Below, piece by piece: positions 1 through 64,000 of a stretch of DNA of 64,000 nucleotides. The translations under genes were made by a program, and so were the position numbers. The notes under the pieces are model-generated. The model ran no database searches and was not told where the DNA came from. It saw only the letters and a program-made list of their open reading frames with translations. The stretch spans positions 8,604 to 72,603 of the forward strand of contig DGFE01000100.1 in assembly GCA_002391525.1 (NCBI GenBank), written 5' to 3'. Position 1 is the first letter of the stretch, and each line of letters opens with the position of its first letter. This stretch comes from Competibacteraceae bacterium UBA3908 (lineage in GTDB: Bacteria > Pseudomonadota > Gammaproteobacteria > Competibacterales > Competibacteraceae).

Positions 1-836
1 GCGGGCCTCGTCTGCCCAGGAGCGCCTGTCTGCCGATCAACCGTTGCAATCTGCCGGCGGCGATCCTGGGCGGTCTCACCTTTCAGCACTATCCAACGCG
101 GTTGCTGCTCGATGGGGTGGCGGAACTGCACCACCAGCTGTTCCGCTTGCTGGAGCTGTTGACCGAACCCGTCGAGCGGGCGCGACAGTTCATGGATTAC
201 ATGACGGTGTATTTCCGGCTGGAGGCGCTGGAGGAGGTAGGTCTGGCGCCGGGCCGGTCGCCGGACGCGCGTCCGGGTCGGCCCAGGTTGCGCGGACGGG
301 CGGATTATCTGCGCATGGCGCGCGGCTGGGCCTTCGATCCCAACAGCCGGGAAGGCGCGGTGCTGAAGGCGTGGGTGGAATCCCGGTTCGGCCTGCTGAC
401 CCGTTATCACGGCGGCTTGTTCGATGATCGCGCTCAGGATGTCTATCCGCATTTTCTGGAAGCGCGCAGCCGGGGGCTGTACAACACCAATGCCCTGGAA
501 GCGCAACTGGACCTGCTGTACACCTACTGCCAATACGAGCAACTCCGCCAGCAACCGGAATTGACCCACCTGAGCCTGTATCGCGGCTTCAATCGCTTCA
601 GCGACGACCAGGTGCTGGCCAAGCTCGAACCCCGCCGGTGGATCGTGCTGCTGAACAACCTCAGTTCCTTCAGCGTCCATCGCGAGCGCGCCGAGGAGTT
701 CGGCGATCATCTGCTGCGGGTCCAGGTGCCGGTGGCCAAGGTGTTTTTCTACAACCGGATGCTGCCCGGCATGTTGAAGGGCGAGGACGAGTATGTGGTG
801 ATCGGCGGGATTTATGAGGTGGAGCGGTTGGCGTGA
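1..836 (+). CDS. draT: NAD(+)--dinitrogen-reductase ADP-ribosyltransferase (DraT-like); 5' end at or beyond window edge
   Basis: The frame is open from nt 3 to TGA 834-836. Recognised DraT-like segments are INRCNLPAAILGGLTFQ, YLRMARGWAFDPNSREGAVLKAWVESRFGL, and an R-S-E ART pattern (YRGF, LSSFS, EDEYVV). No canonical start lies upstream of TTG 102, so the true start is probably outside the window. Confidence 0.7.
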   Translation, partial: GPRLPRSACLPINRCNLPAAILGGLTFQHYPTRLLLDGVAELHHQLFRLLELLTEPVERARQFMDYMTVYFRLEALEEVGLAPGRSPDARPGRPRLRGRADYLRMARGWAFDPNSREGAVLKAWVESRFGLLTRYHGGLFDDRAQDVYPHFLEARSRGLYNTNALEAQLDLLYTYCQYEQLRQQPELTHLSLYRGFNRFSDDQVLAKLEPRRWIVLLNNLSSFSVHRERAEEFGDHLLRVQVPVAKVFFYNRMLPGMLKGEDEYVVIGGIYEVERLA

Positions 837-886
837 TTTGTCTGGAATCGCGCGAGGGTTTTAGGTTTGCGAGGATGTTAGACCCC

Positions 887-1330
887 ATGAATCATCATCA
901 AGGCGGGTGTCTACGAAGTAGTCGGGTCTGGCTCGCTGCCGCGCTCTACTTCGGCATCGTGTTCGGTGTCGGTTTCTTGCTCGGCGCTGTGCGCGTGCCA
1001 TGGCTTGTCCCACGCCTTGGTGAGTGCGTTGCCGAACTTGCGGAGATGCCGCTGATGTTCGTAGCCATCTTCCTGGCCGCCGGCCACGTCGTCAGAAAGG
1101 GCGGAGCCTCGGTTACTCCGCGTGGCTGGGTGCTGGTTGGCGCCCTATCCCTGGTGTTCCTCGTAATCGCCGAGCTTCTTCTGGCCGTGGTACTGGCGGG
1201 TCGCGGCATCGGTGAGTACATCGCCAGTCGAGACCCAATCTCTGGCTCCGTGTACCTTGCCATGCTGGTGGTGTTCGCGGCGATGCCGTGGTTGCGGCAT
1301 AGGCTGGGCGCCCCTGTTGCGGGCGGGTAG
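887..1330 (+). CDS. hypothetical integral membrane protein (about 4 TM segments)
   Basis: The ORF has hydrophobic helices (WLAAALYFGIVFGVGFLLGAV, MPLMFVAIFLAAG, WVLVGALSLVFLVIAELLLAVVLAG). ATG 887 is preferred. An alternative GTG 833 overlaps the draT stop (GTGA). Confidence 0.5.
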   Translation: MNHHQGGCLRSSRVWLAAALYFGIVFGVGFLLGAVRVPWLVPRLGECVAELAEMPLMFVAIFLAAGHVVRKGGASVTPRGWVLVGALSLVFLVIAELLLAVVLAGRGIGEYIASRDPISGSVYLAMLVVFAAMPWLRHRLGAPVAGG

Positions 1331-1429
1331 CCCCATGGAACCTAACCCTTTGCCCAAACGGACGTGCACGGCATGCCGCCCCTGCGGTTTGTTCAGCTCA
1401 AATACTCCGCGTTCAAAGAGGGATGGCCT

Positions 1430-2545
1430 ATGGCCATGATGACGAGAAGAATGTTCATCACCACTGCCGCAGCGACGGGTCTGGGCGCCGCAGGAGCCCT
1501 TACGTTCCACTCCTTCAGCCAGGGCCGTTCGGACTACGAGCAGGCCGTGAAGCAGATATGGCGTCATGGTGAACGCGGTTCGAGCGACGCGCCCGCCGTA
1601 CTGCGGGAACTCGTGCGCTACGCCACCCTCGCACCGTCCAGTCACAACACCCAGTGCTGGAAGTTCAGGCTGGGTGACCAGTCGGTTTCAATTCTTCCCG
1701 ATTATCAACGCCGGTGTCCGATTGTTGATCCAGACGATCACCACCTCTTTGTCAGCCTCGGCTGCGCCGCCGAGAACCTGGTGCAGGCCGCGTCCGCCAT
1801 GGGCTTTCGAGGCGAGGCCGTTTTGAATTCGGGAACGAACGAATCATTGGAAATCTCCCTGGTGCGCGCAACGGCGGTGCGAACGCCGCTGTTCGAGGCC
1901 ATCCCGCGCCGGCAGTCGACCCGGGTTGAATTTGATGCCAAGCCCCTTTCAAACGACGAATTGAGGCGTCTGGAAACCGCCGGCTCAGGAAATGGCGTAC
2001 AGATTCACCTGCTCACCAACAAACAAGCCATGGAGAATGTCCTTGATTTCGTCGTTCAGGGAAACACCGCACAGATGCGGGACCCGGCCTTTGTGCGCGA
2101 ACTCAAACACTGGTTACGTTTCAACGGTGGGCAAGCGGCGAAACAGGGCGACGGACTGTTTTCAGGCTCTTCCGGCAACCCAACGGCCCCCGGTTGGCTG
2201 GGCGGCCTGCTGTTTGACTGGTTCTTTACCGAAAAGGCCGAAAACGACAAGTACGCGCGACACGTTCGAAGTTCCGCCGGCATCGCGGTGTTTGTTTCAG
2301 AGCGTGAGGACAAGCGTCACTGGATCGCGGCAGGTCGCGCCTTTCAACGGTTCGCGTTACAGGCAACCGCCATCGATGTTCGCACCGCTCACCTGAATCA
2401 ACCGGTGGAAGTCGCATCGCTCCGGCCGCAGTTCGCCCAATCCATCGGCATGTCGAGTGGAAGACCTGACCTGGTCATTCGCTTCGGTCGGGGTCCCGAA
2501 ATGCCCAGATCCCTGCGTCGCCCGTTAGATGCCGTTATTCTCTGA
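1430..2545 (+). CDS. Tat-exported nitroreductase-family (Acg-like) FMN oxidoreductase
   Basis: There is a twin-arginine leader (MTRRMFITTAAATGLGAAGA) and a nitroreductase signature (RYATLAPSSHNTQCWKF). ATG 1430 is chosen over upstream in-frame starts. Confidence 0.7.
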   Translation: MAMMTRRMFITTAAATGLGAAGALTFHSFSQGRSDYEQAVKQIWRHGERGSSDAPAVLRELVRYATLAPSSHNTQCWKFRLGDQSVSILPDYQRRCPIVDPDDHHLFVSLGCAAENLVQAASAMGFRGEAVLNSGTNESLEISLVRATAVRTPLFEAIPRRQSTRVEFDAKPLSNDELRRLETAGSGNGVQIHLLTNKQAMENVLDFVVQGNTAQMRDPAFVRELKHWLRFNGGQAAKQGDGLFSGSSGNPTAPGWLGGLLFDWFFTEKAENDKYARHVRSSAGIAVFVSEREDKRHWIAAGRAFQRFALQATAIDVRTAHLNQPVEVASLRPQFAQSIGMSSGRPDLVIRFGRGPEMPRSLRRPLDAVIL

Positions 2546-2553
2546 GGAGTCCC

Positions 2554-3198
2554 ATGGAGGCAAACCCCATGCAGCACAATGCTTTCATCAAAAACCTCAT
2601 GGTTTCTTTTGTCACTGTTGTTGTTCTGGCGGGCTGCGCCAGTACACCACCACCGCGATCCGGGTTCCTGGTCGATTATCCCGATCTCAAACCGGATCCT
2701 GGCAATCCGCAGTTGCTCTGGTGGGAAAAGCCCGACTTTGACTGGAAGCGCTATCAGAAACTGATGATCGATCCAGTGGTTATGTATTACGACCCAAAAG
2801 CCAAAAATCAGGAAATCCGACCTGACGACCTGAATCGGCTTGCCGACGAGTTTCGAGACGTCGTCACTGCTGAACTGGGGAAAAATTTTCCTGTAGTTAA
2901 TACACCAGGTCAGGATGTTCTGCGTATACGCGCCGCCATTACCGAAATCATTCCCGCAAACCCGGCGTTGAACGTGGTGACGACGGTGGTAGCCTTTGTA
3001 CCGCTCGACATGGGGGGCGCTGCGATCGAGGCCGAGTTCATCGATTCAATGACCAACGAACGTGTGGCTGCCATGGTGGAGCGCAAGCTAGGCACGCCTT
3101 TTGATTTGAAATCCGGCTTCACTTCGCTGGGTCATGCCAGAGCTTCGTTCAAGTCCTGGGCAGCGGAACTGAAACGAGCACTTGAGACCGGGCCGTGA
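2554..3198 (+). CDS. DUF3313-family lipoprotein
   Basis: It has a lipobox (VVLAGCAS) and the SGFLVDYPDLKP motif typical of DUF3313. A GAGGAG RBS lies about 6 nt upstream of ATG 2554. Confidence 0.65.
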   Translation: MEANPMQHNAFIKNLMVSFVTVVVLAGCASTPPPRSGFLVDYPDLKPDPGNPQLLWWEKPDFDWKRYQKLMIDPVVMYYDPKAKNQEIRPDDLNRLADEFRDVVTAELGKNFPVVNTPGQDVLRIRAAITEIIPANPALNVVTTVVAFVPLDMGGAAIEAEFIDSMTNERVAAMVERKLGTPFDLKSGFTSLGHARASFKSWAAELKRALETGP

Positions 3199-3227
3199 AA
3201 ACTCCGATACAGCGTCAGTGACCAAAT

Positions 3228-3388
3228 GCCTAACGGGGCGGCGGATAAGCCGCGACGGGCGGGAAAGCCGCAGGCTTTTCCGCCCGGAGTCGGCTTCATC
3301 CGCGGGTTGTGCTGCGCGGAGCACCAAGCAAACCGGCGGATGTTTATGCGCCGCCCCGTTGTCGCGGGCGCGAAGCGTCCGCGACAAC
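3228..3388. repeat. GC-rich structured palindromic element, copy A (attC-like or REP/MITE-like)
   Basis: GCCTAAC-GGGGCGGCGGATAA (3228-3247) pairs with TTATGCGCCGCCCC-GTTGTCG (3344-3364). Internal hairpins are GGGCGGGAAAGC/GCTTTTCCGCCC and CATCCGC..GCGGATG. A perfect 10-bp stem GTTGTCGCGG/CCGCGACAAC spans 3358-3388. Confidence 0.75.
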
Positions 3389-3431
3389 AAGTAGTTCCAG
3401 CGGAGCGTCAACAGTGGTCCTTGGCGCCTTT

Positions 3432-3479
3432 CGCCGCCGCCCCGTTAATGGCACAACTGATTGCAAGCTTTGATGGATT
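3432..3479 (+). repeat. right-end repeat motif CGCCGCCGCCCCGTTAATGGCACAA...TTGATGGATT (direct copy of 4127-4171)
   Basis: Aligned by eye with 4127-4171. The shared motif is CCGCCGCCC[CT]GTTA(A)TG(G)CACAA-N3-ATT-N-CA-N-GC-N-TTGATGGATT. Confidence 0.7.
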
Positions 3480-3709
3480 TTGAATTTGTTGGAAACATCA
3501 CTAATATCGAACCCATTGCGACAGGTCGGGGCATACGCGATTTAGTGCGGTTACAGAGGCAATATGGCAAAGGTAATTGGAGAAAATTGAAGGGATTTGC
3601 AAGTGTGCGACTTATAGATGGTACCATTCATACGGCTGAAGTTCACTGGTATGAAGCGCACGGCATAGGCAAGAAAGAGTTCAAGATAAAGTTCCCTCTA
3701 CTTGATTAG
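3473..3709 (+). CDS. small conserved hypothetical protein (78 aa)
   Basis: The ORF lies in the AT-richer patch. The segment GRGIRDLVRLQRQYGKGNWRKLKGFASVRL..HWYEAHGIGKKEFKIK resembles a widespread small protein family of unknown function. ATG 3473. Confidence 0.55.
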   Translation: MDFEFVGNITNIEPIATGRGIRDLVRLQRQYGKGNWRKLKGFASVRLIDGTIHTAEVHWYEAHGIGKKEFKIKFPLLD

Positions 3710-3716
3710 TTAGACT

Positions 3717-3953
3717 ATGAATACCGGCAATAAAGAACAAATCCGCTTTGCTGTTTGCGTCAGCAATGAAGGTTATCCAGCATCCTTGGAGGTTGGCAAG
3801 CTTTATCAAATTATTCCCGATGACACGGCGGAGTCTCACGGCTACATCCGTGTTATTGACGAGAGCGGTGAGGACTATGGTTACAGTAAGGATCGCTTTT
3901 TCCCAATTGAGATTCCTGTCGCCTTGCAGAAAGCCTTGCTGAAGGCGGCGTAG
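3717..3953 (+). CDS. small conserved hypothetical protein (78 aa), probably co-transcribed with 3473..3709
   Basis: It starts 7 nt after the previous stop. The motif YPASLEVGKLYQIIPDDTAESHGYIRVIDESGEDYGY recurs in many small bacterial ORFs of unknown function. Confidence 0.55.
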   Translation: MNTGNKEQIRFAVCVSNEGYPASLEVGKLYQIIPDDTAESHGYIRVIDESGEDYGYSKDRFFPIEIPVALQKALLKAA

Positions 3954-4038
3954 CAAATGGTGAAAAACACCTAACAACCGACTCAAAAATGAGGCGCGTA
4001 GCGAGCATGCGGCTCAAGTTGAGTGTCGGATCCGGCGT

Positions 4039-4171
4039 GTCCGCGACAACAGGGCGGCGGATGTTATCCACTGGTTGCTTGCTTCAGGCGAAAAAGCCTA
4101 CAGCTTTCCCGCCCGTCGCAGCTTATCCGCCGCCCTGTTATGCCACAAATTATTTACAGCATTGATGGATT
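4039..4171. repeat. GC-rich structured palindromic element, copy B (inverted relative to copy A; attC-like)
   Basis: GTCCGCGACAAC-AGGGCGGCGGAT (4039-4062) pairs with ATCCGCCGCCCT-GTTATGC (4125-4143). The reverse complement of 4092-4143 matches 3228-3285 nearly base for base. Confidence 0.75.
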
Positions 4172-4426
4172 AAAAATATGCTCCGCTCGTTATTAAAATG
4201 CTCGCGAATTCAAGCGCAGCGAAGAAAATTAGAAACCAATTTTCTGCCAATAAAAAAATATAGCGAACCTCGAATGCACTCGGCCACTGATTTTATCGTT
4301 GCACCGGATATTCGACACGAAGCGCCTCACGACCAGTGGATAAGCGGACTCCGAGCGAAAAAACCCCGTGGCCTATCGCCACTGCCTTAGTATTTCTACA
4401 GAATCCGATTTCTTTCCGGAGGCATT

Positions 4427-4990
4427 TTGGGAGTGAGAAAACTAAAGACCGTGGATGATCTGCTGCAATCCGGCGACGAGCACGTCGAGCTGATCAGCGG
4501 TGAAATTGTCAAGCGCCCGATGGCGCGGGCCGAGCACGCCCTCATCCAGTCGAGCATTTCTGATGAAGTTTCGCTATTTAAAAGAAAAGAGGGTCCGGGA
4601 GGATGGTGGATAATGCCCGAGATCAGTGTTAAGTATAACGAAAATCAATGTCCCAGCCATGACTTGGCGGGATGGCGGAAAGAACGCGTACCACTTAGAC
4701 CCAAGGGGATAATGAATATCATACCCGATTGGGCTTGTGAAATTACCTCACCACGGCACGAAAGGAAGGACCTCTTTCACAATTTTTTACTGTTGCAACG
4801 TAGTAAGGTTCCCTATTACTGGGTGATTTCTCCGGAAGACAAGACACTGATTGCCTACAGACTGATTGACGAGAAGTATCAGGTGACCTTTTCCGTGGAA
4901 TTTGGAGTTGAACAGGATTTCGAAAAGGCCAGAATCCCGCCATTCGAAGAAGTGGAAATTGATTTGAAGTATATTTTTGGCGATGAATAG
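4427..4990 (+). CDS. Uma2-family (DUF820) putative endonuclease
   Basis: Family-typical segments are VELISGEIV..., PDWACEI(T)SP and VPYYWVISPEDKTLIAY. The start is TTG 4427 or GTG 4433, after GGAGG at about 4417. The region is AT-richer than its surroundings. Confidence 0.7.
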   Translation: MGVRKLKTVDDLLQSGDEHVELISGEIVKRPMARAEHALIQSSISDEVSLFKRKEGPGGWWIMPEISVKYNENQCPSHDLAGWRKERVPLRPKGIMNIIPDWACEITSPRHERKDLFHNFLLLQRSKVPYYWVISPEDKTLIAYRLIDEKYQVTFSVEFGVEQDFEKARIPPFEEVEIDLKYIFGDE

Positions 4991-5031
4991 TCATTTAAAG
5001 GAAGGCGGGGTACAGCCGCAAGCTTCATTCT

Positions 5032-6022
<991 letters not shown>

Positions 6023-7456
6023 TCAAGCGCAAAGGCAGGTCGAGGTTGCTTCGGCCGCGCGCCGGCCGCTGTCGCGCCATTCGGCGTAGACCGTCAGCAG
6101 GGCATCGATGATCGGTTCCCTGGCGTGCTCGCTGTTGGGCGAGATGCCGGCGTCCTCCAGAGCACGCCACGGCTCGAAACCGATGCGGGCACAGAGCAGC
6201 ACCGTGCAATCACTCAGCGCCGCAATCGCGCCGGCCAGCGCGGGTGCTGCATCGCCACAGGTGGTCGGGCCGTTGCAATAGCGGTCGATATTCCGCCGCT
6301 CCACCAGTTTCGCGCCCACGGGCGAAATGTCGAAAATCAAGAACTCGCGAGCGCTGCCGAAATGGGCATCGACGTTATGGCCATCGTTGCTGGCTACCGC
6401 CATGCGCAAGGTCTCGCTCGCGTTGGGGCGCGAACGGCGGGCCAGCAGCGGCATGGGCTGCGCTGGATGGGCAATTTGAGAATGCAACGCCATCCGGCGC
6501 TCGATGGCGGCGCGCACCGTCGCCCGTTTCGCCAGAGCCGCCCGCCAGTCGACCTGCATGGCCGCGACCTTGTCCAGCGTGAATTCCGCGCCGCGATCCT
6601 GTCCCACTATCCCCACCGCATCGGCGCGGCACTGTTGGCAATGGCTCATCATCCCCGTTCCGCCACTATCGCTGGCGCAGGCGTCTCGCAAGGCGCGCAC
6701 CTGCTCGGCGGTCGGTTCGGCCTGTCCGGTCAAGCCGTAATACGTGCCGTGTTCCGGGCGGGCGATCAGCGGCATGATGTTGTGCAGGAACGCACCCCTG
6801 GCCTTGACGACCCGGTGAACTTCGTGAAGGTGTTCGTCGTTGATTCCCGGAATCAGCACCGAATTGACTTTCACCAATACTCCACGCGTCACCAGCATTT
6901 CCAAACCCTTCTGCTGCTGGGCGATGAGGATTTCCGCCGCCTGGCGTCCCCGGACGCGGCGATGGTTCCAGAAAATCCAGGGATAAATCCGCGCGCCGAT
7001 GTCGGGGTCCACGCAGTTGATAGTGATGGTCACATGGCCGATGCGGTATTTGACCAGCTCCTCCACCTGTTGCGGCAAGGCCAGCCCATTGGTGGAAATA
7101 CACAAGCTCAGGTCGGGCGCCTTGGCCGCCAGTTCGCGGAAGGTGGCGAACACCCGCTCGGGATTGGCCAGTGGGTCGCCGGGTCCGGCCACGCCCACCA
7201 CCGCCAGGTGCGGAATCGCCGCGCCCACCGCCAGTGCTTTTTGCGTCGCCTGTTCGGGAGTCAGCAACTCCGACACCACGCCGGGACGCGATTCGTTGGA
7301 GCAGTCGTATTTGCGGTTGCAGTAGTGACACTGGATGTTGCAGGCGGGCGCGACCGCCAGGTGCAGACGGGCGAAATGGCGGTGCGCCTGTTCGGAATAG
7401 CAGGGATGCGGTGCTGACGAAGCGCCGGCGGCGGTCGGCTGGCTGATCGGTTCCAT
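6023..7456 (-). CDS. nifB: nitrogenase cofactor biosynthesis radical-SAM protein NifB (with C-terminal NifX-like domain)
   Basis: Radical-SAM motif ACNIQCHYCNRKYDC, with HPCYSEQAHRHFARLHLAVAP and SVLIPGINDEHL. ATG 7456 lies downstream of the sigma54 promoter. The longer ORF reaching 7837 would begin upstream of that promoter. Confidence 0.92.
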   Translation of the reverse strand: MEPISQPTAAGASSAPHPCYSEQAHRHFARLHLAVAPACNIQCHYCNRKYDCSNESRPGVVSELLTPEQATQKALAVGAAIPHLAVVGVAGPGDPLANPERVFATFRELAAKAPDLSLCISTNGLALPQQVEELVKYRIGHVTITINCVDPDIGARIYPWIFWNHRRVRGRQAAEILIAQQQKGLEMLVTRGVLVKVNSVLIPGINDEHLHEVHRVVKARGAFLHNIMPLIARPEHGTYYGLTGQAEPTAEQVRALRDACASDSGGTGMMSHCQQCRADAVGIVGQDRGAEFTLDKVAAMQVDWRAALAKRATVRAAIERRMALHSQIAHPAQPMPLLARRSRPNASETLRMAVASNDGHNVDAHFGSAREFLIFDISPVGAKLVERRNIDRYCNGPTTCGDAAPALAGAIAALSDCTVLLCARIGFEPWRALEDAGISPNSEHAREPIIDALLTVYAEWRDSGRRAAEATSTCLCA

Positions 7457-7528
7457 CGGCGTTTCCCCGGAAGTATCGGATCGGATAAGGCGAATCGCGG
7501 CCCGCGAGCGGACGGCATGGATCGTGTA

Positions 7529-7543
7529 GCAACCGCCGTGCCC
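7529..7543 (-). promoter_or_regulatory. sigma54 (-24/-12) promoter of nifB-fdxN-nifQ
   Basis: The minus strand reads GGGCACGGCGGTTGC (GGCAC-N5-TTGC, GG-N10-GC spacing). It lies about 75 nt upstream of the nifB ATG. Confidence 0.85.
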
Positions 7544-7604
7544 AATTGGGAAATCAGTCAACTGGTTGTCAAGATTGGTTTTTTGTCGCATGGACCCGGT
7601 GGGC

Positions 7605-7620
7605 TGTGGTGTTTGCCACA
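7605..7620. promoter_or_regulatory. NifA upstream activator sequence (TGT-N10-ACA), proximal
   Basis: TGTGGTGTTTGCCACA matches TGT-N10-ACA exactly. It lies about 65 nt upstream of the -24 element. Confidence 0.7.
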
Positions 7621-7636
7621 TCGCGGCGGCGGCGAT

Positions 7637-7652
7637 TGTCGGTAATGGCACA
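7637..7652. promoter_or_regulatory. NifA upstream activator sequence (TGT-N10-ACA), distal
   Basis: TGTCGGTAATGGCACA matches TGT-N10-ACA exactly. Confidence 0.65.
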
Positions 7653-7671
7653 AGGTAGGATCGGAACAAAA

Positions 7672-8385
7672 TCAGCGTGTGTTCGCGTTGGGCGCCGGGC
7701 TGGCTGGAGCGACCCGCTGGGTCAGCGCGGGAGTGGTGGATGCCGGTTCTGGACCCACGTAGCCGTCCGTGCCGAATTTCAAGCCTGATTCGGCAGCCAG
7801 ACGCGGGAGTCGCGCCGCCAGATTCCGGCCAGGGCAAACGGTCTTTCCCGGTTGAAAATCCCGATGGCCCGCCAGGTGAGTGAGCGGATGTTTTCCGACC
7901 AGATAGCGAATCAGCGATTTCAAGCTGGCCAGTTGTCCGGGAGTCGGCTCCGTTTCCTCAAAATTTCCCAGCAACACGATTCCCAGCGTGCCGGCGTTAT
8001 GGCCGCTGGCGTGCGCGCCATGCACCGCGAGACTTCGCCCTTCGTAGATGTAGCCCCGGTCATCGATCACGAAATGGTAGCCGATGTCCAGAAAGCCTCT
8101 GCCGTGCATGTGTCCGGCTTGAATCTCGCGCGGACCGTCGGTCCGCGGCAAGGCGGAGTGATGCACGACGACGGTGTTGAATAGTTCGGGACCCTGCTCG
8201 TCGCGGAGGCTCGGATCCGGGTCCTCGGCCCCCCATTCCGAGCGGGAAATGATGTGTGGCGATTCGCCGGTGGCTGCCGGGCGGCGCGAACGATACAAAA
8301 GAGAGGATAGGGCGCCGATGGCGGATAATCCCGCCAGCCATTTGAGCAGCGCGCGGCGGGAAAAGCCGTTGGGCTTTGTCGTCAT
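7672..8385 (-). CDS. Tat-exported N-acetylmuramoyl-L-alanine amidase (Amidase_2/PGRP fold)
   Basis: RR leader FSRRALLKWLAGLSAIGA, with VVHHSA, GYHFVIDDRGYIYEGR, HASGHNAGTLGIVLLGNF and TVCPG. Confidence 0.8.
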   Translation of the reverse strand: MTTKPNGFSRRALLKWLAGLSAIGALSSLLYRSRRPAATGESPHIISRSEWGAEDPDPSLRDEQGPELFNTVVVHHSALPRTDGPREIQAGHMHGRGFLDIGYHFVIDDRGYIYEGRSLAVHGAHASGHNAGTLGIVLLGNFEETEPTPGQLASLKSLIRYLVGKHPLTHLAGHRDFQPGKTVCPGRNLAARLPRLAAESGLKFGTDGYVGPEPASTTPALTQRVAPASPAPNANTR

Positions 8386-8394
8386 GATCCGTCG

Positions 8395-8655
8395 TCACTC
8401 AAGGCGATGGGTACACAGCCACTGCTCGTCGAAACCGGTCCACATGCCGGCCACGCCAAGTAAATTCGGTGAAACCACGGGTGCGACCTCGATGAGATAA
8501 ATCTCGCGCAAGACTTCAATGCTGAGGCCGGAATCGGCCATGACCCGCGCGATGCGCTCCAAATCCAGATCGGTGAGTTCGGTATCCAGCCATAAATCGG
8601 ACAGGGCTGCCCAAATCGGCTGGCGCTTTTGGAGCTGCTGCTCGTCGAACATCAT
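8395..8655 (-). CDS. small hypothetical protein (86 aa)
   Basis: Compact ORF 9 nt upstream of the amidase gene on the same strand. No motif was recognised with certainty. Confidence 0.45.
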   Translation of the reverse strand: MMFDEQQLQKRQPIWAALSDLWLDTELTDLDLERIARVMADSGLSIEVLREIYLIEVAPVVSPNLLGVAGMWTGFDEQWLCTHRLE

Positions 8656-8812
8656 CGGGAAAAGCTCGAGCGTCCGCGTTGGCGCCCGAGTCGGACATCG
8701 GTTTACTGCCGAAGCCGAAAAGCGCCTTTTTCCGGATGCGACTCATCCCGCTTGGACCTGACGGTTTGCGTTATTCTTCGCGTCCACCCGCTTGAACAAA
8801 GGAAAAATCGTC

Positions 8813-9217
8813 ATGCTGACCCAGTCCCTGGCCGGTCTCCCCTCGTTTCTGGCCTACTTCGCCACCGCCATCGGCCTGCTCGCGCTGTTCCTGCTGGCGT
8901 ATCTCTTCGTCACGCCCTACCGCGAGATTGCCCTGATTCGTGCGGGCAACGCGGCGGCGGCGGCCAGCCTGAGCGGCGCCATTCTCGGTTTCGTCCTGCC
9001 GCTGGCCAGCGCTATCGCCCACAGCGTCGGCCTGCTGGACATGACCGTCTGGGGGTTGGTCGCGCTGGTCGTGCAATTGCTGGTCTATCTGGCGGCGCGG
9101 CTGCTGCTTCCCGATCTGGTCCGCGATATTCCCGCCGGCAGGATTGCGTCCGGGGTCTTGCTTGGCGCGCTGTCGCTGGCGGTCGGCATCCTCAACGCGG
9201 CCTGCATGACGTACTGA
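8813..9217 (+). CDS. DUF350-family membrane protein
   Basis: It has four hydrophobic segments and a DUF350-like TPYREIALIRAGNAAAA motif. ATG 8813 follows an AAAGGAAAAA stretch. Confidence 0.6.
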   Translation: MLTQSLAGLPSFLAYFATAIGLLALFLLAYLFVTPYREIALIRAGNAAAAASLSGAILGFVLPLASAIAHSVGLLDMTVWGLVALVVQLLVYLAARLLLPDLVRDIPAGRIASGVLLGALSLAVGILNAACMTY

Positions 9218-9229
9218 GCGGCAGCCAGG

Positions 9230-10240
9230 TCAGCGGGCAGGTGTCGATACCGCGGGCGGAGCTCCAGCGGAAAAGACAGGCAGAAACCGGTAGGCCAATA
9301 CCACCGCCAGGCCGGTCAGCATCGCGACCAGCAGCCAGGGCAACCACCAGTGCCGGAACGGTAACGGCCGGGGGATCGATGGCCAGGAGAGTCGCCGTCG
9401 GGACGGCAAGGGCCGGGACGCGCCGGCGCCGGCGAAACCCGGTCGGGCGTCGAGATTCCGGATGGCCTGTACCAGTTCGGCGGCGCTGGCAAAACGGTTC
9501 CGAGGGTCCTTGGCCAACAACCGGTCGAGAATCGGCTGAAAGCGGCGCAACGATTCCGGCAGGGTGGGCGGCGGCTCCCTGACGTGCATCAGCGCGATTT
9601 CGAAGGTATCCGTGCTCTGATAGGGCCGGGCTCCGGTCAGCATCTCGTAAAACACCACGCCCAGGCTGTACAGGTCGCTGCGCGCGTCCAGGGGTCTGGC
9701 CAGCGCCTGTTCCGGGCTCATGTAGTTGGGCGTCCCGATCCGCCAGCCGACGGCGGTCAACTGCGTCTTGTCCTCCAGATTCTTGGCAATGCCGAAATCG
9801 GACAGGACCGCCGACTCCGCGTTGCGAAACAGGATATTGGCCGGTTTGATGTCGCGATGAATGCAATTTTGCAGGTGCGCGCAGCCGAGCGCCTGCGCAA
9901 CCTGAAGCAGAATGGCCACCGCCTGTTCCGGGGTCAGGCCGGCCTTGATTCGCTCCCTGAGCGTGCCGGCCTCCAGGTATTCCATCGCGATGTAGTACAG
10001 ATCCTGATCGTTGCCGGCGTCGAAGATGGTGACGATATGCGGATGGCCGAGTTTGCCGATGATCCGCGCTTCCTTGACGAAACGTTTGTTGAACGTGGGA
10101 TCGGTGGCCAGTCTGGGGCTCAGGACCTTGAGCGCCACACGCCGTTCCAGCGATTCCTGGACCGCCAGATAGACGGTGGACATGGCGCCCTTGCCAATGA
10201 TCTTTTCGATCCGGTAGCCGGGAATCCGGGGCGGTTCCAT
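9230..10240 (-). CDS. membrane-anchored Ser/Thr protein kinase (Hanks type)
   Basis: Kinase motifs GKGAMSTVYLA..VALKVL, HRDIKPANIL, DFGIAK and SPEQ, with a C-terminal TM segment WWLPWLLVAMLTGLAVVLAY. Confidence 0.9.
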   Translation of the reverse strand: MEPPRIPGYRIEKIIGKGAMSTVYLAVQESLERRVALKVLSPRLATDPTFNKRFVKEARIIGKLGHPHIVTIFDAGNDQDLYYIAMEYLEAGTLRERIKAGLTPEQAVAILLQVAQALGCAHLQNCIHRDIKPANILFRNAESAVLSDFGIAKNLEDKTQLTAVGWRIGTPNYMSPEQALARPLDARSDLYSLGVVFYEMLTGARPYQSTDTFEIALMHVREPPPTLPESLRRFQPILDRLLAKDPRNRFASAAELVQAIRNLDARPGFAGAGASRPLPSRRRLSWPSIPRPLPFRHWWLPWLLVAMLTGLAVVLAYRFLPVFSAGAPPAVSTPAR

Positions 10241-10586
10241 GGTGTATTAAGTGTCTTGCGCGGGGAGCTTGGTCGGTAAATTAGGATAATGGGCCAGGCT
10301 GACGCAAACGGCAAGCCGGCGTCCGGGCAGACGGTTAACCCCATTTTGTCGGCGACGACGTTTACAGCGATGCATCCCCAATCCTGGCGGAGCGTGTTCC
10401 ATGGCGAAATCATCGCGCCTCGCGTTCATCGTCGTCGCCCTGCTGGCGGGGTGTTCGCCCGGCGGCGGGCAGCCGGGAAAAACAGGGCCGGCCCGCATAA
10501 GTGCGGCATGGGGGGATGCGGGTCCCGGGCTGGGGGTGAGGGTGGGGCTTCCCCGGCGCCGACCAGGCGGGTAAAGTGCCGTCCCC

Positions 10587-11153
10587 ATGCGCACCGACAA
10601 CGCTGCCGATGAAACCCTCATGCTGCGCTATCGAGATGGCGATGCCGACGCCTTCGCGCGGCTGTACGCCCGCCACCGGGGACCGCTCTATCGCTACCTG
10701 TTGCGCCAGTGCGGTCAGCCGGCGATAGCCGCGGAGTTGTTCCAGGACGTTTGGCTGAAGCTGATCGCCGCCCGGTCCGGTTACGCTGCGCAGACCCGGT
10801 TTGGCGCCTGGCTTTACCGGATAGCCCACAATCGGTTGATCGACCATTACCGCGCCAGCGCGCGGAGCCTGCCGTTGTCCTACGCCGACGACTGTCCGGA
10901 GTGGGCGGAAATACCCGCCCCGGAAGAGGTCCAACCCGAGGTCAGGGAAGATCGCCGCCGCCAGGCCGAACGATTGCTGGAACTGCTGGCCGAACTGCCG
11001 GAAGCCCAGCGCGAGGCGGTGCTGCTGAAGGAAGAAGCGGGATTGTCGCTGCAGGAAATCGCCCAAGTCACCGGAACCGGCCGGGAAACCGTCAAAAGCC
11101 GCCTGCGCTACGCGCTGGCCCGCTTGCGACAAGGTCTGGGAGGTGCGTCATGA
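10587..11153 (+). CDS. ECF-type RNA polymerase sigma-70 factor
   Basis: Region 2 (FARLYARHRGPLYRYLLR, RIAHNRLIDHYR) and region 4 (LPEAQREAVLLKEEAGLSLQEIAQVTGTGRETVKSRLRYA). Confidence 0.9.
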   Translation: MRTDNAADETLMLRYRDGDADAFARLYARHRGPLYRYLLRQCGQPAIAAELFQDVWLKLIAARSGYAAQTRFGAWLYRIAHNRLIDHYRASARSLPLSYADDCPEWAEIPAPEEVQPEVREDRRRQAERLLELLAELPEAQREAVLLKEEAGLSLQEIAQVTGTGRETVKSRLRYALARLRQGLGGAS

Positions 11154-11785
11154 GCGACCGATACGACGAACTCCACGACGAGCGCTTGTCCGCGTTGTAC
11201 CGCGAAACCCGCGAGGTCGAACCGCCGGCCTGGCTGGACCGGCGCGTCTTGACGATGGCTGGGGCGGCGGTCGGACCGCGTCCGGCGCCGGCGCCCAAGC
11301 GACGGACGATCCGCTGGGCCGTGTCGCTGGCATTGGCGGCGACGGTGATGCTGACCGTGGGCGTGGTGCGAATGGTTCGCGAGTCCGGTGAATCCGACAT
11401 GGGGTTGAGACAGGAAGCGGTCCGGTCCTTGGCCGAGCCCGCCGCCGAAGCGGGCGCCACCGCGACCGGATCCGCCGGATCGCCGGCGGCCGGCGCCTTG
11501 CAATCCGCGCCTCAGCCGGTTCCCGCCCCGCCGCCCGCGTCGCGCCGCCCGCCCACCCTATCGGCTGAGCGAAAGCTACAGGAATCGATTCCGGCGGAAG
11601 AACCGGGGGAAGGGAAATCGGCGCCAGTCCAGAACCCGGCGCTCCATCGCCCACCGGCGGAATGGCTGGCGGAAATCGCCGAACTCCGTCGTCAGGGCCG
11701 GACCGTGGAAGCCGAGGCCAGCCTGGCGGAATTCCGGCGACAGCATCCCGATTATCCGCTGGATGCCGAAGCATCCCCGCGGTGA
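11150..11785 (+). CDS. putative anti-sigma factor (single TM, Ala/Pro-rich periplasmic part)
   Basis: ATG 11150 overlaps the sigma-factor stop (ATGA). The N-terminal segment LSALYRE..PPAWLDRRVL is followed by the TM segment WAVSLALAATVMLTVGVV. Confidence 0.65.
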   Translation: MSDRYDELHDERLSALYRETREVEPPAWLDRRVLTMAGAAVGPRPAPAPKRRTIRWAVSLALAATVMLTVGVVRMVRESGESDMGLRQEAVRSLAEPAAEAGATATGSAGSPAAGALQSAPQPVPAPPPASRRPPTLSAERKLQESIPAEEPGEGKSAPVQNPALHRPPAEWLAEIAELRRQGRTVEAEASLAEFRRQHPDYPLDAEASPR

Positions 11786-11948
11786 GCGACGCGGGTCCTC
11801 CAGCCGTGGCGCGGACGACCCGGACCAGGAACCGAACCGTTCCCGGTGGCAATCGGGAAGCGGAGAGGTCGAAGCGTCATGGGGGGAATGAAAGGGGATC
11901 GGTATCGGAGCGGTGGCGCGGGACGGAAACGCGACCCGCGCCTGGGGT

Positions 11949-12317
11949 TCACTTCTTGGGGAGAAACGGCTTGATAGTTTCGATGAGCGTCGCCTCTTCC
12001 ACCGGTTTGACCACATACCCCTTGGCTCCCTGCCGCTCGCCCCAGATCTTGTCGGTTTCCTGGTCCTTGGTCGTGACGATGACCACGGGAATATGTTTGG
12101 TGGCAGGGTTCTTGGTGATCTGTCGGGTGGCCTGAAACCCGTTGACCTTGGGCATGACGACGTCCATAAGGACGAGGTCCGGCAATTCCGCCTTGGCGAC
12201 TTCGACGCCCTCCGCACCGTCTTTGGCCGTCAGGACGTCGTGTCCATGTTTTTTGAGGATCTTGGCGAGACTCAGCGTCTGGGTGGGCGAGTCATCGACA
12301 ATCAGTATGCGGGCCAT
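11949..12317 (-). CDS. single-domain CheY-like response regulator
   Basis: ILIVDDS, DLVLMDVVMP, and a PVVIVTTK...KGYVVKP receiver signature. Confidence 0.88.
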   Translation of the reverse strand: MARILIVDDSPTQTLSLAKILKKHGHDVLTAKDGAEGVEVAKAELPDLVLMDVVMPKVNGFQATRQITKNPATKHIPVVIVTTKDQETDKIWGERQGAKGYVVKPVEEATLIETIKPFLPKK

Positions 12318-12554
12318 GCTGCCACTCCTGGAGTGATCTTGCGTATCTCATTCGTGCGTCGTTGTCGCCGGCCAAAAGGCAAAACAGAACGATCCGCGCC
12401 GCCATCTGAAAAATTTAACCGACTTCGCCGGCGACCGACAACGCCATCATAAGCCAAATTCGCCGGATTCGGGGATGGTTTTGTGGTCGGCGGCGGTTCG
12501 GCGGCGCATGATAGGATACAAGATCAGTCCGTTCGATTCGCAGGAGTTTGCTTC

Positions 12555-13106
12555 ATGAGTGCTTCACAACCGAGTTTTTTCACCCGCCTGACCCTGGCGC
12601 TGCGCGCCTTCTGGCGGATTCTGGCCGATAGCGAATTCGCCGGGAGCGTGCTGCGACTGGAGCGGGGCGAGCCGACGCTGTCCGCGCCGACCGGCGCGCA
12701 GCCCAAGGCCGCGCCGTTCAGGGAAGCCCTGCCCGATTCCGCTCTGCAATTGCTGGCGCTGTTGCAACAGGAGGGCCGGTTCGTGGACTTTCTGGAGGAG
12801 AACGTCACCGCCTATTCCGACGCCGAAATCGGCGGAGCGGCCCGGGTGGTGCACGCGGGTTGCCGCAAGGTGGTGCGCGATTATCTCCAGATCGAGCCGG
12901 TGCGGACCGAGGCCGAGGGTGCGCGCCTGACGCTGGCGGCCGGTTTCGACGCCGCGACGGTGCGCTTGACCGGCAACGTGGTCGGCCAACCGCCGTTCAC
13001 CGGCACGCTGATGCATCGGGGCTGGCGGGTGGCCCGGATCACGCTGCCGAAACTGGCCGATGGCCATGATGTTCGGGTGCTGGCGCCGGCGGAGGTGGAG
13101 CTATGA
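12555..13106 (+). CDS. DUF2760-family protein
   Basis: FFTRLTLALRAFWRIL at the N-terminus and LQQEGRFVDFLEE..YSDAEIG, typical of DUF2760. A CAGGAG RBS precedes ATG 12555. The stop overlaps the next gene's start (ATGA). Confidence 0.7.
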   Translation: MSASQPSFFTRLTLALRAFWRILADSEFAGSVLRLERGEPTLSAPTGAQPKAAPFREALPDSALQLLALLQQEGRFVDFLEENVTAYSDAEIGGAARVVHAGCRKVVRDYLQIEPVRTEAEGARLTLAAGFDAATVRLTGNVVGQPPFTGTLMHRGWRVARITLPKLADGHDVRVLAPAEVEL

Positions 13107-14944
13107 GCGAGGTTCGTTATGCCGTTGGCATCGATCTGGGCACCACGCACTGCGTGATGGCGGCGGTCGATCTGGCCGCCAGCGACCAGGACCAGGTGGC
13201 CGGGGAAATCGAAGGCATTCCGCAATTGACCGCGCCCGGCGCGGTCGAGGATCGACCCATGCTGCCCTCGTTCCTGTACCTGCCGCATCCCGACGAACTG
13301 AGGCCGGACGACCGCACCCTGCCGTGGGGCGAACTGCAACCGTTCGTGGTGGGCGAGCTGGCCCGCGCCATGGGCAGCCGCACCCCGATCCGGCTGGTTT
13401 CCAGCGCCAAGAGCTGGCTGTGTCATCCCGGCGTGGACCGGCGCGCGGCCATCCTGCCGGTGGAAGCGCCGGCGGAGGTGACGCGAGTCTCGCCCCTGCA
13501 AGCCTCGATGCGTTATCTGGAACATCTGCGCGCCGCCTGGGATCACCAGCATCCCGACGCGCCGTTGGCCGAACAGGACGTGGTGCTGACGGTGCCGGCG
13601 TCCTTCGATCCCGCCGCCCGCGAATTGACCGCCGAGGCGGCGGCGGCGGTCGGCCTGGGACACCTGGTGCTGCTGGAGGAGCCGCAGGCGGCGCTGTATC
13701 ACTGGATCCTGGCGGCCCAGGGCGAGTGGCGCAAGCAGGTTCGGGTCGGCGACATCATTCTGGTGATCGACCTCGGCGGCGGCACCGCCGACTTCTCGCT
13801 GATCGCCGTGACCGAACGCGACGGTTCGCTGGAACTGGTGCGGGTGGCGGTGGGCGACCACATCCTGCTGGGCGGCGACAACATGGATCTGGCGCTGGCG
13901 CACGCGGTCCGCACCAAGCTGGCCGAACAGGGAACCCAACTCGATCCCTGGCAGTTGCAGGGGTTGACCCACGGCTGCCGCAACGCCAAGGAAATCCTGC
14001 TGAGCGATGCGGCGGTCGAGACCGTGCCGGTGGTGGTGCCAAGCCGGGGCTCCAAACTGATCGGCGGTACACTGCGGACCGAGTTGACCCGCGATGAAGT
14101 GACCCGGAATCTGGTGGAGGGGTTCTTTCCATTGGTGGAAGCTTCGGCGCGGCCCGCCAGCCGGGCGCGGGCGGCGTTGACCAAGCTGGGTCTGCCCTAC
14201 GCGCAGGACCCGGCCATGACTCGCCATCTGGCGGCGTTTCTGGCCCGCCAGGTGGGCGCGACCCGCGATCTGGCCGGGTTCGAGGACCGCTTGCCGGCGG
14301 ACGCCAGCTTCCTGCATCCGACCGCCGTGCTGTTCAACGGCGGCGTGTTCAAGGCCCGGTCGCTGTTGGCGCGGACTCTGGAAGCGCTGAACGGCTGGCT
14401 GGCCGCCGAGAACGCGCCGGCGGCACGCCTGCTCGAAGGGGCCGATCTCGATCTGGCGGTGGCGCGCGGCGCAGCCTATTACGGGTACGTGCGGCGTGGG
14501 CGGGGGGTGCGGATTCGCGGTGGCACCGCCAAGTCCTACTACGTCGGAGTGGAAAGCGCCATGCCGGCGGTGCCGGGCATGGCGCCGCCCATCGAGGCGC
14601 TGTGCATCGCCCCGTTCGGGATGGAGGAGGGCACGCAGGCCGAACTGCCGCCGCAGGAAGTCGGGCTGGTGGTCGGCGAGCCGGTGCGGTTCCGCTTCTT
14701 CGGCTCCTCGGTGCGGCGTACCGACCATGTCGGCGCGGTGCTGGAACAGTGGGAACCGGACGAGGTCGAGGAACTGGAGGAGATCGAGGCCACCCTGCCC
14801 GCCGAGGGCCGGCAGCCGGGCGAGGTGGTGCCGGTGCGCTTGCACGCGGCGGTGACCGAGGTCGGTACGCTGCGGCTGGAAGCCGTGCCGCGCACCGGTG
14901 AGGAAAGCTGGAAAGTCGAGTTCGACGTGCGCGGGGAGGGTTGA
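13103..14944 (+). CDS. Hsp70/actin-fold ATPase family protein (non-DnaK paralog 1)
   Basis: VGIDLGTTHCVMA (phosphate-1), VLTVPASFD, ILVIDLGGGTADFSL (phosphate-2) and GGDNMDLAL. Confidence 0.88.
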   Translation: MSEVRYAVGIDLGTTHCVMAAVDLAASDQDQVAGEIEGIPQLTAPGAVEDRPMLPSFLYLPHPDELRPDDRTLPWGELQPFVVGELARAMGSRTPIRLVSSAKSWLCHPGVDRRAAILPVEAPAEVTRVSPLQASMRYLEHLRAAWDHQHPDAPLAEQDVVLTVPASFDPAARELTAEAAAAVGLGHLVLLEEPQAALYHWILAAQGEWRKQVRVGDIILVIDLGGGTADFSLIAVTERDGSLELVRVAVGDHILLGGDNMDLALAHAVRTKLAEQGTQLDPWQLQGLTHGCRNAKEILLSDAAVETVPVVVPSRGSKLIGGTLRTELTRDEVTRNLVEGFFPLVEASARPASRARAALTKLGLPYAQDPAMTRHLAAFLARQVGATRDLAGFEDRLPADASFLHPTAVLFNGGVFKARSLLARTLEALNGWLAAENAPAARLLEGADLDLAVARGAAYYGYVRRGRGVRIRGGTAKSYYVGVESAMPAVPGMAPPIEALCIAPFGMEEGTQAELPPQEVGLVVGEPVRFRFFGSSVRRTDHVGAVLEQWEPDEVEELEEIEATLPAEGRQPGEVVPVRLHAAVTEVGTLRLEAVPRTGEESWKVEFDVRGEG

Positions 14945-17689
14945 ACCATCGCTCGATCCAGCACGCCCCGCTATCTGGTCGGAATCGATCTCGGCACCAC
15001 GCATACGGTCGTCGCTTACGCCGATCTCCACGCCGCCACCGACATTCGTCTGTTCTCTATCGAGCAACTGATCGCGCCCGGCGCGGTGGCGGCGCGGCCG
15101 TTGCTGCCCTCCGTGCGTTATCACCCGGCGGATGGCGAGCTGGCGGCGGCAGACGTGCGACTGCCCTGGCCCTTCGCCGATCCGGGCGGGGTCGCCGACG
15201 TCATCGTGGGGGAGCTGGCGCGGGAGCGGGGCTCGCGGACGCCGGGTCGATTGGTGGCCAGCGCCAAGAGCTGGCTGTCGCACGCCGGGGTGGATCGTAC
15301 CGCGCCGATTCTGCCCTGGGGCGCGGCGGAGGACATCGCCCGGGTCTCGCCGGTCGCCGCCAGCGCCGGCACGCTCGCCTACAGCCGCGCGGTCTGGAAT
15401 CACCGGTTTCCCCGCCAACCGCTGGAGCGGCAAGAGGTGGTGCTGACCGTGCCGGCCTCGTTCGACGAAGCGGCGCGGGCGTTGACGGTGGAAGCGGCGC
15501 GGCTGGCCGGACTGCCGCAACTGCGGTTGCTGGAGGAGCCACAGGCGGCCTGTTACGACTGGCTGCGCCGCCATCGCGGCGATGTGGTGGCGGCGCTGGG
15601 CGAGTCGCGCCTGCTGCTGGTCTGCGACGTGGGCGGCGGCACCACCGACCTGACGCTGATCCGGATCGAACCCGATGAAGCCGAACCGCGCCTGACCCGC
15701 ATCGGCGTGGGCGAGCATCTGATGCTGGGCGGCGACAACATGGATCTGACCCTGGCGCGGACCGTTGAAACCCGGTTGGGCGGCGGACGCCTGAGCGCGG
15801 GCGAGTTGTCGCAACTGTTGCAGCAGTGCCGGAACGCCAAGGAACGGCTGCTGGCGGCGGACGCGCCGGAACGGGTGTCGGTGACGGTGCTGGGCGGCGG
15901 CGCGCGGCTGATCGGCGGGGCGCGCGCGGCGGAACTGAGCCGCGACGAGGTGCGCGCGCTGCTGGTGGATGGCTTTCTGCCACGGGTCGAATCCGAAGAA
16001 CGCCCCCAGAGCCGGCGCGCGGCGGTGGTTGAATTTGGTCTGCCCTATGCCGCCGATCCGGCCATCAGCCGCCATCTGGCCGCGTTTCTGGCCCAACATG
16101 CGGAAGCCTGCCGGCGAGCGCTGGGCGAGCGGACGCCGGCAAATCGTCCGCCGATGCCGGACGCGGTGTTGCTGAACGGCGGCGTGTTCCACGGCGCGGC
16201 CCTGACCGAACGGCTGCTGGAGATTCTGAGCGACTGGCGCGGGGGGGTTCTGTTGCGGTTGGACAATCCCGAACCCGATCTGGCGGTGGCGCGTGGCGCG
16301 GTGGCCTACGGGCTGGCGCGGCGCGGTCAGGGTTTACGGATCGGCGGCGGTTCGGCGCGGGGTTATTTCCTGCTGGTGGACGGTGGACGCCAGCAAAGGC
16401 GGGGCGTCTGCCTGTTGCCGCGCGGCGCGGAGGAAGGACGGGAAATCCGGCTGGATCGGATTTTCTCGCTGCGGCTCGGTGCGCCGGTACGGTTTCATCT
16501 GCTGTCCTCGACCGGGGACGCCGTGGTTGCACCGGGTGAAGTGGTCAGCCTGGATGGAGAGGATTTCGCGCCGCTGCCACCCATCGCCACGGTGATCGAG
16601 GGCGAGACCGCCGGCGAGATTCCGGTGCAGCTGGTCACCCAGTTGACCGAGGTCGGTACGCTGGAGGTGGATTGCGTCGCGGTGGACGATCCGGCGCGAC
16701 GCTGGCGGTTGGCGTTCCAGTTGCGCGGCGGCGACGCGGCGACGCTGGCCCGCCTGCATCCGCGTTTCCCGGACGCGGCGGCGCGGCTGGAGCGGTTCTA
16801 CGGTTCCCGCGCCGAAGTGGAGTCCAGGGAAATCAAGACGTTGCGCGCCGACTTGGAGCGCTTGCTCGGCAAGCGTGAAAACTGGGAGACGCCCCTGCTG
16901 CGCGAACTGTTCGGGGTATTGTGGACGGGAGCGCGGCGGCGGCGGCGTTCGGTGGAACACGAACGGCTGTGGTTCAGTCTGGCCGGTTACTGTCTGCGAC
17001 CGGGATTCGGCTATCCGCTGGACGACTGGCGGGTCCGGCGGTTGTGGACGCTGTACGGGCAAGGCGTACAATTCAGTCAGGAGGCCCAGAACTGGGCGGA
17101 ATGGTGGACGCTGTGGCGGCGGGTGGCCGGCGGGCTGGATACGGCGGCGCAGGCGCGGTTGAGCGATGAGCTGCTGCTGGATTTGCGTCCGCCGACCGGC
17201 AAGGCGGCCAGGGATCGCCGGCCGGGCGTCGAGGACATGGCGCGGCTGGCGGCGGTGCTGGAGCGGGTACCGGCGGCGCGCAAGGTCGAACTCGGTCAGA
17301 TGTTGCTGGCGCGGCTGGCGCGCAAGGGTGAATCGCCGCACCTCTGGTGGGCGGTCGGTCGGCTGGGAACGCGGGTTCCCGCCTACGGCAGCGCGCACGA
17401 TGTGGTGCCGGCGGTGCTGGCGGCGGCCTGGCTGGAACGGGTGCTGGAACTGGACTGGAAGGCGGTGATCCCGGCGGCTTTCGCCGCGACGCTGCTGGCG
17501 CGGCTGAGCGGCGACCGGGAACGGGATTTGGACGAGGCGTTGCGGACGCGGGTGATCCAGCGGCTGCGAACGGCCAGGGCCCCGGCCTCGTGGCTGCGGA
17601 TGGTCGAGGACGTCGTGGAGTTGGACGAGGTCGACGCCGGACGGCTGTTCGGCGAGACGTTGCCGCCGGGTTTGAGACTGGTTGACTGA
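14945..17689 (+). CDS. Hsp70/actin-fold ATPase family protein (paralog 2) with about 300-aa helical C-terminal extension; start codon unresolved
   Basis: YLVGIDLGTTHTVVAYA (from 14972), VLTVPASFDEAAR, LLVCDVGGGTTDLTLI and GGDNMDLTL. The frame is continuous with paralog 1 and interrupted only by TGA 14942-14944. The first canonical start, GTG 15086, lies after the phosphate-1 motif. Confidence 0.85.
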   Translation, partial: TIARSSTPRYLVGIDLGTTHTVVAYADLHAATDIRLFSIEQLIAPGAVAARPLLPSVRYHPADGELAAADVRLPWPFADPGGVADVIVGELARERGSRTPGRLVASAKSWLSHAGVDRTAPILPWGAAEDIARVSPVAASAGTLAYSRAVWNHRFPRQPLERQEVVLTVPASFDEAARALTVEAARLAGLPQLRLLEEPQAACYDWLRRHRGDVVAALGESRLLLVCDVGGGTTDLTLIRIEPDEAEPRLTRIGVGEHLMLGGDNMDLTLARTVETRLGGGRLSAGELSQLLQQCRNAKERLLAADAPERVSVTVLGGGARLIGGARAAELSRDEVRALLVDGFLPRVESEERPQSRRAAVVEFGLPYAADPAISRHLAAFLAQHAEACRRALGERTPANRPPMPDAVLLNGGVFHGAALTERLLEILSDWRGGVLLRLDNPEPDLAVARGAVAYGLARRGQGLRIGGGSARGYFLLVDGGRQQRRGVCLLPRGAEEGREIRLDRIFSLRLGAPVRFHLLSSTGDAVVAPGEVVSLDGEDFAPLPPIATVIEGETAGEIPVQLVTQLTEVGTLEVDCVAVDDPARRWRLAFQLRGGDAATLARLHPRFPDAAARLERFYGSRAEVESREIKTLRADLERLLGKRENWETPLLRELFGVLWTGARRRRRSVEHERLWFSLAGYCLRPGFGYPLDDWRVRRLWTLYGQGVQFSQEAQNWAEWWTLWRRVAGGLDTAAQARLSDELLLDLRPPTGKAARDRRPGVEDMARLAAVLERVPAARKVELGQMLLARLARKGESPHLWWAVGRLGTRVPAYGSAHDVVPAVLAAAWLERVLELDWKAVIPAAFAATLLARLSGDRERDLDEALRTRVIQRLRTARAPASWLRMVEDVVELDEVDAGRLFGETLPPGLRLVD

Positions 17690-17778
17690 GTTGTTGTTTC
17701 ATATTGTTAATACAGCGTAATCCGCCGGAACCGGAAGGGTGGTGTTCCGGGCGTTGAACCCGTCTGGGAGGAGGCGAC

Positions 17779-18216
17779 ATGGCTTATCAACACGTTCTCT
17801 TCGCCGCCGATTTTTCCGATGAAGGCTTGCGGGTCGGTGAGCGCGCCAGGGAAATAGCCCTGCGATGTGGGGCGCGGTTGAGCATGCTTCACGTGATCGA
17901 GGATGTAAACGTCAGCCTGGGAGGCGGCTATGAATTGTTGCCGGTGCTGCCGGAACTGCCCGACGAGACGTTGCTGCGGGAATCCCGGTCGGCGCTGGAA
18001 GAAATGGCGCGCCGGCTGGGCGTGGAAGACGCCGAACTGTGGGTCGTCAGCGCGCTCTCGACCAAGGAAGGAATCATCGGCGCCGCCCGGGATCATCGGG
18101 TGGATTTGATCGTGGTGGGCAGCCACGGCCGCCACGGGTTGGCGCTGCTGTTGGGCTCGACCGCCAACGCCGTGTTGCACGGCGCGCCGTGCGACGTGCT
18201 GGCGGTGAGGATTTGA
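17779..18216 (+). CDS. uspA: universal stress protein (UspA family)
   Basis: YQHVLFAADFS, DLIVVGSHGRHG and GSTANAVLHGAPCDVLAV. Confidence 0.88.
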   Translation: MAYQHVLFAADFSDEGLRVGERAREIALRCGARLSMLHVIEDVNVSLGGGYELLPVLPELPDETLLRESRSALEEMARRLGVEDAELWVVSALSTKEGIIGAARDHRVDLIVVGSHGRHGLALLLGSTANAVLHGAPCDVLAVRI

Positions 18217-18219
18217 AGC

Positions 18220-19098
18220 TCAGGGTTGCGGAGCGACATCCACCGACACGTCCAGCGAGTGCGAGCCACCGCCGGTCATCACCCCCGTCAACGGCGCGAC
18301 ATCGCCATAGTCCCGGCCCCAGGCCAGCGTGACGTGCCGTTCCTGGGGCATGCAATCGTTGGTCGGGTCGAACTCCGCCCAACCGGCGCCCGGTACGTAT
18401 ACCGCCAGCCAGGCGTGCGAGGCATCGGCTCCGATCAGGCGAGGCCGGCCCGGTGGTGGCAGGGTTTCCAGATAACCGCTGACGTAACGCGCCGCCAGTC
18501 CCAGGCCCCGCAGGCAGGCGATGGCCAGATGCGCGAAATCCTGGCAGACGCCGCGCCGCTGGCTCAGGACCTCGTTGAGGGGGGTGGCGACCGTGGTGAA
18601 GTGCGGGTCGTAGGTGAATTCCCGGAAAATCCGCCGGTTCAGATCCGCGACCGCCTCCAGCAACGGTCGGCCCGGCGAAAAGCTGGGTTGGGCGTATTCC
18701 CGAAAACTCGGATCGAGGGTCACGAAGCGGGAGTCCAACTCGAACAGGCGGGCTTCGATGATTTCCGGGTCCGGGTCTTCCCGCAGCGTCCGGCGCACCT
18801 GCTGCCAGGGTGGGGAAGAACTGGTTTCGTTGAACGGCCGGGTATCCAGTACCTCGACGTCGGTGACGATCTTGACTTCCAGGCGTTGATGAATGTCCTG
18901 GATGGCGAAGTACAGCACCCGGTTACCGAAAAAATCCTCCCGCTCGGCGGACAGCGCGGGCCGCGGCTTGATGGCGACGCGGCTGGGCTGGCACCGTTGC
19001 CAGAGCGTTTGTCGCGGCAACAGCCGCGCCTCGTTGTGACACAAGGCGACCCCGCTGCTGTAGTGATACAGGGTGCGGTGGGTGATGGTGTACTTCAC
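18220..19098 (-). CDS. transglutaminase-family protein (Bact_transglu_N + TGase core)
   Basis: YTITHRTLYHYS at the N-terminus. The catalytic region is GVCQDFAHLAIACLR (Cys), ASHAWLAVY (His) and EFDPTND (Asp). GTG 19098 overlaps the upstream stop (GTGA). Confidence 0.85.
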   Translation of the reverse strand: MKYTITHRTLYHYSSGVALCHNEARLLPRQTLWQRCQPSRVAIKPRPALSAEREDFFGNRVLYFAIQDIHQRLEVKIVTDVEVLDTRPFNETSSSPPWQQVRRTLREDPDPEIIEARLFELDSRFVTLDPSFREYAQPSFSPGRPLLEAVADLNRRIFREFTYDPHFTTVATPLNEVLSQRRGVCQDFAHLAIACLRGLGLAARYVSGYLETLPPPGRPRLIGADASHAWLAVYVPGAGWAEFDPTNDCMPQERHVTLAWGRDYGDVAPLTGVMTGGGSHSLDVSVDVAPQP

Positions 19099-21644
19099 GG
19101 CTGCATGATGATCAGTTGGCGGGGTACTTCGGCGTGGCTGAAGTGGCTGTGGGTCAAGGCGTCCGACAGTCCCCGCAGCGGCTTGTGGATGGCCTCCAGC
19201 AACCGGGTCAGTTCGGCGCTGGAACTGGTGCTGTCGTGAGTCAGCGTGGACAGCGCCTCGATGTCGGCCAGTTGCAGGGTGGTGAAGGCTTCCAGAATCA
19301 ACCGCTCCTCGGCGTTGCGGTAGGGAGAACTGTCGGGGCGGTGCAGCCGGCCGATGTTCCGTTGCAGCCGCCGCAGCTGATAACCGACGGCGCGGGGATT
19401 GTCGGTGTCGAACAACAGCAGGTCGATGATCGCGGTCGGGTGCAGCGCCGAACGGTAGCGACGCCGGTAGGCGGTCAGGTTGTCGGTAATGGTGAGCACC
19501 ACTTCCCACAGCGGCAGCCCTGGGTTTCGCGCGGTGATGAAGGCCAGATTGAACAGTTCCAGGGTGCGCAGCACCCGCTCCAGGTAACGACCGATGTCGA
19601 AAAACAGCCAACCCTGATGGTGTGGCATGGTTTCGTTGTTCAGGCCGCAGAACGCCGCCATCAGCATCAGCTCCTCCTCCAGCAGCTCCCGCGCCTGCCG
19701 GGCGCCTAGCCCCGAGGGCGGTTCCTGGATGCTGTGCTGCAAGCGGTTCAGCAACCGCCAACTGTCGTCTCCCAGATGGTTGCGCACGGCGCGTCCGGTC
19801 CGCAACATGCCAGCGAACAGCGCTTGCATGCTGCCGGGATGCTCCGAATCCAGGATGAGATTCAGCAATTGCTGGCGCAGGGTGAAGAAGCGGGCGCGCG
19901 GCGATTCCGCCACGGGGGGCACCGGGATTTCCAGGGCATCGAGCAGATCGTCCAGACAGCGTTCGTCGGTGTTGTCCTGTTCCCACTCCAGCAGTCGCCC
20001 GAACGCTTCCCGCAACAGCCGGGCGGTGCTGTCGAGCCGCTCGCCGTAGCGGCCCAGCCAGAACAGATTGTCGGCCACCCGGCTGGGCAGATCGCTGCCG
20101 TCGCGGGTGACCACGATGGGACCGTAAGCCTGGCGCAGCAGGCTGACGTGACGTTGCGGCGTGGGCGCCAGCACCCACCAGTCCTTGCTGATGCCGCCTT
20201 TTTGCAGCGCGGCCTGCAGGGTGTCCAGCCCCGACGAAACCCGGGCCAGGCCGCCCGGCATCACCCGGTAGCCATCGTCCTCCGCCACGACGAAGCCGCG
20301 CAGCATCACTGGCCGCGGCACCAGCCGGCCTTCCTCCAGCACCGGGGCAGTGGACAGCGGCAGCGATTCCTGGCCGACGAACAGATGGGGGGCGGCCTGA
20401 ATTCGCTCGATCAGTTGCGCGCGGGTCGCCCTGTCCAGGCGGGCGCCTTCCCAGCAGGGCCCGTTCGGCAGGATCGAGCGCACGACCAGCCGATCCAGAT
20501 GGTTCAGGACATGACTCTGTTGGCTGGAATCGCCGCACCACCAGGTCGGCAGCGAGGGTAGTTTGAGAGCTTCGCCCAACAATTGCCGGCACAGCAGCGG
20601 CAGGAAAACGACGAGCCCCGGATTTTCCACGATGCCGCTGCCCAGCGCGTTGGCAAGGGCGACGTGACCGCCGCGCACCGCCTGCAGGAGGCCGGGCACG
20701 CCGAGCAGGGAATCGCCGCGCAGTTCCAGCGGATCGCAGAAGTCGTCGGCCACCCGTCGCAGGATCACGTCCACCGGCCGCAGCCCGCCAAGGGTTTTCA
20801 GCCAGACCCGGCCGTCGCGCACCACCAGGTCCTCGCCCTCGACCAGGCTGAGCGACAGATAATTGGCCAGATAGGCGTGCTCAAAATAGACCGGGCTGTT
20901 GGGGCCGGGAGTCAACAGCACGACATGCGGGCTTTCGGGGTTGTGGCGCGCCAGACCGGCCAGGGTGGCGCGTTCGGTCTCCAGAAAACTGGCCAGGCGG
21001 CGCAACGGGGCGTCGCGATAGATCATCGGCAGGGCGCGCGCCAGCAGGATACGATTTTCCAGGGTGTAGCCGGCGCCGGACGGCGACTGGGTGCGGTCGC
21101 CATGAACCCGGAACGCGCCGTCCGGTCCGCGCGCCAGATCGACCCCGTGAAAAATCAGCCAGCGGCGGCCTTCGGGCAGGGAGCCATGGCAGGGGGGCAG
21201 AAAACCGGGATGGGCGAAAACCAGCTCCGGCGGCAGCCAGCCTTGGCGGATGGTCAGCCGTGGGCCGTAAAGATCCGCCAGCAGGGCGTTCAGCAGTCGC
21301 GAGCGCTGTTCCAGTCCCGCCGCCAGCGTGCTCCATTCGTCGCCGGTCATCAACAGCGGGATGTTGTCCACCAGCCAGAGCCGGGGCGAGCCATGAGGGT
21401 CGTCGTAAGTGTTGTAAGTGACGCCGTCGGCTTGCAGCAGTCGCTGCACCTCGTTATGACGGCGCTCCAGCTCCTCGCCGCCGATTTCCTCCAGGGTTTT
21501 CGCCAGATCGCGCCAGTGCGGGCGCAGCACGCCGGGCGCCGAACACATTTCGTCGTAGCCCGAATCGGGGACCGGATAGTCGGCCAACAGCGTATCGCCC
21601 GGCGGGCTTGAGTAATCTTGATAGGCAACGGACGCTTCAATCAT
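19095..21644 (-). CDS. fused circularly permuted type-2 ATP-grasp + alpha-E domain protein
   Basis: The N-terminal half is YDEMCSAPGVLRPHW...NTYDDPHGSPRLW..D.IPLL. The C-terminal half has alpha-E-like helices (NLFWLGRYGERLD..., FFDIGRYLERVL). GGAG lies 6 nt before ATG 21644. Confidence 0.8.
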   Translation of the reverse strand: MIEASVAYQDYSSPPGDTLLADYPVPDSGYDEMCSAPGVLRPHWRDLAKTLEEIGGEELERRHNEVQRLLQADGVTYNTYDDPHGSPRLWLVDNIPLLMTGDEWSTLAAGLEQRSRLLNALLADLYGPRLTIRQGWLPPELVFAHPGFLPPCHGSLPEGRRWLIFHGVDLARGPDGAFRVHGDRTQSPSGAGYTLENRILLARALPMIYRDAPLRRLASFLETERATLAGLARHNPESPHVVLLTPGPNSPVYFEHAYLANYLSLSLVEGEDLVVRDGRVWLKTLGGLRPVDVILRRVADDFCDPLELRGDSLLGVPGLLQAVRGGHVALANALGSGIVENPGLVVFLPLLCRQLLGEALKLPSLPTWWCGDSSQQSHVLNHLDRLVVRSILPNGPCWEGARLDRATRAQLIERIQAAPHLFVGQESLPLSTAPVLEEGRLVPRPVMLRGFVVAEDDGYRVMPGGLARVSSGLDTLQAALQKGGISKDWWVLAPTPQRHVSLLRQAYGPIVVTRDGSDLPSRVADNLFWLGRYGERLDSTARLLREAFGRLLEWEQDNTDERCLDDLLDALEIPVPPVAESPRARFFTLRQQLLNLILDSEHPGSMQALFAGMLRTGRAVRNHLGDDSWRLLNRLQHSIQEPPSGLGARQARELLEEELMLMAAFCGLNNETMPHHQGWLFFDIGRYLERVLRTLELFNLAFITARNPGLPLWEVVLTITDNLTAYRRRYRSALHPTAIIDLLLFDTDNPRAVGYQLRRLQRNIGRLHRPDSSPYRNAEERLILEAFTTLQLADIEALSTLTHDSTSSSAELTRLLEAIHKPLRGLSDALTHSHFSHAEVPRQLIIMQP

Positions 21645-21765
21645 GAAGAACTCCATGGACGGGACCACCGCGATGCGGATTGCCGGACAGCGCGATCATG
21701 GGTGAAGCATCGCTCACAGATTCCTGACGGATGACGGGTCGCGAGGATTCGGCGATAGTACGGAA

Positions 21766-21779
21766 GCAAACGGTATGCC
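21766..21779 (-). promoter_or_regulatory. candidate sigma54 promoter upstream of the ATP-grasp/transglutaminase operon
   Basis: The minus strand reads GGCATACCGTTTGC (GG-N10-GC spacing, TTGC at -12). It lies about 120 nt upstream of ATG 21644. The -24 element is GGCAT rather than GGCAC. Confidence 0.35.
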
Positions 21780-21839
21780 TTTGCCGCGGGAGAGTGGTTT
21801 TATTGGAACCCGGGAGTCGGATGGCGACCGCATGTGATT

Positions 21840-22202
21840 TTAGTCGCGGAGCTTGCCGGTGGTGCGGCGCAGCCGGTCGGCCATCACGCGCATGACCTGC
21901 AGGGCAAAGCGCGGCGTGTGCTGGATCAGCGCGAGAAAATGCTCCTGGTTGACGGGAGCGAGCAGGCAGTCGGTGCGGGCGATGGCCGTGGCGCTGCGCG
22001 GCTTGTCGTCGATCAGGGCGATTTCGCCCACGATGCCGCCGGGATGCACCGTTTCGAGGAGCCGGTCGCCGACCCTGATGTCCACCTGGCCCTCGGCCAC
22101 GATGTACAGGTTGTTACCCGGCTCGCCCTCGCGGAAAATGGTCTGGCCGGAGGCGAAGGATTGGTATTCCTGAATTCTGTTGAAAAGATTCTGGTCTTGC
22201 AT
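21840..22202 (-). CDS. stand-alone cyclic-nucleotide-binding (cNMP) domain protein
   Basis: IFREGEPGNNLYIVAEGQV..., GEIALIDDKPRSATAIA, a CAP-effector-domain signature. Confidence 0.8.
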   Translation of the reverse strand: MQDQNLFNRIQEYQSFASGQTIFREGEPGNNLYIVAEGQVDIRVGDRLLETVHPGGIVGEIALIDDKPRSATAIARTDCLLAPVNQEHFLALIQHTPRFALQVMRVMADRLRRTTGKLRD

Positions 22203-22391
22203 GGGGCGATTCCTCGTCGTGCCAGTGGATCGACAGGGACGATGCCCGCGCCTTGGCGCGCCGGCTTGCTGGTGCGATACTTTTGTGGCAGTTTAGCCGA
22301 CTTTCCGGGGCCTTGATAGCGTGCCCGCCGGACGCTTCCCACCCTCGTCCCGGGATGCCAGCGTCGTTTTTTGCGTCACGTCGACCCCGTC

Positions 22392-23486
22392 ATGCGCCCC
22401 GAAACCGCCGAAACCCACCAACCCCTGCGTTACGGTTACACCACCGGCGCCTGCGCGACCGCCGCCAGCGTGGCGGCGGCCTGTCGGCTGTTGGCCGGGA
22501 CCGGGCTGGATCAGGTGGAAATTCTGTTGCCGCGCGGCCAGCGGACGCAGTTCCGGCTGGCCTATTGCCGGCTGACGGAGACGGGCGCCGAGGCGGCGAC
22601 GGTCAAGGATGCCGGCGACGACCCCGATGTCACGCATGGGGCATTGATTTTCGCCCAAGTGGCTTTGAGCGAACCGTTGGGAGTGCGGTTCCATGCCGGG
22701 CCGGGCGTGGGAACCGTGACGCGGCCCGGCTTGCCGATTCCGCCGGGCGAACCGGCCATCAATCCGACCCCACGCCGGATGATCACCGAACACCTGACCC
22801 GACTGGCGACGGAATATGACCATCGCGGTGGGTTCGAGGTGACCATCGGGGTCGAGAACGGCGCGGAACTGGCGCTGAAAACCCTCAATCCTCGCTTGGG
22901 CGTTGTCGGCGGGTTGTCCATTCTCGGCACCACCGGCATCGTCCGACCGTTTTCCTGCTCGGCTTACATCGCCTCCATCCAGCAGGCCATCGACGTGGCC
23001 CGCGCCAATGGCTTGACGCACATCGTCGCCTGCACCGGCGCCACCAGCGAACAGACCCTGCGCGCCCATTACTCGCTATCGGACATGGCGTTGATCGAGA
23101 TGGGCGATTTTGCCGGGGCGGTGCTCAAGCATCTGCGGCGGGCGCCGGTTCCCCGGCTGAGCCTGGCCGGCGGGTTCGGCAAGATCAGCAAGCTGGCGGC
23201 GGGCCATCTGGACCTGCACAGTCGCAGTTCCAGCATCGATCTGGCGCTGTTGGCGGTGGAAGCGGCGGCGCTGGGCGCAGAGGCGGGGTTGCAGGACGCC
23301 ATGCGAGTCGCCAACACCAGCCAGCGGGCGCTGGCGCTGGCCCACGCGGCGGGCTTGCCGCTCGGTGATCGAATCTGCGCCATGGCTCGCGACCAGGCCC
23401 GCGCCATCCTGCCCCCCGCCGTGGCGGTGGAGGTTTGGGCCACCGACCGCGAAGGCCGACCGGTCGGTCATGCCGGTTTCGTCTGA
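22392..23486 (+). CDS. cbiD: cobalt-precorrin-5B (C1)-methyltransferase CbiD
   Basis: [38 protein letters not shown] and [14 protein letters not shown]. Confidence 0.88.
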
Positions 23487-23487
23487 A

Positions 23488-24255
23488 ATGCGCATCCTGA
23501 TTCTGGGCGGTATCGGCGAAGCGGCGAAGCTGGCGCGGGCGCTGGCGCCGGTTCATGCCGTGACCTACAGCGTCGCCGGTCGGGGACGCGCGCCGGACGT
23601 GCCCTGTCCAGCGCGTAGCGGCGGTTTCGGCGGCGGCGAAGGCCTGGCGGCATTCCTGCGTGATCATGGCATTGAATTGCTGATCGATGCCACCCATCCC
23701 TACGCCGCACGCATCAGCCGGAACGCGGTGGCGGCGTCTCGCTCGGCGGGAATTCCGCTCTGGGCCTACCGGCGACCGGTATGGCGACCGGAGCCCGGCG
23801 ATGACTGGCGGCGAGTAGCCGACTGGGCGGGGATCGTCGCGGCGCTGCGGCAATTCAAACGGCCGTTTTTCACCATCGGTCTGGAACCGTTGCGCCATGT
23901 CGCCGACATCCTGCCGAGGCAGCACTGGCTGGTGCGCTGTCTGGTGGCGGAGCCCCCGACCACGCCGCGCCTGACCCTGCTGCGCGCCATGGGTCCCTTT
24001 TCGCTGGAGCACGAAACGGCCTTGCTGCGCGATTATCGAATCGACGTGCTGGTGGCCAAGAACAGTGGCGGCGGCGCGGTCGAAGCCAAATTGACGGCGG
24101 CGCGGCAACCGCGAATTCCGGTGGTGATGTTGGATCGCCCGGCGTTGCCCGAGGCGGATCGGGAATTTGCCGACGTAGAGCGGTTGGCCGCCGAGCTTTC
24201 GGAATCGGGCCAGGCGTCGATTGCTGCCCAGCTGTTGGAGAACGGATTGGTATGA
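23488..24255 (+). CDS. cobK: (cobalt-)precorrin-6A reductase CobK/CbiJ
   Basis: MRILILGGIGEA, LIDATHPYAARIS and VLVAKNSGG. ATG 23488 lies 1 nt after the cbiD stop. Confidence 0.82.
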   Translation: MRILILGGIGEAAKLARALAPVHAVTYSVAGRGRAPDVPCPARSGGFGGGEGLAAFLRDHGIELLIDATHPYAARISRNAVAASRSAGIPLWAYRRPVWRPEPGDDWRRVADWAGIVAALRQFKRPFFTIGLEPLRHVADILPRQHWLVRCLVAEPPTTPRLTLLRAMGPFSLEHETALLRDYRIDVLVAKNSGGGAVEAKLTAARQPRIPVVMLDRPALPEADREFADVERLAAELSESGQASIAAQLLENGLV

Positions 24256-24351
24256 CAAAACGCGCCGATTTCTTGTCTGAGTGACGATACTTTGTGTAAA
24301 AAGGCGGTACGAATACCGGTATCCCGAAAATCACGATGAGGAGGACCGAGG

Positions 24352-25041
24352 ATGGACGTTCGCGCATTGTTTGATCAGCTTTTGCAATCGGGTCGCGAGT
24401 TGGCGAGCAAGGGCCAAAGTCTGGCCGAGCAGAAGCTCAATATCCCCAGCGAGGGACCGCAACGCGAAGCAGCCTTGTCGGGCATGGGCAAGGGTGCGGC
24501 CATCGCGGGCGTGGCGGCGCTGCTGCTCGGCACGAAAGCCGGACGGGGTCTGACCGGCGTGGCGTTGAAACTGGGCAGCGTGGCGGCGGTGGGCGGGCTT
24601 GCCTACAAGGCTTTCCAGGACTGGCAGGCCAGGCAGGGAGGAGCGCCGGTCACCGATCCGGGTCCGGCGGCCAATACCCTGAGCGGGCCGCAACTGGATC
24701 GACGCAGCCTGGTTCTGCTGAAAGCCATGCTCGCCGCCGCCAAGGCGGACGGGCATATCGACGAGAAAGAGCAGGGCGCTATCGATGCTTACCTGCAAAA
24801 ACTCAATCTCGATCCCGAAGCGTTACATTTCGTCAAGGATGAAATAGGCAAGCCGGTGAGCGCCAGGGAGGTTGCCGCGGGCGCGGATTCGCCGGCGGCG
24901 GCGGCGGAAATCTATCTGACCTCCTTGCTGGCGATCAACATCGACAACGATCAGGAACGGGCGTATCTGGACGAACTGGCCCGGGAACTGAAGTTGTCGC
25001 CGGAGCTGGTGTCGGAACTTCTGAAGCAGGCCAGGGCGTAG
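24352..25041 (+). CDS. DUF533/TerB-like (YebE family) protein
   Basis: A Gly/Ala-rich TM-like segment is followed by a TerB-like C-terminal domain (MLAAAKADGHIDEKEQGAI, EIYLTSLLAINIDNDQERAYLDELA). Confidence 0.7.
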   Translation: MDVRALFDQLLQSGRELASKGQSLAEQKLNIPSEGPQREAALSGMGKGAAIAGVAALLLGTKAGRGLTGVALKLGSVAAVGGLAYKAFQDWQARQGGAPVTDPGPAANTLSGPQLDRRSLVLLKAMLAAAKADGHIDEKEQGAIDAYLQKLNLDPEALHFVKDEIGKPVSAREVAAGADSPAAAAEIYLTSLLAINIDNDQERAYLDELARELKLSPELVSELLKQARA

Positions 25042-25085
25042 AGCCAGGAGCGGTAAGTCCGATAGCTTGCGAACTTGCCGTCCGG

Positions 25086-25850
25086 CTAACCTGCCTCTGA
25101 ATTCCGCCGATACCATTCGGCATGTTCGGCGCTGTAAAGGTAGGACGGCGGGAATCCCTCCGGCTGGATCACCCGCCCGACCAGGATCAGCGCGGTGCGG
25201 GTGAAACCCTTGACTTCGACCTTGGCGGCGATGTCGGCCAGCGTGCCGACCACGCCGTCCTGATCCGGCCACGACACCCGGTGCAGCACCGCCACCGGGC
25301 AGGCCGCGCCGTAATGCGGAATCAGTTCCGCCACGATCTCCCGCAGTTTGTCCACGCTGAGGTAAATCGCCAGGGTTGCCCGATGCCGGGCCAGTTCCGG
25401 CAGGCTTTCGCCTTCCGGCATCGGCGTCTTGCCGGCGTGGCGGGTCAGGATAATCGTCTGGCTGACGCCCGGCAGGGTCAGTTCCCGGCGCAGCATGGCG
25501 GCCCCGGCGAACGCGGCGGTCACGCCCGGCACGACTTCGTAGGGAATCTCCAGCCGTTCCAGTTCCCGAATCTGCTCGCCGATGGCCCCGTACAGCGCCG
25601 GGTCGCCGGTGTGCACCCGCGCCACGTCCAGCCCGCGTTCGTGCGCGGCGCGGATGCGGGCGATGATCTCCTCCAGGTTCAGATCGGCGGTGTTGACGAT
25701 CTCCGCCGTCGGGTTGGCGGCCAGAATCAATTCCTTCGGTACCAGCGAACCGGCGTACAGCACCAGCGGGCATTCTCGAATCAAGCGCTGGCCCTTGACG
25801 GTGATCAGTTCGGGATCGCCGGGACCGGCGCCGATGAAATAGACCGTCAT
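25086..25850 (-). CDS. cobM: precorrin-4 / cobalt-precorrin-4 C11-methyltransferase (CobM/CbiF)
   Basis: VYFIGAGPGDPELITVKG, VARVHTGDPALYGAI and VVPGVTAFAGAA-like motifs. ATG 25850 overlaps the upstream stop. Confidence 0.9.
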   Translation of the reverse strand: MTVYFIGAGPGDPELITVKGQRLIRECPLVLYAGSLVPKELILAANPTAEIVNTADLNLEEIIARIRAAHERGLDVARVHTGDPALYGAIGEQIRELERLEIPYEVVPGVTAAFAGAAMLRRELTLPGVSQTIILTRHAGKTPMPEGESLPELARHRATLAIYLSVDKLREIVAELIPHYGAACPVAVLHRVSWPDQDGVVGTLADIAAKVEVKGFTRTALILVGRVIQPEGFPPSYLYSAEHAEWYRRNSEAG

Positions 25851-26368
25851 TCGAATTTCCCCTGGTCGAGCTGTTCCAGCAACGCCGGGGTGACGTCGTC
25901 GAAGCGGACGATGCGTTTGCCTTGATGGTCCTTCAGGAACTCCTCGGCCTCGGCCTGGGTCGCCAACGGCACCAGTTCGTGACCCATCGGCCCCAGCACG
26001 TCGGAGCCGATCACGTACCAGGCGGCTCGGGCGTCGATCCGGGTCACGCCGTAGTATTCGGTGACGCCGATGGCGGCGATGTCGGCCCGGGTGTGGCCGG
26101 GCGCGTACTTGGGCAGATTCGACAGGTATTTGAACAGGTCCTTGGCACCGTCGAAGTGGTGGAGGTGGCCGTCCTGGTACAGCGCCGTCGCTACCCAGTC
26201 GGGATAGAGGCTGACGAACATCCCGCACACCGGGCAGGTGTCCTTGGGTCCGGGGACGGGCCACTTCGACTCCTCGCTCCAGGCTGGCGACAGGGCGAAC
26301 GCCAGTAGCAACAGGAACGGCCAGTCGCGACCGATCCGCGTCTTATGTGTCCGTAATGTTTTTAGCAT
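25847..26368 (-). CDS. NosL-family putative copper-binding protein
   Basis: Signal peptide, then CPVCGMFV...HHFDGAKDLFKY and GPMGHELVPL, as in the NosL family. ATG 26368 is preferred over the longer ORF. Confidence 0.65.
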   Translation of the reverse strand: MLKTLRTHKTRIGRDWPFLLLLAFALSPAWSEESKWPVPGPKDTCPVCGMFVSLYPDWVATALYQDGHLHHFDGAKDLFKYLSNLPKYAPGHTRADIAAIGVTEYYGVTRIDARAAWYVIGSDVLGPMGHELVPLATQAEAEEFLKDHQGKRIVRFDDVTPALLEQLDQGKFE

Positions 26369-26749
26369 TTTGTCGTTGCCCAGAAGTGGCGGGCATTTTG
26401 CACTCCATCTTTTCGACAAGTTTATCGCGGGGCCGATGGAGTTGGCGAGGAATATCCACCCAACAATCACAAGTCTATTGCCAGGTTTATCGAGTAAAAG
26501 GAAAAAAGCCGGCGGGAAAAAAGCAATGATGAAACAGGGTGGTTTGAGGCTGTTTCACCTTGAAACATCATCGCCGGATATTGGATTTTGGATAACGTCC
26601 AACCAGTTGCATGACGGAGCAGGGAAATCGGGAAAATCGTTTGGGAATGAATGGTCGTAATCAGAGAGGACTGGCGGATCGTCCTTGCCCATCCAGGATG
26701 GCGGATGGCCGCCAGCCAAGCCAAAGCCGCTCGAGGCTAAGAGATCGTG

Positions 26750-29734
26750 ATGAGTATCGCGGAACTGGCAGAGAAGATCACCACCCTGCTGGCCCCGGCC
26801 ATGCCCTACCTCCAGAAAGCCGAAGGCGAAGCGATGGCGGAAGTTGTCACGCGGGAAGATGCCGATGGCTGGAGGCAGCGGACGGACGTGTTGTGGCAAT
26901 GGCTGCAACCGAAACTGGGGACGAGACCCGCCGCCATGGAAGCGGTCGCCGATCTCGCGGGCGAGCCGGAAAATCAGGATTTTCAGGCTACCTTCCGGGT
27001 GCAGCTCAGGAAGGTTCTTAGCGAGGATGCAACGTTTGCATCCAACCTGGCGCGCTTTCTCGCGTCCGTTTCCATTCCCCTCGCCCAGCCGGTGAATCAA
27101 GCGATGGCTATCGGAAATGGGAGTATTGCCCGGGATGGAGGGGTTGCCGCCGGCGCCGGTGGAGCGGCCATTGGTGGGAACGCCGGGAATGTGCACGTGG
27201 TGAATATCGGTCCGGGAGCCAATTTGTTTCTGGATCGTCCCCCGGCGCGAATGACCGATGTCGACCGGGATACGGCGCTGGGTCGCTACCTGCGGCACAT
27301 CATCAGCCATAACCGCTATCTTCAGCTTCAAGGCATCCGCTCGGGTGGCCGGCTGGTGCATATCGAACTGGAGCGCATTTTCATCTGCCTGCGCGCCACC
27401 CAGCGACGCCTGATCGTTGCCGGGGAACGCTGGCCGGGCAAGGAAAGAATGCCGGTCTCCGGGGAAAGAAGCCAGCCTGATTCCCAGGCGACGTTGACGA
27501 CCGAGATCGTGACGGTCTCGATTGGCAAGGCGCTGTCGAAGCATCCGCGCCTGGTGGTGTTGGGTGATCCAGGCAGCGGCAAGAGTACCCTGCTTCGTTA
27601 CCTGGCCCTGATCTCCGCGCGGGATCTGGCGGAGGGTCGCCGCCTGGTTCAGGACAGGCTGGGATCAGCCGAACCGAGGCGACTGCCGATCCTGTTGCCA
27701 CTTCGGCAAATCGGTCGTTTTCTCCAGGCCCGACCCGATGAAGGCACTGAAGGCCATGCCCGGTTGATCGAGTATCTCATCGCCGCGCTGGCCAGCGAGC
27801 GTATTGAACTGCCCAAGGATTTTTTCGACCCGTGGCTGACCGGGGGCGACGCCCTGATCCTGCTCGACGGCTTGGATGAGGTCGTCGATCCCGGACTGCG
27901 CCGGCGCGTCTCGCGACTGGTGGAAAGTTTCACCCAAACCTACCCCCGGTGCCGCTACGTGGTGACCAGCCGGATCGTCGGTTACACGGACGCCGCGCGG
28001 CTGGGCGAATCCTACGCGGTTACCACGATGCTCGATTTCAGCCGGGAAGACATCGCCCGGTTCCTCGGCAACTGGCACCGGCTGATCGCGGTCGCGCAGA
28101 TGGGCGAGGGCGAGAGCACGGATGCCCACGCCGCCAGACAGACCCGTCGGTTGCTGTACTTTATCAACCACAATCCGCGCATCCGCGATCTGGCTATCAA
28201 CCCCTTGCTGTTGACCGTGATCGCCATGGTTCACCGGGACCGGGTGAAATTGCCGGATCGGCGGGCCGAACTCTACGCCGAGGCCGTGGAGGTATTGCTG
28301 GGCAAGTGGGAGGAGGCCAAGGGGATGTCGGAGGCGCCGGTCCTGCTCAGGGGCCAGCCCTTCGACACCGGCGACAAGCGCCTGCTGTTGCAGGACCTCG
28401 CGCTGTACCTGCACGAGCGGAACCAGAAGCAGATCAAGGTGGAGGAACTGCATCATTTTCTGCGCGCCCGGTTCAAGGGATTGCTGCGCGAGGACCACGC
28501 GGTCGAGCAGACGGTCATCCGCTTCCTCGCGATGATCGAGGAGCGCACCGGCCTGCTGGTGGCGCGCGGCGAGGGAGTCTATGCCTTCTCCCATCTCACC
28601 TTCCAGGAATACCTGGCGGCGCTGGGCATCGCCGCCCGCGACGATTATGTGGCCTACACGCTGAAACGGGCGGGCGATCTCTGGTGGCGGGAGGTCATCC
28701 TGCTGGAAGTCGGCTACCTCGGCACGCAAAGCAAGGAAAAAACTACGGCGCTGATTCGCGCCATCGCCGAGCGGAAACGGGAACCGGAACCCTATCACAA
28801 CCTGGTGTTGGCGGCGGAATGCCTGCGCGACGTGGGCGACAATCGGGTTCAGGGCGACCTGCGACAGGAAGTCCAGCGCCGGCTGCGCCAGGATCTTGAA
28901 GCGCCGCCGCCCCTGTTCGTGCGCTGGTTCAGGAAAGCCGGAATAAAAAACTGGATCGAACAGCGCGCCCAGGCGATGGAGGCGCTGGTGCGGACCGGCG
29001 CGGGCTTCTGGACCATGCCCCATGGCGAGCCGGAATGGGTGAAAATTCCCGCCGGAACGGGGTGGATGGGAAGCAGGCGCGGACGGACCAACGAACGGCC
29101 TTTGCACCAGGTCGAACTCGATGCCTTTCTGATCGCGCGGGTTCCGATCACCAACGCCCAATACCACTTGTTCATCCGGGCCACGAGATACGCGACGCCG
29201 CGACACTGGCGGGAAGAGCGCCCACCCAAGGGCCTGGAGAGTCATCCGGTGGCCTGCGTAAGCTGGCATGACGCGCTGGCTTACTGTCTGTGGCTGAGCC
29301 GGGAGACGGGCAAGCCGATTGCCCTGCCGAGCGAGGCCCAGTGGGAAAGAGCCGCGCGGGGTGATGAAGACCAACGCGAGTATCCATGGGGTGATCGCTT
29401 TGAAGCAGCCTGGTGCAACAGTGAGGCGCTGGGGTTGGAGGCTACCACCCCTGTCGGTATTTTTCCCGAGGGCGCCAGCCGATATGGCTGCCTGGACATG
29501 GTCGGCAATGTATGGGAATGGACGAGCAGCCTCATGGATGACTATCCCTATCCCGGCCAAGGCGCCGCGCGCCGGGCGCGCGAAGATCTGACGGCACGGG
29601 GTGATCGCGTGTTGCGGGGCGGTGCGTTCGGCTACGGTCCCGTCCTCATGCGCTGCGCCTCCCGATCCAACGGCAATCCCGATGGCCTCGGCCCTGTCGT
29701 CGGATTTCGGGTGGTGACATCGTGTTCCGATTGA
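26750..29734 (+). CDS. STAND NTPase: novel N-terminal module + NACHT + C-terminal FGE/SUMF1-type domain
   Basis: Walker A is LGDPGSGKSTLLRYL (about 27563-27589) and Walker B is LILLDGLDEV (about 27854-27883). FGE-type motifs are HPVACVSWHDALAYCLWL, LPSEAQWERAARG, GNVWEWT, RVLRGGAF and GFRVV (about 29100-29725). Confidence 0.88.
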   Translation: MSIAELAEKITTLLAPAMPYLQKAEGEAMAEVVTREDADGWRQRTDVLWQWLQPKLGTRPAAMEAVADLAGEPENQDFQATFRVQLRKVLSEDATFASNLARFLASVSIPLAQPVNQAMAIGNGSIARDGGVAAGAGGAAIGGNAGNVHVVNIGPGANLFLDRPPARMTDVDRDTALGRYLRHIISHNRYLQLQGIRSGGRLVHIELERIFICLRATQRRLIVAGERWPGKERMPVSGERSQPDSQATLTTEIVTVSIGKALSKHPRLVVLGDPGSGKSTLLRYLALISARDLAEGRRLVQDRLGSAEPRRLPILLPLRQIGRFLQARPDEGTEGHARLIEYLIAALASERIELPKDFFDPWLTGGDALILLDGLDEVVDPGLRRRVSRLVESFTQTYPRCRYVVTSRIVGYTDAARLGESYAVTTMLDFSREDIARFLGNWHRLIAVAQMGEGESTDAHAARQTRRLLYFINHNPRIRDLAINPLLLTVIAMVHRDRVKLPDRRAELYAEAVEVLLGKWEEAKGMSEAPVLLRGQPFDTGDKRLLLQDLALYLHERNQKQIKVEELHHFLRARFKGLLREDHAVEQTVIRFLAMIEERTGLLVARGEGVYAFSHLTFQEYLAALGIAARDDYVAYTLKRAGDLWWREVILLEVGYLGTQSKEKTTALIRAIAERKREPEPYHNLVLAAECLRDVGDNRVQGDLRQEVQRRLRQDLEAPPPLFVRWFRKAGIKNWIEQRAQAMEALVRTGAGFWTMPHGEPEWVKIPAGTGWMGSRRGRTNERPLHQVELDAFLIARVPITNAQYHLFIRATRYATPRHWREERPPKGLESHPVACVSWHDALAYCLWLSRETGKPIALPSEAQWERAARGDEDQREYPWGDRFEAAWCNSEALGLEATTPVGIFPEGASRYGCLDMVGNVWEWTSSLMDDYPYPGQGAARRAREDLTARGDRVLRGGAFGYGPVLMRCASRSNGNPDGLGPVVGFRVVTSCSD

Positions 29735-29761
29735 AGACCACAAGCGTTATGGAGGTTCGAG

Positions 29762-30232
29762 ATGGATATTCCGGCTCTTGCAACGGCGGTGACCAGTTGT
29801 CTTGCCCCGACGCTGCCCTATCTGCTGAAAGCGGGCGAGAAAGGGATCGAAACAATCGGTTGCGAAATGGGTGCGGGAATGTGGGAAACGGCCAAGGCAA
29901 TCTGGCGGAGATTGAGTCCGGGTCCGGCGGTCGAGTCGGCGGCGCGGGAAGTCGCGAGCGCGCCGGAGGACCAGGATGCGCAGGCGGCTCTCCGCTATCA
30001 GCTCAGGAAAATGTTGGCCGCTGATGAGCAACTGGCGTCGGCGCTCGCGCGGTTGCTGGAGGAAGGCGGCAAAGTCGCGAGTCCTCATGCCGAGGTTCAC
30101 GGCGAGGGCGCCGTAGCTCAGGGACCGGGGGCGGTGGCCGCCGGAAAAGGCGGGGTCGCCGTGGGCCGCGACGTGCATGGCGGCGTGCGCATCGGTGGTA
30201 CGGAAATCATCGGGACGGTGGTCAAACCTTAG
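29762..30232 (+). CDS. 156-aa protein, stand-alone paralog of the NACHT protein's N-terminal module
   Basis: It aligns over its full length with residues 1 to about 165 of the upstream protein. MDIPALATAVTSCLAPTLPYLLKAGEK matches MSIAELAEKITTLLAPAMPYLQKAEGE, EDQDAQAALRYQLRKML matches ENQDFQATFRVQLRKVL, and both have Gly/Ala/Val-rich tails. The gap to the upstream gene is 27 nt. Confidence 0.7.
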   Translation: MDIPALATAVTSCLAPTLPYLLKAGEKGIETIGCEMGAGMWETAKAIWRRLSPGPAVESAAREVASAPEDQDAQAALRYQLRKMLAADEQLASALARLLEEGGKVASPHAEVHGEGAVAQGPGAVAAGKGGVAVGRDVHGGVRIGGTEIIGTVVKP

Positions 30233-30345
30233 CCTACAGCCCCGACCAGGATGTAGGTTGGGTTAGCGCGCGGCGCGTAACCCAAACGACCCAACCGTTG
30301 GGTTAGGCCGTAGGCCGTAACCCAACCTACTAATCATCCGGGAGT
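30231..30345. repeat. nested REP-like palindromes (GTAGGTTGGGTTA ... TAACCCAACCTAC family)
   Basis: GTAGGTTGGGTTA (30243-30255) pairs with TAACCCAACCTAC (30308-30320). Inner hairpins are TTGGGTTA/TAACCCAA and GTTGGGTTA/TAACCCAAC. The outer pair is AGCCTAC/GTAGGCT. Confidence 0.8.
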
Positions 30346-30380
30346 GCCGTAGGCTCTGAATTCCACTGACCGTGCCCGGC

Positions 30381-31001
30381 TTATCCGGCGGCATGTCGTT
30401 TCTTCTCCGCCCGCTTCTTCCGGATCATCATGGTGTCGCCGGCCATGCTTTGATAGGCGGCTTGCAGGGCGGCGTCGAAATCGCCCAGTTCGCCGCCCTG
30501 TTCAGCCTTGGCGGCTTCGGCGTCCGCCTTGGAAGCGAAGGCGACCTTGCTTTGCTTGGTCATGACGCCCGGCAGTTTGGAGCCGATCAGGTAGGTGGCC
30601 GCGTCCACGTTCACCAATGGCTTCGGGTCGGCTTTCGCGCCGAAATCGGCAGCGTAAATGGCTTTGGGTCCCCGGTCCAGGTTCAGCGCGAGGCTGAGCG
30701 CGGCGCAGTGCAGCGAGCAGGTGGCGTCCACCCGGTCGTCCTGGTAATGGACCAGATGGCGGCTGTGGTGGTATTGCTTGCGATCCATGCCGCAGTAAGG
30801 GCATTTGGGATACTTGGCCAGTTCATTCTCCAGCGGATTGGGGTCCGGCGCGGTTTTGGGGACGAATTGCAGCGGGGTGCCGTCGGTTTCGCACTTCGCG
30901 GCGAGGGCGGGCGGACTCAGGGTCGCGACGCCGGCGCTGACGCCCGCCACGGCGAAAAGACGCAGGACTTGTCGACGTTCGATCTGGATGGAATCGTTCA
31001 T
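30381..31001 (-). CDS. Tat-exported NosL-like/TRASH-type metal-binding protein
   Basis: RR leader ERRQVLRLFAVAGVSAGVA, with CPYCGMDRKQYHHSR...CSLHC. ATG 31001. Confidence 0.6.
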   Translation of the reverse strand: MNDSIQIERRQVLRLFAVAGVSAGVATLSPPALAAKCETDGTPLQFVPKTAPDPNPLENELAKYPKCPYCGMDRKQYHHSRHLVHYQDDRVDATCSLHCAALSLALNLDRGPKAIYAADFGAKADPKPLVNVDAATYLIGSKLPGVMTKQSKVAFASKADAEAAKAEQGGELGDFDAALQAAYQSMAGDTMMIRKKRAEKKRHAAG

Positions 31002-31079
31002 GAGTGCGGTTTCCCCGATTGTGGTTATGGAAGAGGTCACAATTGTAGGACAGGAGCGCGCCAAAGGGATTGACAATGA

Positions 31080-31574
31080 TCAAAGCAGGCCGGCTATCGC
31101 CTGTGTAAAAGCCTCGGGGGTGGATTCGCCGAGGAATCGCCCGCGGACGATGCCCTGCCGGTCCACGATGAAGGTTACCGGCAGGCTCATCACCTGATAA
31201 CGGCGCGTCACTTCGCCCTGGCGGTCGAGCAGCACGTCGTAGGAAACGCCGAGTTGCTGGACGAACGGTGCTACCGTTTCCGGCGGTTGCAGCACGTTGA
31301 TGGCGAGAATGGCCAGGCCCCGGTCGCGGAATTGGCGATAGACCGGCTCCAGCGCCGTCATTTCGGCCCGGCAGTACGGGCACCAGTCGGCCCAGAAGCG
31401 GATGGCGACCACTTGGCCGCGGTACTGCTCGGGAAAGCGGACGCCGGCGCCGTCCAGCCGGTCCAGCGCGAAGGCGGGAGCGGGCGTGTTGACCTTGATG
31501 ACCGGCGACTCCGGCTCGCAGCCGGCCAGCAGCATCAACAGCACGATACCCGGCAGGATTCGAAATGGGGTCAT
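31080..31574 (-). CDS. TlpA-family thiol:disulfide oxidoreductase lipoprotein
   Basis: Lipobox LLAGC, thioredoxin motif WADWCPYC and MSLPVTFIVD. Confidence 0.85.
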   Translation of the reverse strand: MTPFRILPGIVLLMLLAGCEPESPVIKVNTPAPAFALDRLDGAGVRFPEQYRGQVVAIRFWADWCPYCRAEMTALEPVYRQFRDRGLAILAINVLQPPETVAPFVQQLGVSYDVLLDRQGEVTRRYQVMSLPVTFIVDRQGIVRGRFLGESTPEAFTQAIAGLL

Positions 31575-31628
31575 GAGACCAGCACGCCTCGTCGGGAATT
31601 ATGTGGAATTATGGCGGCCATCATGCCT

Positions 31629-31955
31629 TTAACGGCGCGGTACTCGTACCGTGGCCAAGGCGGCGCGGATCGCTTCCGGGTCATCGATCCGGCGCATCAG
31701 TTTACCGATGAACTGCAATTGTCGCTGGTGCGCCCCCCGCTGCGGCATCGCCTGCGCCGCCCGCACCGCCACCAGCAAGTCTTCCGGCAGCGGCAGCCGG
31801 CTCAGTTGCGTCGGGGTGAGTTTGACCAATTGCGCGCCCAAATCCTGTAGCGCGGTCGCTTCCCGCTTGCGTTGGCTTTTACTGGGTGGTCGCGGTTCTT
31901 CCGGACGGAAATCGTCGTCGAATGCGTCGTCATGCATGGCGATAGTCTCCAGCAA
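31629..31955 (-). CDS. yjgA: YjgA/DUF615-like ribosome-associated protein, N-terminal half only (short form)
   Basis: SKSQRKREATALQDLGAQLVKL...LPEDLLVAVRAAQ..RGAHQRQLQFIGKLMRR matches the N-terminal half of the YjgA family. The ORF ends after about 102-108 aa, and only 54 nt remain before tlpA. Confidence 0.6.
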   Translation of the reverse strand: MLETIAMHDDAFDDDFRPEEPRPPSKSQRKREATALQDLGAQLVKLTPTQLSRLPLPEDLLVAVRAAQAMPQRGAHQRQLQFIGKLMRRIDDPEAIRAALATVRVPRR

Positions 31956-32016
31956 GAGCTTTTGATGAGCCGGGCTCGGCCAAGCCGGTACACGCCGGCT
32001 TCGGCATGGCCGATCC

Positions 32017-33456
32017 TCACTCCAACCCCAGTTTCTTCAAGCGGTAGCGCAGCGCCCGAAAGCTGATGCCCAGCTTTTCGGCGGCGGCGGTCTTGTTGTA
32101 GCGAGTCGCTTCCAGCGCCCGCAGGATCGCCGCCTTCTCCAGACCCTCCAGATAACCTTCCAGATTGTTCACCATCGGCAGCATGGGCTGGGTCTTCGGC
32201 TCGTCCGGCGCGCGGGCGGACAGGGGGGCGGGCGCGGCCGGTTCCGGTCGAATCGGCGCGGGACTCGGTGGGGGGGACGCGGCCAAGGGCATCGACAGCG
32301 AGGCCGCGGTGACCGGCAATGACAGGTCGTCCGGTTGGATGACCGCGTTCTCGCACAGCGTGAACGCTCGTTCCAGGATGTTCTCCAACTCGCGAATGTT
32401 GCCCGGAAAGGCATAACGCTGCAGCGTCAGCAACGCCGACGGCGCCAGCGCCGGTCGCGGCAATCCGGTTTGCTGGTTCAGTCGGTCGAGGACCGCCGCC
32501 ACCAGTTCCGGGATATCCTCGGGATGCTCGCGCAGGCTCGGCATCCGCAACTCGATCACGTTCAGCCGGTAGAACAAATCCTGGCGGAACGCACCGTTGC
32601 GGACCAGGGCGGTCAGATTTTTGTGGCTGGCGCTGAGGATCCGCACGTCGATGGCCACCTCGGCCGACGCCCCCACCGGCCGCACCGCCCGCTCCTGAAT
32701 CGCGCGCAACAGCTTGACCTGCATGTGCATCGGCAGCTCCGCCACCTCGTCCAGGAACAGCGTACCACCCTGCGCGGCCTGGAACAGTCCGCTTTTGTCC
32801 TGGTTGGCGCCGGTGAAGCTACCCTTCTTGTAGCCGAAAAACTCGCTCTCCATCAGCTGCTCGGGGATCGCGCCGCAATTGACCGGCACGAACGGCTTGT
32901 CGGCCCGCGGCCCGGACAGATGAATCAGCCGCGCCGCCAGCTCCTTGCCGGTGCCCGATTCGCCGCTGATCAGGATCGGCGCCTGACTGCGCGCCAGTTT
33001 GGCGATCAGCGCCCGCACCCCGTCCATCACCGCCGAGCGCCCCAGCAGCAGGGGAGGACGGCTGTCGCCGCCGCGGCTGTCGCCGCCGCGGCTCAACCGC
33101 AGCGCGGTCGCCACGATGTCGCGCAGCACCGACAGCTCGAACGGCTTGGAGACGAAATCGAACGCGCCCAGCTTCAGCGCCTCCACGGCGTTTTCCACGT
33201 TGCCGTGCGCGGTAATCACCGCCACCGGCAAATTGGGAAAGTGTTTCTGGATATGCGCGACCAGTTCCAGGCCGCTGCCGTCCGGCAGGCGCAGATCGGT
33301 GATGCAGAAACTGAGCGGCTGGCGTTTGAGCAGGGTGCGGGCCTCGCTCAGAGTCTCGGCGGGCAGACAGTTCACCCCCAGCGGTGACAGGGTCATCTCG
33401 ATCAGTTCGCGGATGTCGGCTTCGTCATCCACGATCAAGGCATTGCAGGCATCCAT
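32017..33456 (-). CDS. pilR: sigma54-dependent response regulator PilR
   Basis: Receiver (ALIVDDEADIRELIEMTL, ITDLRLPDGSGLELV), AAA+ (GESGTGKELAARLIH, GSFTGA) and Fis-type HTH (YNKTAAAEKLGISFRALRYRLKK). Close by-eye similarity to Pseudomonas PilR. Confidence 0.88.
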   Translation of the reverse strand: MDACNALIVDDEADIRELIEMTLSPLGVNCLPAETLSEARTLLKRQPLSFCITDLRLPDGSGLELVAHIQKHFPNLPVAVITAHGNVENAVEALKLGAFDFVSKPFELSVLRDIVATALRLSRGGDSRGGDSRPPLLLGRSAVMDGVRALIAKLARSQAPILISGESGTGKELAARLIHLSGPRADKPFVPVNCGAIPEQLMESEFFGYKKGSFTGANQDKSGLFQAAQGGTLFLDEVAELPMHMQVKLLRAIQERAVRPVGASAEVAIDVRILSASHKNLTALVRNGAFRQDLFYRLNVIELRMPSLREHPEDIPELVAAVLDRLNQQTGLPRPALAPSALLTLQRYAFPGNIRELENILERAFTLCENAVIQPDDLSLPVTAASLSMPLAASPPPSPAPIRPEPAAPAPLSARAPDEPKTQPMLPMVNNLEGYLEGLEKAAILRALEATRYNKTAAAEKLGISFRALRYRLKKLGLE

Positions 33457-35153
33457 CAGTCCATCTCCGTGGCAAGGCTCGTGGGAGCGAAGGTGATGCG
33501 GAAACGGCTACCACCCTCGGGAACGGACAGGTATTGTAGATGGGCACGGTTGGCCTCGCACAGTTCCCGGGCCAGATACAGGCCCAGGCCGGTGCCCTTG
33601 GCCCGGGTGGTGAAGAACGGCTCGAACAGTTTGCCGGTGTTTTCCGGCGCCACGCCGGGACCCGCGTCGCGCACTTCCAGGAATGGCCGGCCGTGTCCGT
33701 GCTCCATGCCGGCGCACAGTTCGATCCTGGCGGGCTCGCCGGGCGCCGCGCCGTGCTGGCAGGCGTTGGCGCACAGGTTCCACAGAACCTGCCGCAGCTG
33801 GTGAGGATCGAAAAAGACCTCCATGGCAGCCGGCTCGACGGTCTGGCGCCACTCGGGCGGCGTTCCGTCCAGACTGCGCCGAAATTCCTGACCGAATGTT
33901 TCCAGCCATGGCGTCAGCGCGAGCCGCTCCGGCCTGACCCGGTCGCGCCGGGCCAGATCCAGCACGTCGGCGATGATGCGGTTGGCTCGTTTGACGTTTT
34001 CATGCACGATCCGACCCAGCCGCCGGTCGCTGGCGCTGGCGCCCGTCGATTCCTGCAGAAGCTGGGCGGCGTGACCAATCGCCGCCAGCGGATTGCGGAT
34101 TTCGTGGGCGATGCCCGCCGTCAGCCGGCCCAGCGCCGCCAGCTTGATCTGTTGCAACCGTTCGGCGGCCTGTTCGGAATCTTCCAGCAAAATCAGCACG
34201 TTCGTCGCCTGGTTGCCGCTGAGTCGGGTAAAGCGCGGGATCAGTTCCGGGCGATGCTCGGTCGGCCTGAAGGCCGGGATCTCGACGGCGCCGGCCCGCC
34301 ATGCCCGCAGCCGCTGGTAGAGCGGCGGCGACAGTTCGGGCAACGCCGTTTCCGGTCGCGCCGCCGGGCAGCCCAGCAATTGGCGGGCGGTGTCGTTCAA
34401 CAACTGGATTTGATCGGCGCGGTTCACCACCACCACTCCGTTCTGCAGATGGCGGATGATACCCTGGTTCAGTTCGGCGATTTCCAGTAATTCCCAGGTG
34501 CGCTGCCGGGCCAGCGCCTCGCCGCGCCGCGCTCGTTCCGCCAGCGCGTAGGTCAGCCCGGCGGCGATGAACAGCGCCGCGCCAATCACGCCCAGTCGAA
34601 CCAGGTCGTCGGAGTTATGGCGCAGGGGTTCCAGCAAGGCGCTCCAGCCGGCGGTCGGTCGGTCGCCCCGCGCCGATGCGCCGGCGGCCTGCCAGTAGGT
34701 GGCCAGCCAGGAACCGGTCAGCAGGAAAAAACCCAGCGCAGCGGACAGCAGCGCCGAACTAAGCGGCAGCAGAATGCCGCTGGCGGCGACGGCGGTGATC
34801 AACAGGCTGACCAGACTGCTGGCCAGACCGCCCGAGGCATGGATCATGACGGTCAGAGTCACCAGGTCGACCAGCATCTGCCAGTGCGCCTGCACCTTCA
34901 GCTTTGGCCACCGCCAGTAACTACCGGCGATGGCGGTCAGCGCCAGCGCCATGTAAACCAGCGCCGCACCGAGGAACAGCGACGGGTGCTGTTTGCCGAA
35001 CAGCCGGCTTTGTTCGTCCAGCGCGAACGCCGTCAGCAACAGCGCCGCCAGGATCAGCCGGTAGAAATTGGACACCCGAAATACCCGCCAGAGGTGACGA
35101 CGATCCAGAAAACGGTCGGTGCGGAGCGCGGCGAGCGGGTCGGCGATGATCAT
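33456..35153 (-). CDS. pilS: sensor histidine kinase PilS (multi-TM N-terminus)
   Basis: It has six N-terminal TM helices, an H-box GIAHEIRNPLAAI and an ATPase region (DAGPGV, GTGLGLYLAREL). The stop overlaps the pilR ATG. Confidence 0.85.
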   Translation of the reverse strand: MIIADPLAALRTDRFLDRRHLWRVFRVSNFYRLILAALLLTAFALDEQSRLFGKQHPSLFLGAALVYMALALTAIAGSYWRWPKLKVQAHWQMLVDLVTLTVMIHASGGLASSLVSLLITAVAASGILLPLSSALLSAALGFFLLTGSWLATYWQAAGASARGDRPTAGWSALLEPLRHNSDDLVRLGVIGAALFIAAGLTYALAERARRGEALARQRTWELLEIAELNQGIIRHLQNGVVVVNRADQIQLLNDTARQLLGCPAARPETALPELSPPLYQRLRAWRAGAVEIPAFRPTEHRPELIPRFTRLSGNQATNVLILLEDSEQAAERLQQIKLAALGRLTAGIAHEIRNPLAAIGHAAQLLQESTGASASDRRLGRIVHENVKRANRIIADVLDLARRDRVRPERLALTPWLETFGQEFRRSLDGTPPEWRQTVEPAAMEVFFDPHQLRQVLWNLCANACQHGAAPGEPARIELCAGMEHGHGRPFLEVRDAGPGVAPENTGKLFEPFFTTRAKGTGLGLYLARELCEANRAHLQYLSVPEGGSRFRITFAPTSLATEMD

Positions 35154-35327
35154 GACGGGACGGAGCGGGAACGCGATTTTTACGGGAGGGGAGAACGATT
35201 CCACCTATAATTGTAAGCGCACCGGCGCCGGGATGGGCCGGCCATGGCCAACTTCATGGCGAGCGTGAAGATTGGGGCATTTCGGGGTACAATGACAACC
35301 TCACTGATAAAGGGGGATGTAATCCGC

Positions 35328-36491
<1,164 letters not shown>

Positions 36492-36537
36492 TTCGGCGCG
36501 CATTCGGTTTCCACGATCCAGAGAGAACGAGACGACC

Positions 36538-37416
36538 ATGAGCATTCTGATCAATAAAGACACCAAGGTCATCTGCCAGGGCTTCACCGGCTCGCAGGGC
36601 ACTTTCCACTCCGAGCAGGCCATCGCCTACGGCACCAACCTGGTCGGCGGCATCAGCCCCGGCAAGGGCGGTACCACCCATCTGGGCAAGCCGGTGTTCA
36701 ATACCGTCTATGACGCGGTCGCGGCCACCGGCGCCGATGCGAGCATGATCTACGTCCCGGCTCCGTTCGCCGGCGACGCGATCCTGGAAGCGGCCGACGC
36801 CGGCATCAAGGTGATCGCCTGCATCACCGAGGGTATTCCGGTCATGGACATGTTGAAGGTCAAGGCGGTGCTGACCAACAATTACCCGGACGTTTATCTG
36901 ATCGGTCCCAACTGCCCGGGCGTGATCACGCCCGGCGCCTGCAAGATGGGCATCATGCCCGGCCACATCCACATGCCCGGCAAGATCGGCATCGTATCCC
37001 GCTCCGGCACCCTGACCTACGAAGCGGTCTATCAGACCACCCAGGCCGGCCTGGGCCAGTCCACCTGCATCGGCATCGGCGGCGACCCGATCCACGGCAT
37101 GAGCTTCGTGGACGTGCTGACCCTGTTCAAGGATGACCCGCAGACCGAGGGCATCGTGATGGTCGGCGAGATCGGTGGCAGCGCCGAGGAGGAAGGTGCG
37201 GCGTACATCAAGGCCAACATCAAGAAGCCGGTGGTCGCCTACATCGCCGGCGTGACCGCGCCGCCGGGCAAGCGCATGGGCCATGCCGGCGCCATCATCA
37301 TGGGCGGCAAGGGCACCGCGAAAGACAAGTTCGCGGCGCTGGAAGCGGCGGGCGCGAAGATCGTCCGCTCTCCGGCCGACATCGGCGCGGCCATGAAGGC
37401 GTTTTTCCCCGGCTAG
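36538..37416 (+). CDS. sucD: succinyl-CoA synthetase alpha subunit
   Basis: [35 protein letters not shown] and MGHAGAII. Confidence 0.95.
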
Positions 37417-37447
37417 CGACCTGACCGCGATCCGGTGAGTCACCAAG

Positions 37448-37470
37448 AGGGGCGCGCGAGCGCCCCTTGT
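37448..37470 (+). terminator. possible terminator hairpin after sucD
   Basis: AGGGGCGC-GCGA-GCGCCCCT stem-loop followed by TGTGCTATCTTC, a weak T tract. Confidence 0.35.
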
Positions 37471-37541
37471 GCTATCTTCAGGGCTCCATTCCCCTCAGCA
37501 ATCCCGCGTCCGTCGAACCGCCCGAGGAGACCGCAACGACC

Positions 37542-39176
37542 ATGGCCGCTCCCGCCACCTCCTTTCGGGTCGTCATGGCCCAACTCGATTTCCTGGTCGG
37601 CGACATCAACGGCAACGTCGGCAAAATCGCCGCCGCTGCCGCCGAGGCCCGTGACCGGTTGCGGGCCGATCTGATCGTGTTCCCCGAACTGACCATCACC
37701 GGCTATCCGCCAGAGGATTTGCTGTTGCGTCCCGGTTTCATCCGTCAGGTGAAGCCGGCGTTGCAACGGCTGTGCGGAGAAATTCAAGGCATCGCCGTCG
37801 TGATCGGTTGTCCGCTGCCGACGCCGGACGGATTGCGCAACGCCGCCGTGGTGCTGGACGACGGCGCGATGCGGGCGACGTATTACAAGCAATGGTTGCC
37901 GAATTACAGCGTGTTCGACGAGAAACGCTATTTCGTGCCGGGCGAGGATCCGGCGGTGGTGGCGGTGGCGGGGGTGCGGGTGGGCGTGACCATCTGCGAG
38001 GATGTCTGGTTGCCGGGGCCGGCCGCGCAAGCGGCCGAGGCCGGAGCACAACTGCTGATCAATCTCAACGCCTCACCCTATCACGCCGGCAAGAGCGACC
38101 AGCGGCTAAGCGTTTTGCGCGAGCGGGTGCGGGAAAGCCAGATTCCCATCGTCTACGTCAACCTGCTGGGCGGGCAGGACGAGTTGGTGTTCGATGGCGG
38201 TTCGATGGTGGTTGGCGTTGACGGTACGCTGGTTCGGCGGGCGCCGTTTTTCGCCGCCGGCCTGTATCCGGTGGATTTCCAGGTTTCCGCGGCCGGTATG
38301 ACGCCGATTCCGGGCGAGGTCGCCGAGGAACCGGGGTTGGAGGAGGGCATCTATCAAGCCCTGGTGCTGGGCGTGCGGGATTACGTCGAAAAAAATGGCT
38401 TTCCCGGCGTGGTGCTGGGTTTGTCCGGCGGCATCGATTCGGCGCTGACCCTGGCCATCGCCGTGGACGCGCTGGGACCGGAACGAGTCGAGGCGGTGCT
38501 GATGCCCTCGCGCTATACCGCCGAGATGAGCAATACCGACGCCGAGCTGGAAGCCAGGGCGCTGGGGGTCGGGTATCACATCCTGCCGATTGAGCCGGCG
38601 TTTCAAGCCTTTCTACAGGTGTTGCAACCGGTGTTCGCCGGGCTGCCGCCGGATATCGCCGAGGAGAACATTCAGGCCCGTTGCCGGGGTGTATTGTTGA
38701 TGGCGATTTCCAACAAGACCGGCAAGCTGGTGCTGACCACCGGCAACAAGAGCGAGACGGCGGTCGGTTATTCGACCCTGTACGGCGACATGGCCGGCGG
38801 CTTCGCTCCGATCAAGGATGTGCTCAAGACGATGGTTTACCGGCTGGCGGCTTATCGCAACAGCCTGTCGCCGGTGATTCCGCGACGGGTGTTCGACCGG
38901 CCGCCGTCGGCGGAACTGCGCCCGGATCAGACCGATCAGGACAGCCTGCCGCCTTACGAGCTGCTGGATGCGATCCTGCACGGTTACGTGGAGGAGGATC
39001 GCTCGGTGGAAGAGCTGATCGCGGCGGGCTTCGACCGGGCGACGGTGGAGCGGGTGGCGCGGCTGGTGATCGTCAACGAGTACAAGCGCCGGCAGGCCGC
39101 GCCGGGCGTGCGCATCACCCCACGCGCCTTTGGCCGCGACCGGCGCTATCCGATCACCTCGGGATTCCGGCGCTAG
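37542..39176 (+). CDS. nadE: glutamine-dependent NAD+ synthetase
   Basis: N-terminal CN-hydrolase domain (LIVFPELTITGYPPEDL, ICEDVW) and C-terminal synthetase domain (GLSGGIDSAL, TGNKSETAVGYSTLYGD). Confidence 0.92.
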   Translation: MAAPATSFRVVMAQLDFLVGDINGNVGKIAAAAAEARDRLRADLIVFPELTITGYPPEDLLLRPGFIRQVKPALQRLCGEIQGIAVVIGCPLPTPDGLRNAAVVLDDGAMRATYYKQWLPNYSVFDEKRYFVPGEDPAVVAVAGVRVGVTICEDVWLPGPAAQAAEAGAQLLINLNASPYHAGKSDQRLSVLRERVRESQIPIVYVNLLGGQDELVFDGGSMVVGVDGTLVRRAPFFAAGLYPVDFQVSAAGMTPIPGEVAEEPGLEEGIYQALVLGVRDYVEKNGFPGVVLGLSGGIDSALTLAIAVDALGPERVEAVLMPSRYTAEMSNTDAELEARALGVGYHILPIEPAFQAFLQVLQPVFAGLPPDIAEENIQARCRGVLLMAISNKTGKLVLTTGNKSETAVGYSTLYGDMAGGFAPIKDVLKTMVYRLAAYRNSLSPVIPRRVFDRPPSAELRPDQTDQDSLPPYELLDAILHGYVEEDRSVEELIAAGFDRATVERVARLVIVNEYKRRQAAPGVRITPRAFGRDRRYPITSGFRR

Positions 39177-39182
39177 CGGGTC
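39021..39182 (+). repeat. 162-bp direct repeat, copy 1 (authentic 3' end of nadE)
   Basis: 160/162 identical by eye to 46168-46329. The differences are G/A at 39026 vs 46173 and G/A at 39050 vs 46197. Confidence 0.92.
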
Positions 39183-39188
39183 CCGGCG

Positions 39189-40130
39189 TCACGCGGGCGG
39201 CGGTCCGAACAGAAACGCGAATACCCGTTGTCCCAGTCGCCCGCGCTTCATGCTGGCCTTGAACGAATGGCTGGCGTGTGGCAGTGCCTCAAATTCGTAG
39301 GGCGTCGTCAGCCGATTGACCGCCGCCGCCGTCCGCATCGCCTCGATCCAGCGGTAGCCGCGCTCCAGCCGGGTCAAACCCTGTTGCGCGTCAACCCTGG
39401 AGGTCTGCTTCATCTCCGGACGCCCGGGGCCGCGCCGGACATCCTGCTCGCCGACGAACGCCGCCATCGGAACCTTCAGAAACGCTTTTGGCTTGAATCG
39501 TAACGCCAGCGCCTTGGAGCGCGTTTTCAGACCGCGCGGGAAACGGGCGGCCGGGTCGGGAAAGGTATACCAGCCGGCGGCGCCAACCGCGACCCCGGCC
39601 ACCTGTTCGGGATGAGCCATCGCGTAGCGGTGAACGAACTGGCCGCCGCCCGAATAACCGAACAAGTACACCTGGCTGACATCGGCTCCGGTCAAGTCGC
39701 CCACTTCGCCGAGAATGGCTTGCAAGGCCCGATCCGGCCGTTCGCCTTTGCCGGATCGTCCCAGGCGCTGATAATCCGGGAAGCGTTCCCTGGGAAACAA
39801 GGGGGCGACCAGCACCACTCCGTATTGTTTCGCCAGCCGTTTGAAACGACGGGCGTGTTCCCCGGCGTTGCGGGAAACTCCATGTACGGTGACGAACACT
39901 CGCGCGCCGACGCCGCCCTGGGGGGGGACATAGAGAAAATACCGCTGTTCCGGATCGCCCGCCAAATGGCGCGATACGATGCCGGTTGCCGGTTGGCGGA
40001 CGATTTTGGCCGTGGGATAAACCGCCGGCGCCAGCGGGCGGGTCAGTCCGGTTTCCGGATGAAAACCGCTTGATAAACCGATGCCAGTCAACATCGTGAT
40101 CCTTGCGATACGGGTTGTCGCCTTATTCAT
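39189..40130 (-). CDS. alpha/beta-hydrolase (PHB-depolymerase/esterase-like)
   Basis: Nucleophile elbow FGYSGGGQF and an HG motif (VTVHGVSRN). The start overlaps the end of the ABC gene by 8 nt. Confidence 0.7.
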   Translation of the reverse strand: MNKATTRIARITMLTGIGLSSGFHPETGLTRPLAPAVYPTAKIVRQPATGIVSRHLAGDPEQRYFLYVPPQGGVGARVFVTVHGVSRNAGEHARRFKRLAKQYGVVLVAPLFPRERFPDYQRLGRSGKGERPDRALQAILGEVGDLTGADVSQVYLFGYSGGGQFVHRYAMAHPEQVAGVAVGAAGWYTFPDPAARFPRGLKTRSKALALRFKPKAFLKVPMAAFVGEQDVRRGPGRPEMKQTSRVDAQQGLTRLERGYRWIEAMRTAAAVNRLTTPYEFEALPHASHSFKASMKRGRLGQRVFAFLFGPPPA

Positions 40131-41835
40131 TGGCTGCCTTGCGTGGAGTCGCGCCGAACAGGCGGCTGGTCGGGCCGTCGCCGTTGAGCAGCTTCAGCGG
40201 TGGCCCGATTTCCAGCAAACGGCCATCGGCCACGTGCCAGATTTCATCGGCCTGGAACAGGCGGTCGCGGCGATGGGTGATCATCAAGACCGTGCCGCGA
40301 TAGCGCGCCACCACCTGGTCGATGACGGCGCTGGCTCGGGCGTCGAGATGGGCTTCGACCTCGTCCAGCAGGAGTAGCGCGGGATCGCCGAGCAGGGCGC
40401 GCGCCAGCGCGATCCGCTGGCGTTGGCCGGGCGAAAGGTTTTTGCCGTCTTCCAGCAGCCGGGTTTGCGCGCCTTCCGGCAGTTCCGCCAGCAATTCGTT
40501 CACGCCGCACAGGGCGCACACCCGTTCGACTTCTTCCTCCGGCGCTTCCGGCCAGCGATAACGCAGGTTTCTGGCGATGGGGCCTTTCAGCAGGGGAAGC
40601 TCGGCGCTGACCATGCCGACCGTGCGCCGCACCGAGGCGAGGCTGTACTGAGTGAGATCCTGGCCGTCGAGCCGAACCACGCCCTGGTCGGGATCGAGCA
40701 AACGGGCGGCCAGGGCCAGCAGGGTGGATTTGCCGGCGCCGTTCGGCCCCACGATGGCGATCACGCCGCCGGCGGGCGCGGTGGCGTTCAGATCCTCGAA
40801 GACCCCGGCGACGCCGACCCGCCGCAATTCCAGTTGACCGTGGGCGACCGCCAAATCCGGGGCGTTGGGACGTTCGCCGACCGGATTGGGAAGCTCCAGG
40901 AACTGCTGGATTCGCTCGGACGCCACGCGGAAGCCGTGCCAGTATTCGTGGACCCGCCCCAAATCGCGCAAGGCGGGAAGCAGCAGGCCGACGATGGTCA
41001 TGGCGCCGACGACGGTGCCAGGCGTGGTTCTGCCGTGGGCGACTTCCACCACGCCCAGCAACACGACGGCGGCGACCGCCAGCGCGCTGGTGGCTTCGGT
41101 GATCGCCCGCAACCATCCGCCAATCCGCGCCCGGGCGACCATCGCGTCGCGCAGGCGCCGGCCCTGACGGGCGACATGGCGGCGTTCCCGTTGCGCCTGA
41201 TTGCACAGTTGTATGGTCGGCATGGCCGCGATTTTCTCGTTGACGTTCGCGGCGAGCAGGGATTGGCGGCGGCGCGTTTCCCGCACCGCGGCCCGCAAGG
41301 GTCTGGCGACGGCCAGGGCGGTCGCCCCCCCGCCGACCAGGATCAGGCTGATCGCGAGCGCCAGGGTTGGATTCAGGTAACCCAGGGCCGCCAGGGCAAC
41401 GCCGGTGGTTACGCCGGCGACGCTCAGGCGAGCTAAACCCAGGCTGACCCATTGCCGCAGCGCGCTCAGGTCGCCGATGAACCGCAACATCAGGCTGCCG
41501 CGCCGCCGCCGTTGCAGCACGCGAGGCGCGAGCGCGCCGAGCCGGTCGAAGATGGCCAGCCGCACCCGGTACACATACTCCTGACCCAGCAATTCGGCGT
41601 CGATGCGCTCCCGCGCCCGCAACCAGGCGCGCAGGGCAGCCACCGTGATCAGTCCCGCCCCGATCCACGCCAGCGCCGGCAGGGCGGCGGGCTGGGACGC
41701 GCTCAGCCAGTGATCGAAGGTATGGCGGACGAGCAGGGTGGTCGCTATCGCCGCCAGGGCTTGTGCCAGGCCATTGCCGACCAGACGCGCCCACAACAGG
41801 CGGCGCCGACCGCCGAGGATGCCGGGCAGGCTCAT
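40123..41835 (-). CDS. ABC exporter, fused permease/ATPase (MsbA/MdlB type)
   Basis: Six-TM N-terminal domain, Walker A GPNGAGKST, signature LSPGQRQR and Walker B LLLDEVEAHLD. ATG 41835 overlaps the upstream stop (ATGA). Confidence 0.88.
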   Translation of the reverse strand: MSLPGILGGRRRLLWARLVGNGLAQALAAIATTLLVRHTFDHWLSASQPAALPALAWIGAGLITVAALRAWLRARERIDAELLGQEYVYRVRLAIFDRLGALAPRVLQRRRRGSLMLRFIGDLSALRQWVSLGLARLSVAGVTTGVALAALGYLNPTLALAISLILVGGGATALAVARPLRAAVRETRRRQSLLAANVNEKIAAMPTIQLCNQAQRERRHVARQGRRLRDAMVARARIGGWLRAITEATSALAVAAVVLLGVVEVAHGRTTPGTVVGAMTIVGLLLPALRDLGRVHEYWHGFRVASERIQQFLELPNPVGERPNAPDLAVAHGQLELRRVGVAGVFEDLNATAPAGGVIAIVGPNGAGKSTLLALAARLLDPDQGVVRLDGQDLTQYSLASVRRTVGMVSAELPLLKGPIARNLRYRWPEAPEEEVERVCALCGVNELLAELPEGAQTRLLEDGKNLSPGQRQRIALARALLGDPALLLLDEVEAHLDARASAVIDQVVARYRGTVLMITHRRDRLFQADEIWHVADGRLLEIGPPLKLLNGDGPTSRLFGATPRKAANE

Positions 41836-42989
41836 CAGCCGAGACCCGCCACGGCGGCGGGGATGCCCTCCCGCGGTGGTTGCCAGGTGTTCGTGACGGT
41901 CTCGCCGGCCACCCGGTCCGGTCGCCATTCGCCTTGCAGCAATTGCTGTTGCGACAATACGGGCAGACCGGTGGCGGCAGCCTCGCGGCTGGCCAGCGGA
42001 GAAGCGGTCAGCAGGCCGCTGACCGCCAGCACCGGCAGATGACGCCGGCGCAGCCACTCCACTCCGGCCAGCGCGCCCAGGGCATCGCCGGCGGCGAAGA
42101 CGATTCCGTCCACCAGCGTGGCAAAGGTCGGCGAGGCGAGCAGGCGCGCGGTTTCCTCCTGGAACAGACCGTCGGCGATTTCCAGCACGATGAATTCCGC
42201 GCCTTCCACCGCGAGGTGACCGCAAAGCTGGGTCATGACGCTCTCGACCTGCGACGAGGATACGCGATAGGTGGACGCATAACCGGCGTCGGTGAAGTCC
42301 AGCACCGAATGCGCGCCGGCGTCCACCAGCGTCCAGCGGTCACCGCCGGCCCCGGTGCCGGTCACCTTGGCCGCGCCCACCTTGATGTTCGCCTTGACCA
42401 GGCCTTTGATCAGATTGGCCGCCGTCGTGGTCTTGCCGGCGTTCATCGCGGTACCGGCCACGGCGATGGTGTAGGGGCGGCTGGGGGTCGCGGCGGGTTT
42501 GGACAGCCCCCAGTCGGCCAGATTCAGCCGATGGCCGTCGGCATCCCCCACGAAGCCGAGGGGGATGATCGTGGTGGGCCGTTTCATGCCGGCGTGGCGG
42601 GACAGCATCCGCGCCGCGATGCCGCCGCCGGCGACCAGGTGGCATTCGTCCAAGTTATCGGGCACGGTGGCTTCAAACTGATCGGGTGCGTAGCGATTGC
42701 CGTAGCAAACGATGATTTCGTCGCCTTCGTAAAGCTGGGCGCGCCGACCGTGGGGCAGTTCGATGCGCTGGTGCTGGCCCAGGCGATCCACCCGGGCGAG
42801 AACCAGATCGCCCGCGCGTGGCTTGATGGGGCCGCGCAGCAACGTGGTCATTGCCTCCCGCGCGACCCGCCGGGCGCTGTAGGCGATTCTAACGTCGGCC
42901 AGCCGGCTGGGCGTCAGGGGTTCTTTCTCGATGGGGGTCCGGTTGATCCGGTTGAGCAGGGAAATCGGTTCGGTTCTCGGCATAGACAT
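41835..42989 (-). CDS. DUF1611-family P-loop protein
   Basis: P-loop IAVAGTAMNAGKTTTAANL, followed by KVTGTGAGGD, resembles the DUF1611 (DgcN-like) family. It is the first gene of a three-gene minus-strand operon. Confidence 0.6.
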   Translation of the reverse strand: MSMPRTEPISLLNRINRTPIEKEPLTPSRLADVRIAYSARRVAREAMTTLLRGPIKPRAGDLVLARVDRLGQHQRIELPHGRRAQLYEGDEIIVCYGNRYAPDQFEATVPDNLDECHLVAGGGIAARMLSRHAGMKRPTTIIPLGFVGDADGHRLNLADWGLSKPAATPSRPYTIAVAGTAMNAGKTTTAANLIKGLVKANIKVGAAKVTGTGAGGDRWTLVDAGAHSVLDFTDAGYASTYRVSSSQVESVMTQLCGHLAVEGAEFIVLEIADGLFQEETARLLASPTFATLVDGIVFAAGDALGALAGVEWLRRRHLPVLAVSGLLTASPLASREAAATGLPVLSQQQLLQGEWRPDRVAGETVTNTWQPPREGIPAAVAGLG

Positions 42990-43049
42990 GATTTGCTTGA
43001 CTCTCGCGATAAGGTGAAATGCGCCAGAAATTACGTAGAACGTGCTGAG

Positions 43050-43064
43050 GCAAGGCCGGTGCCA
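43050..43064 (-). promoter_or_regulatory. sigma54 promoter of the DUF1611-ABC-esterase operon
   Basis: The minus strand reads TGGCACCGGCCTTGC, an exact TGGCAC-N5-TTGC. It lies about 60 nt upstream of ATG 42989. An AT-rich stretch with an ATTGATTTA x2 direct repeat lies just upstream (43074-43100). Confidence 0.85.
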
Positions 43065-43259
43065 ACTTTGAAAATTGATTTATGATATTGATTTAAAGCG
43101 TTTTTTATTTTGAACAGGGGGTTGGTCGAGAGATTGTAAAGAAGTGGGTGGGGGATTTGACCCAGTACTTGGGGTATCTGCCCCAGACGTGGGAAGAGAA
43201 AATGGGGGAAGGCTGCGCGGAATGGGCTGTAAATCCGCGGCAAGCGAGGGAGAAAGTGG

Positions 43260-44669
<1,410 letters not shown>

Positions 44670-44714
44670 GATCTTTCCAACATGCCGCGGAAAAACCGCC
44701 AGGGGCAAGACAAG

Positions 44715-46085
44715 TCAACGGGTCATCGGCAACTGCAGCAGGGCGGTGGCGCCCCGTCCTTGTTGACTGCGCAATTCCAACTGTCCACCACAACGTTGCA
44801 CGATGCGTCGCGCCAGCGCCAGGCCGACGCCCAAGCCATTGCGTTTGTCGGTGATCAACGGCTTGAACACCTCGACCAGCTTCTCCGGCGGGATGCCGAC
44901 GCCGGTGTCGCTCAATTGCAAGGCGAACAGGGCTCCCCGTCGTTCGCCGCTGATCCGCAATCGGCCACCGTTGGGCATCGCTTCCAGGGCGTTGGCGATC
45001 AGGCTGTTGAGCGCTTGCGCGAGCAGATTGGGGTCGCCGCGCACCCATGGCGACGGTTCGGGCAAGGCGACATCCACGGTCACCGCTTGACTTTGCGCGC
45101 GCCGGGCGAAACTGTCCAGGCTGTTGCGCAGCACCTCGGTGACCGGCGTCATCTGCTGAGCGTCGCCGGGTTGGTAGGAGTAGATCAACAACTCCCGCAC
45201 CCATTTTTCCAAATGATCCACCCTGGCGATGATTTCCGCCATGTATTCGCCCACCGGCGCGCGGCCTTCTTCTTGCGCCAGTTCGGCGGACGAACGAATG
45301 ACGGCGAGAGGATTGCGCAGGCTGTGCGCCACCGCCGCGGTCAGTTCACCGATCACCGCCCATTTTTCCGCTTCCACCAAAGCTTGCTGTTGGCGCTGAA
45401 TGGTCAAACTGGCGCGCCGCACGATCCAAAACAGCGCGCCGTAGAGGAACAGTCCGCCGAGCAACGCACTGAGCCAGACCAAACGGTTGCCCTTGGCGAT
45501 GGTTTGCATCAGCACGCGCGGCAGTTTGTAGATTTCCACCACGCCGACGACGGCGCCACCGCGCGGATCGCGAATCGGGATGTAATTCTCCACGAATTCA
45601 TCGACTTCCGGCGCGAATAGAATGTGTTCGGTTTTGACGGGATGTTTGACCTGACCCGTTTCCAATGCCAATTCGCCGGCCAGGGCACGATCCAGTTCCG
45701 GATTGTCGTCCGTAAAGTGCTTGCCGATCAGGTGCTCTTCGTTGGACCAGAGAATGGTTCGCTGCCGCGAATAGACGTTGGCGCGCACCACGTCCGGCAT
45801 GTGCGCGATGCGGGTGAGAAAATCGGTCAGCGGCCCCTTGCGCTTGGCGTCATCCCGCTCGGCAAAGTAAATGCCGGTGTTTTGCGCTTGGGCGATGCTC
45901 TGGACGAATTGCATCGTGACCACGGCGTCTCTTTGCAGCAGGTTCTCCCGCAGAAACCGCGCCAACAGAGTGGCGGAGATTGCGCTGATCGCCACGATGG
46001 ATAACAGGCTGAGGATGGAAAACGAGCGTAACAGGTTATAAGGCTTGAGCGTCATCGGCTCCATCATAAGATCCTCCGAATCCAC
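44715..46085 (-). CDS. sensor histidine kinase (2 TM, periplasmic/extracytoplasmic sensor)
   Basis: H-box AAVAHSLRNPLAVI and ATPase region (DTGVGIP, GLGVGLALARRIV). It lies 45 nt upstream of the regulator gene. Confidence 0.88.
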   Translation of the reverse strand: MDSEDLMMEPMTLKPYNLLRSFSILSLLSIVAISAISATLLARFLRENLLQRDAVVTMQFVQSIAQAQNTGIYFAERDDAKRKGPLTDFLTRIAHMPDVVRANVYSRQRTILWSNEEHLIGKHFTDDNPELDRALAGELALETGQVKHPVKTEHILFAPEVDEFVENYIPIRDPRGGAVVGVVEIYKLPRVLMQTIAKGNRLVWLSALLGGLFLYGALFWIVRRASLTIQRQQQALVEAEKWAVIGELTAAVAHSLRNPLAVIRSSAELAQEEGRAPVGEYMAEIIARVDHLEKWVRELLIYSYQPGDAQQMTPVTEVLRNSLDSFARRAQSQAVTVDVALPEPSPWVRGDPNLLAQALNSLIANALEAMPNGGRLRISGERRGALFALQLSDTGVGIPPEKLVEVFKPLITDKRNGLGVGLALARRIVQRCGGQLELRSQQGRGATALLQLPMTR

Positions 46086-46167
46086 TGCGCACCTGCCAAA
46101 GATTAAGAAGGTTCCAGATTAAAAACATTTCAGCGCGGAAATTATTCCGTCCGGCAGCGAATGGATA

Positions 46168-46323
46168 GCGGCAGGCTTCGACCGGGCGACGGTGGAACGG
46201 GTGGCGCGGCTGGTGATCGTCAACGAGTACAAGCGCCGGCAGGCCGCGCCGGGCGTGCGCATCACCCCACGCGCCTTTGGCCGCGACCGGCGCTATCCGA
46301 TCACCTCGGGATTCCGGCGCTAG
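46168..46323 (+). pseudogene. orphan duplicated 3' fragment of nadE (last 51 codons + stop)
   Basis: It encodes [51 protein letters not shown], with no upstream nadE body. It lies within the second copy of the 162-bp repeat (46168-46329). Confidence 0.85.
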
Positions 46324-47120
46324 CGGGTCAGTTCCGGCGTCAGGTGCGGTTGCAGCTCCTGTAGCAATGCCTTGAAGATCTTGGGATTGCCGGCGACGAT
46401 GTTGCCGGATTTCATGAAATCGTTATCGCCGCCGAAATCGCTGATCAGCCCGCCGGCTTCCTGCACCAGCAGCACGCCGCCGGCGATATCCCACGCTTTC
46501 AGACCGATCTCCCAGAAGGCATCCAATCGTCCGGACGCCACGTAAGCCAGGTCCAGCGAGGCCGCGCCGGCGCGGCGGATTTCCACGCATTTGCCGAACA
46601 GGCTGCCGAAGAAGCTGAGATAGGCCGTCTGGTGCTGGGGATGGCGGAATGGAAAGCCGGTGCCGAGCAAGGCGTTTTCCAGCGCGTTGACGCCGCTGAC
46701 CCGGATACGTCGGTCGTTCAGTTGCGCGCTCTCGCCGCGGGAGGCGGTGAACATCTCCTGCCGGATCGGATCGTAAACCAGCGCCGCTTCGAGCCGGTTT
46801 TTGTGACGGAAGGCGATGGAGATAGCGAAATGGGGGATGCCGTGCAGGAAATTGGTGGTGCCGTCCAGCGGATCGATCACCCACTGATACTCGTCCTGGC
46901 CCGGTGCTTCGCCGCTTTCCTCCGCGAGGATGCCGTGATTGGGGTACGTCTTGCGCAGGGTTTGAATGATCTCCCGCTCGGCCTGTACGTCCGCTTCGCT
47001 GACGAAATCGTTGCGCTGTTTGGCGGTGACGTTCAGCCGTTCGAGGTGATCGAAATGGCGCAACAGGATGCGGCTGGCGCCGAGGGCGGCGCGCCTGGCG
47101 ATGGTCAAGACTGGATGCAT
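46320..47120 (-). CDS. suhB: inositol monophosphatase family protein SuhB
   Basis: [19 protein letters not shown], and the AWDIAGG-type motif ([15 protein letters not shown]). Confidence 0.92.
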
Positions 47121-47212
47121 GGCGGTTCGGTCGCTTGAAGAACAGAGGCCGGGATATCCGGCGCGGGCGCGCCATGATAACAGAACGGGATTCCTCCACC
47201 CGCCCGCGCCGA

Positions 47213-47791
47213 TCAGGCGCTTTGCAGCTCCACCTTGTCGTAAATCTCCGCCAGCGCCAGTTCACAGTCGATGGACTCCAGGCGCAGCGCGCCGTCCAGA
47301 CCGCTGCATTCGGTCAGCAACCAATGATGGTCCGTTTGCCGCCGGTAGGATTCGACATGGGGCTGGTGCTGGGCGATCAGCACGTACTCGGCCAGCGACT
47401 CCAGCTTGCGGTAATGCTCGAATTTGCGGCCCCGGTCGTAGGCTTCGGTGGAATCCGACAGCACCTCGACGATCAGGGTCGGATTCAGCAAGGTGTCGAG
47501 ATGCGCATCTTCCAACCGAGCCTTGCCGCAGACCACTACCACATCCGGGTAGGTGTACAGTCCGGTTGGATCGACCTTGACGCGCATGTCGTTGGCGTAG
47601 ACTTTACAGGGCCGCTTCTTGAGTTGTTGACGGATTTCCGAAAGGGTGTTGGCGACAATGGTATTGTGTGGTTCGCTCGCGCCGGTCATGGCGAAGATTT
47701 CGCCATCGAAATACTCGCTCTTGAAATCGGCGCTGCGTTCGAGGGCGAGATAGTCTTCGGGGGTCAGGCGGGGTTTGGGCTGCAAGGACAT
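47213..47791 (-). CDS. Uma2-family (DUF820) putative endonuclease
   Basis: TPEDYLALERSADFKSEYFDGEIFAM, PDVVVVCG, LIVEVLSDST and EYVLI. ATG 47791. Confidence 0.8.
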   Translation of the reverse strand: MSLQPKPRLTPEDYLALERSADFKSEYFDGEIFAMTGASEPHNTIVANTLSEIRQQLKKRPCKVYANDMRVKVDPTGLYTYPDVVVVCGKARLEDAHLDTLLNPTLIVEVLSDSTEAYDRGRKFEHYRKLESLAEYVLIAQHQPHVESYRRQTDHHWLLTECSGLDGALRLESIDCELALAEIYDKVELQSA

Positions 47792-47892
47792 GGCGGCACC
47801 TCGGCGGTTCGATTGATGGTGTGATTGTGCCATAAACCCGGGCTGGAGTTTCTCCGTCGCCGCCTGACTGGTGACGACGGAGAAGCGCTGTT

Positions 47893-50097
47893 TCAGTCTG
47901 AATAAAACGACCATTGTTCCGAAGCCATTCGTATCAGAATCTCCGCCGGCTGGAAACGTTCGCCCAACCGCTGGCGATACCGTTCCAGCTTCGCCACCAA
48001 TTCCGCGATTCCGAGACTGTCGGCGTAGCGGAACGGGCCGCCCAGGAACGGCGGAAAGCCGATGCCGAACACCGCGCCGATGTCGCCGTCGCGGGGGCTG
48101 CGAATCACGCCTTCGTCCCGGCAGCGCGCGGCCTCGTTGAGCATCGGCAACACGCAGCGTTCGACGATTTCCTGCGCATCCATGGCCTTGTCGCCCGTCA
48201 CGCCCAGCACCGGATAGACGCTCTTGTCCACCGGCTTTTCGCCCTTTTTGACGCCCTCGTAGCGATAGAAGCCCTTCTTGCTCTTGCGGCCGTAGCGGCC
48301 ATCGGCCAGCAGCTTGTCGGCGACGCCCACCGGTTGCATCCGTTCGCCGAACGCCGCGTACAGGATCGGCCCGACCTTGGACCCCACGTCGATGCCGACC
48401 TCATCCAGCAGAGTGAATGGCCCGACCGGGAAGCCGAATCGCACCAGCGCCTGGTCGATGGCGTCAATCGCCACGCCTTCGCCGAGCAGATAGCCGGCCT
48501 CGTTGATATAGGGCGCCAGGATGCGGTTGACGTAGAAGCCGGCGCCGTCTTGGACCACGATCACGGTCTTGCCCTGTTGACGACCGAATTCGACCGCCGT
48601 GGCGATGACCTCCGGCGCGGTCCGCGGGGTGGCGATGATTTCCAGCAACGGCATTTTCTCGACCGGCGAGAAGTAATGCATCCCGACCACGTTTTCGGGT
48701 CGTCGAGCGGCTTCGGCGATGGTGGCGACGGGAATCGAGGAGGTGTTGGTGGCGAAAATCGTCGCGGGCGGACAGTGCGCTTCCACATCCGCAACCATTT
48801 GCCGTTTCAGCGCCCGATCCTCGAAGACCGCCTCGATCACCAGAGCCACGTTCTGGAAGCCGGAGAAATCCAGGGTCGGCGTGACCCGGCGCCGCTCCTG
48901 ACCGGCCTCGAACGCGCTGATGGAACGCCGTTGCAGGCGCTTGTGGATTAGCCGGTCGATGCAGGCCAGGCCGCGGTTGAGACCGGCGGGGTCCTTGTCC
49001 TTGAGCCGGACCGGGATTCGCGCCTTGCTGGTGGTGATATAGCTGATGCCGGCGCCCATCAATCCTGCGCCGAGCACCCCGATCTTGCGGATCGGGCGGG
49101 GTCGCACGCCTGGATCGGCAACGCCGGTGTCTTTCTTCAGCGCCGTGGTGGCGAAATACAGGTTCATCAATTGCCGCGCCTGCGGGGTCATCGCCAGTTC
49201 GCCGAACGCGACCGCTTCCGCCTCCAACCCTTTCTGGAAGCCGTGGCTGGCGCCGGTTTCCACGCAGTCGATGATGCGCAACGGCGCGGGGTAATGGCCC
49301 CTGGTCTTGTTCAGCACTTGCTCGCGGGCTTTTTGAAACAGTACCCGTCGGCCCAGCGGGTTGTCTTCCAGCACCAGCCTGGTCAGGCCCTTGATCGAGA
49401 ACAGGCTGCCCGAACGCGGGGTGACGGCGCGGTGGTGCTGAAGTTTCTTCGCCAGGGCGACGGCGGTTGGCAGCAGGATGGTAGCCGGCGCCACGTCGTC
49501 CACCAGCCCCAGCCGGCGAGCCTTTTGCGCGTTCAGATGCTTGCCGGTCAGCATCAAATCCAAGGCGGCGGGAATGCCGATCAGCCGCGGCAGGCGTTGG
49601 GTGCCGCCGCTGCCGGGCAGTACGCCCAGCATCACCTCCGGCAAGCCGAGCGTGGTCCTGGAATTGTCGGTGCAGACCCGCCCGTGGCAGGCCAGCGCCA
49701 GTTCCAGCCCGCCGCCCAGACAGGCGCCGTCAATCGCCGCGACCACCGGGATCCTGAAATTCTCCAGCCGGTCGAAGAAACGCTGGCCGGCCTTGGAGAG
49801 TTCCGTCGCCTCGGCGGCGGTGCGGCAGGCTTTCAGCATATTGATGTCCGCGCCGGCGATGAACGAGCCGGGCTTGCCGCTGATGAACACCACGCCTTGA
49901 ACAGTCGCGTCCTGCTCCAGCCGGTCCAGCAAGGTATTCGCTTCGCCGACGAATTCGGCCTTGAAGATATTCTGGCTCTCGCCGGGCAGGTCGATGGTGA
50001 CCACGGCGACGCCGTCCTCGCGCAACGCCAGTTGGAAGACGGTCGGATTCGGTTCGGTCGTCATGGGAGGGGTTCCTCCGGCTGTTTGCGTCGCCAT
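47893..50097 (-). CDS. fadJ: fatty-acid oxidation complex alpha subunit (enoyl-CoA hydratase/3-hydroxyacyl-CoA dehydrogenase), FadJ-like
   Basis: Crotonase N-terminal domain (FISGKPGSFIAGADI), NAD-binding GVLGAGLMGAGI and a 3HCDH C-terminal domain. The ATG overlaps the fadI stop. Confidence 0.92.
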   Translation of the reverse strand: MATQTAGGTPPMTTEPNPTVFQLALREDGVAVVTIDLPGESQNIFKAEFVGEANTLLDRLEQDATVQGVVFISGKPGSFIAGADINMLKACRTAAEATELSKAGQRFFDRLENFRIPVVAAIDGACLGGGLELALACHGRVCTDNSRTTLGLPEVMLGVLPGSGGTQRLPRLIGIPAALDLMLTGKHLNAQKARRLGLVDDVAPATILLPTAVALAKKLQHHRAVTPRSGSLFSIKGLTRLVLEDNPLGRRVLFQKAREQVLNKTRGHYPAPLRIIDCVETGASHGFQKGLEAEAVAFGELAMTPQARQLMNLYFATTALKKDTGVADPGVRPRPIRKIGVLGAGLMGAGISYITTSKARIPVRLKDKDPAGLNRGLACIDRLIHKRLQRRSISAFEAGQERRRVTPTLDFSGFQNVALVIEAVFEDRALKRQMVADVEAHCPPATIFATNTSSIPVATIAEAARRPENVVGMHYFSPVEKMPLLEIIATPRTAPEVIATAVEFGRQQGKTVIVVQDGAGFYVNRILAPYINEAGYLLGEGVAIDAIDQALVRFGFPVGPFTLLDEVGIDVGSKVGPILYAAFGERMQPVGVADKLLADGRYGRKSKKGFYRYEGVKKGEKPVDKSVYPVLGVTGDKAMDAQEIVERCVLPMLNEAARCRDEGVIRSPRDGDIGAVFGIGFPPFLGGPFRYADSLGIAELVAKLERYRQRLGERFQPAEILIRMASEQWSFYSD

Positions 50098-51404
50098 CAC
50101 GCCACCTCCAGCACCAGAGCCGCGCCCAGGCCACCGGCGGCGCAGGCCGTCGCCAGTCCCAGACCGCCGCCGCGCCGGCGCAGCTCGTTGACCACCTGCA
50201 TGATCATCCGCCCGCCGGTGGCCGCGAATGGGTGGCCGTAGGCCAGTGAGCCGCCCCGCACGTTGACCTGGTCCAGGTTCACCTCGCCGATGGGTTGATC
50301 GCGACCGAGTCGTTCTTGCGCGAATTTCCGCGAGGGCCAGTTTTTGAAATTCGCCAGGGTTTGCGCCGCGAACGCCTCGTGAATGTCGATCAGCGTCAGC
50401 TCGCTCAGCTTGATCCCCGCCCGGTCGAGGGCGACGGGCGTGGCGTAGGATGGCCCCATCAGCCCGTCGTTGAAGGGATCGAGGGCAGCGAAGGCATAGG
50501 AGCGGATAAAACCCAGCGGCTCGAAACCGAGCTGCCGGGCGCGCTGCTCCTTCATCAGGATCAGGGAGGAAGCGCCGTCGGTCAGTGGGGTGGAATTGGC
50601 GGCGGTCACCGTGCCGTGCTTGCGGTCGAACGCTGGCCGTAGCTTGGCCAGTTGCTCCAGGGTGGAATCGCCGCGGATGTTGTTGTCGCGCTCGACGCAG
50701 TCCTTGAACGGCGGAACGAAGGCACGCATCACCTCGCCGTCCAGCTTGCCTTCGTCCCAGGCGCGCTGGGCGAGTCGATGGGAACGCAGGGTGAAGCGGT
50801 CCTGCTCCTCGCGGCCGATACCGTGGTTCTTGGCCATCTGCTCGGCGATGTCGCCCATCCCCAGGTTGGTGGAATAGTCCTTGATCGCGGGCGAGACCGG
50901 GATCAGGTCCGCCGGGCGGATTCCCTTGAACAGCGCCAGCTTGTCGCCCAGGCTCCTGGCCTTGCTGGAATGGATCAAGGCCCGCGACAGCTTTTTCGAG
51001 GTCTGGATCGGCAGCACCGAAGTGGAGTCGCAGCCGCCGGCCAGACCGATTTCGATTTCGCCCAGCAGGATGGCTTGGGCGATGTCGATGGTCGTCTGGA
51101 AACTGGTGGCGCAGGCGCGGGTGACGGTGTAGGCGTCGGTGCGCGGGTTCATGCCCGCGCCCAACAGGACCTCACGGGCCACGTTGGGCGCTTCGGGGAT
51201 CAGCCCGACGCAGCCGTAGACCACGCGCTCGATCAGATCCGGGTCCAAATTGAGCCGGTTGAGCAGTTCGTTGGTGACGAGCACCCCAAGATCGACAGCG
51301 TTCAGGTCCTTGTACGCCGTCAGCTGCCGGGCGAACGGTGTGCGCAGTCCGGCGACGATGGCGACGCGCTGGCCGGACTTGTTCATGGGATTGACGGTGG
51401 CCAC
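50097..51404 (-). CDS. fadI: acetyl-CoA C-acyltransferase (3-ketoacyl-CoA thiolase), FadI-like
   Basis: [15 protein letters not shown], the active-site Cys context [10 protein letters not shown] and the C-terminal segment [17 protein letters not shown]. Confidence 0.92.
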
Positions 51405-51602
51405 GGGGGTTCTCCTGTTCGGATCGGGGCGCGCGGGAACGGTTTCGGAAAATTCCCGTGCTTTGGGCTACAGTTCAGCAGAGAGTCGAATGACTTGCTT
51501 GTACGATATGGCGATACGGTTTTACGTTGCCCGCCTGTGACTGGAACGCAAGCGACAGCGGGCGGCATCGGTGAATGCAATCGTTTGGGTAGAGGAACCG
51601 AC

Positions 51603-52490
51603 ATGGCGGAAACGGTGGGTTTGATCGGCTTGGGCAGCATGGGGCTGTCGATGGCACACAATCTGCTTAATAAAGGCTTCGCGCTGCGGGTTTACAACCG
51701 CACTCCCGACAAGGCGTCGGAATTGATCGCGCGGGGTGCGCAGGAAGCGGCGACGCCGGCGGCGGCCGCCGCGCCGGGCGGGATCGTGATCAGCATGGTC
51801 GCGAACGATGCCGCCCTGGAAACGGTGACCCTGGGCGATCAGGGCGTGGCGACCGCGCTGGGTTCAGGGGGTATTCATGTCTCGATGAGCACAGTTTCAC
51901 CGCAACTGGCGCGCCGGTTGGCGGACGCGCACCGGGAGCACGGTTCGCACTACCTCGCCGCGCCGGTGCTGGGCCGACCCGCGGCGGCGGCGGCTGGCAA
52001 ACTGTTCATCCTGTTGTCCGGTCCGGCGGCGGCGAAACAGCGGGCGATGCCGTTGCTGATGGCTCTGGGACAGGCCACACGCGATCTCGGCGACGATCCG
52101 ACCCAGGGTCACGTCGCCAAGCTGGCGGCCAATTTCATGATCCTGTCCCTGGTCGAGGTCTATGCCGAAGTGTTGACGTTTGCCCAGAAGAACGGGATCG
52201 GTCGCCAGGACATGATGCAAGTGCTGACGGGCACGATCCTCGATGCGCCGCTCTTTCGTCTTTATGGCGAATTGCTGGCCCGGGAGGATTACACCACGCC
52301 TGGATTCCGATTGGCGCTGGGTCTGAAGGATGTCGAATTGATTCTGGCGACTGGCGCGATTGCGCGAACGCCGATTCCCGCCGCTGATTTGGTGCATAAC
52401 CGCCTGCTGGCGGCGGTGGCCAGGGACCGCGGCGAATTGGACGTGACCGCTCTGGCATTGGGTGTTTCGGAAGATGCCGGGTTGCGATGA
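51603..52490 (+). CDS. NAD(P)-dependent 3-hydroxyisobutyrate/6-phosphogluconate dehydrogenase-family oxidoreductase
   Basis: VGLIGLGSMGLSMAHNLL Rossmann motif, with GHVAKLAANFMI and LALGLKDV. Confidence 0.85.
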   Translation: MAETVGLIGLGSMGLSMAHNLLNKGFALRVYNRTPDKASELIARGAQEAATPAAAAAPGGIVISMVANDAALETVTLGDQGVATALGSGGIHVSMSTVSPQLARRLADAHREHGSHYLAAPVLGRPAAAAAGKLFILLSGPAAAKQRAMPLLMALGQATRDLGDDPTQGHVAKLAANFMILSLVEVYAEVLTFAQKNGIGRQDMMQVLTGTILDAPLFRLYGELLAREDYTTPGFRLALGLKDVELILATGAIARTPIPAADLVHNRLLAAVARDRGELDVTALALGVSEDAGLR

Positions 52491-52505
52491 CCCTGGAAGC
52501 GTTGA

Positions 52506-53141
52506 ATGTTTTTTGAATGGATCAAACCAATGAGACTAAAAAGCATGGTGGTTGCGGTTCTATGGATTTCTACGCCGGCAGTCCTGCACGCTGGACAGAA
52601 CGATGCGGCGGCCATGGATGCCGTGATGGGGGTTATGCGGATGATGCAGCAGTCCGGGGGAGGCGGTCCGGGAGACGATGAGGTGATGGATGTCTTCGAT
52701 AGAGCAGTACAGGGTTCCCGCGACCGTGATCGCGACCGGTCGGGGCGGAGTGGCAACCGGCGCGGCGAGCAGCGGCGTGGTGCGAATTTCGACGATGACG
52801 ACGGTGGTGGCCAGCGGCGCCGCACGGGGTTTGACGACGACGGCGGTGGTCGGCGGCGGGGATCGGGCTTCGATGACGACGGTGGTGGTCGGCGGCGCGG
52901 ATCGGGCTTCGACGACAACGGTGGTAGCCGGCGCCGCACCGGGTTCGATGACGACGGCGCGGGTCGGCGGCGCGGATCGGGCTTCGACGACGACGGTGGT
53001 GGTCGGCGGCGCGGATCGGGCTTCGACGACGACGGTGGTAGCCGGCGCCGCGGATCGGGTTTCGATGGCGACGGTGGTCGGCGGCGGGGATCGGCATCCG
53101 ACGATGATGGTGGTCGACGCCGCCGCCAGAATCAGGATTAG
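52506..53141 (+). CDS. secreted low-complexity protein with about 9 tandem G-F-D-D-D-G-G-G-R-R-R-G-S repeats
   Basis: Signal-peptide-like N-terminus (MRLKSMVVAVLWISTPAVLHAG). The repeat units are in-frame. The gene is followed by a strong intrinsic terminator. The start is ATG 52506 or 52530. Confidence 0.6.
   Translation: MFFEWIKPMRLKSMVVAVLWISTPAVLHAGQNDAAAMDAVMGVMRMMQQSGGGGPGDDEVMDVFDRAVQGSRDRDRDRSGRSGNRRGEQRRGANFDDDDGGGQRRRTGFDDDGGGRRRGSGFDDDGGGRRRGSGFDDNGGSRRRTGFDDDGAGRRRGSGFDDDGGGRRRGSGFDDDGGSRRRGSGFDGDGGRRRGSASDDDGGRRRRQNQD
52785..53138 (+). repeat. tandem 39-bp (36-42 bp) repeats, about 9 units
   Basis: The unit is GGCTTCGA(T/C)GACGACGGTGGTGGTCGGCGGCGCGGATCG. Unit boundaries fall at 52827, 52866, 52905, 52941, 52980, 53019, 53058 and 53094. 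Confidence 0.9.
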
Positions 53142-53207
53142 AGGCAACAGAGCTTCCGTGCGGCGAACGGTCGCGCGTCAAGTCATGAGCGAAAGCCCTG
53201 TGCAAGC

Positions 53208-53232
53208 AAATCCGCCACCCGGCGGATTTTTT
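53208..53232 (+). terminator. Rho-independent terminator
   Basis: AAATCCGCC-ACCC-GGCGGATTT stem-loop followed by a TTT tract. Confidence 0.8.
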
Positions 53233-53252
53233 GTGGAAGGTTAATTGAACAC

Positions 53253-53281
53253 TGTTCAAGAAAATTTTTCCTGACTATACT
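53253..53281 (+). promoter_or_regulatory. candidate sigma70 promoter for pspA
   Basis: TGTTCA-N17-TATACT, about 40 nt upstream of ATG 53323. No sigma54 element was seen here. Confidence 0.3.
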
Positions 53282-53322
53282 CAACCCGTCCTTTACTTAA
53301 CCGTGACTATTCGGAGGCGACC

Positions 53323-53997
53323 ATGGCCAGTTTGTTCAAACGCATCAGCGACGTCATCACCGCCAATCTCAACGATCTGGTGGATCGGGTCGAGGACCCG
53401 GAGCGGATGATCAAGCAACTCATCCGGGAGATGGAGGAGAACGTCAACAGCGCCCGCGAGGGGGTGATCGACGCGGTGGCCAGCGAGAAGCAGTTGGCCA
53501 GGGAATTGGACAGCCAGCGCCGGCAGGCCGGAGAATGGCACGAGCGCGCTCGCCGCGCCCTGGAGGCCGGCAATGAAGCGCTGGCGCGCGAGGCGCTGAT
53601 GCGCAAAAAGGAACACGACGGCATCGTCGCCAATCTGGAAACATCCTGGGAATCGGCCCGGCGCACCAGCGAACGACTCAAGGCCCAGTTGCGGGCACTG
53701 GAGATGAAACTGGAAGAGGCGCGGCTGAAGAAGGGTAGTTTGGTAGCGCGACAACGCGCCGCGCAGGCGCGCGAACAGATGGATCAGGTCAGCGACCGGT
53801 TTAAGACGGGTCTCGATCTCGACAATTCCTTTGGCCGCATGACGGATAAGGTGGGAGAGATGGAAGCGCGAATGGAAGCGCGCGAGGAACTGTATGGGGA
53901 GTACAGCCAGATCGAGCGGGAATTCCTGAAGATGGAGGTGAACAGCGAGGTCGAGGCGGAATTGGCAGCTCTCAAGCGGGAAGCGCGTAAGGAATAG
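53323..53997 (+). CDS. pspA: PspA/IM30-family protein (phage shock protein A)
   Basis: FKRISDVITANLNDLVDRVEDPERMIKQLIREMEE... is the canonical PspA N-terminus, and the protein is coiled-coil throughout. A GGAGG RBS is present. Confidence 0.92.
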   Translation: MASLFKRISDVITANLNDLVDRVEDPERMIKQLIREMEENVNSAREGVIDAVASEKQLARELDSQRRQAGEWHERARRALEAGNEALAREALMRKKEHDGIVANLETSWESARRTSERLKAQLRALEMKLEEARLKKGSLVARQRAAQAREQMDQVSDRFKTGLDLDNSFGRMTDKVGEMEARMEAREELYGEYSQIEREFLKMEVNSEVEAELAALKREARKE

Positions 53998-54055
53998 GAT
54001 TCAAAGCAAAAGGCCAAAGGCGTTTCCCGTTTTTGCCTTGGCTGGAGAGTGGATC

Positions 54056-57000
54056 ATGGACTGGACATTTTTGATACTGGTGGCGGTACTGTGGCTGATT
54101 TCGCCGATCATCCTCCTGGTCGCGCTCATCATCGCGCGCCGGCAGGTCAGGGTATTGCGCGAGCAGCAGCTTGATCAAGGCGCGGTCAAGCCGTCGCCGG
54201 TATCCGATCCAGCCCCATCCGCAGCCGGAATAGGCGGCGGCAATCGTCGTTACGCGCTGGTCGATCTGGAAAATCTGCTGCTGTTGCGTTTGGAACTGCA
54301 AAGACTGGCGGGTTCCGGCGCCTTGCCGGATGAACGATATCGGCAACTGGCCGCTGATCTGGACCGGCTGTGGGAAAGTCATCTGCGCGAAGGGGGCGCG
54401 CTGCCGGAAAGCGACATCTGGCAACGCCGGCGCGCCCTGGCTTGGCGCCTGTTGACGCAAGCGACGGATACGCCACCGGGGCTGCCGCCCTGGACGCCCA
54501 CCGCAGCGACGCCAACCGTTCCACCAGCGCCCGCGCCACCGGCGAAGCCATCGATTGTCCCGCCGCCGCTGGAGTTGACGCCGCTGGAACCACCGCCACC
54601 CGTTCCGCCGAAACCCGAACGTCCACTATCGCCGCCGCCGATTCCCACCATCCGCCGCACGGCCAGCGAACAGCCGGCGTTGTGCCCGGCGCCCGAAACC
54701 ATCCCGGCGGTGGACTGGCGGCCCGCGCCGCCGAATCCCCTGGAGAAAGCCCTGCAAGTCCTGTCCGGCTGGCCGAAACTGATCGCGCCGTTTCTGGCGC
54801 AGAACATCGGCTGGTTCATCGGCGGTTTCTGCTTCGTGGCCGGCGCGCTGTTCCTGATCGCCAATACTTCCGGTTTCATCAACGCCCTGGTCGTGTTCGC
54901 CAGTTTGTTCGGCGCCAGCGCGTTTCTGCTCTGGGCCGGTTATCAATTCCGTCGCCGGCGATCCGAACTGGTGGTCGCCAGCAGCATGTTGCTGACGCTT
55001 GGCATGTTGCTGGCGCCGCTGGTGCTGGCGGTCGCCGTGCGACTGGTGGCCGCCAGTAGCGGCGATGGTTTGTTGCTGATCGTCAGTCTGCTGATCACGG
55101 CGGGTACGCTGGTGGCCTTTGCCTGGGCGGCGGCCTTGGTCAGCGCGCTCATGGATCGGGTGCTGCAAAGTCGTTATGCGTGGCTGCTGACGGCGCTGGC
55201 GGCGGTGCAACTGGCCGCGCCGCTGTCCCTGCTTGCGCCAGACTGGCGGGGTTTGGCGGTGTTGCACACCCTGTTGCTGGGGTTGCTGGGCCATGGGCTG
55301 TGGACCTTCTCGGGCGAGTGGCTGCGACGGCTGTTCGTGGACCGGCGGCTGACGACCTATTACGCCGCCGGGATGCTGGTTTATACGGCGGCGGTGTCGT
55401 TCGCGCATCTGACCTGGCTGTGGCCGGAATCCCTGCCAGCCGGTTACGCAGGGCCGTTCCTGATGGCGCTGTGCGGGCTGCTGTTCCCGGTGGACGCCGC
55501 GTTCAGGGAGTGGGTCGGCAAGTACGCTTTCCTGTCCCGGTTCAGCTTCGCGCTTTATGGCTTGTCGGCGGTGGCGGTAGCGGTGGCGATCCGGTCCACG
55601 CCGGCGGTATTGCTGACGCTGACCATGGGCGCGCTGCTGTACGGCTGGATGACGTGGCGCTACCGGACCTTGCCGCCGTTGTATCTGCTGTTCGGCTGCG
55701 TCGCCGGGTTGTATGGATTCAGCCTGTCGCACTTCCTGTCGCCGGCCTGGCATGGACTCGCCGGGTTGCCCGGATTGCTGGCGCTGCTGGGATGTGGTCG
55801 CTGGGCCGGTTCGCGCTCGCGGGCCATCGCCCGGCAATGCCTGCTCGTGTTCGGCGTACTGCTGGTCGGCCTGATCGCCTGGGGCCTGGTTTGGATCACG
55901 CCGGGTTGGCTCGGCTTCGCCACCGCCGCGCTGGCGGCCTTGCTGGGATACGCGGGGGTACGGCTGGCGCTGGCGTTGCCGGAGGCGAATCCGCGTTGGG
56001 CCTATGCCGATGGCGGCGTGGTGGCGCTGGCCACGGTGGCGGTCGCGTATGCGCCGGACTGGATGCTGCCGGGTTGGGCCATGCAAACCGCTTTTGGTCT
56101 GCTGGCGCTGGCGGCGTTGTGGACCGGACTGGGCCTGCACGACCGGCGGCAAACTCCGGTCAGCCGTTTGGTGTTCGTGACCGGCGCGCTGGCGAATGTA
56201 GTTTTGGCGCTGGCGCTCGGCACGATGACGTTGTGGCCGGCGCTGCTCGGGCGGCTGAAACCGATCCTGCTGCTAGCGCTGACGGCTGCGTTGTCGTTGT
56301 GGCTTGGTCTGGGTTTGCGCTGGCGGGCGTTGTTTTACGGCGTGCTGGCGTGCGCCGCCGCTCTCGGCGTGCTGATCAAGCGCGGCTATTTCCCCGGCCC
56401 GAGTACCGGCTTGGGCGAATTCGCGCTGGTGCTGGCGCTCTGGTCGTTCCTGTGGTGGCTGGGATGGCGGTCTCGCATTCGCCAGGCGTGGTTGGCCGAT
56501 GCGCGGAACGATACGCCAGAGCTGCCGAGTCTCGAGTCCCTGATCCGCCCGCCGCTGGAGCAGGCCATGGCCTTGCTGTGGGCGGTCGGACTGGTGCATT
56601 TGATCCTGCGATTGCTGGACGGCGCGGCGTCGGCGAAATGGTCGGCGACGGCGGGGCTGGGGGTTTTGACAGGATTGTTGCTGATCGGCTATTTCCATCG
56701 GTTCCGCTGGGTGGCGTTGCCGCTGCTGTTGGGGTTGGCGGGTTTGCTGGTCGCATTGGCGAGAGCCGGATTGAATCTACCGTGGCTCGGCGCGGTCGCC
56801 GTGCTGTATGCGTTGCTGGTCTGGCGGTTGGCAATCGCGTTGCTCGCCGAGCCGACGGTTTGGCGGCTGGCGCGGCTGTTGGGTTTCACCGCGCCCGGCG
56901 GCGCGGGTGGCCGCCAGCAGGTGGAGGAGAGCCTGCATCTCTGCGCGCTGTTGATTGCGGTCGTCCCGGTGGCGGCCAGTCCGGCGCTGGCTCTATTGGG

Positions 57001-59725
57001 GGCGCCAGTACCGGAACTGCTGCCGGCGCTGTTCCTCGGCCTACTGCTGTTCGTGCTGACGGGTTGGCATTACCGGTCCACGCCGCACGCCTACGCCGCC
57101 CTGGTCACGCTGACGGTCGAGGTTTGGCTGACCGGCGCGTGGCTGGCGCCGCCCGAGTTGCTCGTTCTGGGACAGCCGGTGCTCGACGCGGTATTGAGTG
57201 CGCTCATGGCGGTGGCGGCGATTGGGTTGGAGACGGAGCGGGCCGCGCCGCTGACGTACTGGCGCGCGCCATTGCACGGGATGAGCGGACTGCTGTTCGT
57301 GCTGGCGCTGGCGGGCGCGCTGCTGGCGGGCTTGACCGGCGATCCCCGTCTGCCGGGCCTGCTGGCGCTGCTCTGCGTCGCGTTGTTCCCGGTGGCGCGG
57401 TGCTGGCCGAATGCCGCGGCCTGGCGCGGTCTTGGACTGGCGGTGTTGCTCAGCGCGCTGGCCTGGAGTTTGGCGGCGCGGTTTGGCGTCGCGATGCGGG
57501 ATGCGGGATGGGCCGCCATCGCCTGGGGTTACGCGCTCTGGTTCGGCGGCAATCTGTTGTTGCCGCGCTGGAACGCCCGCTGGCCGGGCTGGGCGGCGGC
57601 GCCGGATGTCTGGCCGCTGCTGGGACTGGTCGGCGTTCTGGCGGGGGGAACGGTTGGAATCATGGCCGGCGCCATGTCACTCGCTGTCGTGCTGGCGGGA
57701 CTGACGCCCTACCTGTTCCTGCTGCTGCGCAATACGGCATGGCCCGGCATGGCCTGGCTGGCGGTCGCGACATTGACGGCGAGCGGTTTGCTGGCCGGCG
57801 GCGCGCTGGAGTGGAGCGGGTGGAGCCGGGACCATGGGTTGCCCGCCACACTCCGCGGATTCGCGGTCGCGCTGGGGTGGCTGAATCTGCTGTTCCTGTC
57901 GATTCCGTTGTGGCGGCGCCATGGCCGGATGCTGGCGCAAGGGTTGCGCTGGCGGCAATCCGATCTGGAGCCGCCGCTGTTCTGGCTGCCGTTCGCGGCG
58001 CTGCTGGTGCTGCTGGCGCGTCTGGGGTGGTTGGAAATCGGACTGCTGTGGGTTGGAGCGTCTCCAGCGGAACCGTTGCCCTGGACGCTTGCCGGCGTCG
58101 CATCGCTGCTGGCGGCGACCGCCGGACATGCGTTCAAGCTCCGCCCGGCATGGCCGCAAGCGCAGGCGTCGCTGCTGGCCTTGCATGGGGTGGTTGTCGC
58201 CGTTTCGCTGAATCTGGCCGTGCCTCTCGTCTGGTTGCCGTTGGTGGCCGCGCTGTGGAATGGCGTGCTGCTGCCGGTGTGGCGTTATGGACCACGCGGG
58301 CCGGCGGCATGGCGTGGGACGCTGGAACTCTGGCTGACGCTGCTGCCCGTGACGGGCATTGCATTGCTGTTCGTTGTCTCCGGTATCGGTTGGGCGGACG
58401 TTACCGCAACCCTGCTGGCGCTGGCGGCGGCGACGCTGGTCCAGGGTTGGTGGCAGGGGCAACCGTTCCGGTTGAAGGCGGGAATGCTGCTGGCGCTGGC
58501 TGGGGGGTACACCATCTGGCTGGCGGATACGGCATCGTTCGCCGTCATGGCGTTGATCGGTTTGGCCCCCTGGTACGCCGTGCAGACCGTGTTGCTGCTG
58601 ATGGTGTTCATGACCGTTCGGCGATGGCTGGAAGCCGGCCTGGACTCCGCCGATTCCGGGTCGAATGAAGAACGGTTCAGCCGGATCTGCGAACTGGAGC
58701 AGGCGCTCAGCGAGTCGATACCCTGGCTGTTGCCGTTGAGCCTGCTGTGGCTGGGACTGCACGGTTACGCCGTGCTGGCGTATCAGGCCGGCTGGGGAGC
58801 GGCGCCGTGGCGTTTCGGCGGCGCCGCCGACCCACTGGCGGCGGGGGCAGCGTTACTACTGTTGGCCGGGCTGGCGGCGGTGAGGGCCTGGCGGCGGCCG
58901 AAAGAGCCAAGCTGGGTTTACGCAACCGCGCTGTGGCTGGGACTGCTGGCCGGTTACGGTCGGCTGGTCGTGCTGGGGTTGGCGCCGTTCACGGTCGGCG
59001 ATACCACCGCGCTGTTGGCAGCTGCCTATACCGCGTTCCTGCTGCATCAGTTCACCGCTTCCCGACCCCTGTATCATCTGGCCCTGTTGCTGCCCGTGCT
59101 GGCGCTGGCGACCGCGCCATGGCAATTGGCCTCACCGTGGACCGGCGGAACCCTGCTGGCCGCCGCCGTGCTGTATCTGTCGCTGGCTGGCACGCTGCAA
59201 AATCCGTTGCCCATGTACCTGGGCGTGCTGGCGCTGAACGGCGCGGTCTATCTGTGGGCGCCGCTGTGGGCGGAGCGCTACGGGCTGTGGCAGTTCTACA
59301 TCGTGCCGGCGGCGGTGTCGGTGTTGGCGCTGCTGCATCTGCACCGGCGGGAATTGCGGCCCGATGTGTTGAACGGGGCGCGATTGACGGCAACGAGCGC
59401 GCTGTATGCCGGGGCGGGCCTGGACGTGTTCCTGCGACCGGAGCTCGAGGTGTTCGTGCTGGCGCTGGCGTTGGCGCTGGTCGGGATCGTCGCGGGCATC
59501 GCCTTGCGCATCCGGGCCTTTCTGTATGCCGGTGTGGCGTTCCTGGTGCTGAACGTGGTCGGACAACTGGTCCGCTTCTATCCCGAACAAGCCATGAGCC
59601 GCGCGCTGATTCTCATCGGGCTGGGAGCGTTCATCACCGTCGGCATGGTGGTGTTCAATCTCCAGCGGGAGGCGATCCTGCGGCGGATTCGGATCATGCG
59701 CGCCGATCTGGCGGGGTGGGAATAG
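54056..59725 (+). CDS. giant (about 1889 aa) polytopic membrane protein, DUF2339-like architecture
   Basis: An N-terminal TM helix is followed by a charged helical segment and a Pro-rich linker (PPAPAPPAKPSIVPPPLELTPLEPPPPVPPKPERP). About 1650 aa of consecutive hydrophobic helices rich in L/A/G/W then follow. ATG 54056 follows GGAGAG. The reading frame is uninterrupted over 5.7 kb. Confidence 0.8.
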   Translation: MDWTFLILVAVLWLISPIILLVALIIARRQVRVLREQQLDQGAVKPSPVSDPAPSAAGIGGGNRRYALVDLENLLLLRLELQRLAGSGALPDERYRQLAADLDRLWESHLREGGALPESDIWQRRRALAWRLLTQATDTPPGLPPWTPTAATPTVPPAPAPPAKPSIVPPPLELTPLEPPPPVPPKPERPLSPPPIPTIRRTASEQPALCPAPETIPAVDWRPAPPNPLEKALQVLSGWPKLIAPFLAQNIGWFIGGFCFVAGALFLIANTSGFINALVVFASLFGASAFLLWAGYQFRRRRSELVVASSMLLTLGMLLAPLVLAVAVRLVAASSGDGLLLIVSLLITAGTLVAFAWAAALVSALMDRVLQSRYAWLLTALAAVQLAAPLSLLAPDWRGLAVLHTLLLGLLGHGLWTFSGEWLRRLFVDRRLTTYYAAGMLVYTAAVSFAHLTWLWPESLPAGYAGPFLMALCGLLFPVDAAFREWVGKYAFLSRFSFALYGLSAVAVAVAIRSTPAVLLTLTMGALLYGWMTWRYRTLPPLYLLFGCVAGLYGFSLSHFLSPAWHGLAGLPGLLALLGCGRWAGSRSRAIARQCLLVFGVLLVGLIAWGLVWITPGWLGFATAALAALLGYAGVRLALALPEANPRWAYADGGVVALATVAVAYAPDWMLPGWAMQTAFGLLALAALWTGLGLHDRRQTPVSRLVFVTGALANVVLALALGTMTLWPALLGRLKPILLLALTAALSLWLGLGLRWRALFYGVLACAAALGVLIKRGYFPGPSTGLGEFALVLALWSFLWWLGWRSRIRQAWLADARNDTPELPSLESLIRPPLEQAMALLWAVGLVHLILRLLDGAASAKWSATAGLGVLTGLLLIGYFHRFRWVALPLLLGLAGLLVALARAGLNLPWLGAVAVLYALLVWRLAIALLAEPTVWRLARLLGFTAPGGAGGRQQVEESLHLCALLIAVVPVAASPALALLGAPVPELLPALFLGLLLFVLTGWHYRSTPHAYAALVTLTVEVWLTGAWLAPPELLVLGQPVLDAVLSALMAVAAIGLETERAAPLTYWRAPLHGMSGLLFVLALAGALLAGLTGDPRLPGLLALLCVALFPVARCWPNAAAWRGLGLAVLLSALAWSLAARFGVAMRDAGWAAIAWGYALWFGGNLLLPRWNARWPGWAAAPDVWPLLGLVGVLAGGTVGIMAGAMSLAVVLAGLTPYLFLLLRNTAWPGMAWLAVATLTASGLLAGGALEWSGWSRDHGLPATLRGFAVALGWLNLLFLSIPLWRRHGRMLAQGLRWRQSDLEPPLFWLPFAALLVLLARLGWLEIGLLWVGASPAEPLPWTLAGVASLLAATAGHAFKLRPAWPQAQASLLALHGVVVAVSLNLAVPLVWLPLVAALWNGVLLPVWRYGPRGPAAWRGTLELWLTLLPVTGIALLFVVSGIGWADVTATLLALAAATLVQGWWQGQPFRLKAGMLLALAGGYTIWLADTASFAVMALIGLAPWYAVQTVLLLMVFMTVRRWLEAGLDSADSGSNEERFSRICELEQALSESIPWLLPLSLLWLGLHGYAVLAYQAGWGAAPWRFGGAADPLAAGAALLLLAGLAAVRAWRRPKEPSWVYATALWLGLLAGYGRLVVLGLAPFTVGDTTALLAAAYTAFLLHQFTASRPLYHLALLLPVLALATAPWQLASPWTGGTLLAAAVLYLSLAGTLQNPLPMYLGVLALNGAVYLWAPLWAERYGLWQFYIVPAAVSVLALLHLHRRELRPDVLNGARLTATSALYAGAGLDVFLRPELEVFVLALALALVGIVAGIALRIRAFLYAGVAFLVLNVVGQLVRFYPEQAMSRALILIGLGAFITVGMVVFNLQREAILRRIRIMRADLAGWE

Positions 59726-59774
59726 ACTCGATTCCGCAGGCGGGCGAAAATCTTTCAAGGCAGGTTCGTAACCG

Positions 59775-60398
59775 ATGAAAGCATTGTGGATTGCCGTTTT
59801 CGGGTTGGTTCTCGTATGGTCCGGAATAAACCCCAAGGACTACTTTACCTGGTTTCTGGAGGTATCGCCCGCCATCGCGGGAGCCCTCGTGCTGGCCGCC
59901 ACCTACCAGAGGTTTCCGTTGACGACCCTGGTTTATGTCCTGATTCTCTTGCATTGCCTCATCCTGATGGTCGGCGGACATTACACGTATGCCGAGGTGC
60001 CGTTGTTCGAGACGTTCAAGGATCTGTTCGGCTTCGAGCGGAACAACTACGACAAGGTCGGGCATTTCGTGCAGGGCTTCGTGCCAGCCATAATCGCCAG
60101 GGAACTCATCCTGCGGAAGAACATCGTCAATGGCGCCGCCTGGTCGAATTTTTTTATCGTTTGCTTCTGTCTGGCGTTCAGCGCGTTTTACGAATTGATC
60201 GAGTGGGCCGTCGCGATCATGAGCGGCGAATCGGCGGAAGCGTTCTTGGGTACTCAGGGCTATGCGTGGGATACGCAATCCGACATGGGACTGGCGCTGC
60301 TGGGATCGATCATGGCGCTGCTGTCGTTGTCGAGAGCGCATGATCGCGCGCTCGAAAAGGGCGGTTACCTGATCCCGTCCCCGATCCGGCGCGGGTGA
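59775..60398 (+). CDS. DUF2238-family inner-membrane protein (YjdF-like)
   Basis: NYDKVGHFVQGFVPAIIAREL and YELIEW..A....GTQGYAWDTQSDM are typical of YjdF/DUF2238. Confidence 0.75.
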   Translation: MKALWIAVFGLVLVWSGINPKDYFTWFLEVSPAIAGALVLAATYQRFPLTTLVYVLILLHCLILMVGGHYTYAEVPLFETFKDLFGFERNNYDKVGHFVQGFVPAIIARELILRKNIVNGAAWSNFFIVCFCLAFSAFYELIEWAVAIMSGESAEAFLGTQGYAWDTQSDMGLALLGSIMALLSLSRAHDRALEKGGYLIPSPIRRG

Positions 60399-60413
60399 GA
60401 GGGCCGCGACGGG

Positions 60414-61016
60414 TCAGTCCCGGCCGACGAATCCGGCCAGGTAATTGTCCAGCAAGGACGTTGCGACCTCCTGAATCGGACGACCGCCGACGGTTTCCAG
60501 TTTCCGGTCCAGACTGAGCATACAGACGCCATGGATGCCGCTCCACAGCGCGCGGGCGGCCAGGGCGACGTCCTCCGGTGACCGCCGCGGACACAACAGC
60601 GCCACATGGTGCTGCACCAGTTCGAACATCCGCGCTACTTTTTCGGTGAAGGATTGCGGCACCGACCGCCCTTCCGGCATCCGATGCTGGTAAAGGGCCA
60701 GCCAGCGATGAGTCTCGAAGAGCGCGAAGTGCAAATAGGCTTGGGCGAGCGCCTGAATCGCCGCCGCCGGCGGCCGGTCACCGACGGCGGCGGCCAGCCT
60801 GGCGTACAGCGCGTCCAGCGTCCGCTCGTTCATCTGAGCGATCAGGTCGTCGAGATTGCGGAACACCATGTACAGACTGCCGACCGTGTAACCGATGCGG
60901 GCCGCCACCTTGCGGGCGCTCAACCCGGCCAGACCGTGGGCGGCGACCAGCTCTTCGGCTGCCCGCAGCCCGATCTCCCGCAGTTCATCGCGTGTGTGTT
61001 CGTTGCGTCTTCCCAT
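60414..61016 (-). CDS. TetR/AcrR-family transcriptional regulator
   Basis: N-terminal HTH GLAGLSARKVAARIGYTVGSLYMVFRNLDDL. ATG 61016. Confidence 0.85.
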   Translation of the reverse strand: MGRRNEHTRDELREIGLRAAEELVAAHGLAGLSARKVAARIGYTVGSLYMVFRNLDDLIAQMNERTLDALYARLAAAVGDRPPAAAIQALAQAYLHFALFETHRWLALYQHRMPEGRSVPQSFTEKVARMFELVQHHVALLCPRRSPEDVALAARALWSGIHGVCMLSLDRKLETVGGRPIQEVATSLLDNYLAGFVGRD

Positions 61017-61042
61017 CGGATCCTCCGGCCGGTCGCGGCTGT

Positions 61043-63037
61043 CTAGGGGCGATTGCGCCACCGCCAGATGGCGTCGAGACGCGGGTGGAAAACCCGCAGG
61101 TCGACTTGGGCCTGGGCTTCCTGCATCGCCTGGCGAATCAGGGCGATGTTGAGCCGGGCGCGCTGTCTGAGAATATCCGTCTTGATTTTAGCGAGTTCCT
61201 CGGGACCCGCCAGCAGTTCGCGCTCGATCTGGAGTCGGCGTTGAGCGTACTGTTGTTGCAGGTTGACGCTGGCGGCGGGATCGGCGCCTTGCCGGGGATC
61301 GTGGCGGAAGCGCTGTTCCAGCGCCTGACGCCAATCGAGCAGCGCCGCCGCCCGCTGGCGGCCAAGGCGCTGACCGAAGCCGGGAACCCCTGCCAACGCG
61401 GCGGGGGTGACATCGGCAGCGGTTTCGATGCCGTAGGATTCCAGCGCCACCCGGTCGGTGGCGCGAAGGCCGGGAATCTGGGCCGCATCGATGAAATGGC
61501 CTTCCAGGTACGCTTGCAGTTGCAACTGGCGCTGATCGGTTGCCAGTCGTTGCAAATCCCGCTGGAGGTCGGTCGACAGGTTCCGATAACGATCCCGCAG
61601 GGCGTGCAGGGCATGCAGCTTGCGCATGAATGGCTGATCCGTCGCGTGCCGCCGCCAGGCGGCCCGCAAATCCGTCAGTTCGTGGCGGGCCGTCAGCAGG
61701 GCCAACCGACGGCGCTGCCGTTCGCGGCGTACCGCGCTGTCCTGGGTGAGCGACCAGGCGGCAACGGCCAGCGGCAGCCACAGCCAGATCAAACCCGGTT
61801 GGATCAGGATGGCGAGCAGGGCGAGGCCGGCGATGGTCGCCGTTTTGACCAGGTTGTCGCGCTGTGCGCGCCGCAGCGGTTCCGGCAGGGGAGTCGGCGT
61901 GACCGGCGCTTGGGCGCCGGGCCGCGGCATCGCTTCGGCGCCGGGCGGAGGAACCGCCAGGATTCGGTTCCAGACCGGGTCGAGATGGAAATCGCGCCGG
62001 TCAGGACCCGGGCTGGCCGGCGAGTGGCGCGGCGGTGTGAAGAACGAGGTCCCGCTCGACTGTTCCAGCGCGCACCAGGGGCAGGCCGGCGACCGTTGTG
62101 GGTATTTGTGCGCCGGGTTTCGGTCGCAGGAGCGCAGTTCGCGACCGAGCCGTTCCAGCGCCAGCAGCCATTCCCGCGCCGTGGGGCGCTGGCGAGCCGG
62201 CGCGGACGGGGCGAAGGCGCGCTCGAACAACTCCGCGACGGTTTGAGGCAGGGCCGTGAACGGCAGCGTGTGTGGCGGCGGTTCCATCAGCCGGGCGGCG
62301 GCGTGCCGACCGAAGGCGAACCGATAGTCCTGGATGGCGCGTTCGATGGGCATGTCGCCCTTGCCCCGATAGCGACCGGCGAAGGGATGACGGCCCATGA
62401 ACAGCAGATGAAAGCAGAGCAGGGCGAGGCTGAACGCATCGTGGTCGGGCGTGCGCCGCAGGCCGTGAAAGGGCCGGTCCTGCAATTCCGGCGCGGTGAA
62501 CTGCGGCACCCCGACATCGCAGAGGAACAGCCTCTCGCCCGTGTCGATCTGAAACGAATCGCAGTCGATCAGCTTGACCAGCGCTTGGGGAGACACCACC
62601 ACGTTGCCGGGATTCACGTCGCCGATGACGTGGCCGCGGGCGTGGATGGTCTCGAAGGCGCTGGCCAGGTTGCGAGCGGTGTGGATCAGAAACGACCAGT
62701 CGGCCTGCGGGAAGGTTCGCTTGCGGTGGGAAGGGCCGTAGAGACTGTGAATCTCGTGGTAGCCGTTGACCCGATGCATCACGAAACCCTGCGCCGGGCC
62801 GCCCGGCTGGATCCGCAGCACGTCCACCGGCCAGGCGGCGATTTCCAGCAGGCCGGGATGCGCCTGCCGGACCATGCCTTCCAGTTTGAGGGCCTTATCC
62901 GGGCTGACCGGTTGATGATAGATTTTGGCGACGAAGCCGGGCCGTCCGGCGATTTCGTGAACCGCGCCTTCGCCGCCGCGCCCCAGGACCTTGCCCGGTT
63001 CGACCGGATGACCCGCGCCGCTATACAGCCTCGTCAC
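61043..63037 (-). CDS. atypical protein kinase with TM segment and C-terminal helix-hairpin-helix region (YegI / TerY-P kinase-like)
   Basis: GRGGEGAVHEI..VAKIY (P-loop/Lys), HARGHVIGDVNPGNVVV (catalytic loop), LIDCDSF (DFG-equivalent), the Cys cluster CDRNPAHKY..CPWC and the HhH-like segment GIETAADV..LAGVPGFGQ. Confidence 0.8.
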   Translation of the reverse strand: MTRLYSGAGHPVEPGKVLGRGGEGAVHEIAGRPGFVAKIYHQPVSPDKALKLEGMVRQAHPGLLEIAAWPVDVLRIQPGGPAQGFVMHRVNGYHEIHSLYGPSHRKRTFPQADWSFLIHTARNLASAFETIHARGHVIGDVNPGNVVVSPQALVKLIDCDSFQIDTGERLFLCDVGVPQFTAPELQDRPFHGLRRTPDHDAFSLALLCFHLLFMGRHPFAGRYRGKGDMPIERAIQDYRFAFGRHAAARLMEPPPHTLPFTALPQTVAELFERAFAPSAPARQRPTAREWLLALERLGRELRSCDRNPAHKYPQRSPACPWCALEQSSGTSFFTPPRHSPASPGPDRRDFHLDPVWNRILAVPPPGAEAMPRPGAQAPVTPTPLPEPLRRAQRDNLVKTATIAGLALLAILIQPGLIWLWLPLAVAAWSLTQDSAVRRERQRRRLALLTARHELTDLRAAWRRHATDQPFMRKLHALHALRDRYRNLSTDLQRDLQRLATDQRQLQLQAYLEGHFIDAAQIPGLRATDRVALESYGIETAADVTPAALAGVPGFGQRLGRQRAAALLDWRQALEQRFRHDPRQGADPAASVNLQQQYAQRRLQIERELLAGPEELAKIKTDILRQRARLNIALIRQAMQEAQAQVDLRVFHPRLDAIWRWRNRP

Positions 63038-63962
63038 CGTGGCTTTCCCGAACGGGGGACGCGGACGTGGCGAAGTCGGGACGGGCGGCGGCGGTTTCGG
63101 TCGTGGAGACCGCGTCGGGTTCCGCCGGAACCGGCGGCGACGCGGCGGTGACCGGCTCGACCGTTGGCGCGACGGCGGCCGGCGGCGGCAGCCGGGTGGC
63201 CAGAATCAGGGTCTTGTCGTCGTGGGTACGTTGGTTGACCGCCGGGCTGACGAGAAAGCGTTCCAGCGCCGCCGCGAGCGCTTCCGGACAGCCAGGCTCC
63301 GGATGCGCGCGCAGGTGTTGGAACAGGGGGCGAAAGAACGGCGCGTGGGCCTGTCGCTGGTGGTAATGCAGGGCCAGCAGTTGCAAGCCGTCGGAGAACA
63401 ACGCGATTTCGGCGACCGGTTCGGTCAGGACGAGGCATTCCAGGTGATCGGCGGCGTCGGGATCGGTCACGAACCGGGTTTCGTTGACGTATTCGCCGGT
63501 CTGCGGCCAGAACACCGGCCGGTAACCCTGGCCGGTCGCGACGACGATGGCCCCATCGCCGATTTGCAGAAACAACGCCTGGTCGGCGGCCACCACCGCG
63601 CCCAACAGGGTGCAGGCGAATTCCCGAACCGGCAACTCCGCCTCCACCGCTCGTTGGGTCAGGGCGGTTCGGACGCTTTGGAGCAGGGTCTCGGCGGCGG
63701 TTGGCGTCCAGTCCAGCGCGCCGGAATCCGCCAGGCGGACCGTGCATTCGGCCAACAGGGTCTGGCAGGCCAGTTCGGCGCCGGCGCGGGCGTGCGTGGC
63801 GCTGCCGGCCCCGTCGGCCACGGCCAGCACCAGCACCGGACCGGCGTCCGGCGCCGGCAGCAGCGCGGCGCCGCAGGCGTCCTGACATTCGACGTTGCCG
63901 GCGAGATGGGCCACGCCGGGGACGCTGGCGTATACGTACCGCCAGTCGCCCGTTTCGCTCAT
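63021..63962 (-). CDS. PP2C-family protein phosphatase (YegK/PphC-like)
   Basis: QDACG, AVADGAGSA, IGDGAIVV and LFSDGL. The gene overlaps the kinase gene by 17 nt, and its ATG overlaps the upstream stop (ATGA). Confidence 0.75.
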   Translation of the reverse strand: MSETGDWRYVYASVPGVAHLAGNVECQDACGAALLPAPDAGPVLVLAVADGAGSATHARAGAELACQTLLAECTVRLADSGALDWTPTAAETLLQSVRTALTQRAVEAELPVREFACTLLGAVVAADQALFLQIGDGAIVVATGQGYRPVFWPQTGEYVNETRFVTDPDAADHLECLVLTEPVAEIALFSDGLQLLALHYHQRQAHAPFFRPLFQHLRAHPEPGCPEALAAALERFLVSPAVNQRTHDDKTLILATRLPPPAAVAPTVEPVTAASPPVPAEPDAVSTTETAAARPDFATSASPVRESHGDEAV

Positions 63963-64000
63963 ACCGAGGCCCAACCGTCGGGGCTGGCGGGATTGCGCAG
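63959..64000 (-). CDS. 3' end (13 codons) of an upstream gene in the same operon; identity not determinable (a vWA/TerY-like gene would be expected by analogy)
   Basis: The minus frame reads ...LRNPASPDGWASV* with TGA at 63961-63959, overlapping the ATG of the phosphatase gene. Confidence 0.4.
   Translation of the reverse strand: MRNPASPDGWASV

Follow-up and report, generated by a model that had tools for sequence, protein, structure and literature searches.

We propose that positions 26,750 to 30,232 of the 64-kb stretch of DNA analysed here (64,000 nucleotides, hereafter the window) probably encode a Bell/BASS module of two genes for NLR/amyloid signalling, with motifs of the BASS6 family, its mechanism being inferred from the Bab/Agp and HET-S/NWD2 systems. 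Judged by its sequence, the module shared by the two proteins is one already described: a Bell-type helical domain of ~100 aa followed by a BASS6 motif. An earlier note on this DNA had read the pair as a homotypic or amyloid-type NLR conflict system with unknown output. The first part of that reading stands but the second does not, the shared Bell domain being a predicted effector. Nor is the system of an undescribed kind, since the module matches the published Bell domain and BASS6 motif and STAND-FGS systems with shared N-terminal modules have been described (Kaur et al. 2021). The PADLOC v2 search that the note had suggested did not recognise the system and returned P-loop-level matches only (E>=1e-3), and the NCBIfam EruA model scored 39.6 bits against a cutoff of 1000.

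Gene organisation and selection

ORF calls reproduced both reading frames where the earlier note had placed them, 27 nt apart on the plus strand. The first (26750..29734, +) encodes a 994-aa NLR in which ORF calling, Pfam and profile searches delimit a Bell-like domain, a BASS6 motif, a NACHT NTPase and an FGE/FGS-type C-terminal domain. It starts with the ATG at 26750 (an alternative GTG at 26747 would give 995 aa) and agrees with the gene call of a public contig (L050). The intergenic spacer (29735..29761, +) contains, on inspection, a Shine-Dalgarno GGAGG (29751-29755) and leads to the gene of the free Bell-BASS6 protein of 156 aa (29762..30232, +), the predicted cell-death executor, which was characterised by ORF call, alignment, AF2 model and omega. 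With the same strand, the short gap and the SD sequence, the collinear pair is operon-like, and the 27-nt distance from NLR to small ORF recurs in two related loci (L026 and L009). Purifying selection acts on both genes (omega 0.11-0.27), with values of 0.11-0.22 for the small ORF (versus four relatives) and 0.27 for the whole NLR; residues 1-115 of the NLR, the tethered helical copy, gave 0.48 (versus L026).

The shared N-terminal module

BLASTP with compositional adjustment aligned NLR residues 1-183 with the small ORF at 41% identity over 143 aa (E=5e-25), the small ORF covering the first ~145 residues of the NLR, which bears out the paralogy that the earlier note had noticed. The note had named a purely compositional resemblance as a possible refutation. 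This is excluded: the helical part of the small ORF, deprived of its Gly-rich tail, still matches NLR residues 2-106 (phmmer, E=2e-14), which shows that the resemblance goes beyond low-complexity composition. The paralogy has also left a trace at the DNA level, where 58 nt (26955-27012 versus 29952-30009) are 72% identical.

In the free protein, residues 1-108 (29762..30085, +) form a Bell-type helical bundle according to the AF2 model and the alignment, with helices at 3-14, 18-23, 33-51, 55-66, 71-87 and 89-102 and a pLDDT of about 80-88 for most of them. The hydrophobic N-terminal helix (MDIPALATAVTSCLAP) has a mean hydropathy of 1.19 and one charged residue, and Asp2 is nearly invariant (at least 90% of 28 aligned homologs). 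The free copy thus shows the Bell hallmarks listed by Dyrka et al., that is a helical domain of ~100 aa with a hydrophobic helix 1 and an acidic position 2, and from published accounts of Bell-type domains we predict that it is a HeLo/MLKL-like membrane-targeting effector. Foldseek comparison of the AF2 model with the PDB returned nothing at E<=0.001 and no significant HeLo/MLKL/Bab-like fold (best about 0.9; potato Rx-CC at E=1.6), and a profile search of PDB sequences gave nothing significant. Very low fold conservation has been noted in the literature for the Bab/HeLo/MLKL-type helical-bundle superfamily. The Pfam HetE-N model (PF20701, gathering threshold 25 bits) matched neither window protein even at E<=10 and, among the 28 aligned homologs, hit a single distant one (P0081, 17.5 bits, below the threshold); precomputed annotations list it for seven distant homologs.

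The tail of the free protein (residues 112-144; 30095..30193, +) is the effector-side BASS6 motif (motif HMM, E=4e-17), which runs in a regular 7-residue register through the heptads GEGAVAQ, GPGAVAA, GKGGVAV and GRDVHGG. In the published dataset of Bell-protein C-termini, this tail (EGAVAQGPGAVAAGKGGVAVGRDVHGGVRIGGTEIIGT) is near-identical to that of A0A2M8U067 (DGAVAQGPGAVAAGKGGVAVGGDLHGGARIGGTEITGT), a member of cluster C09, which is BASS6. The homolog alignment shows the effector-side motif to be nearly invariant across systems; the AF2 model gives the tail low confidence (pLDDT 44-62).

The corresponding region of the NLR comprises a divergent Bell-type helical domain (residues 1-115; 26750..27094, +), supported by the phmmer match, alignment and hydropathy, which lacks Asp2 and has a helix 1 more charged than that of the free copies. 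It is followed by the receptor-side BASS6 motif (residues 121-151, GNGSIARDGGVAAGAGGAAIGGNAGNVHVVN; 27110..27202, +). The motif HMM (E=2e-5 and 7e-6) matches residues 122-151, N-terminal of the Walker A (residue 272). This motif therefore comes after the Bell-like domain and not at the extreme N-terminus, at a site that corresponds by homology to the motif which canonical BASS6-NACHT-FGE proteins carry N-terminally.

NTPase domain and predicted sensor domain of the NLR

Pfam confirmed the central NACHT and C-terminal FGE domains that the earlier note had read from the sequence alone. The NACHT P-loop NTPase core (residues 268-444; 27551..28081, +) is detected at E=1.4e-11 (45 bits, cutoff 26.7), with an intact Walker A GDPGSGKS (residues 272-279) and Walker B LILLDGLDEV. 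The FGE-sulfatase domain (FGS, C-type-lectin fold, PF03781; residues 760-989; 29027..29716, +) is detected at E=2.9e-55 (188 bits, cutoff 23.3). In alignment to human FGE chains, the catalytic Cys pair (human FGE C336/C341) is absent from this domain (GGAFGYGPVLMRCASRS, with GGAFGYG--PVLMRCASRS at that site), which speaks against a catalytic formylglycine-generating enzyme (SUMF1/FGE); NCBIfam scores for EgtB, PvdO and SenA are likewise far under their cutoffs. Lacking the cysteine pair, the FGE domain is probably a lectin-like sensor.

Homologous loci and origin of the fusion

Synteny of the small-ORF homologs with STAND NTPases, set beforehand as a test, was strongly positive. A free Bell-BASS6 gene lies next to a NACHT gene on the same strand in 20 of 26 loci, and its partner is nearly always BASS6-NACHT-FGE. 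These 20 loci belong to Competibacteraceae, Acidobacteriota, Chloroflexota and Desulfobacterota; the remaining six are contig ends or encode a different BASS6-bearing large protein giving no NACHT match. The free gene directly precedes its NLR in 15 of the 20 informative loci and the NLR-first order is in the minority (5/20). Several paralogous NTPase-FGS systems may occupy one locus, as in the relatives L005, L010 and L011.

The canonical NLR partner carries the BASS6 motif without the helical domain. The motif is likewise found at the end of TIR and caspase proteins, as well as in CHAT and PNP_UDP proteins; these are either partners of NACHT-FGE or fused to it. Because it recurs on such diverse proteins, the motif is, by domain distribution, the adaptor, and the helical domain holds the effector position; the latter is indeed a predicted effector since in sister systems it is the TIR, caspase, CHAT and PNP_UDP proteins that carry BASS6 and the canonical NLR has the motif only. 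Gene orders and domain arrangements likewise indicate that Bell-BASS6 usually lies upstream of BASS6-NACHT-FGE, and that the Bell and BASS6 combination fused in cis on the NLR is derived. Bell-BASS6-NLR fusions, joined within the motif, have at least three separate origins. On these comparisons, the window NLR with its own Bell-like domain is a derived fusion of effector and receptor genes, joined inside their common motif. The earlier description of the small ORF as a stand-alone copy of the NLR's own N-terminal module is thus correct as to paralogy, but takes the derived fusion for the reference state, the common NLR having the motif only.

Genomic context

Both genes flanking the pair encode NosL, as previously noticed, and the surroundings are housekeeping (cobalamin genes, NosL, a redoxin, a two-component system) with no defence island. 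The leader between the minus-strand NosL gene and the NLR gene (26471..26749, +) had been called AT-rich; its GC is indeed lower, but only moderately so (about 0.53 versus about 0.64 in the flanks), and no match to the sigma-70 consensus was found in it. Downstream, the "REP palindromes" reduce to one imperfect palindrome (30253..30330; 33-nt arms, 76% complementary), which might be a terminator or a REP-like hairpin; the window contains no further occurrence of its arm sequence. The idea of an inserted accessory locus is unsupported: the GC of the locus matches that of its flanks, and the NosL-flanked arrangement appears conserved in L026, a relative with an NLR of 77% protein identity. No template/variable repeat pair of a diversity-generating retroelement involving the FGE region was detected in the window, and besides the small ORF the upstream NLR is the sole BASS6 carrier in these 64 kb.

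Proposed mechanism and alternative explanations

By analogy with characterised amyloid-signalling systems, the FGE-fold domain would bind an invader-derived or stress signal, and ligand binding would release the NACHT NTPase for oligomerisation. The BASS6 segments of the NLR (residues ~121-151) would thereby be gathered and could cooperatively adopt a cross-beta or beta-solenoid fold of GxGAVAx heptads, which would then template the tail of the 156-aa free protein, an almost invariant BASS6 motif. Conversion of the tail may free the hydrophobic N-terminal helix of the ~100-aa Bell-type bundle, and the freed helix would attack the membrane and kill the cell, in an abortive-infection-type defence. 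The free copy is probably the main, amplifiable executor, since the tethered copy is more divergent and its helix 1 more charged. We also put forward, tentatively and as a doubtful extension, that the effector-motif-NOD fusion might be a distinct selected design: the attenuated tethered Bell (without Asp2, with a charged helix 1 and under relaxed selection) would act as a non-lethal seed or safety catch and the downstream Bell-BASS6 as the amplifiable executor, such fusions recurring by deletion between adjacent motif repeats. If true, the amyloid motif would also serve as a recombination hotspot, through which effectors are exchanged between NLRs.

A rather unlikely alternative is that the fused NLR is a self-contained all-in-one system and the small ORF the leftover effector of a neighbouring canonical pair whose downstream BASS6-NACHT-FGE gene has been lost; if still in use, it would be triggered by other BASS6 NLRs elsewhere in the genome. 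The prevailing position of the free gene immediately upstream of its NLR (15/20) fits such a history, as do two loci (L010 and L011) in which a fused NLR, a free Bell-BASS6 gene and a canonical NACHT gene follow one another; in L011 this last gene encodes a complete BASS6-NACHT-FGE protein, and in L010 the locus ends within its NACHT ORF. In the Bell tree, moreover, the window free copy clusters with free genes of the L008 type, and the NLRs paired with those genes fall in a NACHT clade other than that of the window NLR; cross-talk between systems is plausible because the effector-side motif is nearly invariant. However, the NLR-then-small order and the 27-nt spacing are kept together in L026 and L009 (L007 being consistent), the upstream-NLR order is also found in L024 and L045, the low omega of the small ORF (0.11-0.22) indicates that it is under purifying selection, and the only other BASS6 carrier in the window is the NLR that precedes it. 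In any case, this alternative alters the cognate partner and not the kind of system.

Two other explanations concern the shared parts themselves. It is improbable that the Gly-rich heptads are a stable, YadA-head-like beta-roll oligomerisation element, signalling by induced proximity or co-oligomerisation without self-propagating templating. Indeed, the motif is classed with nine other BASS families, and those members of other families that were tested proved to form prions and fibrils; the repeats on the free protein are too few for a stable solenoid alone. The matches to Pfam YadA_head, seen in 23 of 28 family members, all stay under the gathering threshold (best E=2.3e-4, 21.9 versus 25 bits), but together with the regular 7-residue register they speak for a beta-roll, as does the retention of the motif in all-in-one fusions (Bell- and PNP_UDP-BASS6-NACHT-FGE), where trans templating is not strictly needed. 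Less probable still is a Death-like or EAD-type homotypic adaptor, in which the helical domains would pair bundle to bundle, the Gly-rich part would be a linker and the true effector would lie elsewhere. The "EAD principle" of Kaur et al. (PMC8195603), with one adaptor copy on the NTPase and others on effectors, and the presence of the helical domain in both window proteins are in its favour. Yet canonical partner NLRs have the motif without the helical domain, the TIR, caspase, CHAT and PNP_UDP partners have only the motif in common, the helical domain changes faster in its fused than in its free copy, and the free protein, being nothing else than helical domain and motif, would be an adaptor without cargo.

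Comparison with known systems

BASS6 was classified with nine other BASS families of like genomic logic and composition (Dyrka et al. 2020, bioRxiv 10.1101/2020.01.06.895854; datasets PMC8086366). According to the Bell/BASS literature, BASS1 and BASS3 are prion- and fibril-forming motifs, and the copy of the motif on the NLR converts the one on the Bell protein; experiments in the cited literature cover only BASS1, BASS3 and BASS11. The window pair resembles the Bell/BASS6 pairs of Dyrka et al. in its small ~150-aa protein with a ~100-aa helical N-terminus, a hydrophobic helix 1, an acidic position 2 and a ~30-aa G/A/V-rich C-terminal motif, and in the matching motif N-terminal to NACHT in a collinear adjacent gene. 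It differs from them in that the receptor has a whole Bell-like domain before the motif (effector-motif-NOD) instead of a short leader, in that the free effector gene lies downstream and not upstream of the NLR, and in its C-terminal FGE/FGS sensor. Its host seems to be a Competibacteraceae-like gammaproteobacterium, whereas the emphasis of Dyrka et al. is on Actinobacteria and Cyanobacteria.

A role in sensing invaders has been predicted for STAND-FGS systems in which N-terminal modules are shared (Kaur, Iyer, Burroughs, Aravind 2021, eLife, PMC8195603). As in these systems, the window combines a NACHT/STAND NTPase with a C-terminal PF03781 domain, predicted there as a lectin-like invader sensor, and an N-terminal module also encoded by a separate neighbour gene. 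The N-termini of that paper are however bDLD3, EAD1, EAD2, EAD7, EAD8 and enzymatic effectors, in place of Bell (HetE-N-like) and BASS6, and the systems are often, not obligatorily, DGR-associated, whereas the 64-kb window showed no template or variable repeat.

The logic is that of the fungal HET-S/NWD2 and HeLo/HeLL pairs, in which an oligomerising NLR seeds an amyloid fold, and this in turn acts as template for the C-terminal motif of an adjacent helical pore-forming effector, although the window proteins have no detectable sequence or fold match to HET-S/NWD2. The fungal systems are described as two-gene clusters or as all-in-one proteins, and an all-in-one protein keeping its motif beside a free copy is not mentioned in the cited accounts. 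Finally, experiments have shown that Bab/Agp of E. coli (Ibarlosa et al. 2024, bioRxiv 10.1101/2024.11.07.622273), a pair with a Bell-related executor, acts against phage by an abortive infection that depends on amyloid. Its motif family is BASS11 and not BASS6, and its Babybell domain is shorter (~80 aa), but it likewise consists of adjacent genes with a common short amyloid motif, and its small protein, a Bell-related helical domain with a C-terminal motif, executes cell death at the membrane, which provides a precedent for the mechanism proposed here.

Two paralogous genes and their products

The locus is composed of two plus-strand genes separated by 27 nt. The larger gene (26750-29734) encodes the NLR, a NACHT-FGE protein of 994 aa when read from its ATG (995 aa from a GTG one codon upstream), and the smaller (29762-30232) encodes a protein of 156 aa, referred to below as the small ORF or free copy; the spacer contains a GGAGG at 29751-29755. 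Both reading frames are thus as the earlier note had described them, and so are the domains that it had assigned to the large protein, since Pfam detects a NACHT domain (residues 268-444, E=1.4e-11) and an FGE-sulfatase domain (residues 760-989, E=2.9e-55). Residues 1-170 have no Pfam match. This N-terminal region aligns with the small ORF at 41% identity over 143 aa (BLASTP with composition-based statistics, E=5e-25). Because the helical part of the small ORF, taken by itself without the Gly-rich tail (residues 1-108), matches NLR residues 2-106 (E=2e-14), the similarity is not merely compositional and the small ORF is indeed a paralog of the NLR N-terminal module.

Neither protein segment has a family-level match in Pfam, NCBIfam or PADLOC, the sole signal being a sub-threshold YadA_head match in the Gly-rich tail. 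As described below, the module combines a Bell-type helical domain and a tail of the amyloid signalling motif family BASS6. Besides this pair, no further BASS6, NACHT, FGE or Bell sequences were found across the 64-kb window.

Identity of the shared module

Homologs of the small ORF, nearly all of 140-167 aa, derive from MAGs of Competibacter and Contendobacter as well as other metagenomes. The most conserved part of their alignment is the tail, GxGA(I/V)AQGPGAVAAGKGGVAVGGDVxG, which is also found behind unrelated N-terminal domains, for example in a 221-aa TIR protein (P0084). Searching the main texts of the literature for literal motif strings returned irrelevant matches only; the true match came from the datasets that supplement Dyrka et al. 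2021 (PMC8086366), where such strings are present. Cluster C09 of this dataset, which is BASS6 according to the README, includes A0A2M8U067 ('DGAVAQGPGAVAAGKGGVAVGGDLHGGARIGGTEITGT'), and the window tail ('EGAVAQGPGAVAAGKGGVAVGRDVHGGVRIGGTEIIGT') is nearly identical to it.

The helical part agrees with the Bell domain as published (Dyrka et al. 2020): about 100 aa of helices, the first of them hydrophobic, with an acidic residue at position 2-3. In the small-ORF alignment, Asp2 hardly varies. The AlphaFold2 model of the small ORF (pLDDT 70) consists of a helical bundle at residues 3-102, with pLDDT of about 80-88 for most helices, followed by a low-confidence beta tail. No significant match was obtained when this model was compared with the PDB by Foldseek, or in a profile search of PDB sequences, and at the level of fold the membership in the HeLo/Bab superfamily is putative. 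HetE-N (PF20701) is listed in the precomputed annotations of seven distant homologs; our own scan reached at best 17.5 of 25 bits, in one distant homolog, and the locus itself scores below the Pfam HetE-N, PADLOC and EruA thresholds. A HetE-N-type domain is carried by the TPR-GreA/B-C-PIN systems (Kaur et al. 2021), and this kind of system was later shown, under the name Bab/Agp, to employ a Bell-related executor.

At the scale of representative clusters (50% identity), the family profile retrieved 4336 clusters at E<=1e-3, of which 1513 remain at E<=1e-10, the Bell-BASS6 representatives being mostly of 130-170 aa. Long proteins make up about nine of the top 150 matches, those inspected including Bell-BASS6-NACHT-FGE forms (P0116, P0156, P0161), a Bell-type domain joined to NB-ARC-TPR (P0221) and a trypsin-nSTAND1 form (P0137). 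A word-indexed search with the NLR N-terminus returned 10 proteins.

Conserved association with NACHT proteins

A genome scan keeping one genome per species yielded 43 loci, which were annotated with phmmer and with HMM probes derived from the window. A free Bell-BASS6 gene is present in 26 loci, the window counted in, and in 20 of these its same-strand neighbour encodes a NACHT protein, which is BASS6-NACHT-FGE in nearly all cases. The NLR lies directly downstream of the free gene in 15 of the 20, often with an overlap of 4-14 nt, and upstream of it in the other five. Homologs of the small ORF are therefore clearly syntenic with STAND NTPases. The hosts belong to Competibacteraceae, Thermoanaerobaculia and Holophagales, Anaerolineae and Caldilineaceae, and Desulfobacterota.

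Six of the 26 loci have no NACHT match nearby. In two of them (L013 and L031) the downstream flank is nearly absent, in another (L007) an FGE fragment stands at the edge of the contig, and the upstream flank of a fourth (L027) is just 590 nt long. Large proteins with an N-terminal BASS6 lie downstream of Bell-BASS6 in L034 (884-4093) and L036 (6442-8727); because they escape the NACHT probe derived from the window, BASS6 may have further types of NTPase or sensor as partners.

One locus of a Caldilineaceae MAG (L005, 1-12017; GCA_046328745.1) is a defence-island-like cluster in which HsdM and a Mrr-type nuclease are followed by caspase-BASS6, NACHT-FGE, Bell/HetE-N-BASS6, NACHT-FGE and, at the end, a Y1 transposase. 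The two BASS6 pairs of this cluster, which differ in their effectors, stand side by side.

Motif as adaptor and helical domain as predicted executor

In the canonical partner NLRs, which are BASS6-NACHT-FGE proteins without Bell, the N-terminus is made of a 30-45-aa leader and the motif, and nothing else. The motif is also carried by TIR proteins (L001, L048), caspase (Peptidase_C14) proteins (L005, L038, L041) and a CHAT protein (L029), and PNP_UDP precedes BASS6-NACHT-FGE within the same polypeptide in L010 (1770-5282) and L012 (1870-5280). The latter is a second all-in-one form of the effector-motif-NOD type, in which the amyloid motif is kept internally. Since the partners have only the motif in common, the adaptor is the BASS6 motif, and the alternative of a purely adaptor role for the helical domain is contradicted. 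BASS6 is a common adaptor between NACHT-FGE receptors and outputs of the Bell, TIR, caspase, CHAT and PNP_UDP kinds.

The helical domain occupies the place taken by enzymatic death effectors in the sister systems, and the shared Bell-type module is the predicted executor. The finding of the earlier note is real and its core interpretation stands; its "unknown output" is now explained by this predicted role of the shared module.

The FGE-fold domain as a predicted sensor

The FGE-fold domain of the NLR aligns well with solved FGE-family structures. At the position of the active-site cysteine pair of human FGE, the NLR has GGAFGYGPVLMRCASRS and the pair is missing; moreover, the protein scores far below the cutoffs of the NCBIfam equivalogs EgtB, PvdO and SenA. 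For these two reasons, a catalytic FGE, EgtB or PvdO function was rejected. The domain agrees in this with Kaur et al. 2021, who regard the "FGS" domains of STAND NTPases as lectin-fold invader sensors. A diversity-generating retroelement acting on the FGE domain was also considered and discarded, no template/variable repeat having been found in the window.

Fused architecture and its proposed origin

The window NLR is of the fused type (Bell-BASS6-NACHT-FGE), with Bell and BASS6 in cis and a free copy downstream. L026 has the same fused architecture in apparently the same NosL-flanked context, and its NLR is 77% identical in protein to that of the window; L009 and L007 are consistent with this arrangement. 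Additional fused NLRs are found in L010 (6001-9081), L011 (2847-5879) and L018 (5863-8904). In a NJ tree of the NACHT-FGE core, which gives rough support for the count only, fused proteins occupy three separate places, and the window clade is sister to the canonical unfused NLRs of L021 and L047. Orthology between fused and canonical NLRs starts where the motif ends (e.g. '...PMTAVDRxxxLGRYLQHxISxNRYLQLQGIRSGG'). In the fused proteins the Bell domain stands in place of the pre-motif leader, the junction being inside the BASS6 motif. We infer that an in-frame deletion running from one motif-coding repeat of a canonical pair to the neighbouring one would yield the fused form, and the data suggest that such fusion is recurrent, pointing to a route from two-gene pairs to all-in-one NLRs.

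The gene order in L010 and L011 is fused NLR, free Bell-BASS6 and a third gene, which is a canonical BASS6-NACHT-FGE in L011 and a NACHT ORF cut by the locus end in L010. The window lineage is without this third gene. Comparing the window with its relatives, omega is 0.11-0.22 for the free small ORF (four relatives) and 0.27 for the NLR overall, with 0.48 for its Bell domain, 0.41 for its BASS6 motif, 0.24 for NACHT and 0.21 for FGE. We also compared helix 1 between the tethered Bell copy borne on the window NLR (26750-26815) and the small ORF (29762-29827). The near-invariant Asp2 is gone from the tethered copies of the window and L026, and tethered helix 1 (window, L026, L011 and L018) has 3-4 charged residues and a hydropathy below that of the free copies, whose helix 1 typically has one charged residue.

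Proposed mechanism and alternative readings

What is observed, namely the domain order, the shared motif, synteny, purifying selection and the missing FGE catalytic residues, can be read in the light of established systems: the fungal NLR amyloid-signalling paradigm, the prion behaviour of BASS1 and BASS3, and Bab/Agp, an example of amyloid-dependent abortive infection with a solved structure of a Bell-related domain. By analogy, ligand binding by the FGE-fold domain would lead the NACHT NTPase to oligomerise, and the receptor-side BASS6 motifs, once clustered, would adopt a cooperative cross-beta or beta-solenoid fold. This fold would then template the BASS6 tail of the free protein, freeing helix 1 of the free Bell domain to attack the membrane and cause cell death, or abortive infection.

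The regular GxGAVAx heptad and the sub-threshold match to YadA_head give a hint of beta-roll-like geometry in the tail; a rival reading takes the BASS6 motif as a non-prion oligomerisation element. Gene order and the trees also make it plausible that the free gene is left over from a canonical pair since lost, and acts in trans or not at all; the conserved spacing and the omega values weaken this reading.

Genomic setting

The pair is flanked by two minus-strand NosL-family paralogs (25847-26470 and 30381-31076), as initially reported. Minus-strand ORFs of similar size lie at the NosL positions in L026 (matched by size and place), so this bracketing appears conserved rather than the scar of a fresh insertion. 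A recently inserted island was accordingly rejected, the GC content showing no deviation, and the "inserted accessory locus" of the earlier note is not retained. The leader that it called AT-rich does have a lower GC, to a moderate extent only (0.53 versus about 0.64). Its "REP palindromes" come down to one imperfect hairpin just 3' of the small ORF (30253-30330; 33-nt arms, 76% complementary). The arm (GTAGGTTGGGTTA) is unique within the 64 kb, and the palindrome is thus no demonstrable multi-copy REP there.

Elsewhere in the window, a tandem array of 39-nt period (52754-53137; 7 or more copies, which match the reference copy at 65-84% identity) lies inside a long plus-strand open frame. A 166-nt direct repeat (39017-39182 and 46164-46329, 98% identical, 7.1 kb apart) may delimit a segment that is mobile or was duplicated. 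Between about 13760-14523 and about 15617-16350, DNA identity is 73-87% in several patches at a constant offset of 1827-1857 nt, which indicates two tandem paralogous genes.

Comparison with known systems

As its effector tail has a near-identical counterpart in the published BASS6 set, the locus belongs to a known kind; present understanding is not overturned and no new principle is introduced. Judged by sequence and context, it qualifies both as a putative Bell/BASS6-NLR pair and as a STAND-FGS system. It bridges two literatures that name the same systems differently, Bell/BASS (Saupe, Dyrka) and STAND-FGS/EAD (Aravind). In the literature drawn on here, amyloid signalling by bacterial NLRs is shown experimentally only for BASS1 and BASS3, in assays of prion and fibril formation, and for BASS11, through the antiphage system Bab/Agp; BASS6 is treated computationally. 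The 3.5-kb locus of this Competibacteraceae-like gammaproteobacterium is a convenient test case for BASS6, being clonable whole because sensor, motif and executor are held within two genes. Its minor architectural twist, the effector-motif-NOD fusion accompanied by a free copy, is absent from the Bell/BASS and STAND-FGS texts compared.

Follow-up and report, generated by a model that had tools for sequence, protein, structure and literature searches.

The convergent nadE and suhB genes of Competibacteraceae bacterium UBA3908 are separated by a 7-kb block of five genes, which lies between two near-identical direct repeats within the 64-kb stretch of DNA analyzed here (the window). Comparison with related loci indicates that the block is an insertion accompanied by a 179-bp duplication of its target, and that the near-identity of the two repeat copies reflects concerted evolution. 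The account we favor, and consider probable, is that of an old integrase-free islet, inserted once, and since maintained and moved by homologous recombination through its homogenised repeats and flanks. The nadE/suhB islet is not a new kind of element. It provides a natural, well-sampled case, with empty, repeat-flanked and repeat-less sites, of an islet exchanged between genera via conserved flanking genes in the absence of an integrase.

Anatomy of the repeats and of the enclosed module

The features of the locus are as follows.

37467..39176, + strand: nadE, glutamine-dependent NAD+ synthetase, intact (Pfam CN_hydrolase and NAD_synthase)
39017..39191, + strand: repeat copy 1, 175 nt; functional nadE 3′ end, stop codon included, at 39017-39176
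39177-39191: relic of the suhB 3′ end (H′) in copy 1, with a 4-nt deletion; supplies the hydrolase stop codon
39189..40130, - strand: alpha/beta hydrolase, PHB-depolymerase/esterase family (weak Pfam Abhydrolase_1 match)
40123..41835, - strand: fused permease/ATPase ABC exporter, 570 aa (Pfam ABC_membrane and ABC_tran; gene calls of L081)
41835..42989, - strand: DUF1611 P-loop protein, 384 aa (homologues annotated 'DUF1611 domain-containing protein'; weak MobB match)
43050..43064, - strand: predicted sigma-54 promoter, TGGCAC-N5-TTGC, read from the sequence
43260..44708, - strand: sigma-54-dependent response regulator, NtrC/AtoC family (Pfam Response_reg, Sigma54_activat and HTH_8)
44715..46085, - strand: sensor histidine kinase, AtoS/ZraS-like (Pfam HisKA and HATPase_c; NCBIfam)
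46086..46163, - strand: AT-rich right end of the block, lying upstream of the kinase gene (alignment of eight loci)
46164..46342, + strand: repeat copy 2, 179 nt; final 52 codons of nadE plus stop at 46164-46323, as a non-functional copy
46320-46342: true suhB 3′ end within copy 2 (sequence and alignments)
46320..47120, - strand: suhB, inositol monophosphatase family, intact (Pfam Inositol_P); its stop overlaps the nadE-derived TAG

The preliminary description of this DNA reported a 162-bp repeat (39021-39182 vs. 46168-46329) with 160/162 identity, and recomputation from the window gave the same value. The two mismatches (39026/46173 and 39050/46197) both fall at third codon positions of nadE. 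Repeat detection returned a slightly longer pair (39017-39182 vs. 46164-46329; 166 nt, 98%), which is the sole long dispersed repeat of the window, one tandem array aside. The earlier coordinates thus held, but not the extent: homology continues to 39191/46342 across one 4-nt indel (AGTT, 46330-46333, absent in copy 1) in both BLAST (179 columns) and alignments, giving a full unit of 175 nt in copy 1 and 179 nt in copy 2 that reaches into the end of suhB. The unit consists of the final 157 coding nucleotides of nadE, its stop codon and the final 19 nt of suhB; the final 160 nt of nadE thus lie in copy 1. Copy 2 of the window differs from copy 1 at 3 sites in the nadE frame, all synonymous. As previously described, copy 2 has no nadE body upstream and overlaps the suhB stop, the CTAG at 46320-46323 being the overlap of the nadE TAG and the suhB CTA. 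At the other end, the first gene of the block finishes with a stop codon (TCA, 39189-39191) that falls in the suhB-derived part of copy 1, and an undeleted 19-nt suhB relic is seen at the copy 1/hydrolase junction of L091 and L115.

The block is probably a self-contained five-gene module: a kinase, a regulator and a putative sigma-54-driven operon encoding the DUF1611 protein, the ABC exporter and the esterase. The predicted promoter lies 60 nt upstream of the DUF1611 gene, within an AT-rich gap (42990-43259) where GC dips to 0.52-0.55, and the start of the exporter gene overlaps the DUF1611 stop. The top NCBIfam match of the response regulator is AtoC, below cut-off. The exporter is MsbA/CydDC/HlyB-like, yet under every equivalog cut-off of NCBIfam. 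Gene callers give the hydrolase 301 aa, which would put its start near 40094; its NCBIfam matches (esterase_phb and dPHAscl) are both below cut-off, and Pfam Esterase_PHB is on record for its orthologues. For the DUF1611 protein 4375 homologues were found, and the literature yielded only two mentions of DUF1611, both in passing. The AT-rich right end is conserved up to about position 46156 in all block-bearing relatives of the eight-locus alignment, and no match to the sigma-70 consensus was found in it (46086-46163). The five genes also occur as a unit at two unrelated loci (L124 and L125), in one of the two without adjacent mobility genes. Presence of the module varies among the glycogen-accumulating organisms of wastewater plants. 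Its cargo of a sigma-54 two-component system, DUF1611 protein, ABC exporter and PHB-depolymerase-type esterase may matter, and a functional study may be worthwhile.

The block is an insertion relative to empty sites

In more than 20 Competibacteraceae loci (L002-L006, L102, L104, L105-type relatives, L107, L109, L110, L112 and L116-L123), nadE directly adjoins suhB, the two stop codons overlap and the block is absent; the nadE orthologues of relatives are 78-98% identical. These empty sites support the earlier proposal that nadE ancestrally converged directly on suhB, and also the reading of the block as an insertion, since compared to them the block is extra, the target is duplicated and both genes are intact. 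The abutting genes of these relatives therefore point to an insertion with a 179-bp target duplication, and it is through this duplication that nadE and suhB would both have stayed intact. Alignment of the L091 block-bearing locus with the empty site of L005 gives the same picture, the two flank alignments overlapping by 179 nt (L005:11533-11711 is duplicated).

The junctions GCGAATG/GAT... and ...GTCA/CGCGGGCGG (slash, point of junction) are common to all four repeat-bearing lineages (the window, L092, L091, and L105 with L115), and the block ends of repeat-less loci match those of repeat-bearing ones to within a few nucleotides. We infer a single origin of the insertion. Of five contigs from the window's own species that encode an identical NadE, none shows an empty site: three run on into the hydrolase gene and two stop at the repeat.

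No recombinase accompanies the block

A Pfam search of all block ORFs revealed no integrase or transposase and no further ORF with a mobility domain, and there is no tRNA in the 64-kb window, in agreement with the preliminary description. Its impression of native GC was also borne out: the block has a GC content of 0.640 (vs. 0.649 +/- 0.025 for other segments) and lies closer in tetranucleotide usage to the remainder of the window than 77% of the other segments of 7 kb do, so that it is indistinguishable from the rest of the window by either measure. Foreign composition and recent acquisition were ruled out by these values, together with family-wide presence and deep allelic divergence. A transposon or IS-bounded composite was rejected on the absence of a transposase, on block ends devoid of terminal inverted repeats (762/1000 shuffles attained their best score of 7), and on a duplication of 179 bp, not 2-14 bp.

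The analogy initially drawn to site-specific islands fared less well, in that nothing supports a site-specific recombinase. No integrase-bearing element was found at the nadE/suhB site in about 45 related loci, no integrase adjoins nadE in L111, where different genes follow nadE, and a search for the block on PLSDB plasmids gave only generic similarity to sigma-54 regulators. The evidence for movement fits homologous recombination through the conserved flanks.

In several respects, the islet does resemble tyrosine-recombinase islands, ICEs and IMEs: it is inserted at a gene 3′ end, is bounded there by direct repeats of that end (175/179 nt), leaves nadE and suhB intact, is present in some relatives and absent from others, and has cargo unrelated to its target. 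It differs from them in the lack of integrase, excisionase, transfer genes and tRNA, in its native composition, in a repeat made of 179 bp of host DNA over two gene ends instead of an att core, and in being old and family-wide. CIMEs, elements devoid of integration and transfer genes that retain attL and attR (PMC5704250), offer a second comparison, since the islet likewise keeps its flanking direct repeats without such genes. The block could be a decayed site-specific element, one that brought with it a surrogate for the nadE 3′ end at which it integrated, the repeats corresponding to attL and attR and the integrase being lost or acting in trans. This possibility, which we consider unlikely but worth retaining, would account for direct repeats at a gene 3′ end with a regenerated target gene, for identical boundaries in four lineages and two genomic backgrounds, and for the patchy distribution among relatives, and the gene loss with retained attL and attR by which CIMEs are defined (PMC5704250) would fit the block. 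It is difficult to reconcile, however, with the absence of an integrase from the block and from L111, of any integrase-bearing or tandem element and any cognate ICE/IME from the approximately 45 related loci, of a decayed mobility module from the block and of the block from PLSDB plasmids. The native composition also speaks against it, as does the fact that every block gene is part of one functional module, found elsewhere without mobility genes beside it in one of two cases. Lastly, the 19 nt of suhB within the repeat make it look like duplicated host DNA, not an att core.

Probable exchange of the block between lineages

The integrase-free islet has a similarity profile discordant with that of its flanks. 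The Contendobacter-like locus L091 groups within genomes that have the empty site, and its clade-II flanks share synteny with L004-L006, but its block is 88-94% identical to that of the window (vs. 79% and 82% for nadE and suhB, respectively). Conversely, the window and L092 have nadE genes that are 98% identical and blocks that are only 82-93% identical. Such discordance is the mark of a horizontally exchanged accessory locus, and ordinary homologous recombination, presumably of the RecA type, seems to underlie gain, loss and replacement of the block among relatives. It should be noted that nadE is also discordant between L001 and L094 (84% identity vs. 90-95% for block and suhB), indicating that the nadE tree is imperfect as a species tree.

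The two repeat copies of L091 differ at 11 sites in the core, all of them synonymous, an outcome with a chance of about 1e-6 under neutral decay; the core of copy 2 of L091 therefore comes from a different functional nadE allele. Copy 1 of L091 is of the resident type through the whole suhB relic, and a simple crossover model would need a later conversion. L091 is a metagenome contig with 2.8x coverage. A chimeric assembly was rejected at its left junction, where the fusion of the Contendobacter-type suhB relic to the hydrolase end has only 4 nt in common with any parental sequence, not enough to allow a k-mer join.

Precedents exist in Campbell-type insertion-duplication and homology-facilitated (illegitimate) recombination during DNA uptake (PMC3240628), and in the deletion of insertions through flanking homology (PMC4795794). 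As in these systems, a duplicated homologous segment lies on either side of heterologous DNA, and gain, loss and replacement would proceed through flanking homology; the different functional alleles in the two copies of L091 are a further point of likeness. In contrast to Campbell-type insertion, the first insertion of the islet still needs two non-homologous joins, and the islet is natural and long-lived and not a laboratory product.

A bolder proposal, which we regard as rather unlikely, is that repeat, block and repeat together form a mobile cassette without a recombinase of its own. The host-derived 179-bp repeat would serve as a portable address: RecA-mediated loop-out would yield a circle of block plus one repeat, single-crossover re-integration after transfer could occur at the highly conserved nadE/suhB junction of any Competibacteraceae with the same boundaries, and conversion would match the address to the host. 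The corresponding circular junction (kinase upstream region-repeat-hydrolase end) was absent from 22 metagenome loci matching the repeat core.

The two repeat copies evolve in concert

Over a 117-nt core, copies 1 and 2 are identical in the window, with 2 differences in L092 and 3 in L105/L115, vs. 3-19 nt between lineages. The copies group by genome in three lineages (bootstrap 99, 90 and 77%), and 4 substitutions are common to both L092 copies relative to both window copies. Strains of the window's species also share alleles across the two copies: the A at 39050 is invariant in copy 2, while copy 1 is polymorphic for it. L091 is the exception to clustering by genome, with 13 differences between copies. 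The edges of the unit are eroding: the left ~55 nt of copy 2 have decayed in L091 and L105 while the right ~125 nt are intact, and the suhB relic beside copy 1 carries the 4-nt deletion in both the window and L092. Grouping by genome, allele sharing across copies within strains and eroding edges together argue that the near-identity arose through concerted evolution, most plausibly by gene conversion. A 179-bp duplication would thus have been kept 98-100% identical by conversion while lineages came to differ by 10-40% in the enclosed genes, and near-identical flanking repeats are not necessarily the sign of a recent insertion.

Duplicated tuf genes and rRNA operons are examples of concerted evolution of dispersed repeats by gene conversion. 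The islet repeats resemble them in that copies within a genome are closer than orthologues between genomes and in strain-level allele sharing. They differ in that one of the two partners, no more than 7 kb from the other, is a 160-nt gene fragment without function, and in that homogenisation is limited to a core of ~125-160 nt with eroding edges.

Selection on copy 2, either as the native 3′ UTR/terminator of suhB (antisense to nadE) or as the source of a short NadE C-terminus peptide, is an improbable cause of its conservation. The intact right ~125 nt beside a decaying left ~55 nt in L091 and L105 would be expected in this case, as would copy differences that are all synonymous in the nadE frame (3 in the window, 11 in the L091 core), and the ancestral suhB transcript must have terminated inside nadE. 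However, the same lineage-specific synonymous alleles occur in both copies, which is a signature of conversion and not of independent constraint, and copy 2 bears non-synonymous variants in L085 (R to Q) and L105 (I to M). Its antisense RNA shows no excess of structure over shuffled controls (z = +1.0), no terminator-like site was found in copy 2 when read as the suhB 3′ UTR, and several lineages manage without copy 2. Such selection is compatible with our preferred explanation; conversion would then not be the sole cause of conservation.

The block is old and has probably lost its repeat in some relatives

The block occurs without the repeat in L001, L093, L094-96 and L103, a finding that the preliminary description had set against its own reading. 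The insertion itself stands, but not the recency suggested by 99% identity. The same module is at this site in many relatives, with alleles that differ by up to ~40% in protein sequence; the repeat is therefore not the fresh scar of a recent island, the block being old and family-wide at the site and its alleles deeply diverged.

Repeat-less loci retain 7-10 nt of the nadE end beside suhB. An nhmmer search of the L001, L094 and L093 spacers with a profile of 35 distinct nadE 3′ ends found no nadE relic, and Smith-Waterman scores against shuffles were marginal (p ~0.01-0.14). The L001 spacer does contain a hairpin, which is non-significant (z = -1.1). We infer the order empty, then repeat-flanked, then repeat-less, the second step resting on parsimony and on the 7-10 nt of nadE end.

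The original insertion might instead have lacked a long duplication (cf. L001, L093 and L094), with the nadE fragment placed beside suhB later in one sub-lineage, e.g. by recombination with DNA of an empty-site strain. Several block-bearing lineages have no detectable copy 2, and L093 has only a 9-nt repeat (CGCTAGCGG) at its two junctions. We nonetheless judge it very improbable, as it needs two separate illegitimate joins (suhB relic to nadE, and nadE fragment to suhB) which together must mimic a clean target duplication exactly. Both features are co-present in 4/4 repeat lineages and co-absent in 4/4 repeat-less lineages, and the repeat-flanked form can be reached from the empty site in a single step.

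Proposed history of the islet

We propose that the module inserted once, in a Competibacteraceae ancestor, at the overlapping stops of convergent nadE and suhB, duplicating 179 bp of target and leaving both genes intact. Gene conversion would then have kept the copies alike, mainly with the selected nadE copy as template, as the outer edges eroded. The repeats and the conserved nadE/suhB flanks would act as homology arms, permitting allele replacement, entry into the empty sites of other genera and, probably, deletion of the block. In lineages where copy 2 has fully decayed, deletion by copy-copy recombination would no longer be possible. No dedicated recombinase would be involved in any of these steps.

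The repeat in genome assemblies

A large number of short-read contigs end inside the repeat or at it, and copy 2 of L084 contains a run of N, but the chance that the second copy is an artefact of a mis-join or collapsed repeat is negligible, since independent assemblies of the species, four or more in number, reproduce both unique junctions, a contig of 82.9 kb covers the two copies together, and three other lineages show the same junctions with their own sequence variants. This contig, L081, is independent of the window and 99.8% identical to it. Copy 2 adjoins the kinase gene in L084, L085 and L086, and copy 1 the hydrolase gene in L097, L099 and L106; in all, at least four independent assemblies of the window's species, plus the three other lineages, carry the repeat. 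It breaks short-read Competibacter assemblies at this locus, and MAGs may falsely seem to lack the module or to hold it unlinked. Eight contigs of the window's species end at the repeat, and four k=31 Logan contigs terminate exactly 30 nt into it, as predicted for a de Bruijn graph branch.

Anatomy of the block and of its flanking repeat

The five-gene block between the convergent genes nadE and suhB is flanked, as the preliminary description had claimed, by a direct repeat of the nadE 3′ end: 39021-39182 and 46168-46329 are identical at 160 of 162 positions, and the two exceptions (39026/46173 and 39050/46197) are third positions of nadE codons. A repeat search of the window recovered 39017-39182 vs. 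46164-46329 (166 nt, 98%), the sole long repeat apart from one tandem array. The homology extends further than first described, to 39191 and 46342, across one 4-nt indel (AGTT, in copy 2 only). The repeat unit is made up of the final 157 nt of nadE coding sequence, the nadE stop codon and the 19 nt that end suhB. At 39189-39191 (TCA), the suhB-derived tail of copy 1, on the nadE side, supplies the first gene of the block with its stop codon, and in copy 2, on the suhB side, the nadE-derived TAG overlaps the suhB stop as CTAG.

Features of the block in the window
39189-40130, minus strand, alpha/beta hydrolase, PHB-depolymerase/esterase family
40123-41835, minus strand, fused ABC exporter
41835-42989, minus strand, DUF1611 P-loop protein
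43064-43050, predicted sigma-54 promoter, perfect TGGCAC-N5-TTGC read in the sequence, 60 nt upstream of DUF1611
43260-44708, minus strand, NtrC/AtoC-family sigma-54 response regulator
44715-46085, minus strand, AtoS/ZraS-like histidine kinase

The five genes are all encoded on the minus strand, and the AT-rich internal region noticed earlier (about 43000-43250) holds the predicted sigma-54 promoter. With this gene content and the promoter upstream of DUF1611, the block appears to form a self-contained module for regulation and export. These five genes also sit together at unrelated loci of other bacteria (L124, L125); in L125 (12403-12763) the gene order is different and an rve/DDE transposase gene lies about 1 kb away. 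In L091, a 2.8x-coverage contig, the exporter and hydrolase are called as one 893-aa product (8673-11354), which may be a true fusion or reflect a frameshift error. A domain search detected no integrase or transposase in the block, and no tRNA is present in the window, as initially described. Neither GC content nor tetranucleotide usage distinguishes the block from the remainder of the window. No terminal inverted repeats were found at the block.

The second copy is not an assembly artefact. NadE and SuhB proteins identical to those of the window occur on many independent contigs; one of 82.9 kb (L081) carries both copies and is 99.8% identical to the window across 13.7 kb. The copy 2-kinase gene junction was reproduced independently in L084, L085 and L086, and the copy 1-hydrolase gene junction in L097, L099 and L106, all from the window's species. 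Four k=31 contigs end exactly 30 nt inside the repeat, which is explained by the behaviour of de Bruijn graphs at a repeat. Short-read assemblies of this locus are systematically broken up by the repeat. Eight contigs of the window's species (L082, L083, L087-L090, L100, L101) end in or at it, and in one scaffold copy 2 is interrupted by a run of N (L084:6647-6655 region).

Three states of the locus in relatives

The organism behind the window belongs to the Competibacteraceae. Related loci, drawn from a genome scan, a metagenome pattern scan and genomic-context look-ups, sort into three states.

States of the nadE-suhB locus
Empty: nadE abuts suhB with overlapping stops; >20 loci, e.g. L002-L006, L102, L104, L107, L109, L110, L112, L116-L123
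Repeat-flanked: block with both repeat copies; the window's species, L092, L091 and L105+L115 (counted as one lineage: same sample, matching alleles)
Repeat-less: this block inserted at the identical site, lacking copy 2 and the suhB relic (the suhB-derived remnant next to the nadE stop of copy 1); L001, L093, L094-96 and L103 (only the nadE-side junction covered, matching L093)

The >20 empty sites bear out the proposed ancestral adjacency of nadE and suhB. Both junctions are identical in 4/4 repeat-flanked lineages (...GCGAATG joined to GAT(A/C)GCGGC..., and ...GTCA joined to CGCGGGCGG...), and the block ends in repeat-less loci agree with these to within a few nucleotides. These common boundaries indicate what was probably a single insertion event. 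In L091, the occupied locus corresponds to the L005 empty site plus the block and a second copy of L005:11533-11711 (179 nt), a clean target duplication. The island-like insertion proposed initially therefore holds as an insertion with target duplication relative to the empty site, but a recent site-specific island is not supported. On the suhB side, a Uma2-family (PF05685) gene adjoins suhB in the window's species (47213-47914) and in L094-96 (L094:3330-4004) and is missing at this position in L093 and L091, so that this side of the locus is variable too.

Concerted evolution of the two copies

The 99% identity of the repeat is not a sign of fresh insertion. The block proteins are deeply diverged, differing by up to about 40% between lineages (ABC exporter identity 55-59% between repeat-flanked and repeat-less alleles, and 76% between the window and L092). 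Within a 117-nt core, the number of differences between the two copies is 0 nt in the window, 2 in L092 and 3 in L105/L115, vs. 3-19 nt between lineages. The two copies cluster by genome in three lineages (bootstrap 99, 90 and 77%), and four substitutions are common to both L092 copies relative to both window copies. A 4-nt deletion in the suhB relic is also common to the window and L092, implying that the duplication is older than their split. In the window's species, copy 1 is polymorphic for the A at 39050, for which copy 2 is fixed, and position 46173 of copy 2 varies among strains. These data indicate concerted evolution of the copies, probably via gene conversion. The left ~55 nt of copy 2 have decayed in L091 and L105, and in the window and L092 it is the suhB relic beside copy 1 that is degraded; the homology thus appears to erode inward from its unconstrained edges. 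Identity of flanking repeats should accordingly not be read as recent insertion.

Probable movement between genomes

Two clades of the family emerge from the nadE tree, and L091 falls in the Contendobacter-like one, sister to L005 (bootstrap 91) and surrounded by empty-site genomes. Its outer flanks share synteny with those of L004-L006 (about 86% identity), and relative to the window it is 88-94% identical in the block vs. 79% in nadE and 82% in suhB. Conversely, the window and L092 share 98% identity in nadE but only 82-93% in the block, and the lineage nearest to the window shifts along the block. Such patterns agree with a block that is replaced and inserted by homologous recombination, probably through the repeats and conserved flanking genes. 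L091 is a low-coverage contig whose left junction cannot be a k-mer chimera. In its core, the copies differ at 11 sites, 11/11 of them synonymous, a pattern with a probability of ~1e-6 under neutral decay; copy 2 would therefore represent another functional nadE allele, in keeping with the arrival of one copy on foreign DNA. A caveat for these comparisons is that nadE is discordant in one pair: between the repeat-less genomes L001 and L094, identity reaches 90-95% for the block and suhB but no more than 84% for nadE, suggesting that nadE itself was exchanged in at least one lineage.

Origin and maintenance of the block

The explanation we consider fairly probable is that the block is an old integrase-free islet, whose flanking target duplication would be maintained by gene conversion and which RecA-type recombination may replace, transfer and probably delete. 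The block works like Campbell-type insertion-duplication with flanking-homology recombination (cf. PMC3240628, PMC4795794) and its anatomy resembles that of gene-3′-end islands; judged by the defining test of each, it is neither an integrase-mediated island nor a transposon. The most apt label is that of a genomic islet at a recombination hotspot, in which concerted evolution of the flanking target duplication is unusually clear, and the block provides a well-sampled example of how integrase-free islets behave.

The identical boundaries in different genomic backgrounds make a remnant of a site-specific element the main rival, akin to CIMEs, which retain attL and attR but have lost integration and transfer genes (PMC5704250). 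This origin is nonetheless unlikely: a recombinase-bearing element occupies the nadE/suhB junction in 0 of ~45 loci, a plasmid search placed the block on no plasmid, and the repeat is plain host DNA across two gene ends. The all-synonymous differences between the copies hint that copy 2 is under selection, as a 3′ UTR or a peptide, a reading that does not compete with the integrase-free islet. We think it improbable, however, as copy 2 co-varies with copy 1, has non-synonymous variants in L085 and L105, and shows no excess structure in its antisense RNA. A secondary origin of the repeat is very improbable, as it is unparsimonious for two non-homologous joins to mimic a target duplication.

For the integrase-free islet, we infer the order empty, repeat-flanked, repeat-less, where decay of copy 2 would account for the last step. 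The repeat-flanked state can be reached from the empty state in a single step, whereas passage from repeat-less to repeat-flanked would need both joins to occur independently and to resemble a duplication by chance. Moreover, the suhB relic and copy 2 co-occur, both being present in 4/4 lineages and absent in 4/4. Direct evidence for the last step is weak: repeat-less spacers retain just 7-10 nt of the nadE end beside suhB, local alignment to nadE gave marginal matches, and a profile search of these spacers for a nadE remnant gave no match. A GC-rich spacer separates the kinase upstream region from suhB in repeat-less loci (L001:14735-14839; L094:4802-4915). That of L001 contains a GTCCGCG...CGCGGAC hairpin, whose fold is not significant (z = -1.1), and the 10-mer CCCGGTGCGG twice.

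Other repeats in the window

The tandem array (52754-53137) has units of about 39 nt, with at least 7 overlapping 153-nt copies that are 65-84% identical, and probably lies within a very long ORF (~1889 aa) next to a PspA gene. A 62-nt inverted repeat (3228-3289/4082-4143) is 87% complementary, with 792 nt between its arms. Lastly, 13850-14523 and 15707-16350 are neighbouring gene segments, paralogous to each other and about 1.85 kb apart; they match over 52 nt at 87% and over 82 nt at 73%.
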